DNA of 64,000 nucleotides from Alphaproteobacteria bacterium (lineage in GTDB: Bacteria; Pseudomonadota; Alphaproteobacteria; SP197), in assembly GCA_964291415.2 (NCBI GenBank), contig OZ219918.1:1056001-1120000 (forward strand), in the 5' to 3' direction. Positions 1 through 64,000 of the stretch are shown one piece after another. Position numbers and translations under genes: made by a program. Below the pieces are notes generated by a model. It saw nothing but the letters and a program-made list of their open reading frames with translations, searched no databases and was not told the origin of the DNA. Position 1 is the first letter of the stretch. Each line of letters starts with the position of its first letter.

Positions 1-12767: not shown

Positions 12768-12863
12768 CGGCACGGTCCTCTGCCTTCCCGGCGTCCGCCG
12801 TTCTGGCGCAGAAACGACCCGCCCGGTATCCCTGCGTCCCGCCGCTCCGCACCGTCGGAGTTC

Positions 12864-13309
12864 ATGATATCCAAGCTTCTTTTCGCGTTTCCCGCCTTGG
12901 TTGCCGTATCGTGCGGCGCGCATGCGTCGGGCCCCTAATGTTCGAGGCCGAATGTCGCGAGGACTATGCGACCGTGGGAGAAATCACGGCCGGTCGCCTT
13001 CACCGCGACGTCGACATCGTCGCAAGCGACGGTGTCCCCTTCGTGGGAGGGCACGGCGGCCAGCTGTCCGGTATCGTGATCGTCCGGCAGGGAACCGGAA
13101 ACGACTTCCGTCTGGACGCTCTGATGGAACTGCGGTTGCCGGGTGCGGCCCTCTACGGTCAGGCGCGCCGTGAAGAAGGCGAGCTGCACCAGGGTGAGGG
13201 GAAGCCGAGGATGATCGGAGCCGAGGACGAGTTCGCGGGCGTCGAGGCCACCTGCACTGACTCGGTCCTGCAAGGGGAGACGCTTCTCATCGTCCACGAC
13301 TGTGTGTAA
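12864..13309 (+). pseudogene. possible frameshifted secreted protein of unknown function
   Basis: GGAG RBS + MISKLLFAFPALVAVSCGAHA signal peptide ends at TAA 12936-12938; a protein-like frame continues from ATG 12938 to 13309. Confidence 0.4.
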
Positions 13310-13546
13310 CGCCGGCCAGGCCGCTGACTGGCCAGGATGCCGCATGTTCGAGGATAACGGTCGTCTCGCGACACCTCGGGGCAGCCGTCAGAGGGTGGCC
13401 CCGGGTCGGACGGGTGAACCGATACATGTGACATCGCCGGGTCCAGTACACGGCAACCGGTGTCCTCGGCGACATCGCGTATGACGCTTGCCTGGAGAGG
13501 GCTGTGCGCTCGGGAAAGGGAAGGGGCATCCACTCCGTCGCCTGCG

Positions 13547-14314
13547 ATGAAACAGACTCAATCATACATTGTCGGCGCGACCCCTCGTAGCGGAAGCACG
13601 CTCCTGTGCGACCTTCTCTCCGATACCGCAGCGGCGGGACAACCCCACTCGTACTTCCGGCGTGAAGACATCTCCTGGTGGGCGCATCAATTCGGCGTGT
13701 CGACCGCAGACTGGCGCACCGAGCACGAGTTCGATCGAGCCTACCTGGAAGCCGTGCGGCGGCAGGGGACCGGTGGAACCCGGGTCTTTGGCCTGCGGTT
13801 GATGTGGGAGAGCGTTGCCGGTCTGTCGACAAGGCTCGACTCCTTCTACCCGAATCTGGACAGCGACAAAGCTCGATTCAAGGCAGCATTCGGAGCACAG
13901 GTCTACGTGCATCTCTCCCGCGACGACAAGGTTGCGCAAGCTGTCTCGCTCCTCAGAGCGGAACAAACCGGTCTGTGGCATGTCAATGCCGACGGCACCG
14001 AACGCGAGCGGCTCAAGGCGGGCGAGGTACCTGTCTATAGTGGCCGGGATCTTTCGCGGCTTGTGACACAGATGGAGGAGCACGACAGGTGCTGGACCCG
14101 GTGGTTTCATGAGCAGGACATCGAGCCTCTCCGCATCACCTATGAGAGGCTTTCCGCGGAACCGCAGGCAACGTTGGCGACCGTGTTGTCGGCCCTCGGC
14201 ATGGACTCCGTGCTTGCGGAAGCCGCTGAGCCCAGAACCGCGAAACTGGCGGATCGCGTGAGCCGCGAGTGGGCAACGCGCTTCAGGGCGGAGAGTCGCA
14301 GTGCGCCCACATGA
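13547..14314 (+). CDS. Stf0 family sulfotransferase
   Basis: ATPRSGSTLLCDLL (PAPS-binding loop), FGLRLMW, LSRDDKVAQAVS..RA.QTGLWH, LRITYE. Confidence 0.9.
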   Translation: MKQTQSYIVGATPRSGSTLLCDLLSDTAAAGQPHSYFRREDISWWAHQFGVSTADWRTEHEFDRAYLEAVRRQGTGGTRVFGLRLMWESVAGLSTRLDSFYPNLDSDKARFKAAFGAQVYVHLSRDDKVAQAVSLLRAEQTGLWHVNADGTERERLKAGEVPVYSGRDLSRLVTQMEEHDRCWTRWFHEQDIEPLRITYERLSAEPQATLATVLSALGMDSVLAEAAEPRTAKLADRVSREWATRFRAESRSAPT

Positions 14315-14554
14315 TGCCTCCGGCGTGCGGACGGCCTTGCGCAGAGCGACTCAGGCTTCCTTCGTGGAACGGTCGTTCCGGGCTGCCCTCACCCGAGGTT
14401 GTGTCTCTGTCTCGTCAGAGAGGCTGACCTGCGCCCGTGTCGCGTCCCGATCAGCGGCGATGACGCAAGCCGTCGCATAACCTCCACGGCGCCCTCACGC
14501 CAGAGGCGCACCGTTGTTCTGCTGCACAGAGCGGTCGCCTCGTGTCAGACAGAC

Positions 14555-15424
14555 TCAGGCGGGATGCGCGAAATGTTCTTCGATCCAGTCGACGAAAGTC
14601 CGCGCCGCGGGAGTCTCTTCATGTGTGGCCGGAGGCAGGAGGAAATAGCCTTCGGGCATTGCCACACTGTGATCGTACGGACGTTCAAGCCGGCCTTCCG
14701 CGAGCAGCCCGGTCGCCAGCATGTCATGGGCCATCGAGAGGCCGCCGGCGTTCAGGGCTGCGGTCATTGCGACCACGTAGGTTGAAGCGAGATTGACGCT
14801 CCTTTCCGGCGGCAGGGCATGTCCCTGGTCCGCGAGCCATGCGTTCCAGTTCGTCGTCACGCCCGTGCAATCGAAAAGCGGCGCCGTTTCCCACTCGCGG
14901 AACGCCGGTCTCGCGTGTGGCGCACAGACCGGATAGGCCCTTTCCGCCGCGAGCGGCCTCGTAGGCTGCGGCATCAGCGCAGGACGTCCGAAACGGATTT
15001 CAACTTCTGCCACGCCCTCCGCGTTCTGGGGATCCCAGATCGGCGTCGTCAGGTTGAGCGTCAGCCAGGGGTGGGCCTCAAGGAGGGTGCCGAGCCGAGG
15101 TGCGAGCCAGAAGGTCGAGAAGGCAAGGTTGCACCTTACCCTCAACTGCCGCCCGCGATCGCCGGTCAGCGCGCGGGTGCCGGCGGCGAGAACCTCGAAC
15201 GCCTCCTGGACAATGGGGAGGTAGTTCGATCCGCCTTCCGTCAACTGAAGCGCCCGGGTCTTGCGGATGAACAGCGTCAGGCCGACAGCGTCTTCCAGGC
15301 TGCGCACATGCTGGGACACGGCCGACTGGGTGAGGTTCAGTTCAGCCGCGGCCTGCGTGAAGGAAAGATGCCGGGCGGCGGCCTCGAACGCGCGCAGCCA
15401 TGTGAGCGGAGGCAGATTTGTCAT
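14555..15424 (-). CDS. LysR family regulator (GcvA-like)
   Basis: LPPLTWLRAFEAAARHLSFTQAAAELNLTQSAVSQHVRSLE N-terminal HTH. Confidence 0.92.
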   Translation of the reverse strand: MTNLPPLTWLRAFEAAARHLSFTQAAAELNLTQSAVSQHVRSLEDAVGLTLFIRKTRALQLTEGGSNYLPIVQEAFEVLAAGTRALTGDRGRQLRVRCNLAFSTFWLAPRLGTLLEAHPWLTLNLTTPIWDPQNAEGVAEVEIRFGRPALMPQPTRPLAAERAYPVCAPHARPAFREWETAPLFDCTGVTTNWNAWLADQGHALPPERSVNLASTYVVAMTAALNAGGLSMAHDMLATGLLAEGRLERPYDHSVAMPEGYFLLPPATHEETPAARTFVDWIEEHFAHPA

Positions 15425-15451
15425 GGATGGCAAACTCCATGCACAACAGGT

Positions 15452-15470
15452 GCATAAGCATTCCTAATGC
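15452..15470. promoter_or_regulatory. LysR recognition box (T-N11-A dyad)
   Basis: GCATAAG-CATTC-CTAATGC with T15455-N11-A15467, just upstream of the LysR start, followed by ATCGTTTGTC. Confidence 0.65.
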
Positions 15471-15551
15471 TAGTGCCGCGAATCCATCGTTTGTCAACAT
15501 CGAACCCTCTGCTCAGGGTTCTCCGGGAGCCCCGACTGCAGGTCGATTGCG

Positions 15552-15710
15552 ATGGATGCTGGACCCCGGGAACCGGAACCGTGGAAAGGTCGCGTCGATC
15601 CAGCCGCCGCCATCCGCCGGACTGCATGTCTCGGCATGCACGGTTCTGCTGCCAACCGCTTCAGCCTGTCGGTGAACCGGGAGGGAACCAGGCGCGTGAC
15701 CGACCCCACG
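15552..15710 (+). pseudogene. N-terminal relic of a class II aldolase/adducin family gene
   Basis: WKGRVDPAAAIRRTACLGMHGSAANRFSLSVNREGT matches the recalled family start W..RVDLAAAFRWTARL.MHE..ANHFSL.VN..GT; truncated after ~50 codons. Confidence 0.6.
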
Positions 15711-15738
15711 GCCATTCCCGATGAGGAGGGGTTCCGTC

Positions 15739-16785
15739 ATGCCCACTGAGATGAAGAAACCGGGGCCTGCGCCGACCAACGCCGCCTCAAGCGGCGTGAC
15801 GCTTGACAGGAAGACGCTGAAGTCGCTCGCACGGCGCGCCGACGGTCCGGGCCTCGTCTATCTGGCCCAGTGGGGTGCCGGACTGCTCGTCACGGGTTGC
15901 CTCGTTTGGCTCGCCCTCGGCACCTATTGGCTGTGGCCGGCGATGTTCGTCCATGGCGTGCTGTTGACCGTTCCGGTCTATGCGATCAGCCACGAAACGG
16001 CGCACGGCACGGCCTTTCGCAGCACATGGCTCAACGAAACGGTGCTCTGGATCAGTTCGCTGATCTACATGGAGGAGCCGCTGCACCGGCGCTACACCCA
16101 CGCCAACCATCACACCTTCACCTGGCATGTCGGCAAGGACAGCCAGATGCCGTTCGATACACCGATGACGCTTGGCGGCTGGCTGGTTGAAGTCTCCGGG
16201 TTGGGTCTGTTGCGCTTTCACGTGACCGTCCTGGCGCGCCTGGCGAGCGGTCGCTACTCCGACATGATGAGGACGGTGGCTCCGGTCGACGAACTTCGGA
16301 AGATGAGGCGCAATGCCTGGATCTTTCTCGCCCTTTACGCCGCCATCGGCGTGGCGGTGGCGTCGGGAGTCCACGGGCTGCTGTGGTTCCTTGTCCTGCC
16401 ACGTCTCCTGGGAGCGCCGGTCATGCTCCTGTTCACGCTGATCCAGCACGTCGAGATGGGGGAGAACACGCCATCCATTCCGGACAGCACACGGTCCTTC
16501 AGGACCGGCTGGCTGGGCCGGTTCCTCTACATGAACATGAACAATCACGTGGAACATCACCTCTACACGCAGGTGCCGTTCTTCGCGCTGCCGGCCTTGC
16601 GCGACGCGGTGGCCTCGCAGGTTCCCGCTCCGGACCCCGGGTTCTTCCGAACCAACCAGGAGGTGTTCGCGGTCGTCCTGCGCCGGTCACTGGGTCTTTC
16701 GACCAGGTCGCCATCGATCCGCCAGGCGCCGCACATGATCACGACCGGCGGCCCCAGGCGGCATATCGCGCAACGGACCATGTAG
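15739..16785 (+). CDS. membrane di-iron fatty acid desaturase/hydroxylase family, MocD-like
   Basis: His boxes HETAH, HANHH, QH and NNHVEHH; TM segments; GAGGAGG RBS. Confidence 0.88.
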   Translation: MPTEMKKPGPAPTNAASSGVTLDRKTLKSLARRADGPGLVYLAQWGAGLLVTGCLVWLALGTYWLWPAMFVHGVLLTVPVYAISHETAHGTAFRSTWLNETVLWISSLIYMEEPLHRRYTHANHHTFTWHVGKDSQMPFDTPMTLGGWLVEVSGLGLLRFHVTVLARLASGRYSDMMRTVAPVDELRKMRRNAWIFLALYAAIGVAVASGVHGLLWFLVLPRLLGAPVMLLFTLIQHVEMGENTPSIPDSTRSFRTGWLGRFLYMNMNNHVEHHLYTQVPFFALPALRDAVASQVPAPDPGFFRTNQEVFAVVLRRSLGLSTRSPSIRQAPHMITTGGPRRHIAQRTM

Positions 16786-17624
16786 TGCGCCGGATCTACA
16801 CCTTCGGCGGCCAGCCGGCCACGCGGAACCTGACGGTGGCGGATCTCAGGGCCAACAAGTCTGCGGGCATCAAGATGACGCAGGTCTCGGCGCTGAACGG
16901 CGAAGAGGCGGCGGCCTGCGAGTCGGTGGGCATCGATCTCATCACCATCGCCGACGTCGATATCAGGGAGGTGAGGGCGGCAGCACCAACCACCTTCGTC
17001 ACCGGCAGCCAGACCATGGTGCAGTACGTTACCGAGGATGAAGCGCTCGGCGCCGCAATTCGTTGTGCCGAACAGGGCGCAGACGCGATCTACACGCCGC
17101 GCGGCCTGAAGACTGTCGAGCGGCTGGCCGGCGAAGGGTTGTGTGTCCAGGGCCATCTGGGTCTGGTGCCTCGGCTGTCGACACGCGTGGGCGGGCTGAG
17201 GATCATTGGCAGGACGGCAGACGAAGCCATGCGCCTGTGGGAGGACTTTCGCCGTCTGGAAGAAGCCGGCGCGGTTGCCGCCGAGGTCGAATGCGTTGCC
17301 GTCGAGGCCCTCGTCGAGATCGGCAAGCGCAGCGGCCTCGTGACCCATTCAATCGGCGCCGGCTCCGGCGGCGACATCATCTTTTCGTTCATGGAGGATA
17401 TCTGCGGCGACGTGGAGAACCCGCCGCGCCACGCCAGGGCGTGGGCCGACATGCTCTCATTGCGCCGCGCCATGTCCGCTGAGCGTCTCAAGGGTCTGAC
17501 CGGCTTTCGTGACGAGGTCAGGGCAGGGACGTTTCCGCATGAACCCCATCAAGTCTCCATGAAGGCGGGAGAGCACGAGAAGTTCCGCGAAGCGCTGGAC
17601 ATGTGGCAGCCGGTGCACCGGTGA
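16785..17624 (+). CDS. divergent ketopantoate hydroxymethyltransferase (PanB)-like protein
   Basis: GHLGLVP, LEEAGA..EVECV, SIGAG, FRDEVRAGTFP; GTG start overlaps the upstream TAG. Confidence 0.82.
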   Translation: MRRIYTFGGQPATRNLTVADLRANKSAGIKMTQVSALNGEEAAACESVGIDLITIADVDIREVRAAAPTTFVTGSQTMVQYVTEDEALGAAIRCAEQGADAIYTPRGLKTVERLAGEGLCVQGHLGLVPRLSTRVGGLRIIGRTADEAMRLWEDFRRLEEAGAVAAEVECVAVEALVEIGKRSGLVTHSIGAGSGGDIIFSFMEDICGDVENPPRHARAWADMLSLRRAMSAERLKGLTGFRDEVRAGTFPHEPHQVSMKAGEHEKFREALDMWQPVHR

Positions 17625-18919
17625 ACGACGCAGCCGACTACACGAAGCCCTTTGCCGCGAAGCCCCGGCCGCTGACGCTGGAACAGGCGGCTTGGATCAC
17701 GCCGCCCGCTCAGGCGACCGATACCGAAGGCATGATCGACGTGCCGCGCATGCGCGCCTGGCGCCGGAACCGCCTGCGCGAGCAGATCGCCGCCCACGGT
17801 CTCGACGCCGTCGTCCTCGTCGAACCATTGGCGATCCGCTACGCCGCCGGCGTACGCAACTGCACGCTGTTTCAGATGCACATCCAGGCGGGCTATCTCT
17901 TCGTGCCCGCCGACGGCCCTGTCATCTACTTCGACAGCCAGCCGGGTCGCGAGACCGGCCGGCAACTCGAGACAATCGACGAAGTTCGCGACGATCTCGT
18001 GCCGCTCTCATACATGTTTTCGGGCTACCGGCAACAGGACATGGCGCGCAAGTGGGCAGAGCAAATGGGTGATCTGATCGCAACGCACTGCGGCAGCGGC
18101 GCCAGGGTCGGGATCGATCGCGCCGGCTTCCACGCGGAACAGGCCCTCGCCGATCAAGGTTTCGCCATGACCGATGCGGCACCGGTTCTGGCCCATGCCC
18201 GCAAGATCAAGTGTCCGGAAGAAGTCCTCGCCATGAACCTCGCCCTGGCGACGGCGGAGGACGGCATGAGCCGAATGCGCGAGGCCTTGCGCAACGGCGT
18301 CTCGGAGCAGGAACTCTGGGCGCTGATGTGGCGTGCGCTGATCGAAAAGGGCGGCGAATGGCTCGACTACCGCCTGCTTGCCTCGGGCGAACGGACCAAT
18401 CCGTGGCAGCAGGAGGCATCGAGCCGGACGATCCGGGCGGGCGATCTTGTCGTGTTCGACTGCGGGCTGGTCGGTCCGTTCAGCTACGGCGCGGACGTCA
18501 GCCGCGCCCTCCGGTGCGGACCGGGGCGGCCGAGCGACTACCAGAAGACACTCTACACGCTCGCCTGGAACGAGGTGATGCACAACACGCGGTTACTACG
18601 GCCCGGAACATCGTTCCGGGACTTCATGGCCGACCGTTTTCTCCAGGAGCCCGGCTTCGGCGACCAGCCCTATCCCTGTGTGGCGCATGGACTGGGCATG
18701 GCCGACGAATGGCCCGTGATTCTCCATTCCCCGGAACACCCGGATCACTACGACGGGGAATTCGAAGCCGGCATGGTGATCTGTGTCGAGAGCTATGTCG
18801 GCGAAGTCGGCGGCCTCGAAGGAGTCAAGCTGGAGGACCAGGTCCTCATCACCGAATCGGGACCGGTCGTGCTGTCGCGCTACCCCTTCGAAGAGACGCT
18901 TCTTCCCCATGAAATCTGA
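17621..18919 (+). CDS. M24 (Xaa-Pro peptidase fold) protein, DddP-like
   Basis: GGEWLDYRLLASGERTNPW, DVSR, HGLGMADEWP, CVESY, VKLEDQVLITE; GTGA overlap with the upstream gene. Confidence 0.85.
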   Translation: MNDAADYTKPFAAKPRPLTLEQAAWITPPAQATDTEGMIDVPRMRAWRRNRLREQIAAHGLDAVVLVEPLAIRYAAGVRNCTLFQMHIQAGYLFVPADGPVIYFDSQPGRETGRQLETIDEVRDDLVPLSYMFSGYRQQDMARKWAEQMGDLIATHCGSGARVGIDRAGFHAEQALADQGFAMTDAAPVLAHARKIKCPEEVLAMNLALATAEDGMSRMREALRNGVSEQELWALMWRALIEKGGEWLDYRLLASGERTNPWQQEASSRTIRAGDLVVFDCGLVGPFSYGADVSRALRCGPGRPSDYQKTLYTLAWNEVMHNTRLLRPGTSFRDFMADRFLQEPGFGDQPYPCVAHGLGMADEWPVILHSPEHPDHYDGEFEAGMVICVESYVGEVGGLEGVKLEDQVLITESGPVVLSRYPFEETLLPHEI

Positions 18920-18934
18920 GCGAGGAAACGGGAC

Positions 18935-19243
18935 ATGGGCACATGGATCGAGGTCTGCGCGGCGGGAGACATCGACGAAGAGGATCTCATCCGCTGGGAT
19001 CATGATGGCCGGTCATTCGCGATCTACAACACGCAGAAGGGATTCTTCGCCACCGACGGATACTGCACTCACGAGCAGCAGCACCTCGCGGACGGCCTCG
19101 TTACCGGTACCGTCATCGAATGCCCGCTGCATCAGGGGAGGTTCGACATCGTCACGGGCAAGGCGCTTCGTCCGCCCGTCCGCATCGCCCTGGAGACCTA
19201 TCCCGTCAAGGTCGAAGACGGCATCGTCTTCATCCGGCTCTGA
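18935..19243 (+). CDS. Rieske [2Fe-2S] ferredoxin, MocE-like
   Basis: CTHE...HLADG...IECPLHQGRFD; DIDEEDLIRWDH N-terminus. Confidence 0.93.
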   Translation: MGTWIEVCAAGDIDEEDLIRWDHDGRSFAIYNTQKGFFATDGYCTHEQQHLADGLVTGTVIECPLHQGRFDIVTGKALRPPVRIALETYPVKVEDGIVFIRL

Positions 19244-19273
19244 TAAGGATCCGGCTCCTCGGTCTGCCGGCGA
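19162..19273 (+). repeat. direct repeat copy 1 (ferredoxin 3' end plus downstream bases)
   Basis: GGCGCTTCGTCCGCCCGTCCGC...TTCATCCGGCTCTGA...GTCTGCCGGCGA, repeated at 21073-21180. Confidence 0.92.
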
Positions 19274-19471
19274 TGGTCTCAAGGCGCGCGGTCTCACGGC
19301 CTCGGTTCCCGGGCTCGACAGCGCGCGCCCGTCGCTCTTGAGCCACCACATTCATCGGGTGCCCGCGGGGCATTTGCGCCCGAAGGGCCTGCCTCGCGGA
19401 AGCGATCAAAGCGACGTCAGTTCCGCGTACAATCGCGATTGCCATTCAAGAAACTCAAGTGGGTGTTCAAG

Positions 19472-19615
19472 ATGAAGCGAGCATTGATCTTTGATCTTGA
19501 TGGAACGTTGCTGACGTCCGAAAAGATCGTGCATTGCGAAACGCTCTCATCCGTGTTGGCCTGCGCGAAACTGGGATTTGTGATCGTCATCGCCACATCC
19601 CGACCTCATCGCGGC
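19472..19615 (+). pseudogene. truncated Cof-type HAD hydrolase (N-terminus only)
   Basis: MKRALIFDLDGTLL (motif I) and VIATSRP (motif II), then the sequence degenerates; visibly more AT-rich than flanks. Confidence 0.7.
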
Positions 19616-19924
19616 TTCCGGCACAAGCATGGCGATGATGGCGCGGGACCACCAAGCAACGCGCCGCGGCACGCGTGTGAACGCCACCGCGACGGCTGAC
19701 AACACCAGCAGAAACGGTTGAAATTCGAGGGGAACTCCCCTAGAGTCGCACTCACGCAGGGCCATGCCCGCGTCTATCAGGGGGAACCCGATGACCACCA
19801 TTCCACGCTACTGTTCCATCACTTGCACCGGCGACACCTTCCTCCTCGATGGGGCGATGGCGAATGAAGGGCACGGACGCGCAGGTCGGGCGAAGTATGC
19901 TCGCATCATGGCACGGAATGTCCC

Positions 19925-20278
19925 GTGAGCCCCGTCGTCTACATCGAAACATCGGTCGTCAGCTATCTGACGGCCTGGCCGTCGCGGGACATGCTCGTCT
20001 CGGCCTATCAGGTGGCGACGCGCGAATGGTGGACCGCGGCGGCGAAGAGGTACGACCTTCTCGCGGCGGCGCTTGTCGACCAGGGTGCAGTGCCGCACCA
20101 CGCCGCCGGCGACGCGGTGCACATCGCCACCGCCGCCTGCCATGCCGTTCACTATCTGGTGAGCTGGAATTTCCGGCACATTGCCAATGCCGCCATGAAC
20201 CCGCACATCGCCCGTGTCTGCCGGCAGGAAGGGTATGAACTGCCGTTCATCTGCACGCCAACTCAACTCATGGAGTAG
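19925..20278 (+). CDS. PIN-domain (VapC-like) protein with an apparent internal deletion
   Basis: VYIETSVVSYLTA.PSRD, TREWW, DAVHIA, YLVSWNFRHIANA, ICTP; only 117 aa. Confidence 0.75.
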   Translation: MSPVVYIETSVVSYLTAWPSRDMLVSAYQVATREWWTAAAKRYDLLAAALVDQGAVPHHAAGDAVHIATAACHAVHYLVSWNFRHIANAAMNPHIARVCRQEGYELPFICTPTQLME

Positions 20279-20282
20279 AACC

Positions 20283-20486
20283 GTGTCGACGCTCAAGGCT
20301 GATTCAGTCATCGCCGAACTGTGGGCGGTACGGGACGCCAACTCGGCCCGTTTCAACCACGACCCTGGCGCCATATGCCGCGATCTTCGATCCCTGGAGG
20401 GGTCCTTCGAACGCGCCGCCACCCACTACGCCTCGCTGGACATCGGTGACGATGTGGACAGCGAGGACCACGGGACCGGCCCGTGA
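20283..20486 (+). CDS. small protein, probable antitoxin partner of the PIN gene
   Basis: DSVIAELWAVRDANSARFNHDPGAICRDL resembles the D.I..E.R..RD..A.RF.YD..AI..DL proteins recalled next to this PIN family. Confidence 0.55.
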   Translation: MSTLKADSVIAELWAVRDANSARFNHDPGAICRDLRSLEGSFERAATHYASLDIGDDVDSEDHGTGP

Positions 20487-20529
20487 TACCGGCAGCCTCC
20501 GGGGCGGCACCTTCAGGGGAGTCCGCTCC

Positions 20530-21045
20530 ATGACTGACAGGGCCATCTGGACCGCATCAGACCTGCGCTCGGTGGCCATCGCGCTCAACGGCTCGTCCCG
20601 AGGCGCCGTTCCTGCACTGGCGCGATGCCTCAACGTCGACCAGCGTCTGGTTCGCAGGTGGACCAGCGGCAGTATTCCCGTGCCTGCAGAAGTTGTGCAC
20701 AGGATCGAGGCGATCACGGGAGTTTCCACGCCGCCCGAGACAACCTGGCGCCGCGACGAGTGGTTGACCTGCGAAGGTCAGTCAAGGACCGGCGAACAGA
20801 GGCGCAAGTACATCGTTCACACATGGCCGCCACGGTTCCGCTGCCGCGCGGTCGCGGTCGACAGCGATACCGGCCTGCCGCTGAAAGCAGAACAGCCGGC
20901 CGATGTCGACATCGGACTGACCTATGCGGCTTCGCCCGATACTGTGCTCTCCGAATTCGACTGGATCGATCGCCCGCCCTCCGGTGAAGTTCTGGAGCGT
21001 CTTCTTGAAGCCGCCTCGGATGCCATCGACGGCGTGGTCGTCTGA
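20530..21045 (+). CDS. Cro/Xre-like HTH protein with unknown C-terminal domain
   Basis: ALARCLNVDQRLVRRWTSG..PVP HTH; YIVHTWPPRF; GGGGAG RBS. Confidence 0.6.
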   Translation: MTDRAIWTASDLRSVAIALNGSSRGAVPALARCLNVDQRLVRRWTSGSIPVPAEVVHRIEAITGVSTPPETTWRRDEWLTCEGQSRTGEQRRKYIVHTWPPRFRCRAVAVDSDTGLPLKAEQPADVDIGLTYAASPDTVLSEFDWIDRPPSGEVLERLLEAASDAIDGVVV

Positions 21046-21072
21046 CAGGCGCCGGTCCGTCAATGCTCACTT

Positions 21073-21180
21073 GGCGCTCCGTCCGCCCGTCCGCGTCGCC
21101 CTGGGCACCTATCCCGTCAAGGTCGAAGACGGAATCGTCTTCATCCGGATCTGAAACGGATCCGGCCAGTCTGCCGGCGA
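21073..21180 (+). repeat. direct repeat copy 2 (orphan ferredoxin 3' end)
   Basis: 76 of 82 nt identical to 19162-19243 through the stop codon; encodes ALRPPVRVALGTYPVKVEDGIVFIRI*. Confidence 0.92.
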
Positions 21181-21387
21181 CAATCTCGGGGTGCCCGAGC
21201 GTGGATGAAGGAGCATCCTTCGGTTCAAGGGGGCGAGGTTGATGGTGCCGATGCGTCTCAGGCAATCGAAGAACGTGTGGCCGTCGAATTCGGATGTCCC
21301 GGAAATCGATTCTCTGGACAGCTCCTGATAGCACATGTCGCGAGCCGGCCAGGAACCGGTTGGGCATACTGGTCGAGGTCGGAGCGG

Positions 21388-23355
21388 TCAGGCGCCGATC
21401 GCCATGCCGGCCTTCAGCCCGTCGAGCACCGCCTCCTCAGCCGTGCGCGGCGAGAGCGCATCGCCAATCACATGCACCTCTCCCGGCCACCCGGCCAGTT
21501 CACCGGCAAGCGCCGCATCGCTCGACGTACCCTGGCACAACACCAGAGTCTCGACCTCGTCGCAGATGATCGGGTCGTCGGTGACCGTATGCTGCAGGTA
21601 GACGGTATCGCGGTCGGCGCCGAACAGCCGGGCGTAGGGGATGATCTCGACGCCAAGCCTGGAAATCTGGCCGATCCAGTGGTCGCGCACCGCTTCCTGG
21701 ATGTTCTGGCCCGGCACCATTCCGGTGACTGCCAGGCGCACGCGGCAGCCGTCCCGCGCCAGCTTCTCGGCCAGACCCAGACCGATCCAGTCGTTCTTCC
21801 AGTCCGCGACCAGCACGGAACCGCCGACATTGGCCTCTCCCCGGATGACCGACCAGGATTCGACCACATGGGCTTCGTCCTCGCCCTCGACCGCGGGCCG
21901 GTAGGGCTGCCCGCCTGTGGCGACGACTGCGGCGTCGGGGCCGGCCTTGCGTATCGTGTCTGCCGTGACAGCAACGCCGAGCGCGACTCGCGCTCCCGCC
22001 AGCTCCATCTCGCGGGCAAGATTGGTCACGATGCCGCCAAATTCGGCGCGTCCGGGAAGTGACTGGGCCAGCAGGGCCTGCCCGCCGAGCCTGCCGGACC
22101 GTTCGTAGAGGGTCACGTCGTGGCCGCGCTCGGCGAGCACCGCGGCGGCCTTCATGCCGGCCGGACCGCCGCCCACGACCCAGACGGTCCGGCGCCGGCG
22201 TGCGGGTGTCTTGACGTGGCCGAACGCGAGTTCGCGACCGGTCTCGGGGTGCTGGATGCAGGAGACGGCGTGATACTGCAACCGATGGCCAATGCACGCC
22301 TGATTGCAGGCAATGCAGCTGCGGATGTCGTCGACTCGTCCGGCCTCGGCTTTCGCGGCGAACGCTGGATCGGCGATCATGCCACGCACCAGGCCGACCA
22401 TGTCGGCCTGGCCGCGGGCGACAATGTCCTCGGCGAGATGGGGCTGGTTGATTCGTCCGGCGACGAGCACCGGAAGCGACAGATGCTGCCTCAGCGCTCC
22501 TGCGCAGGCTGCGACGTGCCCGGGCTCGATCGCCATGGGCGGGACGACATCGACCCAGCCTCGCGCGGTCCGTGTGTTGCCGCCGATGACGTTGACATAG
22601 TCGACGAGGCCCCGGTCCTCCAGGGTCTGGCAGATCTCCAGCACCTCGCCGGACTCCATGGCGCCGGGCGTGGCGTCCGCGTCGCTGATCCTGACACCGA
22701 GTATCGGGTCGCGGCCGATGCTGGCCCGGGCGGCCTCGAGGATCTCGACAAGGAACCGCATGCGATTCTCGAGACTTCCACCGTAGGCGTCGTCGCGCCG
22801 GTTGATCCGGGGATTGAGAAACTGGGCGATCAGATAGCCCATGCTCGCCAGAATCTCGACGCCGTCGAGACCTCCCTCGACGATGTGGCCGGCGGCCCGC
22901 GCATAGGAGTCGGCCAGTTCGGCGAGCAGGGCCGGTGTCGCCGGTGTCGGCATGAGACTGTAGCGTTCGAACGGCACCGCAGACGACGAGATCGCCGGAC
23001 GGCGCGCACCGTCCAGCGTGGCCCTGATGGCTGCCCCCGGGTGAAAGAGCTGACCCAGGATCGCGCAGCCGTGGCCGTGGACGGCGTCTGCCAGGCGCCG
23101 GAAGCCCGGCACGATGCCCGGCTCACCTGCCAGCAGGTACCCGGCGGCGAGATCGAAGCTGGGATGCATCGACATGCCTTCGGCAATGATCATGCCGGCG
23201 CCGCCCCGGGCGCGCGCCTCGTGATAGGCGATGAGGGCGTCCGAGACCCGGCCCCGGTCGCCGAGCGACGTGCCATGGGCCGGAAAGAACAGCCGATTCC
23301 GGATCCGGTGGCCTCGAATCTCGATCGGCTGGAACAGATGCGGGAAGACCGACAT
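21388..23355 (-). CDS. NADH:flavin oxidoreductase (OYE TIM barrel + 4Fe-4S + FAD domain; TMADH/FadH-like architecture)
   Basis: IRNRLFFPAH, QLFHPG, NRRDDAYGGSLENRMRF, CIACNQAC...C, VVGGGPAG. Confidence 0.9.
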   Translation of the reverse strand: MSVFPHLFQPIEIRGHRIRNRLFFPAHGTSLGDRGRVSDALIAYHEARARGGAGMIIAEGMSMHPSFDLAAGYLLAGEPGIVPGFRRLADAVHGHGCAILGQLFHPGAAIRATLDGARRPAISSSAVPFERYSLMPTPATPALLAELADSYARAAGHIVEGGLDGVEILASMGYLIAQFLNPRINRRDDAYGGSLENRMRFLVEILEAARASIGRDPILGVRISDADATPGAMESGEVLEICQTLEDRGLVDYVNVIGGNTRTARGWVDVVPPMAIEPGHVAACAGALRQHLSLPVLVAGRINQPHLAEDIVARGQADMVGLVRGMIADPAFAAKAEAGRVDDIRSCIACNQACIGHRLQYHAVSCIQHPETGRELAFGHVKTPARRRRTVWVVGGGPAGMKAAAVLAERGHDVTLYERSGRLGGQALLAQSLPGRAEFGGIVTNLAREMELAGARVALGVAVTADTIRKAGPDAAVVATGGQPYRPAVEGEDEAHVVESWSVIRGEANVGGSVLVADWKNDWIGLGLAEKLARDGCRVRLAVTGMVPGQNIQEAVRDHWIGQISRLGVEIIPYARLFGADRDTVYLQHTVTDDPIICDEVETLVLCQGTSSDAALAGELAGWPGEVHVIGDALSPRTAEEAVLDGLKAGMAIGA

Positions 23356-23464
23356 GGCCGATGTCCGTGACGTTCGGGCCGTGAAGTTGACGGAATGAGG
23401 CTTGATGCCACGATCCATGCCTGTTGTACACTCGCCGGTGAACTCGAATCCTGGATGCCCCGCC

Positions 23465-24628
23465 ATGGGTCACCGAGTTGTCAATCAATGCTCGGCCTGG
23501 AGCGATGTGGAAGCGATTGCGGGCGCGAACGCCCTGGACGCCCTGGATGGGCCGGTCGAGAAGGCGTCGGCACTGCCCAATGTCTGCTACACGAGCGCGG
23601 CGTGGCAGAAGCTCGAGTTCGAGCGCCTCTTCGCCCGAAGCTGGTTTGTCGCAGGCTTCCTCCATGATGTGCCGGAGCCTGGTGACGCCATGCCGGTCAA
23701 GGCTTTCGGGATGCCGTTGCTCGTGTTGCGCGACCTGGGTGGCGTGGTCCGCGTCTTCCATAACGTCTGCCGCTACCGGCGCACGGTTCTGGTGACCGGG
23801 AAGTGCTCGGGGCTCCGGGAATTCACGAGTCCCTGTCGCGGCTGGACCTACGATCTTGACGGTTCGCTGAGGCGCGGCCCGTCCCTTGATGGCGGCGGCC
23901 CTCACGACGACCCGCCCGGCCTCGTGCCGGTCCGTTCGGACGTGTGGCAGCACTGGATCTTCGTCAACCTCGATGGCAAGGCGCAGTCCCTGGAAGACTA
24001 TCTGGCACCGGCGGCAGACCTCGTCCGGGGCTACGATCTTGGGGCAGCGCGCCACGCAGGGACGGTGCATTTCGAGGTTGCGGCCAACTGGAAGCTGGCG
24101 CTGGAGAACTACATCGAGCCTTACCACGTCTTCGCGGCCCATCCGAGGCTGCATGACTTCGTTCCGATGTCGGAACGGATGCCGAGCCGAATCGACCGCC
24201 ACGTGATGTGGAACCGCTATCTCTTCAGGGCCTCGGAGCCTGGACGGGGCGAAGGGCTGCCCTACTTCCCGAACCTGTCACCCGAGGCCGCCCGCCAGGG
24301 CGTCTGGTTCATCCTCCCCACGGCCTTTGGCGTCGAGGTCTATCCGGATCACGTGGCGAGCTTTCATGTCGCGCCGGTCGCACCGGACCGATGCCGAGAG
24401 CGCATCGACGTCTACCTCGTCGGCGAGGCTGCCACCTCGACGGACTGGGCCGAGGGACGTCAGGCCGTGCTCGACATGTGGAACGAACTCAACCACGAGG
24501 ACATAAGCCTCATCGAGAGCATGCAGAGGGGCCGGATGTCGCCGACCTACGATGGCGGCAGCCTGTCGACCTACTGGGACGAAGCTCCCCTCCATCTCAG
24601 TCGCATGGTCGTTGAGGGCATGCGCTGA
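23465..24628 (+). CDS. Rieske oxygenase alpha-subunit homolog (choline monooxygenase-like) with degenerate Rieske motif
   Basis: ALP..CYTS, LFARSW, VRVFHNVC, NWKLALENYIEPYHVFAAH, EDISLIESMQRG; CRY and SPCR in place of CxH and CxxH. Confidence 0.85.
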   Translation: MGHRVVNQCSAWSDVEAIAGANALDALDGPVEKASALPNVCYTSAAWQKLEFERLFARSWFVAGFLHDVPEPGDAMPVKAFGMPLLVLRDLGGVVRVFHNVCRYRRTVLVTGKCSGLREFTSPCRGWTYDLDGSLRRGPSLDGGGPHDDPPGLVPVRSDVWQHWIFVNLDGKAQSLEDYLAPAADLVRGYDLGAARHAGTVHFEVAANWKLALENYIEPYHVFAAHPRLHDFVPMSERMPSRIDRHVMWNRYLFRASEPGRGEGLPYFPNLSPEAARQGVWFILPTAFGVEVYPDHVASFHVAPVAPDRCRERIDVYLVGEAATSTDWAEGRQAVLDMWNELNHEDISLIESMQRGRMSPTYDGGSLSTYWDEAPLHLSRMVVEGMR

Positions 24629-24952
24629 GCCTCATCACTCCTTGCCGCCGCCAGGGGGTTCGGGTATCGAATGACGCTTGGGATCGACTCCGAAGACCCG
24701 GGACAGGGTTTTCGATGCGCCGCCAGCCTCGAAACCCTCTGCCGCCCGACGCGGACGGGTATCGGTCGCAATGATCGGGACGACGGGTATGATTGATGCC
24801 GCCCTGGTGGAGCAGGCTCAGTCTTGCGGGGCCAGCGGCACGGGGTGCGCATAGCCGGTCGAAACGGACGTCGCATTCGGGTGGCCGAGGCGTCCCCGTC
24901 ACCGGACGAACCCGATCGCAACGCGGTCATCCGGGCCCGACAAGGGGGGAAC

Positions 24953-26584
24953 ATGCGAGTCAGCAAACTGAGAACCAGTGTCATCACCCTGGCTGCTGTC
25001 GTTTTGTCAGGCAGCTTCACCCAGGTCTGGAGCGCCGAGTCCCACCCGGTCACGGGCGAAGAGTTGTCGGACGACCAGACCTTCACCTATCGCCTGCTCG
25101 ACCAGTTTCCGACCCTCGACCCGCAACTCAACCAGGACGTGTCGGGCTTTCACGTGATTCGCGATCTCTTCGAAGGTCTCCTGAGCCAGGATGCCGAAGG
25201 CAATCTCGTGCCCGGGGTGGCGACAGGGTTCACGGCGTCGGACAACAACACGACCTACACGTTCACCCTGCGCCCGAATGCCAGGTGGTCGAACGGCGAT
25301 CCGGTGACGGCCCATGACTTCGTCTATGCATGGAGACGGGCGGTTGATCCCGTCACCGCCTCTCCCTACGGCTGGTACCTTGAACTGACCCAGATCGTGA
25401 ACGCTGCGGATATCCTGGCTGGCGAGAAGGAACCGGCCGAACTTGGCGTGCGCGCCGTGGACGATCACACCCTTGAGGTGAGGCTGTTCGCGCCGCTGCC
25501 CTACTTTCCGGCCATGACGACCTATGCGACGCTGTTCCCGGCGCACCGCGCGACCATCGAGGCTCATGGCGCCAAGTGGACGGCGCCCGGGAACCTGGTC
25601 TCCAACGGTGCCTATGTTCTCAGCGAACTGGTGCTGAACGAGTACCACAGGCGCGTGAAGAACCCGCAGTACTGGGGTGCCGACGCCGTGATCATCGAGG
25701 AGGTGACAGGCCTCGTCATCAACGACGACAACCAGGCCCTGACCCGCTATCGCGCCGGTGAACTTGACCACCTCCAGCCCCTGCCCGCCGGACAGTATCC
25801 GGCGCTCAAGGAAGAAATGCCCGATGAGGCGACCAGTGTTCCGCGCCTGTGTTCCTACTACTACGCCATCAACCACTCACAGAGCGGCCATCCGGCGTTG
25901 CAGGACGTGCGCGTGCGCAGGGCGCTCAGCATGGCCATCGACCGCAACGTGATTGTCGAACGGCTCCTGAAGGGTGGCCAATGGCCGGCCTACAACTTCA
26001 CGCATCTCAAGACTGCGGGCTTCGAGATGCCCGAGATTGCCTATGCGTTGCTCGATCAGGCCGAGCGAGACGACGAGGCCAAGCGCCTCATGGCGGCTTC
26101 CGGCATCGAGGACCTGACGCTCAGGCTGATCTACAACACCTCCGAAAGCCACAAACAGATTGCCACTGTCATCAGCCAGATGTGGAAGCAGAAACTCGGC
26201 GTGACGACTGAACTGGCCAACTTCGAGTGGAAGACCTACCTCAACATCATGGACAATCAGGAGTTCGATCTGGCCCGTTCAGGCTGGTGCGGCGACTACA
26301 ACGAGGCATCGACCTTTCTCGACCTGCTCACCACGACCCACGGCGCAAATCGGGGCAAGTACTCGAATCCTGAAGTCGACGAACTCATGAATGCCTCGAA
26401 GACCGTCGCAGATCCGGGCGCGATCTACGCCAAGGTCGAACAGATCCTTGCCGAGGACATGGCCATCATTCCGATCTATCACTATGCCAACACGTTCCTG
26501 CTCTCCAGCGACATGCGGGGCTGGCCCTATGACAACGTCGAAAACAACTGGTACTCGAAGAACCTCTATCGTGTAGCGGACTGA
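24953..26584 (+). CDS. oppA: oligopeptide ABC transporter substrate-binding protein
   Basis: Signal peptide, TLDPQ, DLFEGL, YTFTLR..ARWSNGDPVTAHDF, WCGDYNEASTFL. Confidence 0.92.
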   Translation: MRVSKLRTSVITLAAVVLSGSFTQVWSAESHPVTGEELSDDQTFTYRLLDQFPTLDPQLNQDVSGFHVIRDLFEGLLSQDAEGNLVPGVATGFTASDNNTTYTFTLRPNARWSNGDPVTAHDFVYAWRRAVDPVTASPYGWYLELTQIVNAADILAGEKEPAELGVRAVDDHTLEVRLFAPLPYFPAMTTYATLFPAHRATIEAHGAKWTAPGNLVSNGAYVLSELVLNEYHRRVKNPQYWGADAVIIEEVTGLVINDDNQALTRYRAGELDHLQPLPAGQYPALKEEMPDEATSVPRLCSYYYAINHSQSGHPALQDVRVRRALSMAIDRNVIVERLLKGGQWPAYNFTHLKTAGFEMPEIAYALLDQAERDDEAKRLMAASGIEDLTLRLIYNTSESHKQIATVISQMWKQKLGVTTELANFEWKTYLNIMDNQEFDLARSGWCGDYNEASTFLDLLTTTHGANRGKYSNPEVDELMNASKTVADPGAIYAKVEQILAEDMAIIPIYHYANTFLLSSDMRGWPYDNVENNWYSKNLYRVAD

Positions 26585-26612
26585 TCGAAGGCCCTAACGT
26601 CCGGATCGCCGG

Positions 26613-27536
26613 ATGATCTACTACATCGCCAGGCGTCTTGCGGTTGCCGTGCCGACGCTCCTCATTCTCATCATCGTCTCCTATGTCCTGATGTACACTG
26701 CGCCGGGTGGGCCGTTCGACACCGAGCGCACGCTGCCGCCCGAGGTCATGGCCAACCTCCAGCACAAGTACGGACTCGATCAGCCGCTCGTCGTGCAGAT
26801 CTGGCGGTATGTCGTCTCCATCGTCACGGAATTCGATTTCGGGCCGTCGTTCCAGTACACGGACCAGACCGTCAATGACATCATTCGCCAGGGATTCCCG
26901 GTGACGCTGACCTACGGGGCGTGGTCGTTCCTGGTGGCCGTCCTGGCGGGCGTCTCGTTGGGAATCGCGGCGGCCGTCTGTCACAACACCATTCTCGACT
27001 ACCTCTGCGTCGGAGTTTCCGTCGGCGCCCAGGTCCTGCCGAACTTCGTTCTCGCGCCGGTTCTGACCCTGCTCTTCACGCTGTGGCTGGCCTGGCTTCC
27101 CGGCGGAGGCTGGCAGGGAGGGCACTGGCCCTACGTCGTCATGCCGGTCATCGCACTCTCGACGTCGTTCATGGCCTCGATCGCCCGCATGACCCGATCA
27201 TCCATGCTGGAGGCGCTGAACGCCGACTTCATCCGCACGGCCCGGGCCAAGGGACTGCCGATGCGCCGCATCGTGATCCGTCATGCGCTCAAACCCACCA
27301 TGTTGCCGGTGATCTCCTATCTCGGGCCGACGTTTGTCGGCATGATCACCGGCTCCGTGGTGATCGATGTCTTCTTCGCGACCGGTGGAATCGGCCAGTT
27401 TTTCGTCAACTCGGCGCTGAACCGCGACTATCCGGTGATCATGGGGATCACCATCCTGGCAGGCGCCCTCACCATTGCCTTCAACCTCGTGGTCGACCTG
27501 CTCTACGCCTGGTTGGACCCCCGCATCCGGTACTGA
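26613..27536 (+). CDS. oppB: oligopeptide ABC transporter permease
   Basis: APGGPF, YGLDQP, DFIRTARAKGL, NRDYP, LDPRIRY. Confidence 0.93.
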   Translation: MIYYIARRLAVAVPTLLILIIVSYVLMYTAPGGPFDTERTLPPEVMANLQHKYGLDQPLVVQIWRYVVSIVTEFDFGPSFQYTDQTVNDIIRQGFPVTLTYGAWSFLVAVLAGVSLGIAAAVCHNTILDYLCVGVSVGAQVLPNFVLAPVLTLLFTLWLAWLPGGGWQGGHWPYVVMPVIALSTSFMASIARMTRSSMLEALNADFIRTARAKGLPMRRIVIRHALKPTMLPVISYLGPTFVGMITGSVVIDVFFATGGIGQFFVNSALNRDYPVIMGITILAGALTIAFNLVVDLLYAWLDPRIRY

Positions 27537-27537
27537 C

Positions 27538-28473
27538 GTGTCGCCGTTTCTCTTCGGCCGCCGCACCATCCGGACCCTGGCCGCGACCGGCGCACCGGAT
27601 ACATCCGGCGGCCGCTCGCTCTGGCAGGACGCCCGTGGCCGCTTTGTCCGCAACCGTGCGGCCATGGCGAGTCTGGCGGTCCTGTGCGTCCTTGTCCTCT
27701 TTGTGCTCTTCGGCGATGTCCTCGCGGCCTGGTCCAACGAAGAGATCGACTGGGCCATGCTCGGCAACGTCGCGCAGCAGGGGGGACCCTCGTTTGCGAA
27801 CGGCCACTACTTCGGGGTGGACGAACTGGGCCGCGACCTCTATGCGCGCACGGTGCAGGGGACCGGGATATCGCTGATGGTCGGCGTCCTGGGAGCACTG
27901 GTCTCGATGGTGGTCGGCACCCTTTACGGAGCCATTGCGGGATATCTCGGCGGCGCGGTCGACAACGTGATGATGCGCATTGTCGATGTCCTGATGGCCA
28001 TTCCCTACATGTTCGTGCTGATCGTGTTCATGGTCGTGTTCGGCCGCTCGATCCTCATGCTGTTCGTCGGCATCGGCCTCATCAGCTGGCTCGACATGGC
28101 GCGAATCGCGCGGGGTCAGACGCTGTCCATCAAGAACCGGGACTTTGTCGAAGCCGCCGTCGCGATCGGCGTCAGACCGGGGAGGATCATCCTGCGCCAC
28201 ATCATCCCCAATCTTCTGGGCGTGGTCGTGGTCTATGCGACACTTCTCGTGCCGTCGATGATCATCTACGAGAGTTTCATCAGTTTTCTCGGTCTTGGCG
28301 TGCAGGAACCCGCTACCAGCCTGGGCGCGCTCATCAGCGACGGTGCGAGCCAGATGCAGTACGGCACGCTCTGGCAGCTCCTGTTTCCGCTCTCCTTCTT
28401 TGTCACCACGCTGTTCGCATTCTTCTTCGTGGGCGACGGGCTGCGCGATGCGCTCGATCCCAGGGATCGGTGA
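27538..28473 (+). CDS. oppC: oligopeptide ABC transporter permease
   Basis: GRSLWQDA, FGVDELGRD, RGQTLS..DFVEAA, GDGLRDALDP. Confidence 0.92.
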   Translation: MSPFLFGRRTIRTLAATGAPDTSGGRSLWQDARGRFVRNRAAMASLAVLCVLVLFVLFGDVLAAWSNEEIDWAMLGNVAQQGGPSFANGHYFGVDELGRDLYARTVQGTGISLMVGVLGALVSMVVGTLYGAIAGYLGGAVDNVMMRIVDVLMAIPYMFVLIVFMVVFGRSILMLFVGIGLISWLDMARIARGQTLSIKNRDFVEAAVAIGVRPGRIILRHIIPNLLGVVVVYATLLVPSMIIYESFISFLGLGVQEPATSLGALISDGASQMQYGTLWQLLFPLSFFVTTLFAFFFVGDGLRDALDPRDR

Positions 28474-28476
28474 ACC

Positions 28477-29445
28477 ATGACCCTGCTTCAGGTTCGTGAT
28501 CTCAGCGTCTCCTTCCAGACAGGCGACGGCACGGTCGACGCCGTGAACGGAGTCGACCTCGCGGTCGCGGCCGGACAGGCGATTGCCGTGGTCGGCGAGA
28601 GCGGTTCGGGCAAGAGCCAGATCATGCTCGCCGTCATGGGTCTCCTGGCGCGGAACGGAACGGCGTCGGGCTCGATCAAGTTTGACGGCACCGAACTGCT
28701 CGGTCTCGACGAGCGTGCGTTCAACCGGATTCGCGCGCGCGAGCTCGCGATGATCTTTCAGGATCCGATGACGGCGCTCAATCCCTACATGAGAATCTCG
28801 CACCAGATGACCGAGGTGCTGACACTGCACAAGGGCATGAGTCATGGCGCGGCGCTCGGCGAAGCGGTCCGCCTGCTCGAAGCCATGGAAGTGCCCGAGG
28901 CCCGCACCCGCATCACCATGTATCCACACGAGTTCTCCGGTGGCATGCGCCAGCGGGTGCTGATCGCCATGTCGCTGCTCTGCCGTCCTCGCCTGCTGAT
29001 TGCGGACGAGCCCACCACGGCGCTCGATGCCACGGTCCGCGGCCAGATCATGCACCTTCTCGGGAACGTGAAGTCCATGTTCGACACGGCCGTCATTCTC
29101 GTCACTCACGATGCCGGCATCGTCGCCGGACACTGTGACGAGATGGTCGTGCTCTACGGTGGCCAGGTGATGGAAAGCGGTCCGGTGGCCGAGACCTTCG
29201 CCGCACCGCTTCACCCCTATACGCGCGGTCTGCTGGACGCCGTGCCGCGGCTCGACCGTGACGACGAAAGGTTGCGTGCCATTCCCGGGGATCCGCCGGG
29301 CATGCACCGAACTCCTGGCGGCTGTCCCTTTGCCGCGCGTTGTCCGCGGGCGGACGATCATTGTCATCATGTCAGGCCCCCGGACGTCAGTCATGTGCCG
29401 GGCCGGCGGGTGGCCTGCCACTGGCCCTTGCGCGGTGCGCGATGA
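28477..29445 (+). CDS. oppD: oligopeptide ABC transporter ATP-binding protein
   Basis: [26 protein letters not shown], Cys-rich C-terminus. Confidence 0.93.
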
Positions 29446-30422
29446 ACGTGCCCCTTCTCTCGGTGCGGGATCTTTCGGTCACCTTTCGCGTGCGCCCCGG
29501 AGGAAGCCCCCCGTGGGCCCGGCCGAAGGAGCTACAGGCCGTGCGAGGCGTTGGTTTCGATCTTGCCCCGGCCGAGACGCTCGGTATCGTCGGCGAGAGC
29601 GGATCCGGCAAGTCCACCCTTGCCCGCTCCCTGATCGGGACGGTCCCCGCCACAGGGGGCAGGGCGCTCTGGCAAGGCAAGGACCTGCTGGCGCTGGATC
29701 CCGGGGAGCGCCGGCCCCTTCGTCGCGACATGCAGATGATCTTCCAGGACCCCTTGGGGGCGCTGGATCCCCGCATGACGGCTGGAGAGATCATCGCCGA
29801 ACCTCTCGTGACCCATGAAACAGACCTGTCGAGACTCGAGATCACGTCACGGGTGAAGGCGTTGCTCGAGCGGGTGGGCCTGCTGCCCGAGCACATCAAC
29901 CGCTACCCTCACGAGTTTTCCGGCGGCCAGTGCCAGCGCATCGGCATTGCGCGCGCCCTCATCGTTCAGCCGAAGCTCCTGATTTGCGACGAACCCGTCT
30001 CGGCGCTCGACGTCAGCGTGCAGGCCCAGATCGTCAACCTGCTTCGGGATCTGCAGCATGACCTCGGACTGTCGCTGATCTTCATCTCCCACGACCTCGC
30101 TGTGGTGAAGCACATCGCTGACCGGATCCTGGTGTTCTATCTCGGCCGGGTCATGGAGTATGGCGAGGCACGCGCCCTCGTTCACGATCCGCGCCATCCC
30201 TACACTCGGGCCCTGATCGCAGCGACGCCGGTCCCTGATCCCGCGGCCGAACGCGGACGCCCTTCGGCCGGCCTCGAGGGCGAGTTGCCGTCGCCCCTGT
30301 CGCCGCCATCGGGATGCGTGTTTCGCACCCGTTGTCCTCTTGCCCGTCAATCCTGCGCCGAGGCCGTCCCGGCGCTCGACGAACACGACGACGGTCGTTT
30401 CGTGGCCTGCCCCTTCGGCTGA
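29442..30422 (+). CDS. oppF: oligopeptide ABC transporter ATP-binding protein
   Basis: [35 protein letters not shown]; ATGA overlap with oppD. Confidence 0.93.
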   Translation: MNVPLLSVRDLSVTFRVRPGGSPPWARPKELQAVRGVGFDLAPAETLGIVGESGSGKSTLARSLIGTVPATGGRALWQGKDLLALDPGERRPLRRDMQMIFQDPLGALDPRMTAGEIIAEPLVTHETDLSRLEITSRVKALLERVGLLPEHINRYPHEFSGGQCQRIGIARALIVQPKLLICDEPVSALDVSVQAQIVNLLRDLQHDLGLSLIFISHDLAVVKHIADRILVFYLGRVMEYGEARALVHDPRHPYTRALIAATPVPDPAAERGRPSAGLEGELPSPLSPPSGCVFRTRCPLARQSCAEAVPALDEHDDGRFVACPFG

Positions 30423-30473
30423 GACGGAATCACGAGCGCAAGGCGCGACCTTGCACACGCGAGGCGCCAGACG

Positions 30474-31427
30474 TCAGGACTCCTCTCCCATCGCCCGCAG
30501 GAGACCCTTGACCACGGCCGTCGCGTTGTCGGCCGCCAGGCCCAGGAAGACCTCCAGCTGGTTCGCGCCTTCACCACCGCCGGCGAGATCCGAGAGGCTG
30601 CGCACGGCAATGAAGGGAATGTCGTTGGCATGAGCAACGTGGGCGACCGCAGCGCTCTCCATGTCCAGCACGCGTGCGCCGAAGGTCTGGAACGTCCAGG
30701 TGCGGAACGCGGCGTTGTCGACAAAGGCGCTGCCGGAAACTCCGGATCCGCCGATGACGATCCTGGGATTGTGCTCAAGGCACGAATCTGCCGCCGTGCA
30801 CCGGCTGAGTGCCACCCTGTCCGCCATGGAACGGGCCGCGGCAAGCAAACGGTCGTCCACCGCGAACCAGAAACGTGTTTCGGGATGCTCCATCCCGGAG
30901 CGGAGCACGGTGACCGAACGCGGGAACATCATGCCGAAGTGTCCGTACGGGTACTCGAAGAACGGCATCGTTGCCCAGCCGTCGTCCGTTTCACGCGCGA
31001 ACACCATCTCCAGATACTGACCCCAGCGATCCGTGATCACGACATCGCCGATGTTGAGGCCCGGATCCACGCCGCCGGCAATACCGGAGAACACCACATC
31101 CCGGATGGCGAAATGGTCAAACGCCAACTGCGTCGTCATCGCCGCGTTGACGACACTGATTCCGCTCAGGAAGAGCACGACTTCGTGCCCTTCCAGGGTG
31201 CCCGTGCTGAAGACGACACCGTTCACCGAGAACTCCGATGCGTCTTCCAGGTCGCGCTTCAGAATCGCCAGTTCCGGCGCGAAAGCCGAGATGATGGCGA
31301 TGCGCGGCGTGTCGTCCCCAATCGCGTGCGCGTCGGCCGGCCGTGGCTGAGCAACCGTGAGAAGCAGCAGGACGCCAAGACCGGCGATCAGGGTTCGGCC
31401 GGGAATGAAACGGCGTGTTGACATCAT
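30474..31427 (-). CDS. exported 5'-methylthioadenosine/SAH nucleosidase-like protein (PNP_UDP_1 fold)
   Basis: Signal peptide, ISAFAPE, SGISVVNAA, FSGIAGG, DMESAA, RSLSDLAG. Confidence 0.85.
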   Translation of the reverse strand: MMSTRRFIPGRTLIAGLGVLLLLTVAQPRPADAHAIGDDTPRIAIISAFAPELAILKRDLEDASEFSVNGVVFSTGTLEGHEVVLFLSGISVVNAAMTTQLAFDHFAIRDVVFSGIAGGVDPGLNIGDVVITDRWGQYLEMVFARETDDGWATMPFFEYPYGHFGMMFPRSVTVLRSGMEHPETRFWFAVDDRLLAAARSMADRVALSRCTAADSCLEHNPRIVIGGSGVSGSAFVDNAAFRTWTFQTFGARVLDMESAAVAHVAHANDIPFIAVRSLSDLAGGGEGANQLEVFLGLAADNATAVVKGLLRAMGEES

Positions 31428-31569
31428 TGCGTGTGTCCCCTGGCAGGAAAGTGGTCCGGGCCCAAAAAGGTGTTGTGACGCCGTCCGAGTCGGGTCTGTC
31501 CGCAATCTCACATGGATCGGCATGTTCGCTCCAGGGGGGCAGCCCGACGTCATCGGGAATGTGGACCGG

Positions 31570-32808
31570 CTACTTCGCGGGAATCGAGAAAACGATGATG
31601 TACGTGAGGACCAGCGCGAGCATGATGAAGAGACATGTGTCGACAAGCTTCAGCCTCGAACGTCTTGGAGAATCCCTGCAACAGTAGGTGAGGGCGAGCA
31701 GTGTCTGCAGGAGGTAGTATGCCGCAAAGGCCCTGGATGCGAGGGCGACGATCTCGAGCAGGTCGACCGCCCAGACGAGAAAGACTGCGGCGACCGCGAT
31801 CGAGACATAGCCCACCCTGGCCGAGAGATGACCGAGACTGTTCTCGCGCAACAGGCCGCCTCCGCCTCCCATGTCGGCCACCGCCGCACTGAACTGACTC
31901 GTCAGTGCGGCGATCATCAGCATGACTGGCAGGATCAGGGCCACCGGCGCCACAGCGTCGACGATCTGCGCGAGCCGGATGTGGACCAGGTCCATGCCCT
32001 GCACCACCGGCATCAGCAAGATGACGGAAATGACGTAAATGCCCCCCGAGATGAGTTGAGCGTTCCGCATGCTCTTGACCCGGATCTCAGGGCTGTACTT
32101 TTCCCCGAGGAAGCGCGACGTCTCGAATCCCTGCACCACGAGGAGGGCCCCCGCCAACATCTGGAACTGCGTGAAGACACCCCTCTGCGGGAAGTCGAGG
32201 TGGAGTTCCATTTCGGTCAGGAATCCAAATCCGTAGATGGCGAGACCGGTGACGAGGGAGGCGATGACGCAGAGCTGGATCGTGACCGCAATGCTCTCGA
32301 GTCGCTCAAGGCCCTCCAATCCCTTGAGATACCCCATGCAGGCGATGGAGACGATCACGATCGTCGTCAGGCCGCGTTCCATGTCCGGATCGTTCATGCC
32401 CAGATAACCGAGAAGAAAACTCGACAGCAGGGAGAGGTAGAACGCGACAGCGATGACATAGGCGACGACGAGAACGACGTTGCCCAGGTACTCGATCTCG
32501 CGGGTACCCCTGTGGGTCCGTCCGTCGGCGAGGCGTGGTTCGACATGCATGATGTTGAACCGGATGACGTGGCCAATCGCGTAGGCGAGGAGGACGATTC
32601 CAAGAATTGCCACCGGCGCCATCGGGCCGACGATGCTCGCGAGCAAGGGCGCCATGATGAGGAACCCGCTGCCGATAATGGAGGAAAGAGGGGTGAGTGT
32701 GGCGTGCCACACGTCACCCTTTGCCATCCGTGAGCGAAACAGAATGAGGGCGACGACAGCGCAAGACGCGAGCAGCAGGACGGTGAGCATCGGGCTTGAA
32801 GGTGCCAT
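31570..32808 (-). CDS. APC-superfamily-like membrane transporter
   Basis: TPLSSIIGSGFL, VQGFETSRFLG, about 12 hydrophobic segments. Confidence 0.7.
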   Translation of the reverse strand: MAPSSPMLTVLLLASCAVVALILFRSRMAKGDVWHATLTPLSSIIGSGFLIMAPLLASIVGPMAPVAILGIVLLAYAIGHVIRFNIMHVEPRLADGRTHRGTREIEYLGNVVLVVAYVIAVAFYLSLLSSFLLGYLGMNDPDMERGLTTIVIVSIACMGYLKGLEGLERLESIAVTIQLCVIASLVTGLAIYGFGFLTEMELHLDFPQRGVFTQFQMLAGALLVVQGFETSRFLGEKYSPEIRVKSMRNAQLISGGIYVISVILLMPVVQGMDLVHIRLAQIVDAVAPVALILPVMLMIAALTSQFSAAVADMGGGGGLLRENSLGHLSARVGYVSIAVAAVFLVWAVDLLEIVALASRAFAAYYLLQTLLALTYCCRDSPRRSRLKLVDTCLFIMLALVLTYIIVFSIPAK

Positions 32809-32822
32809 GAATAGCCAACCTC

Positions 32823-32929
32823 GCTGCCTTGGGTGGGTCGGTTCGCGGTCGCGTCACACAATCACGTGCGCCGTCGACTTCAGGGCGATGTGGGCGACTT
32901 CCGGGACCGCAACCGAATCACAAGGCAGC
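32823..32929 (-). promoter_or_regulatory. long imperfect stem-loop in the 5' leader of the transporter gene
   Basis: GCTGCCTTG/CAAGGCAGC closing stem, TCGGTTGCGGTC/GACCGCGAACCGA inner stem; ends directly before the GAGGT RBS. Confidence 0.5.
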
Positions 32930-33301
32930 CTGGCGAATAAGCAATGCAGATATGTGTACGGTCGCCGGTCGAAAAGCGGAATCGGCCGGCTATCAACTCC
33001 CTCTCCCGTTCCTGCACGACGATACGCCATGGCTCGAGTGCCGGACAAGAATCCGTCCCACTGCATTGACATCGAGCATCCACTCCGGAGTCCGCAAAGG
33101 GGGGCTGCAGTCGGATCGCCGGTCGTCCGACCCCCAAACCGGCCTCCGGTGTGGCACGTTCGTCACTTTCGGGCATCGCACCCACCAGGTGATTGCAGGT
33201 CCAAAGCGGGATTGTGGAGATACCGCACTCAAGGCCGGGAGGCAGCCTTGATTCCCGTCCCGGCCGAACGCTAGGGTCTCTTCCGGGTGCCGGGGCACGT
33301 C

Positions 33302-34456
33302 ATGCCGCTTCTTCACTTCTCCCGCAGGGAATTCGATTGCCGGCTGGCTGCTGCCCGTGCCGCCATGGAGCGTGACGGACTTGATGGCCTGGTGCTGTTT
33401 CGTCAGGACAGCATGTACTATCTCACCGGCTACGACACGAGCGGCTACTCCATGTTCCAGGGCATGTACCTCGGAGCGGACGGAGCGCTCGCATTGCTGA
33501 CGCGTTCGGCGGACCGCATCCAGTCCCGCGAAACGTCCATCGTCGAGGACATTCGCATCTGGCAGGATCGGGAGGATGCGTCGCCTGCCGACGACCTCCG
33601 AGACATGCTCGAGGACCATGGGTGCCGGGGACGACGCCTCGGTGTCGAGTACCATGCCTACGGTCTCACCGGGCAGCGCGCGAAGATGGTCGACGTTGCG
33701 CTCGACGGATTCTGCCGGACCGTCGATGCATCCGACCTCGTCCGCCTGCTCCGGCTGGTCAAGAGCGAGGAGGAGCTAGCGTACGTGCGCAAGGCAGGGT
33801 CGCTGTGTGACCGCATTCTCGATGTCAGCATCGAGCGCACCGTCCCGGGCGCCTCCGTGAAGGCGGTCTATGGGGCGATGATGCAGGCGCTCATGGAGGG
33901 CGGCGGCGATCCGACCGCAGGCCGCTGGCCCATGGGCGCCGGCGAAGCCGCTGTGTTTTGCCGCTACCATACCGGCGACGAGACCGTTGCGGAGCGGGAC
34001 CAGGTCGTGTTTGAGCCGGCTGCAGCCTTTCGGCACTACCATGCGGCCATGATGTACAACATCCTCACCGGAACCCCGGATCATCGCCACGTGAGCATGA
34101 ACCGCGCATGCGCCGATGCCATCGATGCCTGCCTTGAAACCCTGCGCCCGGGGAGGACAGTTGGCGACGTGTTTGACGCACACGCAAGGACATTCGGTGA
34201 TGCTGGCTTCGGTCACGCCCGGCTCGCCGCCTGCGGCTACACCATGGGGGCGATGTATCCCCCGACATGGATGGACTGGCCGATGGTGTGGGCCGGGAAC
34301 CCGCAGGTACTGGAGTCCGGCATGGTGTTCTTCCTTCACATGATCCTGCTCGATGACACCACCGGACTGAGCATGTGCATCGGCGAGACTGCGATCGTGA
34401 CCGACGGAGGGTGTGAGCGCGTCAACCACATTCCCCGGGAGCCGATCGTCAACTGA
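33302..34456 (+). CDS. M24 creatinase/ectoine-hydrolase (DoeA)-like amidohydrolase
   Basis: HFSRREF..RL, SMYYLTGYDT, RLVKS, RHYHAAMM, CGYTMGA.YPPTW, GMVFFLHM. Confidence 0.85.
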   Translation: MPLLHFSRREFDCRLAAARAAMERDGLDGLVLFRQDSMYYLTGYDTSGYSMFQGMYLGADGALALLTRSADRIQSRETSIVEDIRIWQDREDASPADDLRDMLEDHGCRGRRLGVEYHAYGLTGQRAKMVDVALDGFCRTVDASDLVRLLRLVKSEEELAYVRKAGSLCDRILDVSIERTVPGASVKAVYGAMMQALMEGGGDPTAGRWPMGAGEAAVFCRYHTGDETVAERDQVVFEPAAAFRHYHAAMMYNILTGTPDHRHVSMNRACADAIDACLETLRPGRTVGDVFDAHARTFGDAGFGHARLAACGYTMGAMYPPTWMDWPMVWAGNPQVLESGMVFFLHMILLDDTTGLSMCIGETAIVTDGGCERVNHIPREPIVN

Positions 34457-34687
34457 GCATCGTCCAGCGGTGTTGCCCCCTTGAAGAAGACCGGAAGGCC
34501 GACTGCGGCAGAGTTCATGCCAGATCCCGGTCGGGAATGTCATCGGGTGCGGCGACGTCAGGCCGGCTGAGGGGTCCGGAATTGGCCAAGTTCATGGGCT
34601 TGGCGTTGCTGCCGGAGGCATGGGATGGTGACCGGGATCCGTATCGGGCAAAATGACGGTACCGTCCGCAGCCGAGGTGATGAGCGG

Positions 34688-35239
34688 ATGAACAACGGCA
34701 CCCGTCATCACGGGCTCCGGATCCGTTCGGCCACGGAGGGAGACTTCTCCGACATTGCCCGGATCTATGCCTGGCATGTGCGGCACGGAACGGCATCGTT
34801 CGAGATTGATCCACCGGATGCCGGGGAAATGCTGGCACGCTGGCAGGCACTTCGCGCACTAGGCCTCCCCTGGCTCATCGCAGAAACCGCCGACGCCATC
34901 ACGGGGTATGCGTGTGCCTCGCCCTGGCGGTCCCGGTCTGCCTATCGCCTGACGGTGGAGAACTCGGTCTACGTGCGTCACGGATACGACAGGCAGGGAA
35001 CGGGCCTTGTGCTGATGGAAGCGTTGATAAGGCAGTGCGCGAGCCTCGGTTACCGGCAGATGATCGCTGTCATCGGAGGCTCGGCCAACAGGGCCTCGAT
35101 CGACTTTCACGAGCGGCTCGGGTTCCACCGTGTCGGCGTCCTGGAATCGGTTGGTCACAAGTTCGATCGCTGGGTGGATACGGTTCTCATGCAGCGCGCC
35201 CTCGGCGAAGGTGACACATCGCCTCCCGGAGACCCTTGA
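34688..35239 (+). CDS. GNAT acetyltransferase, phosphinothricin acetyltransferase/YncA-like
   Basis: GTASFE..PP, AY..TVENSVYV, ASIDFHERLGF, VGHKFDRWVD. Confidence 0.9.
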   Translation: MNNGTRHHGLRIRSATEGDFSDIARIYAWHVRHGTASFEIDPPDAGEMLARWQALRALGLPWLIAETADAITGYACASPWRSRSAYRLTVENSVYVRHGYDRQGTGLVLMEALIRQCASLGYRQMIAVIGGSANRASIDFHERLGFHRVGVLESVGHKFDRWVDTVLMQRALGEGDTSPPGDP

Positions 35240-35414
35240 ATCGCCGGCTTTGCCTGGCTTTCGACCGGGCTCGACGAGGCCCGAGGCGACCCGGGTTCCG
35301 GCGTCGTGTCGGTGACCGGCTGTCCCGCTGCAATGACTGGTGGGGCCAGTGATGCACGACATGTCATGGTGATGCTATGATCGCCGACGCTTTGACCGGA
35401 AATGGGGCCCAGCC

Positions 35415-36800
35415 ATGGAGAGTTTCGAAAGCCAGAACCTGACCGAGGAGATCCTGGCACTTGACGCCCATCTCGTTCATTCCTTCGCCAATCTCGACGG
35501 ATTGAAGGCCGAGGGCGCGCGCACCGTCATTGCCGAGGCTGACGGTGCCTTTGTCTACGATGCGGATGGCAACCGCATGCTGGACGGCATCGGCGGCCTG
35601 TGGTGTGTCAATGTCGGTCACGGGCGCCGCGAGATCATCGATGCCGTGGCCGCACAGTTGCGCAAGCTGGACTACTACTCGACCTTCTACAATCTCACCC
35701 ATCCCGAAGGCGCGCGCCTCTCCCACAAGGTAGCGTCACTGGCTCCGGGTTCGCTCAACCATGTCTATTTCGGCAATTCCGGCTCGGTTGCCAACGACAG
35801 TGCGGTGCGCATCCTCCACCACTACTTCAACCGCCTCGGCGAGCCTTCGAAGCGGATCATTCTCTCGAGGATCGGCGCCTATCACGGCTCGACGCACCTC
35901 TCAGTCGCCCTCACGACTCCGGCCTACCGGGCCGACTGGAACTCGGCCGAGGATCTCGTCCACCACCTCTCGTCACCCTATCCCTACAGGCGGCCCGACG
36001 GCATGACGGTCGACGAGTTCTCGGATTTCCTTATCCAGGAAATGATCGAAGCCATCGAGAAGATCGGCGCCGAGAACATCGCCGGTTTCATCGCCGAACC
36101 GATCATGGGGGCAGGAGGTGTCATCGTGCCGCCCGACGGCTATCACAAACGGACCAGGGACGTGTGCTCGACCTATGGCATCAAGTACATCTCCGACGAG
36201 GTCGTCACGGCGTTCGGACGTCTCGGCCACTTCTTCTCGTCTCAGGATGTCTTCGGCATCGAGCCCGACATCATAACCTCGGCGAAGGGTCTCACCTCGG
36301 GCTATCAGCCGCTCTCGGCGACCATTCTCTCGGAAGAGATCTACGACGTCATTGCCGCACCGGGAGCGATGTTCCTTCACGGCATGACCTATTCGAGTCA
36401 CCCCGCCGCCTGTGCAGCCGCCCTGGCGAACATCGCCATCATGGAGAATGAAGACCTGTGCGGGCACGTCCGGACCACGGGACCGTTGTTCGAGGCGGCG
36501 CTCCATCGTCTTGGAGACCTTGATGCCGTGGGCGAAGTCCGGGGCAGCCATTTCATGCAGGGAATCGAGTTCGTCCGCGATCAGGCCACCGGGGATCTCC
36601 ATGACGCGGAAGTGGATTTTGGCGGGCGCGTGGCGCGCCATGCCCAGAAGCGCGGACTGATCGTCAGGCCCTTGGGTCACATGGCGGTGCTGTCCCCTCC
36701 ACTCATCATCGGTGAGAAGGAAATCGGCATCATCGAGGACGTCCTGCGGGAGAGCATCACCGCGGCACTCGACGACGTCGCGGCGGAGGGCTTGGCCTGA
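35415..36800 (+). CDS. class III (omega-amine/diamine:pyruvate) aminotransferase
   Basis: LDGIGGLWCVNVGHGR, AYHGST, FIAEPIMGAGG, DEVVTAFGRLG, AKGLTSGY. Confidence 0.92.
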   Translation: MESFESQNLTEEILALDAHLVHSFANLDGLKAEGARTVIAEADGAFVYDADGNRMLDGIGGLWCVNVGHGRREIIDAVAAQLRKLDYYSTFYNLTHPEGARLSHKVASLAPGSLNHVYFGNSGSVANDSAVRILHHYFNRLGEPSKRIILSRIGAYHGSTHLSVALTTPAYRADWNSAEDLVHHLSSPYPYRRPDGMTVDEFSDFLIQEMIEAIEKIGAENIAGFIAEPIMGAGGVIVPPDGYHKRTRDVCSTYGIKYISDEVVTAFGRLGHFFSSQDVFGIEPDIITSAKGLTSGYQPLSATILSEEIYDVIAAPGAMFLHGMTYSSHPAACAAALANIAIMENEDLCGHVRTTGPLFEAALHRLGDLDAVGEVRGSHFMQGIEFVRDQATGDLHDAEVDFGGRVARHAQKRGLIVRPLGHMAVLSPPLIIGEKEIGIIEDVLRESITAALDDVAAEGLA

Positions 36801-36869
36801 CGGGTCAGGTCGGCGGCGCCCCTTCGGCAAGAAACCACCAGCGGTGAACGCGGGACCGTGCGTCGCCCG

Positions 36870-37454
36870 TCGGCAGGGGGGCTGGCAAGAGCACGGAGTG
36901 TCGGTTCCTCCCTCGTCAGACGGGGACGTTCGTCGAGGTAGCCATGATCGCGTAGCCAGGCCTCGAGGTCGTCTGCACTCCTCGTCCTGAACCGGGCGAG
37001 GGCGGGCGGCCGGTTCGAGCGCAGAGTGTCGAGCAACGCCCGCGGATCGCCTGCCAGCGATTCGGCGATCGTGACGAGAAGTTCAAGGTAGTGCCCGGAC
37101 ACGGCATTGCTTCGATGCAGGGAATCGCGATCAACGGGGCGGTTGCGGCCCTCGTTCCACAGCGAGGTGAAGATCGCGAAGAGATCGATACGCGCATCGA
37201 GAAGCCGCCTCGTACAGACTTCGAGAGGAACCATGGCCTCGAAGCGGGCGTTGCTGCTGTCGACCACGTCGCCGGCGAAGAGGACGGCGGCGACATTCCT
37301 GTCGATTGCGAGGTCGACGCAGCGTTCTAGGGCAGCGGCCGGCGTCAGGTCCGCCGGATCGATACCCCCAGTCCACTACGGAATCGGGAATGCCGGAACA
37401 CCGGGTACCGAGGTGAACGTCACCGATGGCCAGAAGTCTCGCGCCGTCGCCCAT
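36870..37454 (-). pseudogene. chimeric relic: SbcD/YhaO-type metallophosphoesterase N-terminus joined to an unrelated C-terminal segment
   Basis: LLAIGDVHLG, a 1-nt frameshift in the G-run at 37365-37369, VLFAGDVVD, then the GNHD motif is absent and the sequence switches at ~37175. Confidence 0.65.
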
Positions 37455-37543
37455 GCCACCTCACGTCAGGCGGCCGCGGATTGTGACCGCCGCCGTTCGT
37501 GTCTAGATTGAGACTTCCACAGGCACCGGCAAGAGGGTCATTC

Positions 37544-38023
37544 ATGAAGGGCAATCCAGAGGTCGTCGGTTTTTTGAACAGGGTTCTCAAGAACGAGCTC
37601 ACGGCGATCAACCAGTACTTTCTTCATTCCCGCATTCTCAAGGATTGGGGGGTCATCGGCCTGGCCGAGCACAACTACCGGGAATCCCTGGAGGAAATGC
37701 AGCACGCCGACAGCCTGATCGAACGGATTCTCTTCCTCGAGGGTCTTCCCAATCTCCAGGAGCTCGGCAAGCTGATGATCGGCGAGGACGTAAGGGAGAT
37801 CCTGGAGTGCGATCTGAAGCTCGAGTACGCCGCTGTGCCCGTGCTGCGTGACGGGATTGCCTGCTGCGAAGGCAGCAGCGACTTCGTCAGCCGCAACCTG
37901 TTGCGCGACATCCTGCTGGCCGAGGAGGAACATATCGACTGGCTCGAAACGCAACTCGGCCTCATCGAGAAAACGGGAATCGAGAACTACATCCAGCTGC
38001 AGAGTCAGCCCGCCGCCGGTTGA
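37544..38023 (+). CDS. bfr: bacterioferritin
   Basis: [25 protein letters not shown] (heme Met), [22 protein letters not shown]. Confidence 0.96.
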
Positions 38024-38024
38024 G

Positions 38025-38234
38025 TCACCTATCCAGGGGGCGTCGTTCCACGTGTGGTTGATCCTGGTAACCGCCGCGCACGAGGTCGATGAGCGCCTGG
38101 GCGTCCTCCAGGCACTGCCCGCACCGGGGGCCGGAGCCAAGCATGGCATAGGCCTGGCGGGCGCAGTGAATGCCCGATTGCGCCACGCCGGCAATGTCGC
38201 GTTCACGATAGGCGTTGCAGATGCAGATGAACAC
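38025..38234 (-). CDS. bfd: bacterioferritin-associated ferredoxin
   Basis: MFICICN...CGQC [2Fe-2S] motif. Confidence 0.9.
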   Translation of the reverse strand: MFICICNAYRERDIAGVAQSGIHCARQAYAMLGSGPRCGQCLEDAQALIDLVRGGYQDQPHVERRPLDR

Positions 38235-38274
38235 CGTGTCTCACTTGTGAGGACCGGGAGGCATGCTGACTGCA

Positions 38275-38293
38275 ATTGCAAATGATTGTCAAT
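38275..38293. promoter_or_regulatory. Fur-box-like iron operator upstream of bfd
   Basis: TGCAAAT-G-ATTGTCA, 11 of 14 matches to the 7-1-7 TGATAAT-N-ATTATCA consensus, ~40 nt upstream of bfd. Confidence 0.65.
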
Positions 38294-38314
38294 CCCGAAA
38301 TCGGCCTTGGCCGA

Positions 38315-38839
38315 TCATTCACCGGCGAAGAGTGCGTCGAGTGCCTTTCGGTGGATATCGGCGGCATCGGCATCCACGCAGGCCAGCAGGACCCGGCGAA
38401 GCGTGCTGCCTTCCTCGAGATGAAGGCGGATCGCGGTCACGGCTGTTCGAGCGGCGAGGTGGAGGGGATAACCGTAGGCGCCCGTGCTGATGGCCGGGAA
38501 GGCGATCGATCGAAGTCCCTGCTTCACGGCGATGTCGCAGCTACGGCGATAGCAACTCGAGAGCAGAGCCTCCTCTCCTCGCGTACCGCCCTGCCAGACA
38601 GGACCCACGGTGTGAATGACGTGGCGGCTTGGCAGGTTCCAGCCGCCGGTCAGTTTGACATGACCGGTCTCGCAACCACCGAGTGTACGGCACTCTTCGA
38701 GCAGCCGGGGTCCTGCGGCCCGGTGAATGGCACCGTCGACGCCACCGCCGCCGAGCAGCGTGCTGTTGGCGGCATTGACGATGGCGTCGACAGCAAGCGT
38801 GGTGATATCACCCTCAAAGACCTCGATCCGTTCGCGCAT
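38315..38839 (-). CDS. ymdB: macro-domain O-acetyl-ADP-ribose deacetylase
   Basis: [40 protein letters not shown]. Confidence 0.93.
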
Positions 38840-39047
38840 GCGCCCCTATCCCGAATGCCCCCGGCTGTGCTTCCCAGGCGCCGACAACGCCTGCTCGCCA
38901 CCGCCGATGCCGAACCCCTGGAGCGGTGCCGGGCACAGCCCCTGCATAGACAGTATCGTGCCGGGCCTGGCCCGGGTCGAGCCTGTCCTTGTCAACCGCC
39001 ACGGCCATGGACGTCAATCGACGCGCGTCGGTCGAACGCTGCCTCCA

Positions 39048-39650
39048 TCAATCCGCGTAGTCCGTTTCGACAAGGCTGTAGTCACCGGCCGATATCCGGA
39101 TGATTGCGTCCTGCGGCGCAGGGAAACCGAGCAGCGCCTCAGGATCGAGTCCGCAAGCCGCGGCGACGAACATCCGGTTGAACACGCCATGGGCGACGAT
39201 GACCGTCTCGTCGCCAAGGTCGACAGCCTCCAGCCACGCGCTTGCTCGCTCGAAGACATCGCGGCAGCACTCGCCTCCGGGTGCCGCGTTCCGGAACGGG
39301 TCACGGCGCCGACGCTCCCAGGACAACCGGTCGTACAGCACCGCTTCGGTTGCCGTCATGCCCGCGAAGCTGCCGTCATCAATCTCGACCAGCCTGTCGT
39401 CGAACTGGACTGTTTCCAGGGACCGTCCCAGAGCGTCGCAGATCAGGCCGCAGCTTTGACGTGCGCGGCCGAGTGAACTGCACCAAATGGGCACCGTTCC
39501 GGGCTCCGTCACCAGCGTTGCGAGCAGACGCCCCATGGCGCTTGCCTGCTCTGCACCGCGCCGGGTCAGATGCGAATCCTGCTGGCCCTGCATCCGGCCA
39601 ACCCGATTCCATTCCGTCTCGCCGTGCCGCATGAGATAGATGACGCCCAT
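39048..39650 (-). CDS. histidine phosphatase (phosphoglycerate mutase) family protein
   Basis: LMRHGETEWN, QG..DS.LT, SSLGRA, L.EI, VAHG. Confidence 0.9.
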   Translation of the reverse strand: MGVIYLMRHGETEWNRVGRMQGQQDSHLTRRGAEQASAMGRLLATLVTEPGTVPIWCSSLGRARQSCGLICDALGRSLETVQFDDRLVEIDDGSFAGMTATEAVLYDRLSWERRRRDPFRNAAPGGECCRDVFERASAWLEAVDLGDETVIVAHGVFNRMFVAAACGLDPEALLGFPAPQDAIIRISAGDYSLVETDYAD

Positions 39651-39934
39651 GAATTCTCCGTTGGGGCAGACTCTCCGTGACCCGCACGCGCCAAGGCGGT
39701 GTGACGTGGTCCGAACAGAGCGCTGGAAGCGTGTTCCGTGCGTTCTGCCTTCATCCCTGTCGCGTGACAAGGGCGACGGCACATTCTGCTTCGCCGATTG
39801 CCGCAATCAGATATTCGTCATCGAAGGAGGTGTCCGCGACGTCATGCACGACGATCGCCAGTTCGGCCCATCCGGCAGGAGGGCGCACCTGCATTCGCTT
39901 GCCGGACTGCGTGCCGGGGCGGTAGTTTCGGACC

Positions 39935-41125
39935 ATGACACGGCCGGACGCCATCAGGCTCCACCTCAATGACCCGCGGCTGCGGCAAAGAGCCTATGGC
40001 GAGCCGCAGGCGCACGTGATGTCGCGGGCCACGCGCGGCGTCGCAAGGCAGACGATCGCACGCTGGCCGGACTATGCTCCCACGCCCCTCGTCGATCTCC
40101 CCGGACTCGCCTCGCGTCTCGGCATTGGCGGTCTGAGGATCAAGTACGAAGGCCACCGGTTCGGTCTTGGAAGCTTCAAGGCGCTCGGCGGCGCCTATGG
40201 CGTGCTGCGGGTGCTCGCCCGGGAAACCGGCCGCACCATGGATGACATCATGGCTGGACGCGCCCGGGATGCCGTTGCCGGTGTCACGGTGTGCTGCGCC
40301 ACGGACGGCAATCACGGGCGGGCCGTGGCGTGGGGGGCAGGACTGGCCGGCGCCCGTTGTGTCATCTACCTCCATGACCATGTCAGTCAGGGACGCGAGG
40401 ATGCGATCGCGGCCTATGGAGCCGACATCGTAAGGGTGAAGGGAACCTACGACGACTCGGTCCTGAAGGCTGCAGAGGATGCCCGGAGCCGTGGCTGGAT
40501 CGTTCTCTCGGACACATCGTGGCCCGGTTACGAGGACATTCCCTCCTGGGTGATGCAGGGCTACACCGTGCTCACGGCCGAGGCGATGGAGCAGATGGCC
40601 GCACGCCGGCCAAGCCACGTCTTCATCCAGGCGGGTGTCGGCGGACTGGCCGCGGCGGTGGTGGGGCCGATGTGGGAGGACTGGGGGAGCGCGCGGCCGC
40701 TGACAGTCGTTGTCGAACCCCACGAGGCCGACTGTGTCTACCAGAGCGCTGTTCATGGGCGCCCGACCGAGGGATCAGGGTCCCTCGACACCGTCATGGC
40801 CTGTCTTTCTGCCGGGACGATCTCGCCGCTCGCCTGGACCATCCTGGAGCGCGGAGCCGATGCCTTCGTCACCATTGCCGACCCGTATTCGCCGCAAGCG
40901 ATGGTGACGCTTGCGAACAACGCCGGGTCGCCGCTCGTTGCAGGCGAGTCGGGCGCCGCCGGTCTGGCAGGACTGCTGGCGGCGCTGGAAGAGAGCGATG
41001 TCGGCCAGGCACTGGGACTGAACCGCGAGAGCGATGTTCTTCTGGTCGCCAGCGAGGGAGCGACGGATCCGGAGATTTACACCAGGATCGTCGGGCGTCG
41101 GCCGGAAGAGGTGCCGGGTGGTTGA
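39935..41125 (+). CDS. dpaL: diaminopropionate ammonia-lyase
   Basis: YAPTPL, RFGLGSFKALGG, CATDGNHGR, SDTSWPGY, QAGVGG, AGESGAAG. Confidence 0.9.
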   Translation: MTRPDAIRLHLNDPRLRQRAYGEPQAHVMSRATRGVARQTIARWPDYAPTPLVDLPGLASRLGIGGLRIKYEGHRFGLGSFKALGGAYGVLRVLARETGRTMDDIMAGRARDAVAGVTVCCATDGNHGRAVAWGAGLAGARCVIYLHDHVSQGREDAIAAYGADIVRVKGTYDDSVLKAAEDARSRGWIVLSDTSWPGYEDIPSWVMQGYTVLTAEAMEQMAARRPSHVFIQAGVGGLAAAVVGPMWEDWGSARPLTVVVEPHEADCVYQSAVHGRPTEGSGSLDTVMACLSAGTISPLAWTILERGADAFVTIADPYSPQAMVTLANNAGSPLVAGESGAAGLAGLLAALEESDVGQALGLNRESDVLLVASEGATDPEIYTRIVGRRPEEVPGG

Positions 41126-41615
41126 CGGCAAGCTCCTGCCCTGTCTGGCGGTGGCCCTGGCGCTCCTTGTCGCGATACCGGCCAAGGGGGACGAATCCGA
41201 ACGCGTCTCGGCGGCACAGCAGGCCCTCCAGGTGATGGGCTACGACCCCGGTCCCGTCGATGGCGCCATGGGGGAGAACACTCGACGCGCCCTGGAAGCG
41301 TTCCAGAAGGAGTTCGGCCTTGCCGTCGACGGCAGGATCGATGACGCGCTTCTTGAGAGGCTTCGCGCAGAGGCGGCCCTCGACGCGGCGTCATCGGAGC
41401 GGCGGCTGGACCGCAAGGGATTGCTGCGCAGCTACACGCGGGCAGTGCAGGAAGGGCTGCATGATCTGGGCTTCGATCCCGGTCCGGTAGACGGGGTGGT
41501 CGGCCCGTTGACCAGGCAGGCCGTGCGCGCCTTTCAGGCGGAGGCAAGCATCGATGTGACGGGGATCATCTCACCGCTGCTCCTCGAGGCCATCAACCAT
41601 GCGAGGGGCCTGTGA
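41118..41615 (+). CDS. secreted protein with two peptidoglycan-binding domains
   Basis: Signal peptide; GYDPGPVDG.MG..TR.AL.AFQ and GFDPGPVDG..G..TR.AV.AFQ. Confidence 0.85.
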   Translation: MVDGKLLPCLAVALALLVAIPAKGDESERVSAAQQALQVMGYDPGPVDGAMGENTRRALEAFQKEFGLAVDGRIDDALLERLRAEAALDAASSERRLDRKGLLRSYTRAVQEGLHDLGFDPGPVDGVVGPLTRQAVRAFQAEASIDVTGIISPLLLEAINHARGL

Positions 41616-42253
41616 CACCTCCCTTCTACCCGGGGCTCGCTGCGGCCGACCGGGATGACCGGCTCCATGCACCGGCGGCAGATCGCAACTGCGAGCCCAT
41701 TCTCGACGTTCTTGAGCGCTACTGCGGCAGCGGCACCAGGGTGCTGGAAATCGCCAGCGGCCCGGGTCAGCACGTCGCCCGTTTCGCCGTCTCCCTTCCT
41801 GACGTCCACTGGCAACCCAGCGATCCGGACGAACGCATGCGGGCAAGCGAATCAGCCTGGACCGGATCGCTGCCCAACGTCGCGTCTCCCCTTGCCCTCG
41901 ATGTTCTCGATGAGGCGTGGTGGGAACGGCTCGACGGGCAGTTCGGGCTCGTCCTTTGCATCAACATGCTCCACTGCACGGAACGCAACACGGTGGAGGG
42001 GCTCGCTGCCGGCGCCGGGCGCCTGCTCCCGTCCGGCGCCCATCTTCTCGTTTATGGTCCCTTCACGTTCAATGGCGAGTTTGGCGCCAGGAGCAACAGA
42101 AACTTCGATGCCATGCTGCGCCAGCAGCATCCAGGGTGGGGACTGCGCGATGTCAACGACATTGCGGCGACGGCGCACGATCACGGTCTCGAACTGGAGC
42201 GCGTTGTCGCGATGCCGTCGAACAACCACATGCTGATCCTCTCGCGCCGCTGA
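41612..42253 (+). CDS. DUF938 family SAM-dependent methyltransferase
   Basis: APAADRN..PIL, VLEIASG.GQH, WQPSD, INMLH, YGPF, WGLRD, MPSNN. Confidence 0.9.
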   Translation: MTPPFYPGLAAADRDDRLHAPAADRNCEPILDVLERYCGSGTRVLEIASGPGQHVARFAVSLPDVHWQPSDPDERMRASESAWTGSLPNVASPLALDVLDEAWWERLDGQFGLVLCINMLHCTERNTVEGLAAGAGRLLPSGAHLLVYGPFTFNGEFGARSNRNFDAMLRQQHPGWGLRDVNDIAATAHDHGLELERVVAMPSNNHMLILSRR

Positions 42254-42346
42254 ACCAGCGGGCGCGACGATCCGGAATGACGCCTGATGACAGGCCCGGA
42301 CGCGAGGTTATGATGGTTTGGCAGGGTTGAGGCCGGATTGGAGCAC

Positions 42347-43549
42347 ATGGCGGGACTTGGACGGTTCTTTCCCGATGCGGAGTACCAGGCGCGATGGCGG
42401 GAGGTCGAAGGTGAGATGGCCCGGCGCGGTCTGGAGACAGCGGTTGTCTTCGGGCGCTCCGGCGGGACCAACGACCGTTGCGGCGACGTCCTCTGGCTCA
42501 CCAACTTCTTCTCGACGGCGTCAGGCCAGGGATATGACTCCTTCCTGTTCGAGGGGCGCTCGTTCAATGCGGTGCTGCTGCGCCGCGGCGAGGAACCCGA
42601 ACTCCACGCCGATGAACCGGGACTGCGGCGCGAACTCATTGCAACGCCGAGGATCCTGTCGTCCAACACGCCGTTTCGCAGTGTTGCCGAGGCGCTGGTC
42701 GAAGGCGGTGTGACGGGCCCGGTGGGTCTTGTCGGCAGCGACGTCATCCCCTTGCGCTACTGGAACGTCATGTGCCAGTGCGCGCCGGACATCGAGTGGG
42801 TCATCGAGGATGATCTCGTGCTTGAGTGCAGGCGCATCAAGTCCTCCCTCGAACAGGACGCCCTGCGTATCGCCGGCGCGACGGCGAGCCGGGCGCTGAC
42901 CCGGTTCGTCGAAGGGCTGATCATGGGGCGGCCGGAGGCCGAGGCCGCATCGGAGGCGGCGCGCGAGGTGGTGCGCTCGGGCGGCACGATTCACATGCTG
43001 CCCTGTTGCCACGGCGACCTCATCAACCAGTTCGTCGCCAATCCGATCGCCGCCTACACCTTCGAGGCGCCCCGGGAGGGTGATCTGGTGCGCGCCTGGG
43101 TCTATGGCCCGATGTTCGAGGGCTACTACCAGGATCCGGGGCGCACCACGGTCTGTGGCAGGAAACCGCGATCGTCTGAGCAGAAGGACATGGTCGAAAC
43201 CGGCGCCAGGATTGTCGAGGCGGTCATCGAGCAGATTCGCCCGGGCGCCCGGGTGAAGGATGTGGCCCGCCACGGACTGCAGCTGTCACGGCAATACGGC
43301 GCTCAATCCAACCAGATGGCGGAGAAGTGGCCGCACTTCGGACACGGTCTCGGCCTCTTCTTCGAGAAGCCCTACATCGGCGTCGACATGTGCGAAGACG
43401 ACGACGTCTTCGAGGAGGGGATGGCGATCGGCGTCGAGGCCTTTTTCGGCCTTCCGGGTCTCGGAAGTGCGGGTTTCGAGCAGAACATGCTGGTCACCGA
43501 AAGAGGAGTCGAGCTCCTCTCGACTCTGCCCATGATCTGGTGGGATTGA
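42347..43549 (+). CDS. M24 family (Xaa-Pro peptidase fold) protein
   Basis: R.IKS..E, DPGRT, HGLGL, GVEA, GFEQN; GGAG RBS. Confidence 0.82.
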   Translation: MAGLGRFFPDAEYQARWREVEGEMARRGLETAVVFGRSGGTNDRCGDVLWLTNFFSTASGQGYDSFLFEGRSFNAVLLRRGEEPELHADEPGLRRELIATPRILSSNTPFRSVAEALVEGGVTGPVGLVGSDVIPLRYWNVMCQCAPDIEWVIEDDLVLECRRIKSSLEQDALRIAGATASRALTRFVEGLIMGRPEAEAASEAAREVVRSGGTIHMLPCCHGDLINQFVANPIAAYTFEAPREGDLVRAWVYGPMFEGYYQDPGRTTVCGRKPRSSEQKDMVETGARIVEAVIEQIRPGARVKDVARHGLQLSRQYGAQSNQMAEKWPHFGHGLGLFFEKPYIGVDMCEDDDVFEEGMAIGVEAFFGLPGLGSAGFEQNMLVTERGVELLSTLPMIWWD

Positions 43550-43559
43550 ACCGCCTGCG

Positions 43560-44591
43560 TCACGATTCCTCACCGACATCGCGCCGCACGAGATCCTGAA
43601 AGGCGGCGGTATGGCATTCCATGACGGGGGAGAGAACACCGCTTTCCAATACTTGGGCCTCCAGATTGCGCTGGACCGATTCGCAGATGGCGAGGTCCTC
43701 CTCGACGATGGTCCTCGCCCAGGCGAAGCTGTCTGCGGCGTCGCCTTCGTTCATGGAAGGCTCGTACCATGCCCAGCTGATGGAACGCAGACTGCAAGGA
43801 CCTGTCGGTTCGATCCGCTCGGCCTTGAATCCGGTGGCGCCCAGGACGCCCTGGAAACCGGGATAGCGCCAGAACCAGATACCCTCTCCGCCACGCAGGC
43901 CGGCACCGTCCCCGCGGTAGGTGACGTGGAAGACGACAAGGCGGTGATCATCGTAGCTGCGGATGTTGACCTTCTGGGTTTCGAGTGATTGCGCGAGACG
44001 TTCGTGAATGAAGGGCAGGTGGTAACCCTCCAGAGTATTGTCGCAGTAGGTCTTCCAGTTGGCGTGGCCCTCCACAGTGAAATCTCCGTGGTAGGCGAAG
44101 GCGGTCGTTTCCGGCCATGGTTCCGCAAGGGAAGGAAGGGAGCCCAGCCAGGTGCGGAGCGGGGGCGTGGCCGCATCGATGGCGATGAAGACACATCCGC
44201 GCCAGGTCGCCACGCGGACCGGCCGCAGGGCCATCGCATCCCCGTCCAGGTCTTCACCAAACCGTGGCGCCAGGGCGAGAGTGCCGTCGAGTTCATAGGT
44301 CCAGCCGTGGTAGGGACAGACAAGCCGTGCCGGACAGGAACCGGTGCCGTCAGGCAACAGGGAGGCGCCACGGTGACGACAGTGGTTGTGGAAGGCGCGC
44401 AGGTCTCCGCCGCGGTCTTTCAGCACGACGATGGGCCAGCCGTTCACCGTCCGCGCCGCCCAGGTTCCCGGACGCGCCACCTCGTGTTCGGGTCCGAAGA
44501 CAGCCCAGTTGCGGGCAAAGATGGTCTCGCGTTCCCGGAGCGCCGTCGCCGGTGACGTGTACCAGGAGGCGGGAAGCGTAGGCTTCGCCAT
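43560..44591 (-). CDS. Rieske oxygenase alpha subunit (choline monooxygenase-like), motifs intact
   Basis: TLPASWY, CRH...CPYH, NWK...DNTLEGYHLPFIH, EDLAICE. Confidence 0.9.
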   Translation of the reverse strand: MAKPTLPASWYTSPATALRERETIFARNWAVFGPEHEVARPGTWAARTVNGWPIVVLKDRGGDLRAFHNHCRHRGASLLPDGTGSCPARLVCPYHGWTYELDGTLALAPRFGEDLDGDAMALRPVRVATWRGCVFIAIDAATPPLRTWLGSLPSLAEPWPETTAFAYHGDFTVEGHANWKTYCDNTLEGYHLPFIHERLAQSLETQKVNIRSYDDHRLVVFHVTYRGDGAGLRGGEGIWFWRYPGFQGVLGATGFKAERIEPTGPCSLRSISWAWYEPSMNEGDAADSFAWARTIVEEDLAICESVQRNLEAQVLESGVLSPVMECHTAAFQDLVRRDVGEES

Positions 44592-44596
44592 GATGT

Positions 44597-45394
44597 TCAG
44601 TCTCCGTGGGTGGTGGCGCGGGCGTCCCGGCAGGCGGCGCCGAAGGCGTCGAACAGCGCGTGATCGTAGTCCCGCTCCCGAAACCGCCACTCGGGGTGCC
44701 ACTGCACGCCCAGCTGCATGACCGGCGCGCGTCGCACGCTCACGGCCTCGATCAGTCCATCCGGTGCCGTTGCCTCGACGGCGAGATCGGCCGCCAGACG
44801 TTCGATGCCCTGACCGTGCACCGAGTTGACGCGATAGCGTTCGAGTCCGGTGATGGTGTGCAGCGTACCGCCGGCAACGACATCGATGTCGTGCAGAAGC
44901 TGGTACTGTTCGTCGCGCGGCTTCGACTTGCCAACCCGGTGCGCCATCAGTCCGTCGACCTCGTCCAGCACCATGTGGAGAGTGCCACCGAGTGCCACGT
45001 TGAGTTCCTGGATACCGCGGCAGACAGCCAGCATCGGAACCTGGCGCTCGATGACGCGACGGATGAGCGGCAGTGCCAGCGTGTCGCGCTGTCGATCCAG
45101 CATGGTGAATTCCCTCGGTTCCCCGTCGCCGTAGTTGTGCGGGTGAACGTCGCTCGGACTGCCCGGAAGGAAGATGCCGTCGACCCGGTCGAGCAGGTCA
45201 TCGATGGCGTAGATGTCTTCCAGAGGCTCAAGGTCGCCGCCCCTGCCGAAGCAGGGAATCAGCATCGGCACCGCCCCGGCGCCGTGGGCAACCGCATCGA
45301 TGTACTTCTCGCCTACCGCATGAAACGGATGGATGTCGATCATGCGCACGTCACAGGGAATGCCGACGACGGGCAGGGGGCCCTTGTCCACCAT
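44597..45394 (-). CDS. puuD: gamma-glutamyl-gamma-aminobutyrate hydrolase (peptidase C26)
   Basis: GSPSDVHP, AVCRGIQE, VNSVHGQ, GVQWHPE. Confidence 0.88.
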   Translation of the reverse strand: MVDKGPLPVVGIPCDVRMIDIHPFHAVGEKYIDAVAHGAGAVPMLIPCFGRGGDLEPLEDIYAIDDLLDRVDGIFLPGSPSDVHPHNYGDGEPREFTMLDRQRDTLALPLIRRVIERQVPMLAVCRGIQELNVALGGTLHMVLDEVDGLMAHRVGKSKPRDEQYQLLHDIDVVAGGTLHTITGLERYRVNSVHGQGIERLAADLAVEATAPDGLIEAVSVRRAPVMQLGVQWHPEWRFRERDYDHALFDAFGAACRDARATTHGD

Positions 45395-45470
45395 GGAGGA
45401 TCACCTTGCTGCATCGCAAACGGCGCCACCCTATCAGGGGATCATGGTCACCGGAACCGGATCAGACGAT

Positions 45471-46811
45471 TCACGGTGCCGGCGCGACGTCTCGGACAAG
45501 GCCGGGGTAGTGACGCCACAGGGCGAGGGCCCGGACAGCGAACAGGAGGGCGAGGCCCAGCCACAGGCCATCGTTGCCGAACTCCGCATGGAGCAGGTAG
45601 ATCGCCGGCACGTAGATGACAACCGCGAGCACCATCGCGTTCCTGATATCGCGGCCCCGCGCGGCGCCCGTGAAGATGCCGTCAAGCTGGAAGGACCACA
45701 CCCCGATGACGGGCATGAGAATCGCATAGTGCACGTGGGCGAGGGCCTCGGCCCTCACCTCCGGAATGTCGGTCAAGACAAGGATCAGGAGGTCTCCGCC
45801 AAGGGCATATCCGAGGCATACCACCACCGCCGTGAGCCCCGACCACAGGAAGGTCACCCTCACGGCCTGCCTGAGCATCCAGGGATCCCTGCGGCCGCAG
45901 GCTTCGCCGACGATGGCCTCGCAGGCATTTGCGAAGCCGTCCAGGGCAAAGGCAGCGAAGGTGAGGAACATCATGAGAACCTCGTTGGCTGCCAGGGTGG
46001 TGTCGTCGATCCGCGCCGAGAGGCTGATGAAGACGCCAAAGGCGACGTTGAGAAGGAGTGTGCGGATCAGGAGATCCCGGTTGAGCGCCAGCAGCGGCCA
46101 GTAGGGCTTCACGATCCGGGCGGCGCCGAAGGGCCAGGGTCCCCGCCCTTCCGGCAGGGCGCGAACGAGTGCAACAAGACCTGTTGCGAGGCCCGTCCCC
46201 TCGGCAATGGCGGTGGCGGCCGCCAGGCCCTCCACTCCCCAGCCGAGGACAGGAACGAAGAGGATGTCGAGACCCACGTTGAGCGTTGCAATGACGGCCT
46301 GCACAACCAGCGCCAGTCCCGTTCTCTGGAGCCCGATCAGCGCACCTGCGATGATGAAGTTGCCCATCACGGCGGGCGCTGCCCAGATCCGCACATCGAA
46401 GTAGAGTGCCGCCTGGTGCGACACCAGGGGCCCGGCCTCGACAAGATCCAGCGCCAGCTCGCGCAGGGGATTCTGGAGGACGATCAGGGCGAAGGCGATC
46501 ACCAGGGCGATCACTGCGGCCCGGATGACGATTGCCTTCAGTTCCTCGCGGTCGCCGCGCCCGAAAGCCTGGGCGATGTATCCCGTGGTCGACAGGCGCA
46601 GGAATCCGAATGTCCAGAAGGTAAAGCTGAAGATGAGGGCAGCCACCCCCACGCCGCCAAGGTACTCAGGTCCCGGCAGGTGTCCGGCCAGGGCGGTGTC
46701 CACCATGCCGACCACAGGCAGGGAGAGATTCGACACCATGATGGGTGCGGCTGTCTTCCAGATGCGCCGGTGCCATTCCCTCCTGACCGCCGCACCGGAA
46801 GGCGTCGTCAA
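45471..46811 (-). CDS. MATE efflux transporter, DinF-like
   Basis: P..VSN...P..GMVDTA..GHL, FGFLRLSTTG, LDGFA, DGIF.GA. Confidence 0.88.
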   Translation of the reverse strand: MTTPSGAAVRREWHRRIWKTAAPIMVSNLSLPVVGMVDTALAGHLPGPEYLGGVGVAALIFSFTFWTFGFLRLSTTGYIAQAFGRGDREELKAIVIRAAVIALVIAFALIVLQNPLRELALDLVEAGPLVSHQAALYFDVRIWAAPAVMGNFIIAGALIGLQRTGLALVVQAVIATLNVGLDILFVPVLGWGVEGLAAATAIAEGTGLATGLVALVRALPEGRGPWPFGAARIVKPYWPLLALNRDLLIRTLLLNVAFGVFISLSARIDDTTLAANEVLMMFLTFAAFALDGFANACEAIVGEACGRRDPWMLRQAVRVTFLWSGLTAVVVCLGYALGGDLLILVLTDIPEVRAEALAHVHYAILMPVIGVWSFQLDGIFTGAARGRDIRNAMVLAVVIYVPAIYLLHAEFGNDGLWLGLALLFAVRALALWRHYPGLVRDVAPAP

Positions 46812-49525
46812 TGCATCGTCGCCGGTACCGGTTCACCCGCCTCGATGGTGCGGATCAGGTGCTGCCGCAGACTGTCGAGCCCCGCCTCGGAGGTGATCTT
46901 TCCACCATCGCCGTCGCACAGGTAGAAGGCGTCGACCGCCCGTTCTCCGAATGTGGCGACACGAGCGGTGACAATCGACAGGTGGAGTTCGGCCAACGCG
47001 TGGGCGAGGTCCGAGAGCAGGCCCCGCCTGTCGCGCGCCGTGATCTCGACAAACGTGTGGCGGGTTGAGACCCTGTTGTCGACCAGCACACGCGGCAGGA
47101 CGGCAAGAACCGGACCGTTGTGCCAACCCTTGCGGCGGCGGTTGATTTCGTTGGCGAGATCGAGGTCCCCGGTGAGCGTGCGCCGGATGGTGTCACGCAG
47201 GCGCTCCAGCCGTCTTCTGTCCCTGAATGCCGACTGGTGTTCGTCCTGGACCCGGAATGCATCGAGCGCCATGCCGTCAAGGGTGGTGAAGATGCGGGCA
47301 TCGACGATGCTGGCGCCGGCCACTGCGATGGCGCCGGCGATTTCTGCGAACAACCCGGGGCGGTCGGGTGCAAAGACGGTCACCTCCGTAATGTCCCGGG
47401 TATCGTCAATCTCGGTGGCTACGGTCACCTCACCGTTGGGGCCGTGGCGCATCAGTTCGGCGTGGCGCACGTGGGCGGCGCTGTCGAAGGCCAGCCAGTA
47501 GGGTGTGACGAGACGCGCGACGTGGTTGTCAATCGTGGCGGGTTGCCAGTCCTCGAGCGCCTCCCTGAGACGGTCGATGCGCGCCTCGACCCGAGCCTGC
47601 TTGGCAATGGCGGCACCATGTCCGCCGGAGATCACTTCCTCGGCCCGGTAGTAGAGTTCCCTCAGGAGGTCACCCTTCCAGTTGTTCCACACCCGTGGTC
47701 CGACGGCCCGGATATCGGCGACGGTGAGGACAAGCAGCAGCCGCAGGCGCTCGATCGACTGGACGGTCCAGGCGAAGTCGTCAATCGTGCGCGGCTCGTC
47801 AAGATCACGGCGAAAGGCCGTGTTGGACATGATCAGGTGATAGCGCACCAGCCAGGATACGGTTTCGGTTTCCTCGGCGCTGAAACCGAGTCGTGGCGCC
47901 AGGCGGTCGGCGACACCGGCCCCCAGAACGGAATGATCTCCCCCGCGCCCCTTGGCGATGTCATGGAGCAGAACGGCAAGGTAGAGGACGCGGCGCTGCA
48001 GGATCAGCGGAAAGACCTCGGTGGCCAGGGGCAGTTCGTCGGCGATCTCGCCACGCTCGATGGCGGCGAGGATTCCAACGGCCATGATGGAGTGCTCATC
48101 GACGGTGTAGACGTGATACATGTCGTGTTGCATCTGCGCGACGACCCGTCCGAAGTCCGGCAGAAAACGGCCCATCACGCCAGCCTCGTTCATCGCCTGG
48201 AGTGTTCCGAGGGGATCCTCCCTGGCGGTCAGGATGTCCATGAACTGGCTGTTGGCATGGGCGTCATGACGCAGCCTGTCGTCGATCCTTGCGAGACTCT
48301 GGGTCATCAGCCACAGGGCCCGGGGATGGATGTCGACACGCCGGTCCTGCGAGACGTGGAACATGCGCACGAGATCGCCGGGCGACTCCTCGAAATGCCC
48401 GCGGTCGCGAATCGAGATCATGCCGCCGGAGACGGGAAATCCGTCGATTTCCGCGGCATCCGACACGTACCTGGATCGCGGCTGGCCGCCATGCTGTTCG
48501 GCGATGACGGCGGCAAAGATGCGAGACAGTCCGCCGACGTCCCGGGTGGCAAGGAAGTAGCGTTTCATGAAACGTTCGACAGCCCGCTGGTTTCGCGTAT
48601 CGGAAAAGCCCATGCGGCGGGCGATGTCCGTCTGCAGGTCGAATGTCAGGCGCTCCTCGGCCCGGCCCGACAGGAAATGCAGGTGGCATCTGACCCGGTT
48701 GAGAAAATCCGCCGCCCGGCGGAACCTCGAGAGTTCGGCGCGGCTCAGCACTCCGCGCGGCACCAGATCCTCGATGCCGGCAATCGGATAGAGATACCTG
48801 GCGATCCACACGAGGACATGGAGATCTCTCAGTCCGCCCTTTCCTTCCTTGACATCGGGTTCCAGGACATAGCGCGAGTCGCCGGTCTTGAGATGTCGCC
48901 GGTCTCTTTCCTCGAGTTTGGCACGCACGAAGGTCGCGTCACTACCGGTCACCACGAACCTGTGGAAGCGGCGGCGGAATGTTCTGAAGAGGCTCCGGTC
49001 TCCGGCAAGCAGACGCGCCTCCAGGACCGCGGTACGGATGGTCATGTCGTCGCGGGCACCGTCGATGGCTTCGTCGAGGGTGCGCGTGGCGTGACCGACC
49101 TTGAGACCAAGGTCCCACAGGCAATAGAGGACGCGGCTGATGGCCGCTTCCTGGCGCTTTGTGACCGGGCCGGCGAGCAAGAAGAGGAGATCGAGATCGG
49201 AATGCGGCGCGAGTTCACCACGTCCATAGCCACCGACGGCGACAAGGGCCATGCGGTCATGACCGCCGCCGCTCTCTCCTTTCAGGACGTGGGCAAACAG
49301 TTCCTTCAGCACCGTGTCGACAAGCCGGCTCATTGAGGTGACAAGCGCGATCCCGGATGCGCCGTTGTCGAGGTGTTGGCGCAGCCGCGCCAGACCATCG
49401 TCGAGCACACGGCGCAGCACCCCTTCGAGACCCTTGTTCGTGGCGGGCAGGCTGGCGAGCGCGCGCCGCAGGTGCTGCCGGTTTGCAAGGCTGCCAGGTA
49501 CGGGACTCCTCCCGGGATCAGTCAT
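46808..49525 (-). CDS. glnD: [protein-PII] uridylyltransferase / uridylyl-removing enzyme
   Basis: VAVGGYGRGELAPHSDLD, KEGKGGLRD, YHVYTVDEH, LLHDIAKG, two ACT domains. Confidence 0.96.
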   Translation of the reverse strand: MTDPGRSPVPGSLANRQHLRRALASLPATNKGLEGVLRRVLDDGLARLRQHLDNGASGIALVTSMSRLVDTVLKELFAHVLKGESGGGHDRMALVAVGGYGRGELAPHSDLDLLFLLAGPVTKRQEAAISRVLYCLWDLGLKVGHATRTLDEAIDGARDDMTIRTAVLEARLLAGDRSLFRTFRRRFHRFVVTGSDATFVRAKLEERDRRHLKTGDSRYVLEPDVKEGKGGLRDLHVLVWIARYLYPIAGIEDLVPRGVLSRAELSRFRRAADFLNRVRCHLHFLSGRAEERLTFDLQTDIARRMGFSDTRNQRAVERFMKRYFLATRDVGGLSRIFAAVIAEQHGGQPRSRYVSDAAEIDGFPVSGGMISIRDRGHFEESPGDLVRMFHVSQDRRVDIHPRALWLMTQSLARIDDRLRHDAHANSQFMDILTAREDPLGTLQAMNEAGVMGRFLPDFGRVVAQMQHDMYHVYTVDEHSIMAVGILAAIERGEIADELPLATEVFPLILQRRVLYLAVLLHDIAKGRGGDHSVLGAGVADRLAPRLGFSAEETETVSWLVRYHLIMSNTAFRRDLDEPRTIDDFAWTVQSIERLRLLLVLTVADIRAVGPRVWNNWKGDLLRELYYRAEEVISGGHGAAIAKQARVEARIDRLREALEDWQPATIDNHVARLVTPYWLAFDSAAHVRHAELMRHGPNGEVTVATEIDDTRDITEVTVFAPDRPGLFAEIAGAIAVAGASIVDARIFTTLDGMALDAFRVQDEHQSAFRDRRRLERLRDTIRRTLTGDLDLANEINRRRKGWHNGPVLAVLPRVLVDNRVSTRHTFVEITARDRRGLLSDLAHALAELHLSIVTARVATFGERAVDAFYLCDGDGGKITSEAGLDSLRQHLIRTIEAGEPVPATMH

Positions 49526-52184
49526 CCTCCTCCTCCGCCAGATCTTTCAGCCGGTAGACCAGATCGAGTGCAGCCCGCGGCGTCAGCTGATCAGGCATGA
49601 CATCGTCGACAGCCTGTCTGAGGGCAGAGACAGGCGCAACATCTCGTGCATGCCTCTGCGCTGCGTCGAAGAGGGGAAGTTCGTCGGCAAGCTGTGCCAG
49701 GGAGGCGGCATTGTCGCCCGTTTCGATGGTCTCGAGCACGTCCTTCGCACGCTCGATGACCGCCTGGGGAAGGCCGGCAAGGCGGGCGACATGGATGCCG
49801 TAGCTACGGTTGGCTGCGCCGCGCTCCACCTCGTAGAGGAACACGATATCGTTCTTCCATTCCTTCACCCGCATGGAGTGCGGTCTCAGTGCCGCCAGTG
49901 TTGCGGCGAGCGATGCCAGCTCGTGGTAGTGGGTGGCGAACAGGGCCCGGCACCGGTTGACGTCGTGGAGGTGCTCAAGCACCGCCCAGGCGATGGATAG
50001 GCCGTCGAACGTCGCCGTTCCACGACCGATTTCGTCCAGTATGACGAGGGACCGTTCCCCGGCCTGGTTGAGGATGGCTGCTGTTTCAACCATCTCCACC
50101 ATAAACGTCGATCGCCCGCGCGCGAGATCGTCGGCAGCACCGACACGGCTGAACAGCCGGTCGACGATACCGAGCCTGGCGGCATCCGCCGGCACAAAGC
50201 TCCCAGCCTGGGCCATGATGGCGATCAGTGCATTCTGACGCAGGAATGTCGACTTCCCGGCCATGTTGGGACCGGTGAGCAACCACAGGCGGGCGTCGTC
50301 CTCGAGAACACAGCCGTTGGCGACAAACTCTGCAGACTTGCTGGCCAGGATCTCGACGACCGCGTGACGTCCACCCTCGATCATGAAATCGAGGCCTGCT
50401 GTCACCGATGGTCGGGTGTAGCGACGTTCAACGGCAAGGTCCGCGAGCGCCGCAGCCACGTCAATGACGGCGATCGCACCGGCAGTCGCGGCAATGGCGG
50501 ACGCCTCGGCAAGCACGTCGGTCGTGGCCTTGTGAAAGGCATCGAGTTCGAGGGCGATGGCGCGGTCGGCCGCACGCGACATGGCCGTCTCGAGCTCGCC
50601 CAGTTCGACGGTCGTATAGCGCATTGCATTCGCCATGGTCTGGCGATGAATGAACGTTGCTTCATCAAGACGTGCCGCATGGTTGCTGGCAACCTCGACG
50701 TAGTATCCCAGGACATTGTTGTGGCGGATCTTCAGGGAGGCGACGCCGGTATCCTTCTGGTAGGTGCCCTGGAGTCCGGCCACCAGCTGCCGGCTGTTGT
50801 CGCGCAGTTCCCTGGCCTCGTCGAGTTCCTGGCTGTAGCCGGCGCGCACGAAGCCGCCGTCACGGGCAAGTGGAGGCGGATTGTCGACGAGGAAGCCGGC
50901 GAGATTACCGGCGAGTGGAGGGGTAGCCTGAATGGCGCCTTCCGCTTCGGCGAGTTCCCGGGGCAGATCCTGATAGTGCCCCAGTCTGGCAGCCAGACGG
51001 TCTGCTGCCGTCAGCCCGTCACGTATGGCTGCAAGGTCGCGGGGGCTGCCTCTCGACAGTGCCAGGCGTGCCAGTGCTCTCTCGAGATCAGGCGCTTGAG
51101 CAAGGGTGGTCCGGATGTCGCCACGCAGTTCGGGGTCCTCGACAAACATCTCGACAGCATCCAGACGCGCGGCGATGGCCCCGGTGTCGGTCAGCGGTGC
51201 GGTCAGCCTCTTTCCGAGCAGGCGGGCGCCGGCGCCGGTCACTGTGCGGTCCATGACGCCAAGGAGACTCCCCTGACGATGGCCGTCGAGTGTGCGCATG
51301 AGTTCAAGGTTGCGCCGTGTTGCCTGGTCGATCAGCATCGACTGTCCTGCCACCTGGCGCACCGGTGGCGCCAGTCTGGGAAAGCGGCCCTTCTGGGTCA
51401 GTTCGACATAGCCGAGAAGCCCGCCCATGGCCGCCAGTTCGGCTCGCGTGAAGGAGCCGAAACCGTCCAGCGAGGCAACGGCGTAGAGACCGCGCAGACG
51501 TCGTTCTCCGGCGCGGCTGTCGAACCTGCTGTCGGGTTCCCGAACCAGCCTTGCGCGCCACGGCGCCAGCGCATCCTGGAGGACGGAGTCAATGCTGGCC
51601 TGTTCCGCCACCACGAGTTCGGCCGGGGCGATACTCTCCAGGAGGGCGTTGAGGTCGTCCGCTGCAATGTCGGTGACGGAAAAGCTGCCGGTCGACATCT
51701 CGATCCAGGCAACCGCGGTGGTGGCCCCCGCCTGGGCCAGCGCCGCCAGGTGATTGGCGGAACGGGCATCGAGAAGCGTGTCCTCGACGAGTGTTCCGGG
51801 TGTGACGATGCGGATGACATCTCGCCTCACGATGGCGCTGCTGCCGCGCTTTCTTGCCTCGGCGGGGTCCTCCATCTGTTCGCAGACCGCTACCCGGTAG
51901 CCCTTGTGAATGAGCCGTTCGAGATAGCTGTCGACGGACACCGCCGGAACGCCGCACATCGGAACGTCCATGCCCTGGTGCTGTCCGCGGGTGGTCAATG
52001 CGATGTCGAGCGCACCGGCTGCGGCGACGGCATCGTCGAAGAAGAGCTCGTAGAAGTCGCCCATGCGGAAGAGGAGAAGCTCTCCACGATGCTCTTTCTT
52101 GATCCGCCAGTACTGTTCCATCATCGGCGTGACACGATCGCCGCGCTTCGGTGCGGACTTCTGTGGCGCTGTATCCGTCGTCAC
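49518..52184 (-). CDS. mutS: DNA mismatch repair protein MutS
   Basis: TPMMEQY, FRMGDFYELF, TGPNMAGKST, STFMVEM, DEIGRGT, FATHYHE; GTG start inferred. Confidence 0.97.
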   Translation of the reverse strand: MTTDTAPQKSAPKRGDRVTPMMEQYWRIKKEHRGELLLFRMGDFYELFFDDAVAAAGALDIALTTRGQHQGMDVPMCGVPAVSVDSYLERLIHKGYRVAVCEQMEDPAEARKRGSSAIVRRDVIRIVTPGTLVEDTLLDARSANHLAALAQAGATTAVAWIEMSTGSFSVTDIAADDLNALLESIAPAELVVAEQASIDSVLQDALAPWRARLVREPDSRFDSRAGERRLRGLYAVASLDGFGSFTRAELAAMGGLLGYVELTQKGRFPRLAPPVRQVAGQSMLIDQATRRNLELMRTLDGHRQGSLLGVMDRTVTGAGARLLGKRLTAPLTDTGAIAARLDAVEMFVEDPELRGDIRTTLAQAPDLERALARLALSRGSPRDLAAIRDGLTAADRLAARLGHYQDLPRELAEAEGAIQATPPLAGNLAGFLVDNPPPLARDGGFVRAGYSQELDEARELRDNSRQLVAGLQGTYQKDTGVASLKIRHNNVLGYYVEVASNHAARLDEATFIHRQTMANAMRYTTVELGELETAMSRAADRAIALELDAFHKATTDVLAEASAIAATAGAIAVIDVAAALADLAVERRYTRPSVTAGLDFMIEGGRHAVVEILASKSAEFVANGCVLEDDARLWLLTGPNMAGKSTFLRQNALIAIMAQAGSFVPADAARLGIVDRLFSRVGAADDLARGRSTFMVEMVETAAILNQAGERSLVILDEIGRGTATFDGLSIAWAVLEHLHDVNRCRALFATHYHELASLAATLAALRPHSMRVKEWKNDIVFLYEVERGAANRSYGIHVARLAGLPQAVIERAKDVLETIETGDNAASLAQLADELPLFDAAQRHARDVAPVSALRQAVDDVMPDQLTPRAALDLVYRLKDLAEEEDD

Positions 52185-52218
52185 CCGTCCGTCGCCCTCG
52201 TTGTTGCCGCTGATCGGG

Positions 52219-53067
52219 TCACGAATTGCTGGCCGTGCGCTTCGCATGTTCCCTCGCCAGCGCACACCACGAGTCGATGTCGACATCTTCGGCTCGGGCC
52301 CTGGGGTCCAAACCGGCGCAATGAAGCAGATCCTGCGGATCTCTCGAGACGGTGCCCAGAGCGTTGCGCAGCACCTTGCGCCGCTGGCCGAAACCGGCTT
52401 GCGTGAGTGCGCGCAGCACCGGTTCGGGGGCTGGCGAAAGAGGGGTGTCGCGTGGCGTGATGCGGACCACCGCCGCACGGACTTTCGGTGCCGGGACGAA
52501 GGAGGCAGAGGCAATGCCGAAACACCACTCAACCCGGCACAGCCACTGTACGAGAACACTCAGCCTGCCGTACTGACGGGTACCCGGCGCCGCGACGAGG
52601 CGTTCGGCCACCTCCTTCTGGAACATCAGGATCATGCGATCGATCATGTGGCGATGCTCGACCAGGCGCATGGCGAGCCGTGTCGAACTGTTGAAGGGGA
52701 GATTGCCCATGACCACCGATCCTGGCTCCAGGATCTGGTGAAGATCGCACTCCAGGGCATCGCCTTCGTGGACGGCAAGTCTGCCCGCAGCGGCATCACG
52801 AAGACCGGAAAGTGCCGCACAGCATCGCCGGTCCATCTCGATGGCAAGGACCCGCTTTGCCCCGGCTCTCAGTATGGCCCGCGTCAGTCCGCCCGGACCC
52901 GGACCGATCTCGACGACAACGGCGCCCTCGAGGCTGCCGGCACTGCGGGCGATGCGGTCGAGCACGTTTTCATCAAACAGAAAGTTCTGTCCCAGCGACT
53001 TGCGCGCCCTGAGAGAGAATGCATCCGCGACGTCCCTCAGACGGGGAAGGTCGTCGAGTGGGTTCAA
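52219..53067 (-). CDS. rsmA: 16S rRNA dimethyladenosine transferase
   Basis: KSLGQNFL, VEIGPGPGGLT, GDAL, NLPFN, MFQKEVA, F.P.PKV; TTG start overlaps the surA stop. Confidence 0.95.
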   Translation of the reverse strand: MNPLDDLPRLRDVADAFSLRARKSLGQNFLFDENVLDRIARSAGSLEGAVVVEIGPGPGGLTRAILRAGAKRVLAIEMDRRCCAALSGLRDAAAGRLAVHEGDALECDLHQILEPGSVVMGNLPFNSSTRLAMRLVEHRHMIDRMILMFQKEVAERLVAAPGTRQYGRLSVLVQWLCRVEWCFGIASASFVPAPKVRAAVVRITPRDTPLSPAPEPVLRALTQAGFGQRRKVLRNALGTVSRDPQDLLHCAGLDPRARAEDVDIDSWCALAREHAKRTASNS

Positions 53068-54335
53068 CGCGCTTCCTGGATGCGGATGTCGACGAATGCC
53101 TGGCGTCTGAGGTCGCGAAGATAGCTCCTCGCGATGGTGTCGTGCTGGCGCGCCTCCAGCGTGTTGCGGGCTTCCTCGCGTGTCGGCAGGCCGTGTTCGA
53201 CACGTTCGCACACCATCATGACACGCACTTCACCGGCCCCGGCAACGGGTCCGCCGGCTGTTCCCGGTTCCAGGTTCTCAACCTGGCGGCGCACGTCGTC
53301 CTGGAGGTCAGTCAGTCGTGCCGTCACGGCGTTGCTCACCCGTGGCCCGCCTTCGGTCGCGGCGAGAGCCTCGAGATCCTCGCACGAGGAAAGCGGGGAA
53401 ACAGCGTCCGACACTCTTTCCACCACGTCCGTGGCGTCTTCGTCCGCGGCAAAGACCGCCTGGCGGATGGTGACCTCGATGTCTTCGTCACTCACCCGAT
53501 AACCCGGGCGGATCTCGCGCACCAGGATCAGGGTGTAGCCGCCGAGCGTGCGGATCGGCGGTGACATGTAGCCGACACCCAGGTTGGGTACAACCGCGGC
53601 GAGTTCCTCCGAGAGCTGGCTGTGAACGATCCAGCCCAGATCACCGCCATTGATGGAACTGGCGCTTTGCGAAAACTGCTGGGCAAGAATACTGAACCGG
53701 CCTCCCGAACGCAGGGCATCGGCGAGCCGCTCGATGTTCTCCCTCACACGCTCCTCTTCCTCGGGGTCGTCCACGGAAAGGACGATCTCGGCAAGCAGGT
53801 AGTGGGGTTCGTGCGCGGCGGCGATCATGCGCTGGTACTCGTCCTCGACCTCCGCTTCGAAGATCGGGCGCTGGCGTTGCCGGGCTCTCACCAGTTCACC
53901 CCAGACAATCTCCGCCGTCAGCTGGTCATCGAGCGAATCCAGGCTCAGGCCGCGATCTTCCATGAAGGCAACGAGTTCTCCCGGACCGAGGCCAAGGCTG
54001 CGTTCAACGAAGCCGTAGGTCTCGTTGCGATCAATGCGAAAGCTCCCCAGTCCCTGCCGGGCTCCTTCCTGCAACTGCAGTTTCTCGTTGATCAGCATCG
54101 AGGCGACCTGTGGCAGGAGTTGTCTGCGGCTCTCGGGCGTATCGGTGATTCCCGACAGGGAAAGAACGAGGGAAAGGCGCGCGGCCAGATCCCGTTCGGT
54201 GATCGCCTCGTCGTTGACAACCATAGCAATTCCAAGTGATTCCTGGGCCCAGGAGGGTACCGGAACGAAGGCCAGGGCAAGGGCAAGAAGCACCCGAGCG
54301 GGCAGGGACCAAGGCAGATGTCGGCTCATAGACAT
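53064..54335 (-). CDS. surA: SurA-like periplasmic chaperone / parvulin PPIase
   Basis: Signal peptide, VVNDEAIT, LA.QFS....GGDLGW, SPPIRT..G, YLRDLRRQAFVD. Confidence 0.9.
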   Translation of the reverse strand: MSMSRHLPWSLPARVLLALALAFVPVPSWAQESLGIAMVVNDEAITERDLAARLSLVLSLSGITDTPESRRQLLPQVASMLINEKLQLQEGARQGLGSFRIDRNETYGFVERSLGLGPGELVAFMEDRGLSLDSLDDQLTAEIVWGELVRARQRQRPIFEAEVEDEYQRMIAAAHEPHYLLAEIVLSVDDPEEEERVRENIERLADALRSGGRFSILAQQFSQSASSINGGDLGWIVHSQLSEELAAVVPNLGVGYMSPPIRTLGGYTLILVREIRPGYRVSDEDIEVTIRQAVFAADEDATDVVERVSDAVSPLSSCEDLEALAATEGGPRVSNAVTARLTDLQDDVRRQVENLEPGTAGGPVAGAGEVRVMMVCERVEHGLPTREEARNTLEARQHDTIARSYLRDLRRQAFVDIRIQEAR

Positions 54336-54400
54336 GAAATCTCCAGGCAATCGCCAAGGTGCTGGAATCGATCGGGCGAATCAAGGTGACGGGGGGGATT

Positions 54401-56533
54401 TCAACCCAGCGTGACGAGCCGGATCCTGAAGATGACCACGGTTTCCGGACTGTAGTCCATGGCTCGGGTGAAACGCCTTTCTCCGCTCAGGCTCATTTCC
54501 AGACATTCGTCCTGGTAGGCGAGGGCGCTGCCGAACAAAATGGACTCGCCCCTGTCCACGTCCCCGCGCCAGCTTCCCTTGAGAGACCAGTTGTCGATCA
54601 GTCTGAACTCAGCGCCAGTGCTGATCTGGGCGCGTTCCCTCAAGGGGTAGATGACGGGGTCGGTTTCCTCGTCGAGCCGCACGTAGCTGACTTCGAGATT
54701 CGCGTCATCAGTGCCGACGTTCAGGCCGAGTTCCGAGCGGTAAAGGGACTTGAACTCGTCAGATATGCGGAAGCGGTAGAGCAGGTCGAGGTACGGGAAG
54801 GGATTGATCTGCAGTCGCCCGACATAGTCGGAGAAATGTCCCGAAAGGCCCTGGCTCTCGTCAAATGTGCTGTCGTCGTGTGCCCGCCAGGCCTGGCCGA
54901 GGAAGAGTTCGTAGTGCCCGGAATCGCGATCGTACTGACCGAGGCGCAGGCCGTAGTTGACCCGCAATCCACCCTCGACCCTGTCGAGACCGGGAAACCT
55001 GTTGGTTGAGAAAAGGTTGATCTCGTCGAACTCGAAGTCCTGACCGTCCTCGTTGGGGATCTTACGGGAATTGCCGCCATTGGGACTCCACACAACCATC
55101 GCCATCGGTTCGAAGAACTGATGAGAAGTGTCGCCCATCCGGGCGAAGGGATAGCGCCACTCGATGAGTGCCTCGGGAACAAACCGGCTGGCGAATCCGG
55201 ATTGCTTGCGATCAGCCAAGGGAACATTGGAGGCATGGTAGGCATCGCCGCGCAACGAGAGGCGTGTGCGGAAGTACTGGCCATTTGCCGTCAGAAAGGG
55301 AGCCTGCCAGGCGAATCCGGTGGAGAAACGGCGGCTGTCGGTTCCGTCGCTTCGTGTCAGGACGAGAAGACTGGACTCGACACTTGCGGACGATCCGGTC
55401 TTCGAAGGAGGTGTGAGGTAGCTGTACGTGAGGAGCGGAGCGACAAGCGGGATCTGGCCAGGGTCGTCGATCGGTCTCAATCCCTGGTAGAGATAGCCGG
55501 AGGCCGCGGCATAGGAGCGGTCGTCGAAGTATTCGACGAAGGCATCCGAAACAAGCGTGTCGAGACTCGCGATGTCGAATCGCGACAGGTAGGAATCGTC
55601 GGATGCACGGTGAACGTCGGCACCGAAGTGGGTGCTGGAGTCGGCCATCCACAGGCCGTTCGCCTTGAGATGCCAACGTGTGTCACGTCCTCCCTTGAGG
55701 TGGCCGCTGTTGTGGCGGGCCCTGGCGCGGACGACGGAGCCTTCCACCAGAAGATCACCATCGGCCATGAGTTCCCGGTACTCGGAGGAGAGAATGAGCC
55801 CTTCCTCGCGGGTGATGGTGGGGGTCACAGTGAGGTCGCGTGACGGGGAAAGTTCGATGTAGTAGGGCACACTCATGTAGGTGCCCAGTGTGCTGCTCCT
55901 TCCGTAGTCCGGAACCAGGAATCCGGTGCGCCGTTCCACGGTCGGATCCGGATGACGCATGAAGGGCGAGTAGGCGACCGGAATTCCGAAGACTTCCAGA
56001 GTCACGTCCCGGTAGGTGATATCGTGGGTCTCCTCGTCATGGATCACGCTCCTTGCCTTCAATTGCCAGAGCGGAAAATCGTCAGGATTGTCCGGACACA
56101 GTTCGCAAGGACTGTAGACGGCACGCTCCAGGACCGTGATCCGGCCGTCACTGCGCTCGGCCCTGGATGCAGCCAGCCTGGCGCCGTTGCTGAGCAGCAG
56201 GCGAATTCCTTCAATGACGCCCTCGCGCAGATCGCCGGTGACTTCGATATGGTCCGAATGAAGGGTCTGTCCGTCACTGTCGACAATGACGACATCGCCG
56301 GAGGCCGTCACGCGATCACCGGGCCGGTCATAGGTCAGGCGATCGGCCTCGAGTACATAACCTCTGGTGATCAGGGTGACCGAGCCCTGGGCCGACGTGA
56401 TGCCGGAATGACTGTCGTGCGTGATTTCATCGGCCTGCAGAACGGCCGGATCGGACTCGTGATCGTCCGCCGCCACCTGGCTCATGAGGAACGCCAGCAC
56501 GAGGGCGGCCACCAGGACGGCCGACCGGACCAT
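54401..56533 (-). CDS. lptD: LPS assembly protein LptD
   Basis: L.ADEI, YSPC..C...P.W, R.TGFL.P, NRFPG.DR.EGG.R, Y.DEC, C-terminal LVTLG. Confidence 0.95.
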   Translation of the reverse strand: MVRSAVLVAALVLAFLMSQVAADDHESDPAVLQADEITHDSHSGITSAQGSVTLITRGYVLEADRLTYDRPGDRVTASGDVVIVDSDGQTLHSDHIEVTGDLREGVIEGIRLLLSNGARLAASRAERSDGRITVLERAVYSPCELCPDNPDDFPLWQLKARSVIHDEETHDITYRDVTLEVFGIPVAYSPFMRHPDPTVERRTGFLVPDYGRSSTLGTYMSVPYYIELSPSRDLTVTPTITREEGLILSSEYRELMADGDLLVEGSVVRARARHNSGHLKGGRDTRWHLKANGLWMADSSTHFGADVHRASDDSYLSRFDIASLDTLVSDAFVEYFDDRSYAAASGYLYQGLRPIDDPGQIPLVAPLLTYSYLTPPSKTGSSASVESSLLVLTRSDGTDSRRFSTGFAWQAPFLTANGQYFRTRLSLRGDAYHASNVPLADRKQSGFASRFVPEALIEWRYPFARMGDTSHQFFEPMAMVVWSPNGGNSRKIPNEDGQDFEFDEINLFSTNRFPGLDRVEGGLRVNYGLRLGQYDRDSGHYELFLGQAWRAHDDSTFDESQGLSGHFSDYVGRLQINPFPYLDLLYRFRISDEFKSLYRSELGLNVGTDDANLEVSYVRLDEETDPVIYPLRERAQISTGAEFRLIDNWSLKGSWRGDVDRGESILFGSALAYQDECLEMSLSGERRFTRAMDYSPETVVIFRIRLVTLG

Positions 56534-57628
56534 TTATCCGTCTTCCGTATGGAGCAGCATCGTGCTTCCGATCGAAGTGAAAATGGCAACGGGTCCCCAC
56601 ACGGCAAGCAGAACCGGAAGATTGCCCGACATGCCGTAGGCGATGAAAATATCCGATACGACGTAGACGATAAACCCGAATCCCAGCCCGGCGACGGCGA
56701 AGAGGCTGACGTTGCCCTGGCGTGTCAGGCGCAGGGAAAACGTTGCCGCAACCAACACCATGGATGCCAGAAACAGCGGTATGGCGAGCACGGCATGCCA
56801 GTGAATGCGATGCTGCAGCGCAGAAAATCCCGCGTTCTCCATGACCGAGATGAACTCGGGGAGATCCCAGAACGAGATGGTCTCGGGCGATGCGAAGGCA
56901 GCCTGCAGGCGATCGAGGGAAAGTTCTGTCGGCACCTCGAATGTGCTGAGGCTCGCGGTGCTCTGATCGGGACGGCTGATCAGGACCTCTTCCATGGCCC
57001 AGCGATGGTCGCCGAGGGTGGCCCGCTTGGCATCGTAGCGCTCGATGAACCGGTCGTTCTCGCCGAACACGAGGATAATGACATCCTCCAGTTCGGTACC
57101 GCTGGCCGACACCTCGTGAGCATGAATCACGGATTGGCGGGTGTCGTCGCCCTCCCTGATCCACATGTTGCCGGGCGCGACGGCAAGAACGTTGGCCTGG
57201 CTTCTGACATTGCGGTTCTCGAGCTGTTCGAAGCGGGAAATCAGGGCCGACGCGAGGGGGTTGAAGATGGTGATGGTGGCGATGCCGAGGACGACCGTGA
57301 TTGTGAGTGCCGGCAGCAGGAACTGCCACACAGACACACCAGTGGCCCGCATGACCACCAGTTCGTGGGTCCTGGTGAGCCAGATGTAGGTCAGCATGGT
57401 GCCGAACAGGACCGAAAACGGGAGTATCTTCACCATGAAGTAGGGAATGCGCAGCAGCGCCATCTCCAGCACCAGGGCAAGATCCGCGCTCTCCCGAGAG
57501 GCGGCCCGACCTCCCAGGTTCACGATGTCGACGAGAAAGGTGACGGCCAGCATGACCACGAGAACCAGCATGACCGACATGAAGAATCGCCGGGCAATGT
57601 ACTTCGAGAGGACGAAGGACAACCGCAT
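56534..57628 (-). CDS. lptG: LPS export ABC transporter permease LptG
   Basis: LSKYIARRF, ELVVMRATGVSVWQ, SPETISFWDL, LLHTEDG C-terminus. Confidence 0.93.
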   Translation of the reverse strand: MRLSFVLSKYIARRFFMSVMLVLVVMLAVTFLVDIVNLGGRAASRESADLALVLEMALLRIPYFMVKILPFSVLFGTMLTYIWLTRTHELVVMRATGVSVWQFLLPALTITVVLGIATITIFNPLASALISRFEQLENRNVRSQANVLAVAPGNMWIREGDDTRQSVIHAHEVSASGTELEDVIILVFGENDRFIERYDAKRATLGDHRWAMEEVLISRPDQSTASLSTFEVPTELSLDRLQAAFASPETISFWDLPEFISVMENAGFSALQHRIHWHAVLAIPLFLASMVLVAATFSLRLTRQGNVSLFAVAGLGFGFIVYVVSDIFIAYGMSGNLPVLLAVWGPVAIFTSIGSTMLLHTEDG

Positions 57629-57632
57629 GGCA

Positions 57633-58766
57633 CTAGACGCCTGACCTGAGCGAGCCGGACGTGAAGAACGGCAGGGAGAAACGATGCTGCAGCATCGTCC
57701 AGATGGCCAGCCAGAAGGCGATAACAGGAAGCACGTAGAGAGGACCGATGAGAAGCGTGTTCTTGACCACAAGGCTGGTGAGAGAGAACGAGATCCCGAG
57801 ATAGAGCAGACCAAAGCCCAGCCCGCTGACAATTCTCGGCCATTGGTGGCGGCGGTCGAATTCGCCGGCGGTCATCGCGGCAAAGCCGATAAGCGCCATG
57901 ACGAGAGAGGCCAGTGGCAGCACCACACGCCTGTGGGCCTCCGCCAGAAACTCGCCCCGGTTGTCGTCGTCGATGGCGGTGAACGGACCGCTGATGAGTT
58001 CATGGAGATACCGCTCCTTGGGTTCCCTGTTGCGTGACGGGGGCGCGCCCGAAAGCTGGCCGAGATCGAGGGCATAGCTGTCGAAATAGAGCATGCTGAG
58101 GGTGCGCTCGTTGCCGGCGATCTCCTGGCGCGTGCCGTTCGCCAGCACCAGTTGCAGGCCTCCGTCCTCCGCGACCAGCGATCCCCACTGCGCCAGCATG
58201 GTGATCTTGCGGTCCCGTTCGCGGTTGTCGTGGATGATGATGCCGCGGAAACGGCCCTCCCTGTCCTCATCCCGGTAATAGACCGTGAACCTTGGAATGA
58301 GCTGGTTGAACGTACCCTTGCGCAAGAGCAGGTGATGAAAGTCGCTCCTGAGGTGCGCCTGTTCATCCTTGAACTCCCGAAAACCCGCAGGTGACAGCCA
58401 CAGGGTCAGCACCCAGCCCAGGACGGCAACGAGGACGCCGAGGACGATCACAGGCCTGACCAGGTCCCAGGGGCCGAGACCGGCGGAGCGCATGACCACC
58501 AGCTCACGATCGATCGTCAGCCGATTGAATGTATAGATCACGGCACACAGCACGGCGACGGGCAGCGTCACCGGAAGGATCGACGGCATCAGGAGCAGCG
58601 TGATTTCGAGGAAGGCGAGGACCGAGAGGCCGCGGTTGATGATGAAATCGAGGAACCGCAGCGACTGGGTAAGCCAGATCACGCTCACCAGCACGGCAGC
58701 GATGGTGATCGTCGTCAACACCAGCTGAAGGAGAATGTAGGACGTATGCCTGCGGACCATCGGCAT
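57633..58766 (-). CDS. lptF: LPS export ABC transporter permease LptF
   Basis: IWLTQSLRF, DRELVVMRSAG, G.FN, L.FDSY..DL, AEAHRR. Confidence 0.93.
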   Translation of the reverse strand: MPMVRRHTSYILLQLVLTTITIAAVLVSVIWLTQSLRFLDFIINRGLSVLAFLEITLLLMPSILPVTLPVAVLCAVIYTFNRLTIDRELVVMRSAGLGPWDLVRPVIVLGVLVAVLGWVLTLWLSPAGFREFKDEQAHLRSDFHHLLLRKGTFNQLIPRFTVYYRDEDREGRFRGIIIHDNRERDRKITMLAQWGSLVAEDGGLQLVLANGTRQEIAGNERTLSMLYFDSYALDLGQLSGAPPSRNREPKERYLHELISGPFTAIDDDNRGEFLAEAHRRVVLPLASLVMALIGFAAMTAGEFDRRHQWPRIVSGLGFGLLYLGISFSLTSLVVKNTLLIGPLYVLPVIAFWLAIWTMLQHRFSLPFFTSGSLRSGV

Positions 58767-58934
58767 GGACTGTGCGTTGCTCCCCTCCCCTTGCGATATA
58801 CAGGGGAAACGGGACCGAGTCACCCGAGCGAAGCCCCGGGGAGCCACGTGCCAAACCGGACTCCGGGTGAGGGGCGTCTCGCCTGGCCCGGTCCTGCCGT
58901 GTAGGCTGGAGCCTGCAGACAAGGGCATCGTGCC

Positions 58935-59774
58935 ATGCCGCAATTCGACCGCGCCGGAGAGGATGTCGGCAACATCGTCGCGTTGGAGCACGTCAATGTC
59001 CGGGTGCCGGACCAGGCGCGCGCGACCGACTTCTACATCACCGCGCTCGGTCTCACGCGCGACCCCTATCTGGTGACCGGAACGGACAACATGTGGGTCA
59101 ATGTCGGGCAGAGCCAGTTCCATCTTCCGACGGGCGAACCGCAACGCTTGCGCGGCCGGATCGGCCTTGTCATGCCCGATCTCGACGCTCTCGAAACCCG
59201 TCTTGCCGCCGCCAGGATGCCCAGCGAACGGGAGAACGGCCACATCGACACGACGTGCCCGTGGGGCAATCGCATTCGCGTGCACGGGCCGCGAGACGCA
59301 CGGACGCTTGCCATGGCCTATGTGGCCTTCGATGTGCCCGAGGGAACGGCGGAAGCGGTGGCGGCCTTCTACCGCGAAGTGTGGAAGACGGGGGCCTGGG
59401 TGGATCAGGATGGGGTGGCCCATGCCCCGGTCGGGCACGGCCAGGAACTCCTCTTTGTCGAGACCGCGGGACCGCCGCCGGATTATGACGGCCACCATAT
59501 CGCGATCTACGTGGCGGACTTTTCCGGCCCGCACCGGTGGCTGGAGAAAAGGGAACTCGTCTCCGAAGAAAGCAACCGGTGGCAGTACCGCTTCCTCGAT
59601 ATCGTCGATCCCGGTACGGGCGAGCCGGTGTTCCGCATCGAGCATGAGGTACGCTCCATGACCCACCCGATCTACGCGCGCTCCCTGGTCAACCGCAATC
59701 CGGACGTCACCAACAGCGCCTTCGCCGCGGGCCACGAAGCCGTTGCCTGGACAGCGCCTCCAGACCCGTGCTGA
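58935..59774 (+). CDS. uncharacterised glyoxalase/VOC-superfamily protein
   Basis: LEHVNV.VPD...A..FY...LGL, QFHLP, HHIAIY, EHEVRS. Confidence 0.75.
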   Translation: MPQFDRAGEDVGNIVALEHVNVRVPDQARATDFYITALGLTRDPYLVTGTDNMWVNVGQSQFHLPTGEPQRLRGRIGLVMPDLDALETRLAAARMPSERENGHIDTTCPWGNRIRVHGPRDARTLAMAYVAFDVPEGTAEAVAAFYREVWKTGAWVDQDGVAHAPVGHGQELLFVETAGPPPDYDGHHIAIYVADFSGPHRWLEKRELVSEESNRWQYRFLDIVDPGTGEPVFRIEHEVRSMTHPIYARSLVNRNPDVTNSAFAAGHEAVAWTAPPDPC

Positions 59775-59792
59775 ACCGTTCACGCGCCCCGC

Positions 59793-59849
59793 TGTCGCGG
59801 AAATGTCGGGTTCCTGTCGTGGCATCCGACGCTGAATCGGGCCATGTCG
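59793..59849 (+). promoter_or_regulatory. phased TGTCG direct repeats upstream of the XRE gene
   Basis: TGTCG at 59793, 59804, 59815 (11-bp period), inverted CCGAC at 59826, and TGTCG at 59845. Confidence 0.55.
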
Positions 59850-59877
59850 GTTTGCGAGAACGGCGGGAGTGGCGTTG

Positions 59878-60375
59878 ATGATCGTTCGCAAGCTGCGCCT
59901 CGAACGGGGTTTCTCCCAGGAGCAACTCGCATCGATGGCGGGTGTCAGCGTCCGCACCCTTCAGCGCATAGAGCGTGGCGCGACCCCGAGTGCCGAGACC
60001 CTCAAGTGCCTTGCCGCTGTTCTGGACACCGACTTTTCCACCCTGCGCAAGGAGCAAGACATGACCACCGCAGCCGACATCCCGGAACTCTCCGAAGACG
60101 AAAGGGATGCCATGGAATATGTCCGGGACATCCAGGGGTTCTACATCCACGCCGTCCAGTACGTCGTCGTCATCGCCGGCCTCGCGGCAGTCAACCTCGT
60201 CACCAGCCCGGGCTACCTCTGGTTTCTCTGGGCCGCCCTCGGCTGGGGCACTGGCGTTGCCGTCCACGGCCTCAGCGTGTTCGAGATCGTCAATCTGTTC
60301 GGCGACGGCTGGGAAAGACGCCAGGTCGCAAAGCGTCTCGCAAAGATCCGGCGGAACCGCAACACAAACCCGTGA
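59878..60375 (+). CDS. XRE-family HTH regulator fused to a 2TM domain
   Basis: LRLERGFSQEQLA..AGVSVRTLQRIERG; GFYIH...WF.W..LGWG.G..VH..WE. Confidence 0.9.
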   Translation: MIVRKLRLERGFSQEQLASMAGVSVRTLQRIERGATPSAETLKCLAAVLDTDFSTLRKEQDMTTAADIPELSEDERDAMEYVRDIQGFYIHAVQYVVVIAGLAAVNLVTSPGYLWFLWAALGWGTGVAVHGLSVFEIVNLFGDGWERRQVAKRLAKIRRNRNTNP

Positions 60376-60682
60376 CCCACGTTTCACGGATCCCCGCCGG
60401 TTTCATTGGGGACAGCAGCAACATGCGGCCGGGTTCTTTCTGACACAGCTTGCGTTGCATCCCAAGCTGCGTTCCGGTGTGACCCCCGAAGCCGGTCCCG
60501 GCCGGCCGGAGCCTGATTCGCGCTGAACCGGGAATCTGGCAGAGAGGAACCGCCGGGGGGAGGCGGGTTCGCGACTTGCTGCGCTCGGACGGTCTGGTCC
60601 GAGCCATCCTCCGCGCGACGTGATGTGCTGTACGCGGTGGCATGCACATGGATAATCGTCTGTCTGACGAAACGGAGCGGCC

Positions 60683-61324
60683 ATGGATCTGGATGTCGAA
60701 CGCCTCATCGGCGCCGTGGAGCGCACAGTGACGTCCTTGGAGTGCGACGGACAGGCTGCGCGCGCGGTCACCCTCGCGCGCAGCTACGCGACGACAGTGG
60801 AGGATCTCTGGGATGCCGTGACGAGCGCGGAGAGAATCCCGCGCTGGTTCCTGCCTGTCAGCGGCCGTCTCGAACTTGGCGGTCGCTACCAACTGGAGGG
60901 AAATGCTGGCGGCACGATCAGGGACTGCGAGCGTCCCTCATATCTCGGGCTGACGTGGGAGTTCGGAGGTGACGTGAGTTGGGTGGAAGCGCATCTCGGC
61001 AGTGATGGTGCCGGCCGCTCGCGCCTTGCGATTACGCATACCGCCCTGGTATCCGATCACTGGCACACGTTCGGTCCCGGTGCCGTCGGCGTAGGTTGGG
61101 AGATGGGCCTGCTGGGGATGGAACTGCATCTTGCGCGGCCGCACGAACCCAAGTTGGACGTTGCAACGTTCCACACGACGCGCGACGGAAGAGCGCTCCT
61201 CGTCGCAAGCAGCGCGGCGTGGGGCCGGGCGGCCGAGGCAGAGGGAACGGACCCCGACGCTGCGCGCGCAGCGGCGCAGCGCACGGCGGCCTTCTACACG
61301 GGCGACACAGTCGCGCCGGATTGA
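60683..61324 (+). CDS. SRPBCC (AHSA1-like) family protein
   Basis: EDLWDAVT..ERIPRWFLPVSG, NAGGTI..C.RP, GPGAVGVGW. Confidence 0.88.
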   Translation: MDLDVERLIGAVERTVTSLECDGQAARAVTLARSYATTVEDLWDAVTSAERIPRWFLPVSGRLELGGRYQLEGNAGGTIRDCERPSYLGLTWEFGGDVSWVEAHLGSDGAGRSRLAITHTALVSDHWHTFGPGAVGVGWEMGLLGMELHLARPHEPKLDVATFHTTRDGRALLVASSAAWGRAAEAEGTDPDAARAAAQRTAAFYTGDTVAPD

Positions 61325-61624
61325 TGCGCACTTTCGACGAGATCCGCGGGTGTGCTGCGGTGCTGTTGTCCATGCATTATCAGTCGCAGGCGTTGACTCG
61401 TCATCGCGGTGGGAATGATTGCTCCGTCGCGCCTCGTGCAAGAAACACAAGGCAGCATTTCAATGGAGGCGGCGGCACGAGCCTGGACGGCGGTGACCCG
61501 GAAAAGCCCGTCCACGTCCTCGTCTTCGCCGAGGAAGGGCACATCGCCTGAAGACGGCAGCCGCATTCTGGAAGATGTACAGGCCCTTTGCTACGATGGG
61601 AAACTCCAAACCACGGGGCATGTC

Positions 61625-62896
61625 ATGGACGGTCCGCAGGCAATCGGGAACCGGGTTGAGGCGGATGCGGACTCGCCGGTCTATGTGCCGCCGCTCCAGT
61701 TGACGGAGGGGCAACCGCCGCCCATCGCCGCGAATGGCGGGCTGTCCTACATGTCGTTCGACCGGGACGGAGACGCGGGAACCGCCGCGGCGCTGGAGGC
61801 AGCGCTCCAGCAGATTGCCGACGGGCCGAGCCGGATGCTCATCGACAGGCTCGACAATGCGCCCCCCGGCCCGATCGAGACCAAGTGGGGGTTCGGATTC
61901 CGTGGTTATGACGAGTGCGTGGAGCATATCCGCGCCATCGGCATGGAAGCCCCGGAAGGGGGCGTGGCGCTTCCGCTACGGTACACCGTCTATGAGCATC
62001 CCTCTTACTCCGTGGTGTCGTCCAATGCACTCTGGCGGGACCCGGCGCGCGAGGCCGAGGCGGAGCTGCTGCGCCGGTCCGAAGACGAGGCGGGGCAGCG
62101 CGGCCTCTACTTCCCGCAGGTGCTGCGCGATGCGCGCCGGATCGGCGAATTCCATCCCGGCCTCTCTCCCTGCAGCCCCGAATGCATGGACCGGCTCGGC
62201 GTCTCGCTGGCGCACCTCGAGTCCACATGCACCAATTTCTACGATTCGGCGGAAGTGGAGCGCATCTTCTACCCGGAGATCGAGACGCTGCTGCTCGAGT
62301 TCTTCCCGGATGCCACCGACGCGCTGGTCTACAACCACGACGTCTTCGACAAGGACTATCAGGGCGACCGCACGGAAGACCAGGACGCCAAGAACCCCGG
62401 CGTGAATGCGGGCTATGCCAACCTCGTCCACAACGATCTGAACGACAACAGCGGGCGCGTGCGCTGCCGCGAGTTGCTGACGAAGAACCTCCGGAATTTC
62501 GGGCGCACGCAGCATTACACGGAGGCGGAGGCCGACGCGAAAATGTCGCGGCGGTTCATGTCCATCAACCTGGCCAAGCCGATGGAGACGGTGGAGCAGT
62601 TCCCCTTCGTGCTCTGCGCCTGGCCGTCCTTCGCCGACCAGCCTTACATCACCAGCTACCGCATCTATGACGACCGGGTCGGCGAAACGACCCGCTTCAC
62701 CTACCGGTCCGACCACGAGTGGTACTGGCTCCCGCAGCAGAAGCCGAACGAGGTTTCGATGCTGAAGTGCTACGACTCCGTAACGGATGGTTCGGTGTCG
62801 CGCTGGTCTTTCCATACGGGCTGCGTCGACCCGACGGCGCCGGCCGACGCGCGCTGCCGCAAGAACGTCGTCGTCCGCTCCTACGTCTTCTTCTAG
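61625..62896 (+). CDS. CmcJ/NvfI/AsaB-like Fe(II)/2OG-type oxidoreductase with N-terminal extension
   Basis: NFYD..EV...FYPE, VHND, INL.KP, H.WYW.P...P.EV..LKCYDS, FH....DP, R....VR; start uncertain. Confidence 0.75.
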   Translation: MDGPQAIGNRVEADADSPVYVPPLQLTEGQPPPIAANGGLSYMSFDRDGDAGTAAALEAALQQIADGPSRMLIDRLDNAPPGPIETKWGFGFRGYDECVEHIRAIGMEAPEGGVALPLRYTVYEHPSYSVVSSNALWRDPAREAEAELLRRSEDEAGQRGLYFPQVLRDARRIGEFHPGLSPCSPECMDRLGVSLAHLESTCTNFYDSAEVERIFYPEIETLLLEFFPDATDALVYNHDVFDKDYQGDRTEDQDAKNPGVNAGYANLVHNDLNDNSGRVRCRELLTKNLRNFGRTQHYTEAEADAKMSRRFMSINLAKPMETVEQFPFVLCAWPSFADQPYITSYRIYDDRVGETTRFTYRSDHEWYWLPQQKPNEVSMLKCYDSVTDGSVSRWSFHTGCVDPTAPADARCRKNVVVRSYVFF

Positions 62897-63183
62897 GAGC
62901 GGGAGCCGGCTGGTGAGGACCTCGCCTCCGGCGCTGCCGGTCCTGATTCCGCTGTCCCCACGATCCTCGGAGCCCGGGCAGGTCAATGCATGATGACTGG
63001 GCATGTCGCCTGGCGCGCAGGGCGGTCGGTAGGCCATCGAGACGTTGCGTTCATCATTTGGAGCCTGAAGCGTTCATTGCCCGCCCGGAAGCGGCAATCG
63101 ATGACATGAAGGTCGGCTCGCCGGACGCCGAACATCGCGAGCGTTGAACCGCGCCGAGTGCAGTCGTTGAATCCGGTTTCGCG

Positions 63184-63663
63184 TCAGTAGGGCGTGCCGT
63201 TCTTGCGGGTGAAGCGCCAATTGCCGTCCGCGCCCATGACGGCCCGGAGATCGTCCTGCGGATAGCTCCCTTCGTCGCCTTTCGACCGGTCGCCGATTTC
63301 GAGAATCACAACGTCCCGGTCCGTATCGTTGAGGATGTGGTGCGCCTCGCCCCGGGCCGGGAAGCCGGCACACATGCCGGCGGAGAGCCGCGTTTCGCCG
63401 GACGGGGTTGCCAGGACCGCCTCGCCCTCCAGCACATAGATCAACTCGTCTTGCTTGCTGTGACTGTGCATCAGCGCAGACTCGCCTCCGGGCGCGATCC
63501 TGGTCAGGTTCACGCCGAATGCGTTCAAGCCGAAGAAGTCGCCGAGCGCCCGCTTTTGCCGCCGCGCCATGCGGCTGGCGAAGGGCTCGGGATAGTTGGA
63601 CGGCTTCGTTCGGTGCGGCACGTCCGCGGCCGCTATGGCGACCTGCGCGTTGTCGTGGATCAT
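63184..63663 (-). CDS. cupin domain protein
   Basis: SNYPEPF, LGDFFGL..FGVN, PG.ESA..H.H..QDE, GFPA..AH, GDR....YP.DDL. Confidence 0.9.
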   Translation of the reverse strand: MIHDNAQVAIAAADVPHRTKPSNYPEPFASRMARRQKRALGDFFGLNAFGVNLTRIAPGGESALMHSHSKQDELIYVLEGEAVLATPSGETRLSAGMCAGFPARGEAHHILNDTDRDVVILEIGDRSKGDEGSYPQDDLRAVMGADGNWRFTRKNGTPY

Positions 63664-63952
63664 TGCTGTTTCCTTGCCGCCTTGCTTCAGGCTTCGGTTG
63701 GAGTCTTCTTCAGGATAACCCCTCGACCATCATCGGGACCTGCCGCGATTCCACCGCTACCTCCTCGCACCAGGTGCGCTGGATCCGGTGTCCCGGCGTC
63801 GGCGCCGGGGAGAGTTTCGCAGGGTTCCTGCATCAACTGCGCTCAATGAGCAGTTTTCAGTCGGAATTGACTGAAAGGTGCGAGAAGCGCTACCTCAGGT
63901 TCTCTCAGACGCCTTACTCTTGGCTCCTTGTGCCGGGTGGCCATCTGCCGGA

Positions 63953-64000
63953 ATGAGAATCTCCCTATACTACAATCCGAAATGCCCGGACTGTGTGCGG
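63953..64000 (+). CDS. partial CxxC protein (thioredoxin-fold-like start), runs off the window
   Basis: MRISLYYNPKCPDCVR, open to the end of the window. Confidence 0.45.
   Translation, partial: MRISLYYNPKCPDCVR

What the first reader, a model, noticed from the sequence alone, without database searches (positions are those of the whole stretch)
15739..19243. Candidate new pathway: MocD-like oxygenase + PanB-like + DddP-like + MocE ferredoxin
Seen: four tightly linked genes (TAG/GTG and GTGA overlaps, then a 15-nt gap). Known: MocD/MocE/MocF were proposed as an oxygenase system for demethylating the rhizopine 3-O-methyl-scyllo-inosamine; PanB moves a hydroxymethyl group between CH2-THF and a 2-oxoacid; DddP is an M24-fold lyase. 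Inference: methyl hydroxylation by the membrane di-iron enzyme, removal of the C1 unit by the PanB-like protein, and cleavage by the M24 enzyme, on an unknown methylated osmolyte or host metabolite. No inositol genes and no MocF reductase are adjacent, so this is not the rhizopine cluster.
Basis: partly seen in the sequence, partly recalled or inferred. Interest (0 to 1): 0.8.

Follow-up and report, generated by a model that had tools for sequence, protein, structure and literature searches.

The report
Oxygenase operon with PanB-like partner
A regulated four-gene operon pairs a membrane iron oxygenase and its ferredoxin with an unusual relative of the vitamin-B5 enzyme PanB and a relative of a DMSP-splitting enzyme; the pairing recurs across marine and root-nodule bacteria and probably strips methyl groups from betaine-like osmolytes by an untested route.

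Summary
Four co-directional genes lie at 15739-19243, with 1-nt and 4-nt overlaps and a 15-nt gap. They encode a three-His-box FA_desaturase-type oxygenase, a PanB-like protein, a DddP-like M24 protein and a MocE-type Rieske ferredoxin. A LysR gene lies divergently upstream.

None is the canonical enzyme. The PanB-like protein scores 79 bits against a 207.55 cut-off and lacks two of three Mg ligands and the substrate lysine. The genome has its own panB elsewhere. The M24 protein scores 291 against DddP's 600. It keeps five of six metal ligands plus Tyr366 and Asp377, and Asp297 is Gly in 22 of 22 orthologues.

In 80 related loci, 66 have a membrane di-iron oxygenase within 3 kb of the PanB-like gene; 0 of 20 canonical panB loci do. 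The oxygenase type switches repeatedly. M24 is optional (22 of 80). Contexts are betaine-type in marine bacteria and sugar-type, MocD/MocE-linked, in rhizobia.

Best reading (about 0.45): oxidative demethylation of a betaine-like compound, with the PanB-like protein handling the C1 unit. The substrate, tetrahydrofolate use and the M24 reaction are all inferred.

The parts
14555..15433 (-). LysR-family regulator, divergent from the operon
   Evidence: Pfam HTH_1 76.2 bits and LysR_substrate 55.8 bits. Best NCBIfam hits are the GcvA subfamily (202 bits, cut-off 288) and the choline-sulfate utilisation regulator (169.3, cut-off 324.8); both are below cut-off. A LysR homologue lies within 3 kb of the PanB-like gene in 45 of 80 loci.
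15582..15716 (+). Relic (about 45 codons) of a class II aldolase/adducin-family gene that is intact in related clusters
   Evidence: tblastn of the L060 protein, residues 40-84: 53% identity over 45 aa, E 8e-12. The intact gene is Pfam Aldolase_II at 141-145 bits and NCBIfam PRK07490 at 410 bits against a 260 cut-off. It lies within 3 kb of the PanB-like gene in 26 of 80 loci.
15739..16785 (+). g1: membrane di-iron oxygenase of the FA_desaturase family (348 aa)
   Evidence: PF00487 at 97.1 bits. His boxes H85xxxH89, H121xxH124H125 and H270xxH273H274, plus hydrophobic stretches 42-83 and 192-236. All eight His are invariant in 20 orthologues. Weak NCBIfam hit to GntB arginine hydroxylase, 29.6 bits. 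About 32% identity to plasmid genes annotated MocD-like.
16785..17624 (+). g2: PanB-like TIM-barrel protein (279 aa), a family distinct from canonical PanB
   Evidence: PF02548 at 104.8 bits. NCBIfam panB 79 against cut-off 207.55. 31% identity to the genome's own panB on contig C1. Model pLDDT 85, and the best PDB folds are PanB at TMq 0.64-0.68. Active-site changes are shown.
17621..18919 (+). g3: DddP-like M24 'pita-bread' metalloenzyme (432 aa)
   Evidence: Peptidase_M24 plus Creatinase_N. NCBIfam DddP 291.3 against cut-off 600. Best PDB hit is the DddP chain 4rzy at 232 bits. Site pattern D-G-D-Y-H-D-E-E in 22 of 22 orthologues.
18935..19243 (+). g4: Rieske [2Fe-2S] ferredoxin of the MocE type (102 aa)
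   Evidence: Rieske 58.3 bits. TIGR02377 MocE_fam_FeS 134.3 against cut-off 136.15. C44-x-H46 and C63-x-x-H66 read from the translation.
21388..23466 (-). Context: Oxidored_FMN plus Pyr_redox_2 flavoprotein (692 aa). By recall it resembles the DgcA/StcD class of tertiary-amine demethylases.
   Evidence: Pfam and NCBIfam OYE-type hits. Conserved next to the operon only in L030 and L031.
23402..24628 (+). Context: Rieske oxygenase alpha subunit. The true start is probably downstream of 23402.
   Evidence: Ring_hydroxyl_A plus Rieske. Best NCBIfam hit is the GbcA glycine betaine monooxygenase at 122.7 bits, cut-off 670. An SBP_bac_5 ABC transporter follows at 24824-29445.

Best explanation
This is a LysR-controlled catabolic operon for oxidative removal of methyl groups from a zwitterionic, betaine-like osmolyte. 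The proposed steps follow. g4, a Rieske ferredoxin, is reduced by a reductase encoded elsewhere in this genome and passes electrons to g1. g1, a membrane di-iron monooxygenase, hydroxylates a heteroatom-bound methyl group. The resulting hydroxymethyl group, or the formaldehyde it releases, is at the oxidation level of PanB's cofactor 5,10-methylene-tetrahydrofolate. It is taken over by g2, a PanB-derived TIM barrel that has lost PanB's 2-oxoacid/Mg site, probably onto tetrahydrofolate. g3, a DddP-like enzyme that keeps the lyase residues, is an accessory module. It either cleaves an onium compound to feed the oxygenase or cleaves the demethylated product. Shown here: gene content, conserved synteny, residue patterns and genomic contexts. 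Inferred: the substrate class, methyl hydroxylation, use of tetrahydrofolate, and the g3 reaction.
For: (1) Of 80 loci carrying a PanB-like gene, 66 have an FA_desaturase- or FA_hydroxylase-type membrane oxygenase within 3 kb, and 73 have some oxygenase. Two of the seven exceptions have mobile-element genes in place of the upstream genes, and two more have the contig ending within 1 kb of the PanB-like gene on one side. Around 20 canonical panB genes the count is 0 of 20. (2) On the PanB-like tree the partner type changes; well-supported branches force at least 4 changes for FA_desaturase and 6 for FA_hydroxylase. The PanB-like protein is therefore the constant and the oxygenase is exchangeable. 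(3) The same pairing occurs in very different substrate contexts. Betaine-type: ferredoxin reductase plus BCCT transporter directly downstream in L035, L047 and L048; ProX, mandelate-racemase-family and proline-racemase genes in Mesorhizobium; a GBBH/TmpA-like dioxygenase inside the cluster in L053 and L058; an AraC plus DJ-1 regulator. Sugar-type: LacI | MocD-like - MocE - PanB-like - sugar ABC transporter in R. etli; ribokinase - PanB-like - sterol desaturase - Rieske - TIM barrel - FAD oxidoreductase - GH88 in Bradyrhizobium. What these contexts share is a methyl/C1 unit, not a carbon skeleton. (4) g2 keeps the PanB fold, the GHLGL motif and the glutamate aligned with PanB's catalytic base. 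It has Ser, Tyr and Pro where PanB has Asp84, Lys112 and Glu114, and a deletion of about 21 residues after the GDS motif. This fits loss of 2-oxoacid binding. (5) g1 has intact His boxes and g4 an intact Rieske motif. (6) Papers read as passages: mocDEF is rhizopine-induced (PMC10107442), and mocDEF homologues are up-regulated by exudate rich in the O-methyl-inositol pinitol (PMC5789663). (7) The window has a GbcA-like Rieske oxygenase and an OYE-type flavoprotein 2-5 kb downstream, and the genome has 23 GcvT-domain matches. That is the gene complement expected of an organism living on methylated amines.
Against: No biochemical data exist for any member, and no paper was found. Tetrahydrofolate use rests only on distant homology to PanB (22-23% identity to solved structures). 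Only 1 of 80 loci has a GcvT or FolD gene within 10 kb, so no folate/C1 gene is linked. N- and O-hydroxymethyl intermediates break down spontaneously, so a dedicated enzyme is not chemically required. This genome has two further FA_desaturase plus Rieske ferredoxin pairs without a PanB-like gene. A Paracoccus plasmid has the pair alone, and a Rhodobacteraceae plasmid couples it to M24 with a TPP decarboxylase instead. Many PanB-like genes sit next to dehydrogenases (SDR, HIBADH-like, ApbA-like) and a class II aldolase, which points to carbon-skeleton chemistry. BCCT adjacency is seen in only 3 of 80 loci. In this window the aldolase gene is a relic and no reductase is adjacent, so the operon may be partly decayed.
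Confidence: 0.45

Rival explanations
1. This is C-demethylation. The oxygenase hydroxylates a carbon-bound methyl group. A neighbouring carbonyl is present or is made by a dehydrogenase. The PanB-like protein then removes the hydroxymethyl group by a reverse-PanB (retro-aldol) reaction onto tetrahydrofolate. M24 cleaves the remaining skeleton.
For: It is the direct reverse of the known PanB reaction. Dehydrogenase genes sit tightly beside the PanB-like gene in many loci: SDR in 9, HIBADH-like in 8 and ApbA/PanE-like in 7 of 80, plus an NAD(P) oxidoreductase on plasmid CP081100. An HpcH aldolase and an aldehyde dehydrogenase accompany it in the SAR11 loci. Oxygenase-plus-SDR demethylation at a carbon is known for sterol C-4 (recalled, not from a call).
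Against: The positions of two of PanB's three Mg ligands and of its substrate lysine are Ser, Pro and Tyr in the whole family. These residues stabilise the 2-oxoacid enolate in PanB. No dehydrogenase is in this operon. The BCCT, GBBH-like and ProX contexts point to N-methyl compounds.
Confidence: 0.15
2. The operon performs C-N or C-S bond cleavage rather than demethylation. The oxygenase hydroxylates the carbon next to the onium group, as carnitine oxygenase does, or M24 eliminates a volatile amine or sulfide. The PanB-like protein and the class II aldolase then process the aldehyde or oxoacid skeleton and have nothing to do with a C1 unit.
For: g3 keeps DddP's candidate catalytic Tyr366 and Asp377 and five of six metal ligands in 22 of 22 orthologues. 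A class II aldolase gene lies in 26 of 80 clusters. Acyl-CoA dehydrogenase and acyl-CoA synthetase genes lie nearby in Roseobacter-group loci. A TPP decarboxylase and a 2-hydroxyacid dehydrogenase accompany the FA_desaturase-Rieske-M24 trio on plasmid CP081100.
Against: The PanB-like protein is conserved at 37-49% identity into rhizobial sugar-type clusters whose substrates must have different skeletons. M24 and the aldolase are both dispensable modules, and the aldolase is only a relic here.
Confidence: 0.2
3. The four genes keep their canonical or unrelated activities (lipid desaturation or hydroxylation, pantothenate synthesis, Xaa-Pro peptidase) and are linked by chance or for a biosynthetic purpose.
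For: The Pfam family names alone. Other FA_hydroxylase-family enzymes modify lipids (recalled, not from a call).
Against: The genome has a canonical panB elsewhere. g2 and g3 fall far below the equivalog cut-offs. A Rieske ferredoxin partner and a divergent LysR gene are conserved. Transporter genes flank related clusters. Synteny is conserved across families.
Confidence: 0.05

Closest known systems
MocD/MocE/MocF rhizopine oxygenase system of Sinorhizobium meliloti and Rhizobium leguminosarum
   Same: It combines an FA_desaturase-family membrane protein with a MocE-type Rieske ferredoxin. g4 scores 134.3 on TIGR02377. mocDEF is one inducible transcription unit (PMC10107442, passages). In R. 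etli a MocD-like/MocE pair is directly followed by a PanB-like gene.
   Different: g1 is only about 32% identical to genes annotated MocD-like. No MocF reductase and no mocA/B/C/R or inositol genes lie nearby. The described moc unit has no PanB-like or M24 gene. MocDEF biochemistry itself is a proposal, as far as I recall.
PanB, ketopantoate hydroxymethyltransferase (PDB 1m3u, 1o66, 1oy0, 3vav)
   Same: Same TIM-barrel fold (TMq 0.64-0.68). The GH(L/I/V)GL motif and the glutamate aligned with the catalytic base are kept.
   Different: 22-23% identity, and 79 bits against a 207.55 cut-off. 'GDS' is 'IAD' and is followed by a deletion of about 21 residues. Asp84 is Ser, Lys112 is Tyr and Glu114 is Pro. 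There is an extra C-terminal stretch of about 25 residues. It is a separate clade on a long branch and is linked to oxygenases, not to pan genes. E. coli residue numbers are recalled, not from a call.
DddP, the M24-fold DMSP lyase (PDB 4rzy, 4b28)
   Same: Best structural-sequence relative at 232 bits. Creatinase_N plus pita-bread domains. Asp295, Asp307, His371, Glu406, Glu421, Tyr366 and Asp377 are all kept.
   Different: 291 bits against DddP's cut-off of 600. The DddP-specific ligand Asp297 is Gly in all 22 orthologues. It is one of seven DddP-like paralogues in this genome; the other six, scored as N-terminally truncated pieces, also fall below the cut-off. It sits inside an oxygenase operon rather than alone.
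Rieske-type betaine demethylases with separate C1 handling (GbcAB, Stc2/HpbB1C1) and GcvT-domain demethylases that load formaldehyde on tetrahydrofolate (DMGDH, Tdm, DmdA)
   Same: The proposed logic is the same: oxidise an N-methyl group and dispose of the formaldehyde-level carbon. GbcA-like Rieske oxygenases replace or accompany the membrane oxygenase in 7 of 80 loci.
   Different: The oxygenase here is a membrane di-iron enzyme. The putative C1-handling protein is PanB-derived, not a GcvT fold. No GcvT gene is linked (1 of 80 loci). The comparison rests on recalled knowledge of those systems.

Membership tests
PanB / ketopantoate hydroxymethyltransferase (TIGR00222, NF001452) | Scores above the curated equivalog cut-off | tested here: not met
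   79 bits against 207.55 for TIGR00222, and 89.1 against 272 for NF001452.
PanB / ketopantoate hydroxymethyltransferase (TIGR00222, NF001452) | Mg2+ ligands Asp45, Asp84 and Glu114 and substrate-binding Lys112 (E. coli numbering, recalled) | tested here: not met
   Only the Asp45 position is kept, as D57. Asp84 is Ser, Lys112 is Tyr and Glu114 is Pro. This holds in the phmmer alignment to 1m3u and in a MAFFT alignment of 14 family members with 7 canonical PanBs.
PanB / ketopantoate hydroxymethyltransferase (TIGR00222, NF001452) | Catalytic base Glu181 and the GHxGLxPQ motif; TIM-barrel fold | tested here: met
   E169 and GHLGLVPR are conserved. Foldseek's best hits are PanB structures.
PanB / ketopantoate hydroxymethyltransferase (TIGR00222, NF001452) | Transfers hydroxymethyl from methylene-tetrahydrofolate to 2-oxoisovalerate | not testable with these tools
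   This needs an enzyme assay or panB complementation.
DddP DMSP lyase (NF043017) | Scores above the curated equivalog cut-off | tested here: not met
   291.3 bits against 600.
DddP DMSP lyase (NF043017) | Six metal ligands Asp295, Asp297, Asp307, His371, Glu406, Glu421 (PMC4108388, passages) | tested here: not met
   Five of six are kept. Asp297 is Gly in g3 and in 22 of 22 operon-linked orthologues.
DddP DMSP lyase (NF043017) | Invariant Tyr366 and Asp377, the candidate catalytic bases | tested here: met
   Y351 and D362 of g3 align to them and are conserved in 22 of 22 orthologues.
MocE-family 2Fe-2S ferredoxin (TIGR02377) | Score above cut-off; Rieske CxH...CxxH motif; about 100 aa, stand-alone | tested here: inconclusive
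   134.3 bits against 136.15, just below the cut-off. The motif C44-x-H46 ... C63-x-x-H66 is present and the length is 102 aa.
FA_desaturase-type membrane di-iron oxygenase (PF00487; MocD, AlkB and GntB relatives) | Three histidine boxes, membrane-spanning segments, Pfam score above cut-off | tested here: met
   97.1 bits against 29.7. HxxxH, HxxHH and HxxHH, with hydrophobic stretches 42-83 and 192-236. The His residues are invariant in 20 orthologues.
Rhizopine catabolism cluster (mocCABRDEF) | MocD, MocE and MocF together with mocA/B/C/R and dependence on inositol catabolism genes | tested here: not met
   No reductase, binding protein, MocR-type regulator or inositol genes appeared among the ORFs scanned within about 10 kb. 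The best own-genome match to a cluster-linked ferredoxin reductase is 27-28% identical and lies about 530 kb away on the same contig.

The most novel reading that the evidence does not exclude
The PanB-like family is a previously unrecognised class of C1-handling protein. In this reading it evolved from ketopantoate hydroxymethyltransferase by losing the 2-oxoacid/Mg site, and it now partners interchangeable oxygenases (FA_desaturase-type, sterol-desaturase-type, Rieske, 2OG). It captures the hydroxymethyl or formaldehyde unit produced by oxidative N- or O-demethylation, probably as methylene-tetrahydrofolate. That would define a modular demethylation system used by marine Alphaproteobacteria (including SAR11) on betaine-like osmolytes and by rhizobia on methylated plant sugars or inositols. 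Here it is coupled to a DddP-like lyase that may act on a nitrogen or sulfur analogue of DMSP.
Probability: 0.35. Interest if true: 0.8.

Novelty: new variant of a known kind. Interest (0 to 1): 0.65.

Why it matters
Methylated osmolytes such as betaines, DMSP and their relatives are major currencies of marine carbon, nitrogen and sulfur flow. Their demethylation releases toxic formaldehyde, which cells must route into one-carbon metabolism. The known routes use Rieske or flavin demethylases with GcvT-type folate domains.

A PanB-derived partner of membrane di-iron oxygenases would add a new enzyme pairing to this chemistry. The family is not small: 143 cluster representatives at 50% identity score E <= 1e-30, and members occur in Roseobacter-group bacteria, Rhodospirillales, SAR11, some Gammaproteobacteria and rhizobial plasmids.

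It would also correct a widespread misannotation, because these genes are named '3-methyl-2-oxobutanoate hydroxymethyltransferase / pantothenate biosynthesis'. It would give a function to part of the large, uncharacterised DddP-like family, and DddP-like genes are counted as DMSP lyases in ocean surveys. Finally, it makes testable what MocD-type oxygenases do.

Tried and rejected
Gene fusions. A search for longer proteins gave one hit, P0121 (663 aa, FA_desaturase plus PanB-like pieces). BLASTP shows matching blocks separated by unrelated sequence, as a frameshifted read-through would give. An apparent 554-aa fusion in L062 came from my own ORF extension and contains stops. Longer hits of the profile search are a tandem of a canonical PanB domain plus a PanB-like domain (P0126) and fragments joined to unrelated domains. 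I claim no oxygenase fusion.

Complex prediction of g1 with g2 gave no verdict (score 0.00). It counts neither for nor against binding.

The promoter and terminator scan of 14400-20000 found nothing upstream of g1 or after g4 beyond chance: 2 promoter-like sites against 0.7 expected, both elsewhere, and 2 terminator-like sites against 3.2 expected, both inside g1. Aligning the upstream regions of 11 loci gave no shared regulator box, and my T-N11-A dyad scan printed no site. The alignment instead revealed the aldolase gene and its relic.

Folate-gene linkage: only 1 of 80 loci has a GcvT or FolD gene within 10 kb.

Literature. Seven searches found no paper on a PanB-like protein with a desaturase-type oxygenase, on DddP-like paralogues in such operons, or on pinitol demethylases. 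The library covers open-access papers and bioRxiv only, and supplements were not opened. The one 'panB' hit in a Ruegeria fitness paper is the canonical gene SPO0102 (PMC10041152, one passage).

Sequencing runs. One sponge metatranscriptome (X4) has contigs 90-97% alike over parts of all four genes. These include pieces across the g2/g3 and g3/g4 junctions (17490-17774 and 18383-19225). The tool warns that DNA can be present in RNA libraries, so I treat this only as a hint that a relative's operon is present, and perhaps expressed, in sponge-associated communities. The small-share runs that I did not lay are not used. Stretches without cover are not interpreted.

The careful tree search did not finish in 288 s, so the quick IQ-TREE tree is used. 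Five loci (L062, L077, L098, L101, L102) were left out because the matched stretch was short or held a stop.

My greedy ORF calls in GC-rich loci were noisy. Counts therefore come from tblastn.

Full report
**What is there**

The sequence and ORF list show four co-directional genes.
- g1 runs 15739-16785. Its ATG lies 7 nt after GAGGAGGGG.
- g2 runs 16785-17624. Its GTG overlaps the TAG of g1 by one base.
- g3 runs 17621-18919. Its GTG overlaps the TGA of g2 in GTGA.
- g4 runs 18935-19243, after a 15-nt gap.

A LysR gene (14555-15433) is transcribed divergently. Pfam assigns FA_desaturase to g1, Pantoate_transf to g2, Peptidase_M24 plus Creatinase_N to g3, and Rieske to g4.

**None of the four is the canonical enzyme**

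g1 has the three histidine boxes of membrane di-iron oxygenases (H85xxxH89, H121xxHH125, H270xxHH274) and two hydrophobic regions. The histidines are invariant in 20 orthologues. Its nearest annotated plasmid homologues are unnamed 'fatty acid desaturases' of marine Rhodobacterales at 52-57% identity. Genes annotated MocD-like are only about 32% identical.

g4 scores 134.3 bits on the MocE ferredoxin model, just under its cut-off of 136.15. It has the Rieske motif C44-x-H46 ... C63-x-x-H66.

g2 scores 79 bits on the panB equivalog model, whose cut-off is 207.55. It is 31% identical to the genome's own panB, which lies on another contig. An AlphaFold model (pLDDT 85) finds PanB structures as best folds (TMq 0.64-0.68, 22-23% identity). 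Isocitrate-lyase/PEP-mutase folds are far behind. Two alignments agree on the active-site changes: a phmmer alignment to E. coli PanB and a MAFFT alignment of 14 family members with 7 canonical PanBs.
- 'GDS' is 'IAD', followed by a deletion of about 21 residues.
- The Asp of 'DMPF' is Ser.
- 'K-x-E-G-G' is 'Y-T-P-R-G'.
- 'GHxGLxPQ' and the glutamate aligned with the catalytic base are kept.

With E. coli numbering, which I recall rather than take from a call, two of three Mg ligands (Asp84, Glu114) and Lys112 are lost. Asp45 and Glu181 remain.

g3 is most like solved DddP structures (232 bits to 4rzy) but scores 291 against the DddP cut-off of 600. I used the residues named in PMC4108388 (passages). 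g3 keeps Asp295, Asp307, His371, Glu406, Glu421, Tyr366 and Asp377. It has Gly at the DddP-specific ligand Asp297. All 22 operon-linked orthologues share this pattern.

**Comparative genomics**

A profile of the PanB-like protein retrieved 80 loci with 10-kb flanks. tblastn with the window's proteins gives these architectures:
- 11 loci have all four genes in the same order (L030, L032-L035, L039, L040, L048, L049, L059, L060).
- 2 loci have g1-g2-g3 with no g4 detected (L041, L046).
- 11 loci have g1-g2-g4 without M24.
- 9 loci have M24 without the FA_desaturase.

I then used representatives of every neighbouring oxygenase type, identified by Pfam. Counts within 3 kb of the PanB-like gene are:

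| Feature | Loci of 80 |
|---|---|
| FA_desaturase | 24 |
| Rieske ferredoxin | 24 |
| M24 | 22 |
| FA_hydroxylase ('sterol desaturase'), main type | 41 |
| FA_hydroxylase, second type | 3 |
| Rieske oxygenase alpha | 7 |
| FNR-type reductase | 10 |
| Ferredoxin reductase | 3 |
| BCCT transporter | 3 |
| 2OG oxygenase (the SAR11 loci) | 7 |
| LysR | 45 |
| Any membrane di-iron oxygenase | 66 |
| Any oxygenase | 73 |

Of the seven loci without an oxygenase, L031 and L047 have relaxase or recombinase genes where the upstream genes should be. L061 and L094 have the contig ending within 1 kb of the PanB-like gene on one side. As a control I fetched 20 canonical panB loci with 4 kb on each side, mostly from the same genus and so not independent. 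None had any of these partners, and one had a PhyH-like gene.

On a quick maximum-likelihood tree, the PanB-like proteins form a clade separated from canonical PanB by a long, fully supported branch. The tree has 83 rows; 5 loci were dropped and the careful search did not finish. The partner type changes on it, and starred branches force at least 4 changes for FA_desaturase and 6 for FA_hydroxylase. The PanB-like protein is thus the constant element and the oxygenase is exchangeable. M24-bearing clusters fall in one part of the tree whatever the oxygenase type.

**Contexts**

Marine loci point to quaternary ammonium compounds.
- In L035, L047 and L048 the operon continues with a ferredoxin reductase and a BCCT transporter. 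The transporter's best NCBIfam hit is the glycine betaine BCCT, at 410 bits, below its cut-off.
- In L053 and L058 a dioxygenase with a GBBH-like N-domain sits between the PanB-like and M24 genes. Its best hits are TmpA and gamma-butyrobetaine dioxygenase, both below cut-off.
- An AraC plus DJ-1 regulator, a sulfatase, an acyl-CoA dehydrogenase and an acyl-CoA synthetase lie nearby in Roseobacter-group loci.

Annotated plasmids add further contexts.
- Mesorhizobium amorphae: ProX, mandelate-racemase-family genes, LysR, PanB-like, sterol desaturase, 2Fe-2S ferredoxin, FAD reductase, proline-racemase family. By recall this resembles hydroxyproline-betaine clusters.
- Phaeobacter inhibens: LysR | inositol-oxygenase family - sterol desaturase - PanB-like.
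- Bradyrhizobium: AraC | ribokinase - PanB-like - sterol desaturase - Rieske - TIM barrel - FAD oxidoreductase - GH88 - MFS.
- R. etli: LacI | FA_desaturase family - MocE ferredoxin - PanB-like - sugar ABC transporter.

The oxygenase pair also occurs without a PanB-like gene. A Paracoccus plasmid has it alone. A Rhodobacteraceae plasmid has it with M24, a TPP decarboxylase and a 2-hydroxyacid dehydrogenase. This genome has two more such pairs.

In the window itself, an OYE-type flavoprotein and a GbcA-like Rieske oxygenase with an ABC transporter lie 2-5 kb downstream. The LysR protein is closest to the GcvA and choline-sulfate regulators. The genome has 23 GcvT-domain matches and seven DddP-like paralogues. 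The six paralogues other than g3, scored as N-terminally truncated pieces, do not reach the DddP cut-off either.

**A fifth gene**

Aligning the regions upstream of g1 showed that many relatives have a class II aldolase gene between LysR and the oxygenase. It is Pfam Aldolase_II and NCBIfam PRK07490, and it lies within 3 kb in 26 of 80 loci. In the window only about 45 codons remain, at 15582-15716 (53% identity, E 8e-12). The operon here is therefore a reduced version. It also lacks an adjacent reductase: the best genome match to the L035 reductase is 27-28% identical and far away.

**How it most likely works**

The conserved core is an electron-fed oxygenase next to a PanB-derived barrel. 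The substrates implied by the contexts differ widely (betaines against sugars or inositols). What they can share is a methyl group.

Hydroxylating an N- or O-methyl group yields a hydroxymethyl or formaldehyde unit. That is exactly the oxidation level of PanB's cofactor, methylene-tetrahydrofolate. The PanB-like protein has lost the 2-oxoacid/Mg site while keeping the fold and the base.

I therefore favour oxidative demethylation with the PanB-like protein handling the C1 unit (confidence about 0.45). M24 would be an accessory lyase or hydrolase for an onium compound. Published passages fit MocD-type demethylation: mocDEF is induced by rhizopine (PMC10107442), and mocDEF homologues respond to pinitol-rich exudate (PMC5789663).

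Points against this reading:
- Nothing links tetrahydrofolate except homology.
- No folate gene is adjacent (1 of 80 loci).
- Hydroxymethyl intermediates on heteroatoms decay spontaneously.
- Frequent neighbouring dehydrogenases and the aldolase suggest carbon-skeleton chemistry. This keeps two rivals alive: C-demethylation by reverse-PanB chemistry (0.15) and C-N/C-S cleavage followed by skeleton processing (0.2).

**Novelty**

Seven literature searches found no description of this pairing. The library is open-access only, and supplements were closed. The profile search finds 143 cluster representatives at E <= 1e-30. Public annotation calls them panB.

I rate it a new variant of a known kind: a MocDE- or GbcAB-like oxidative demethylase system with a new accessory protein and an optional DddP-like module. 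Contigs from a sponge metatranscriptome resemble all four genes and bridge two gene junctions. This is only a hint of expression.

The complex prediction gave no verdict.

Noticed in passing
window 15582-15716 (+): The 'intergenic' region between the LysR gene and g1 holds a relic of about 45 codons of a class II aldolase gene. The gene is intact in 26 of 80 related clusters. L033, from the same genus, has a shortened 181-aa version.
   Followed up: yes
window 21388-29445: A second putative betaine-demethylation unit lies here. It has an Oxidored_FMN plus Pyr_redox_2 flavoprotein (minus strand), a divergent Rieske oxygenase whose best NCBIfam hit is GbcA, and an SBP_bac_5 peptide/opine-type ABC transporter. 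It is conserved next to the operon only in the closest relatives (L030, L031).
   Followed up: partly
genome G000: C4:1037357-1039813, C2:970651, C2:76349, C2:699568, C4:266009: Six further DddP-like M24 paralogues, 40-45% identical to g3. Four have the full DddP residue pattern. Scored as N-terminally truncated pieces, all fall below the NCBIfam DddP cut-off (274-409 bits against 600). Counting such genes as DMSP lyases would overestimate.
   Followed up: partly
genome G000: C2:787970-789212 and C2:296313-297559: Two more FA_desaturase plus Rieske ferredoxin pairs (36-38% and 37-41% identity to g1 and g4) without a PanB-like gene. The genome also has at least 10 Rieske oxygenase alpha genes and 23 GcvT-domain matches.
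   Followed up: no
L103-L109 (Pelagibacteraceae single-cell genomes), around 5.7-13 kb: SAR11 has a conserved variant: PhyH, 2OG oxygenase, ApbA/PanE-like reductase, DUF1907, a 137-aa protein, PanB-like (44-45% identical to g2), HpcH aldolase and aldehyde dehydrogenase. There is no membrane oxygenase. This looks like a different, reverse-pantoate-like pathway.
   Followed up: partly
L053 10819-11964 and L058 (Tropicibacter, Falsiruegeria): A GBBH-like_N plus TauD dioxygenase sits between the PanB-like and M24 genes. Its best NCBIfam hits are TmpA and gamma-butyrobetaine dioxygenase. A Rieske oxygenase and a sterol-desaturase-type oxygenase lie in the same cluster, giving three oxygenases in one operon.
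   Followed up: partly
P0126 (542 aa, metagenomic protein): A tandem protein with a canonical PanB domain (residues 7-244) followed by a PanB-like domain (278-537).
   Followed up: no
window 11292-14314: Upstream genes: a PLP-dependent decarboxylase (11292-12767), a 181-aa ORF without a Pfam match, and an Stf0-type sulfotransferase (13460-14314). They are conserved with the operon only in L030. A possible small sulfated-amine pathway.
   Followed up: no
L060 13826-15764; L084: In Hoeflea a second M24/Creatinase_N protein and an arylmalonate-decarboxylase-like protein follow the cluster. By recall this resembles the ectoine utilisation genes eutD/doeA and eutA.
   Followed up: no
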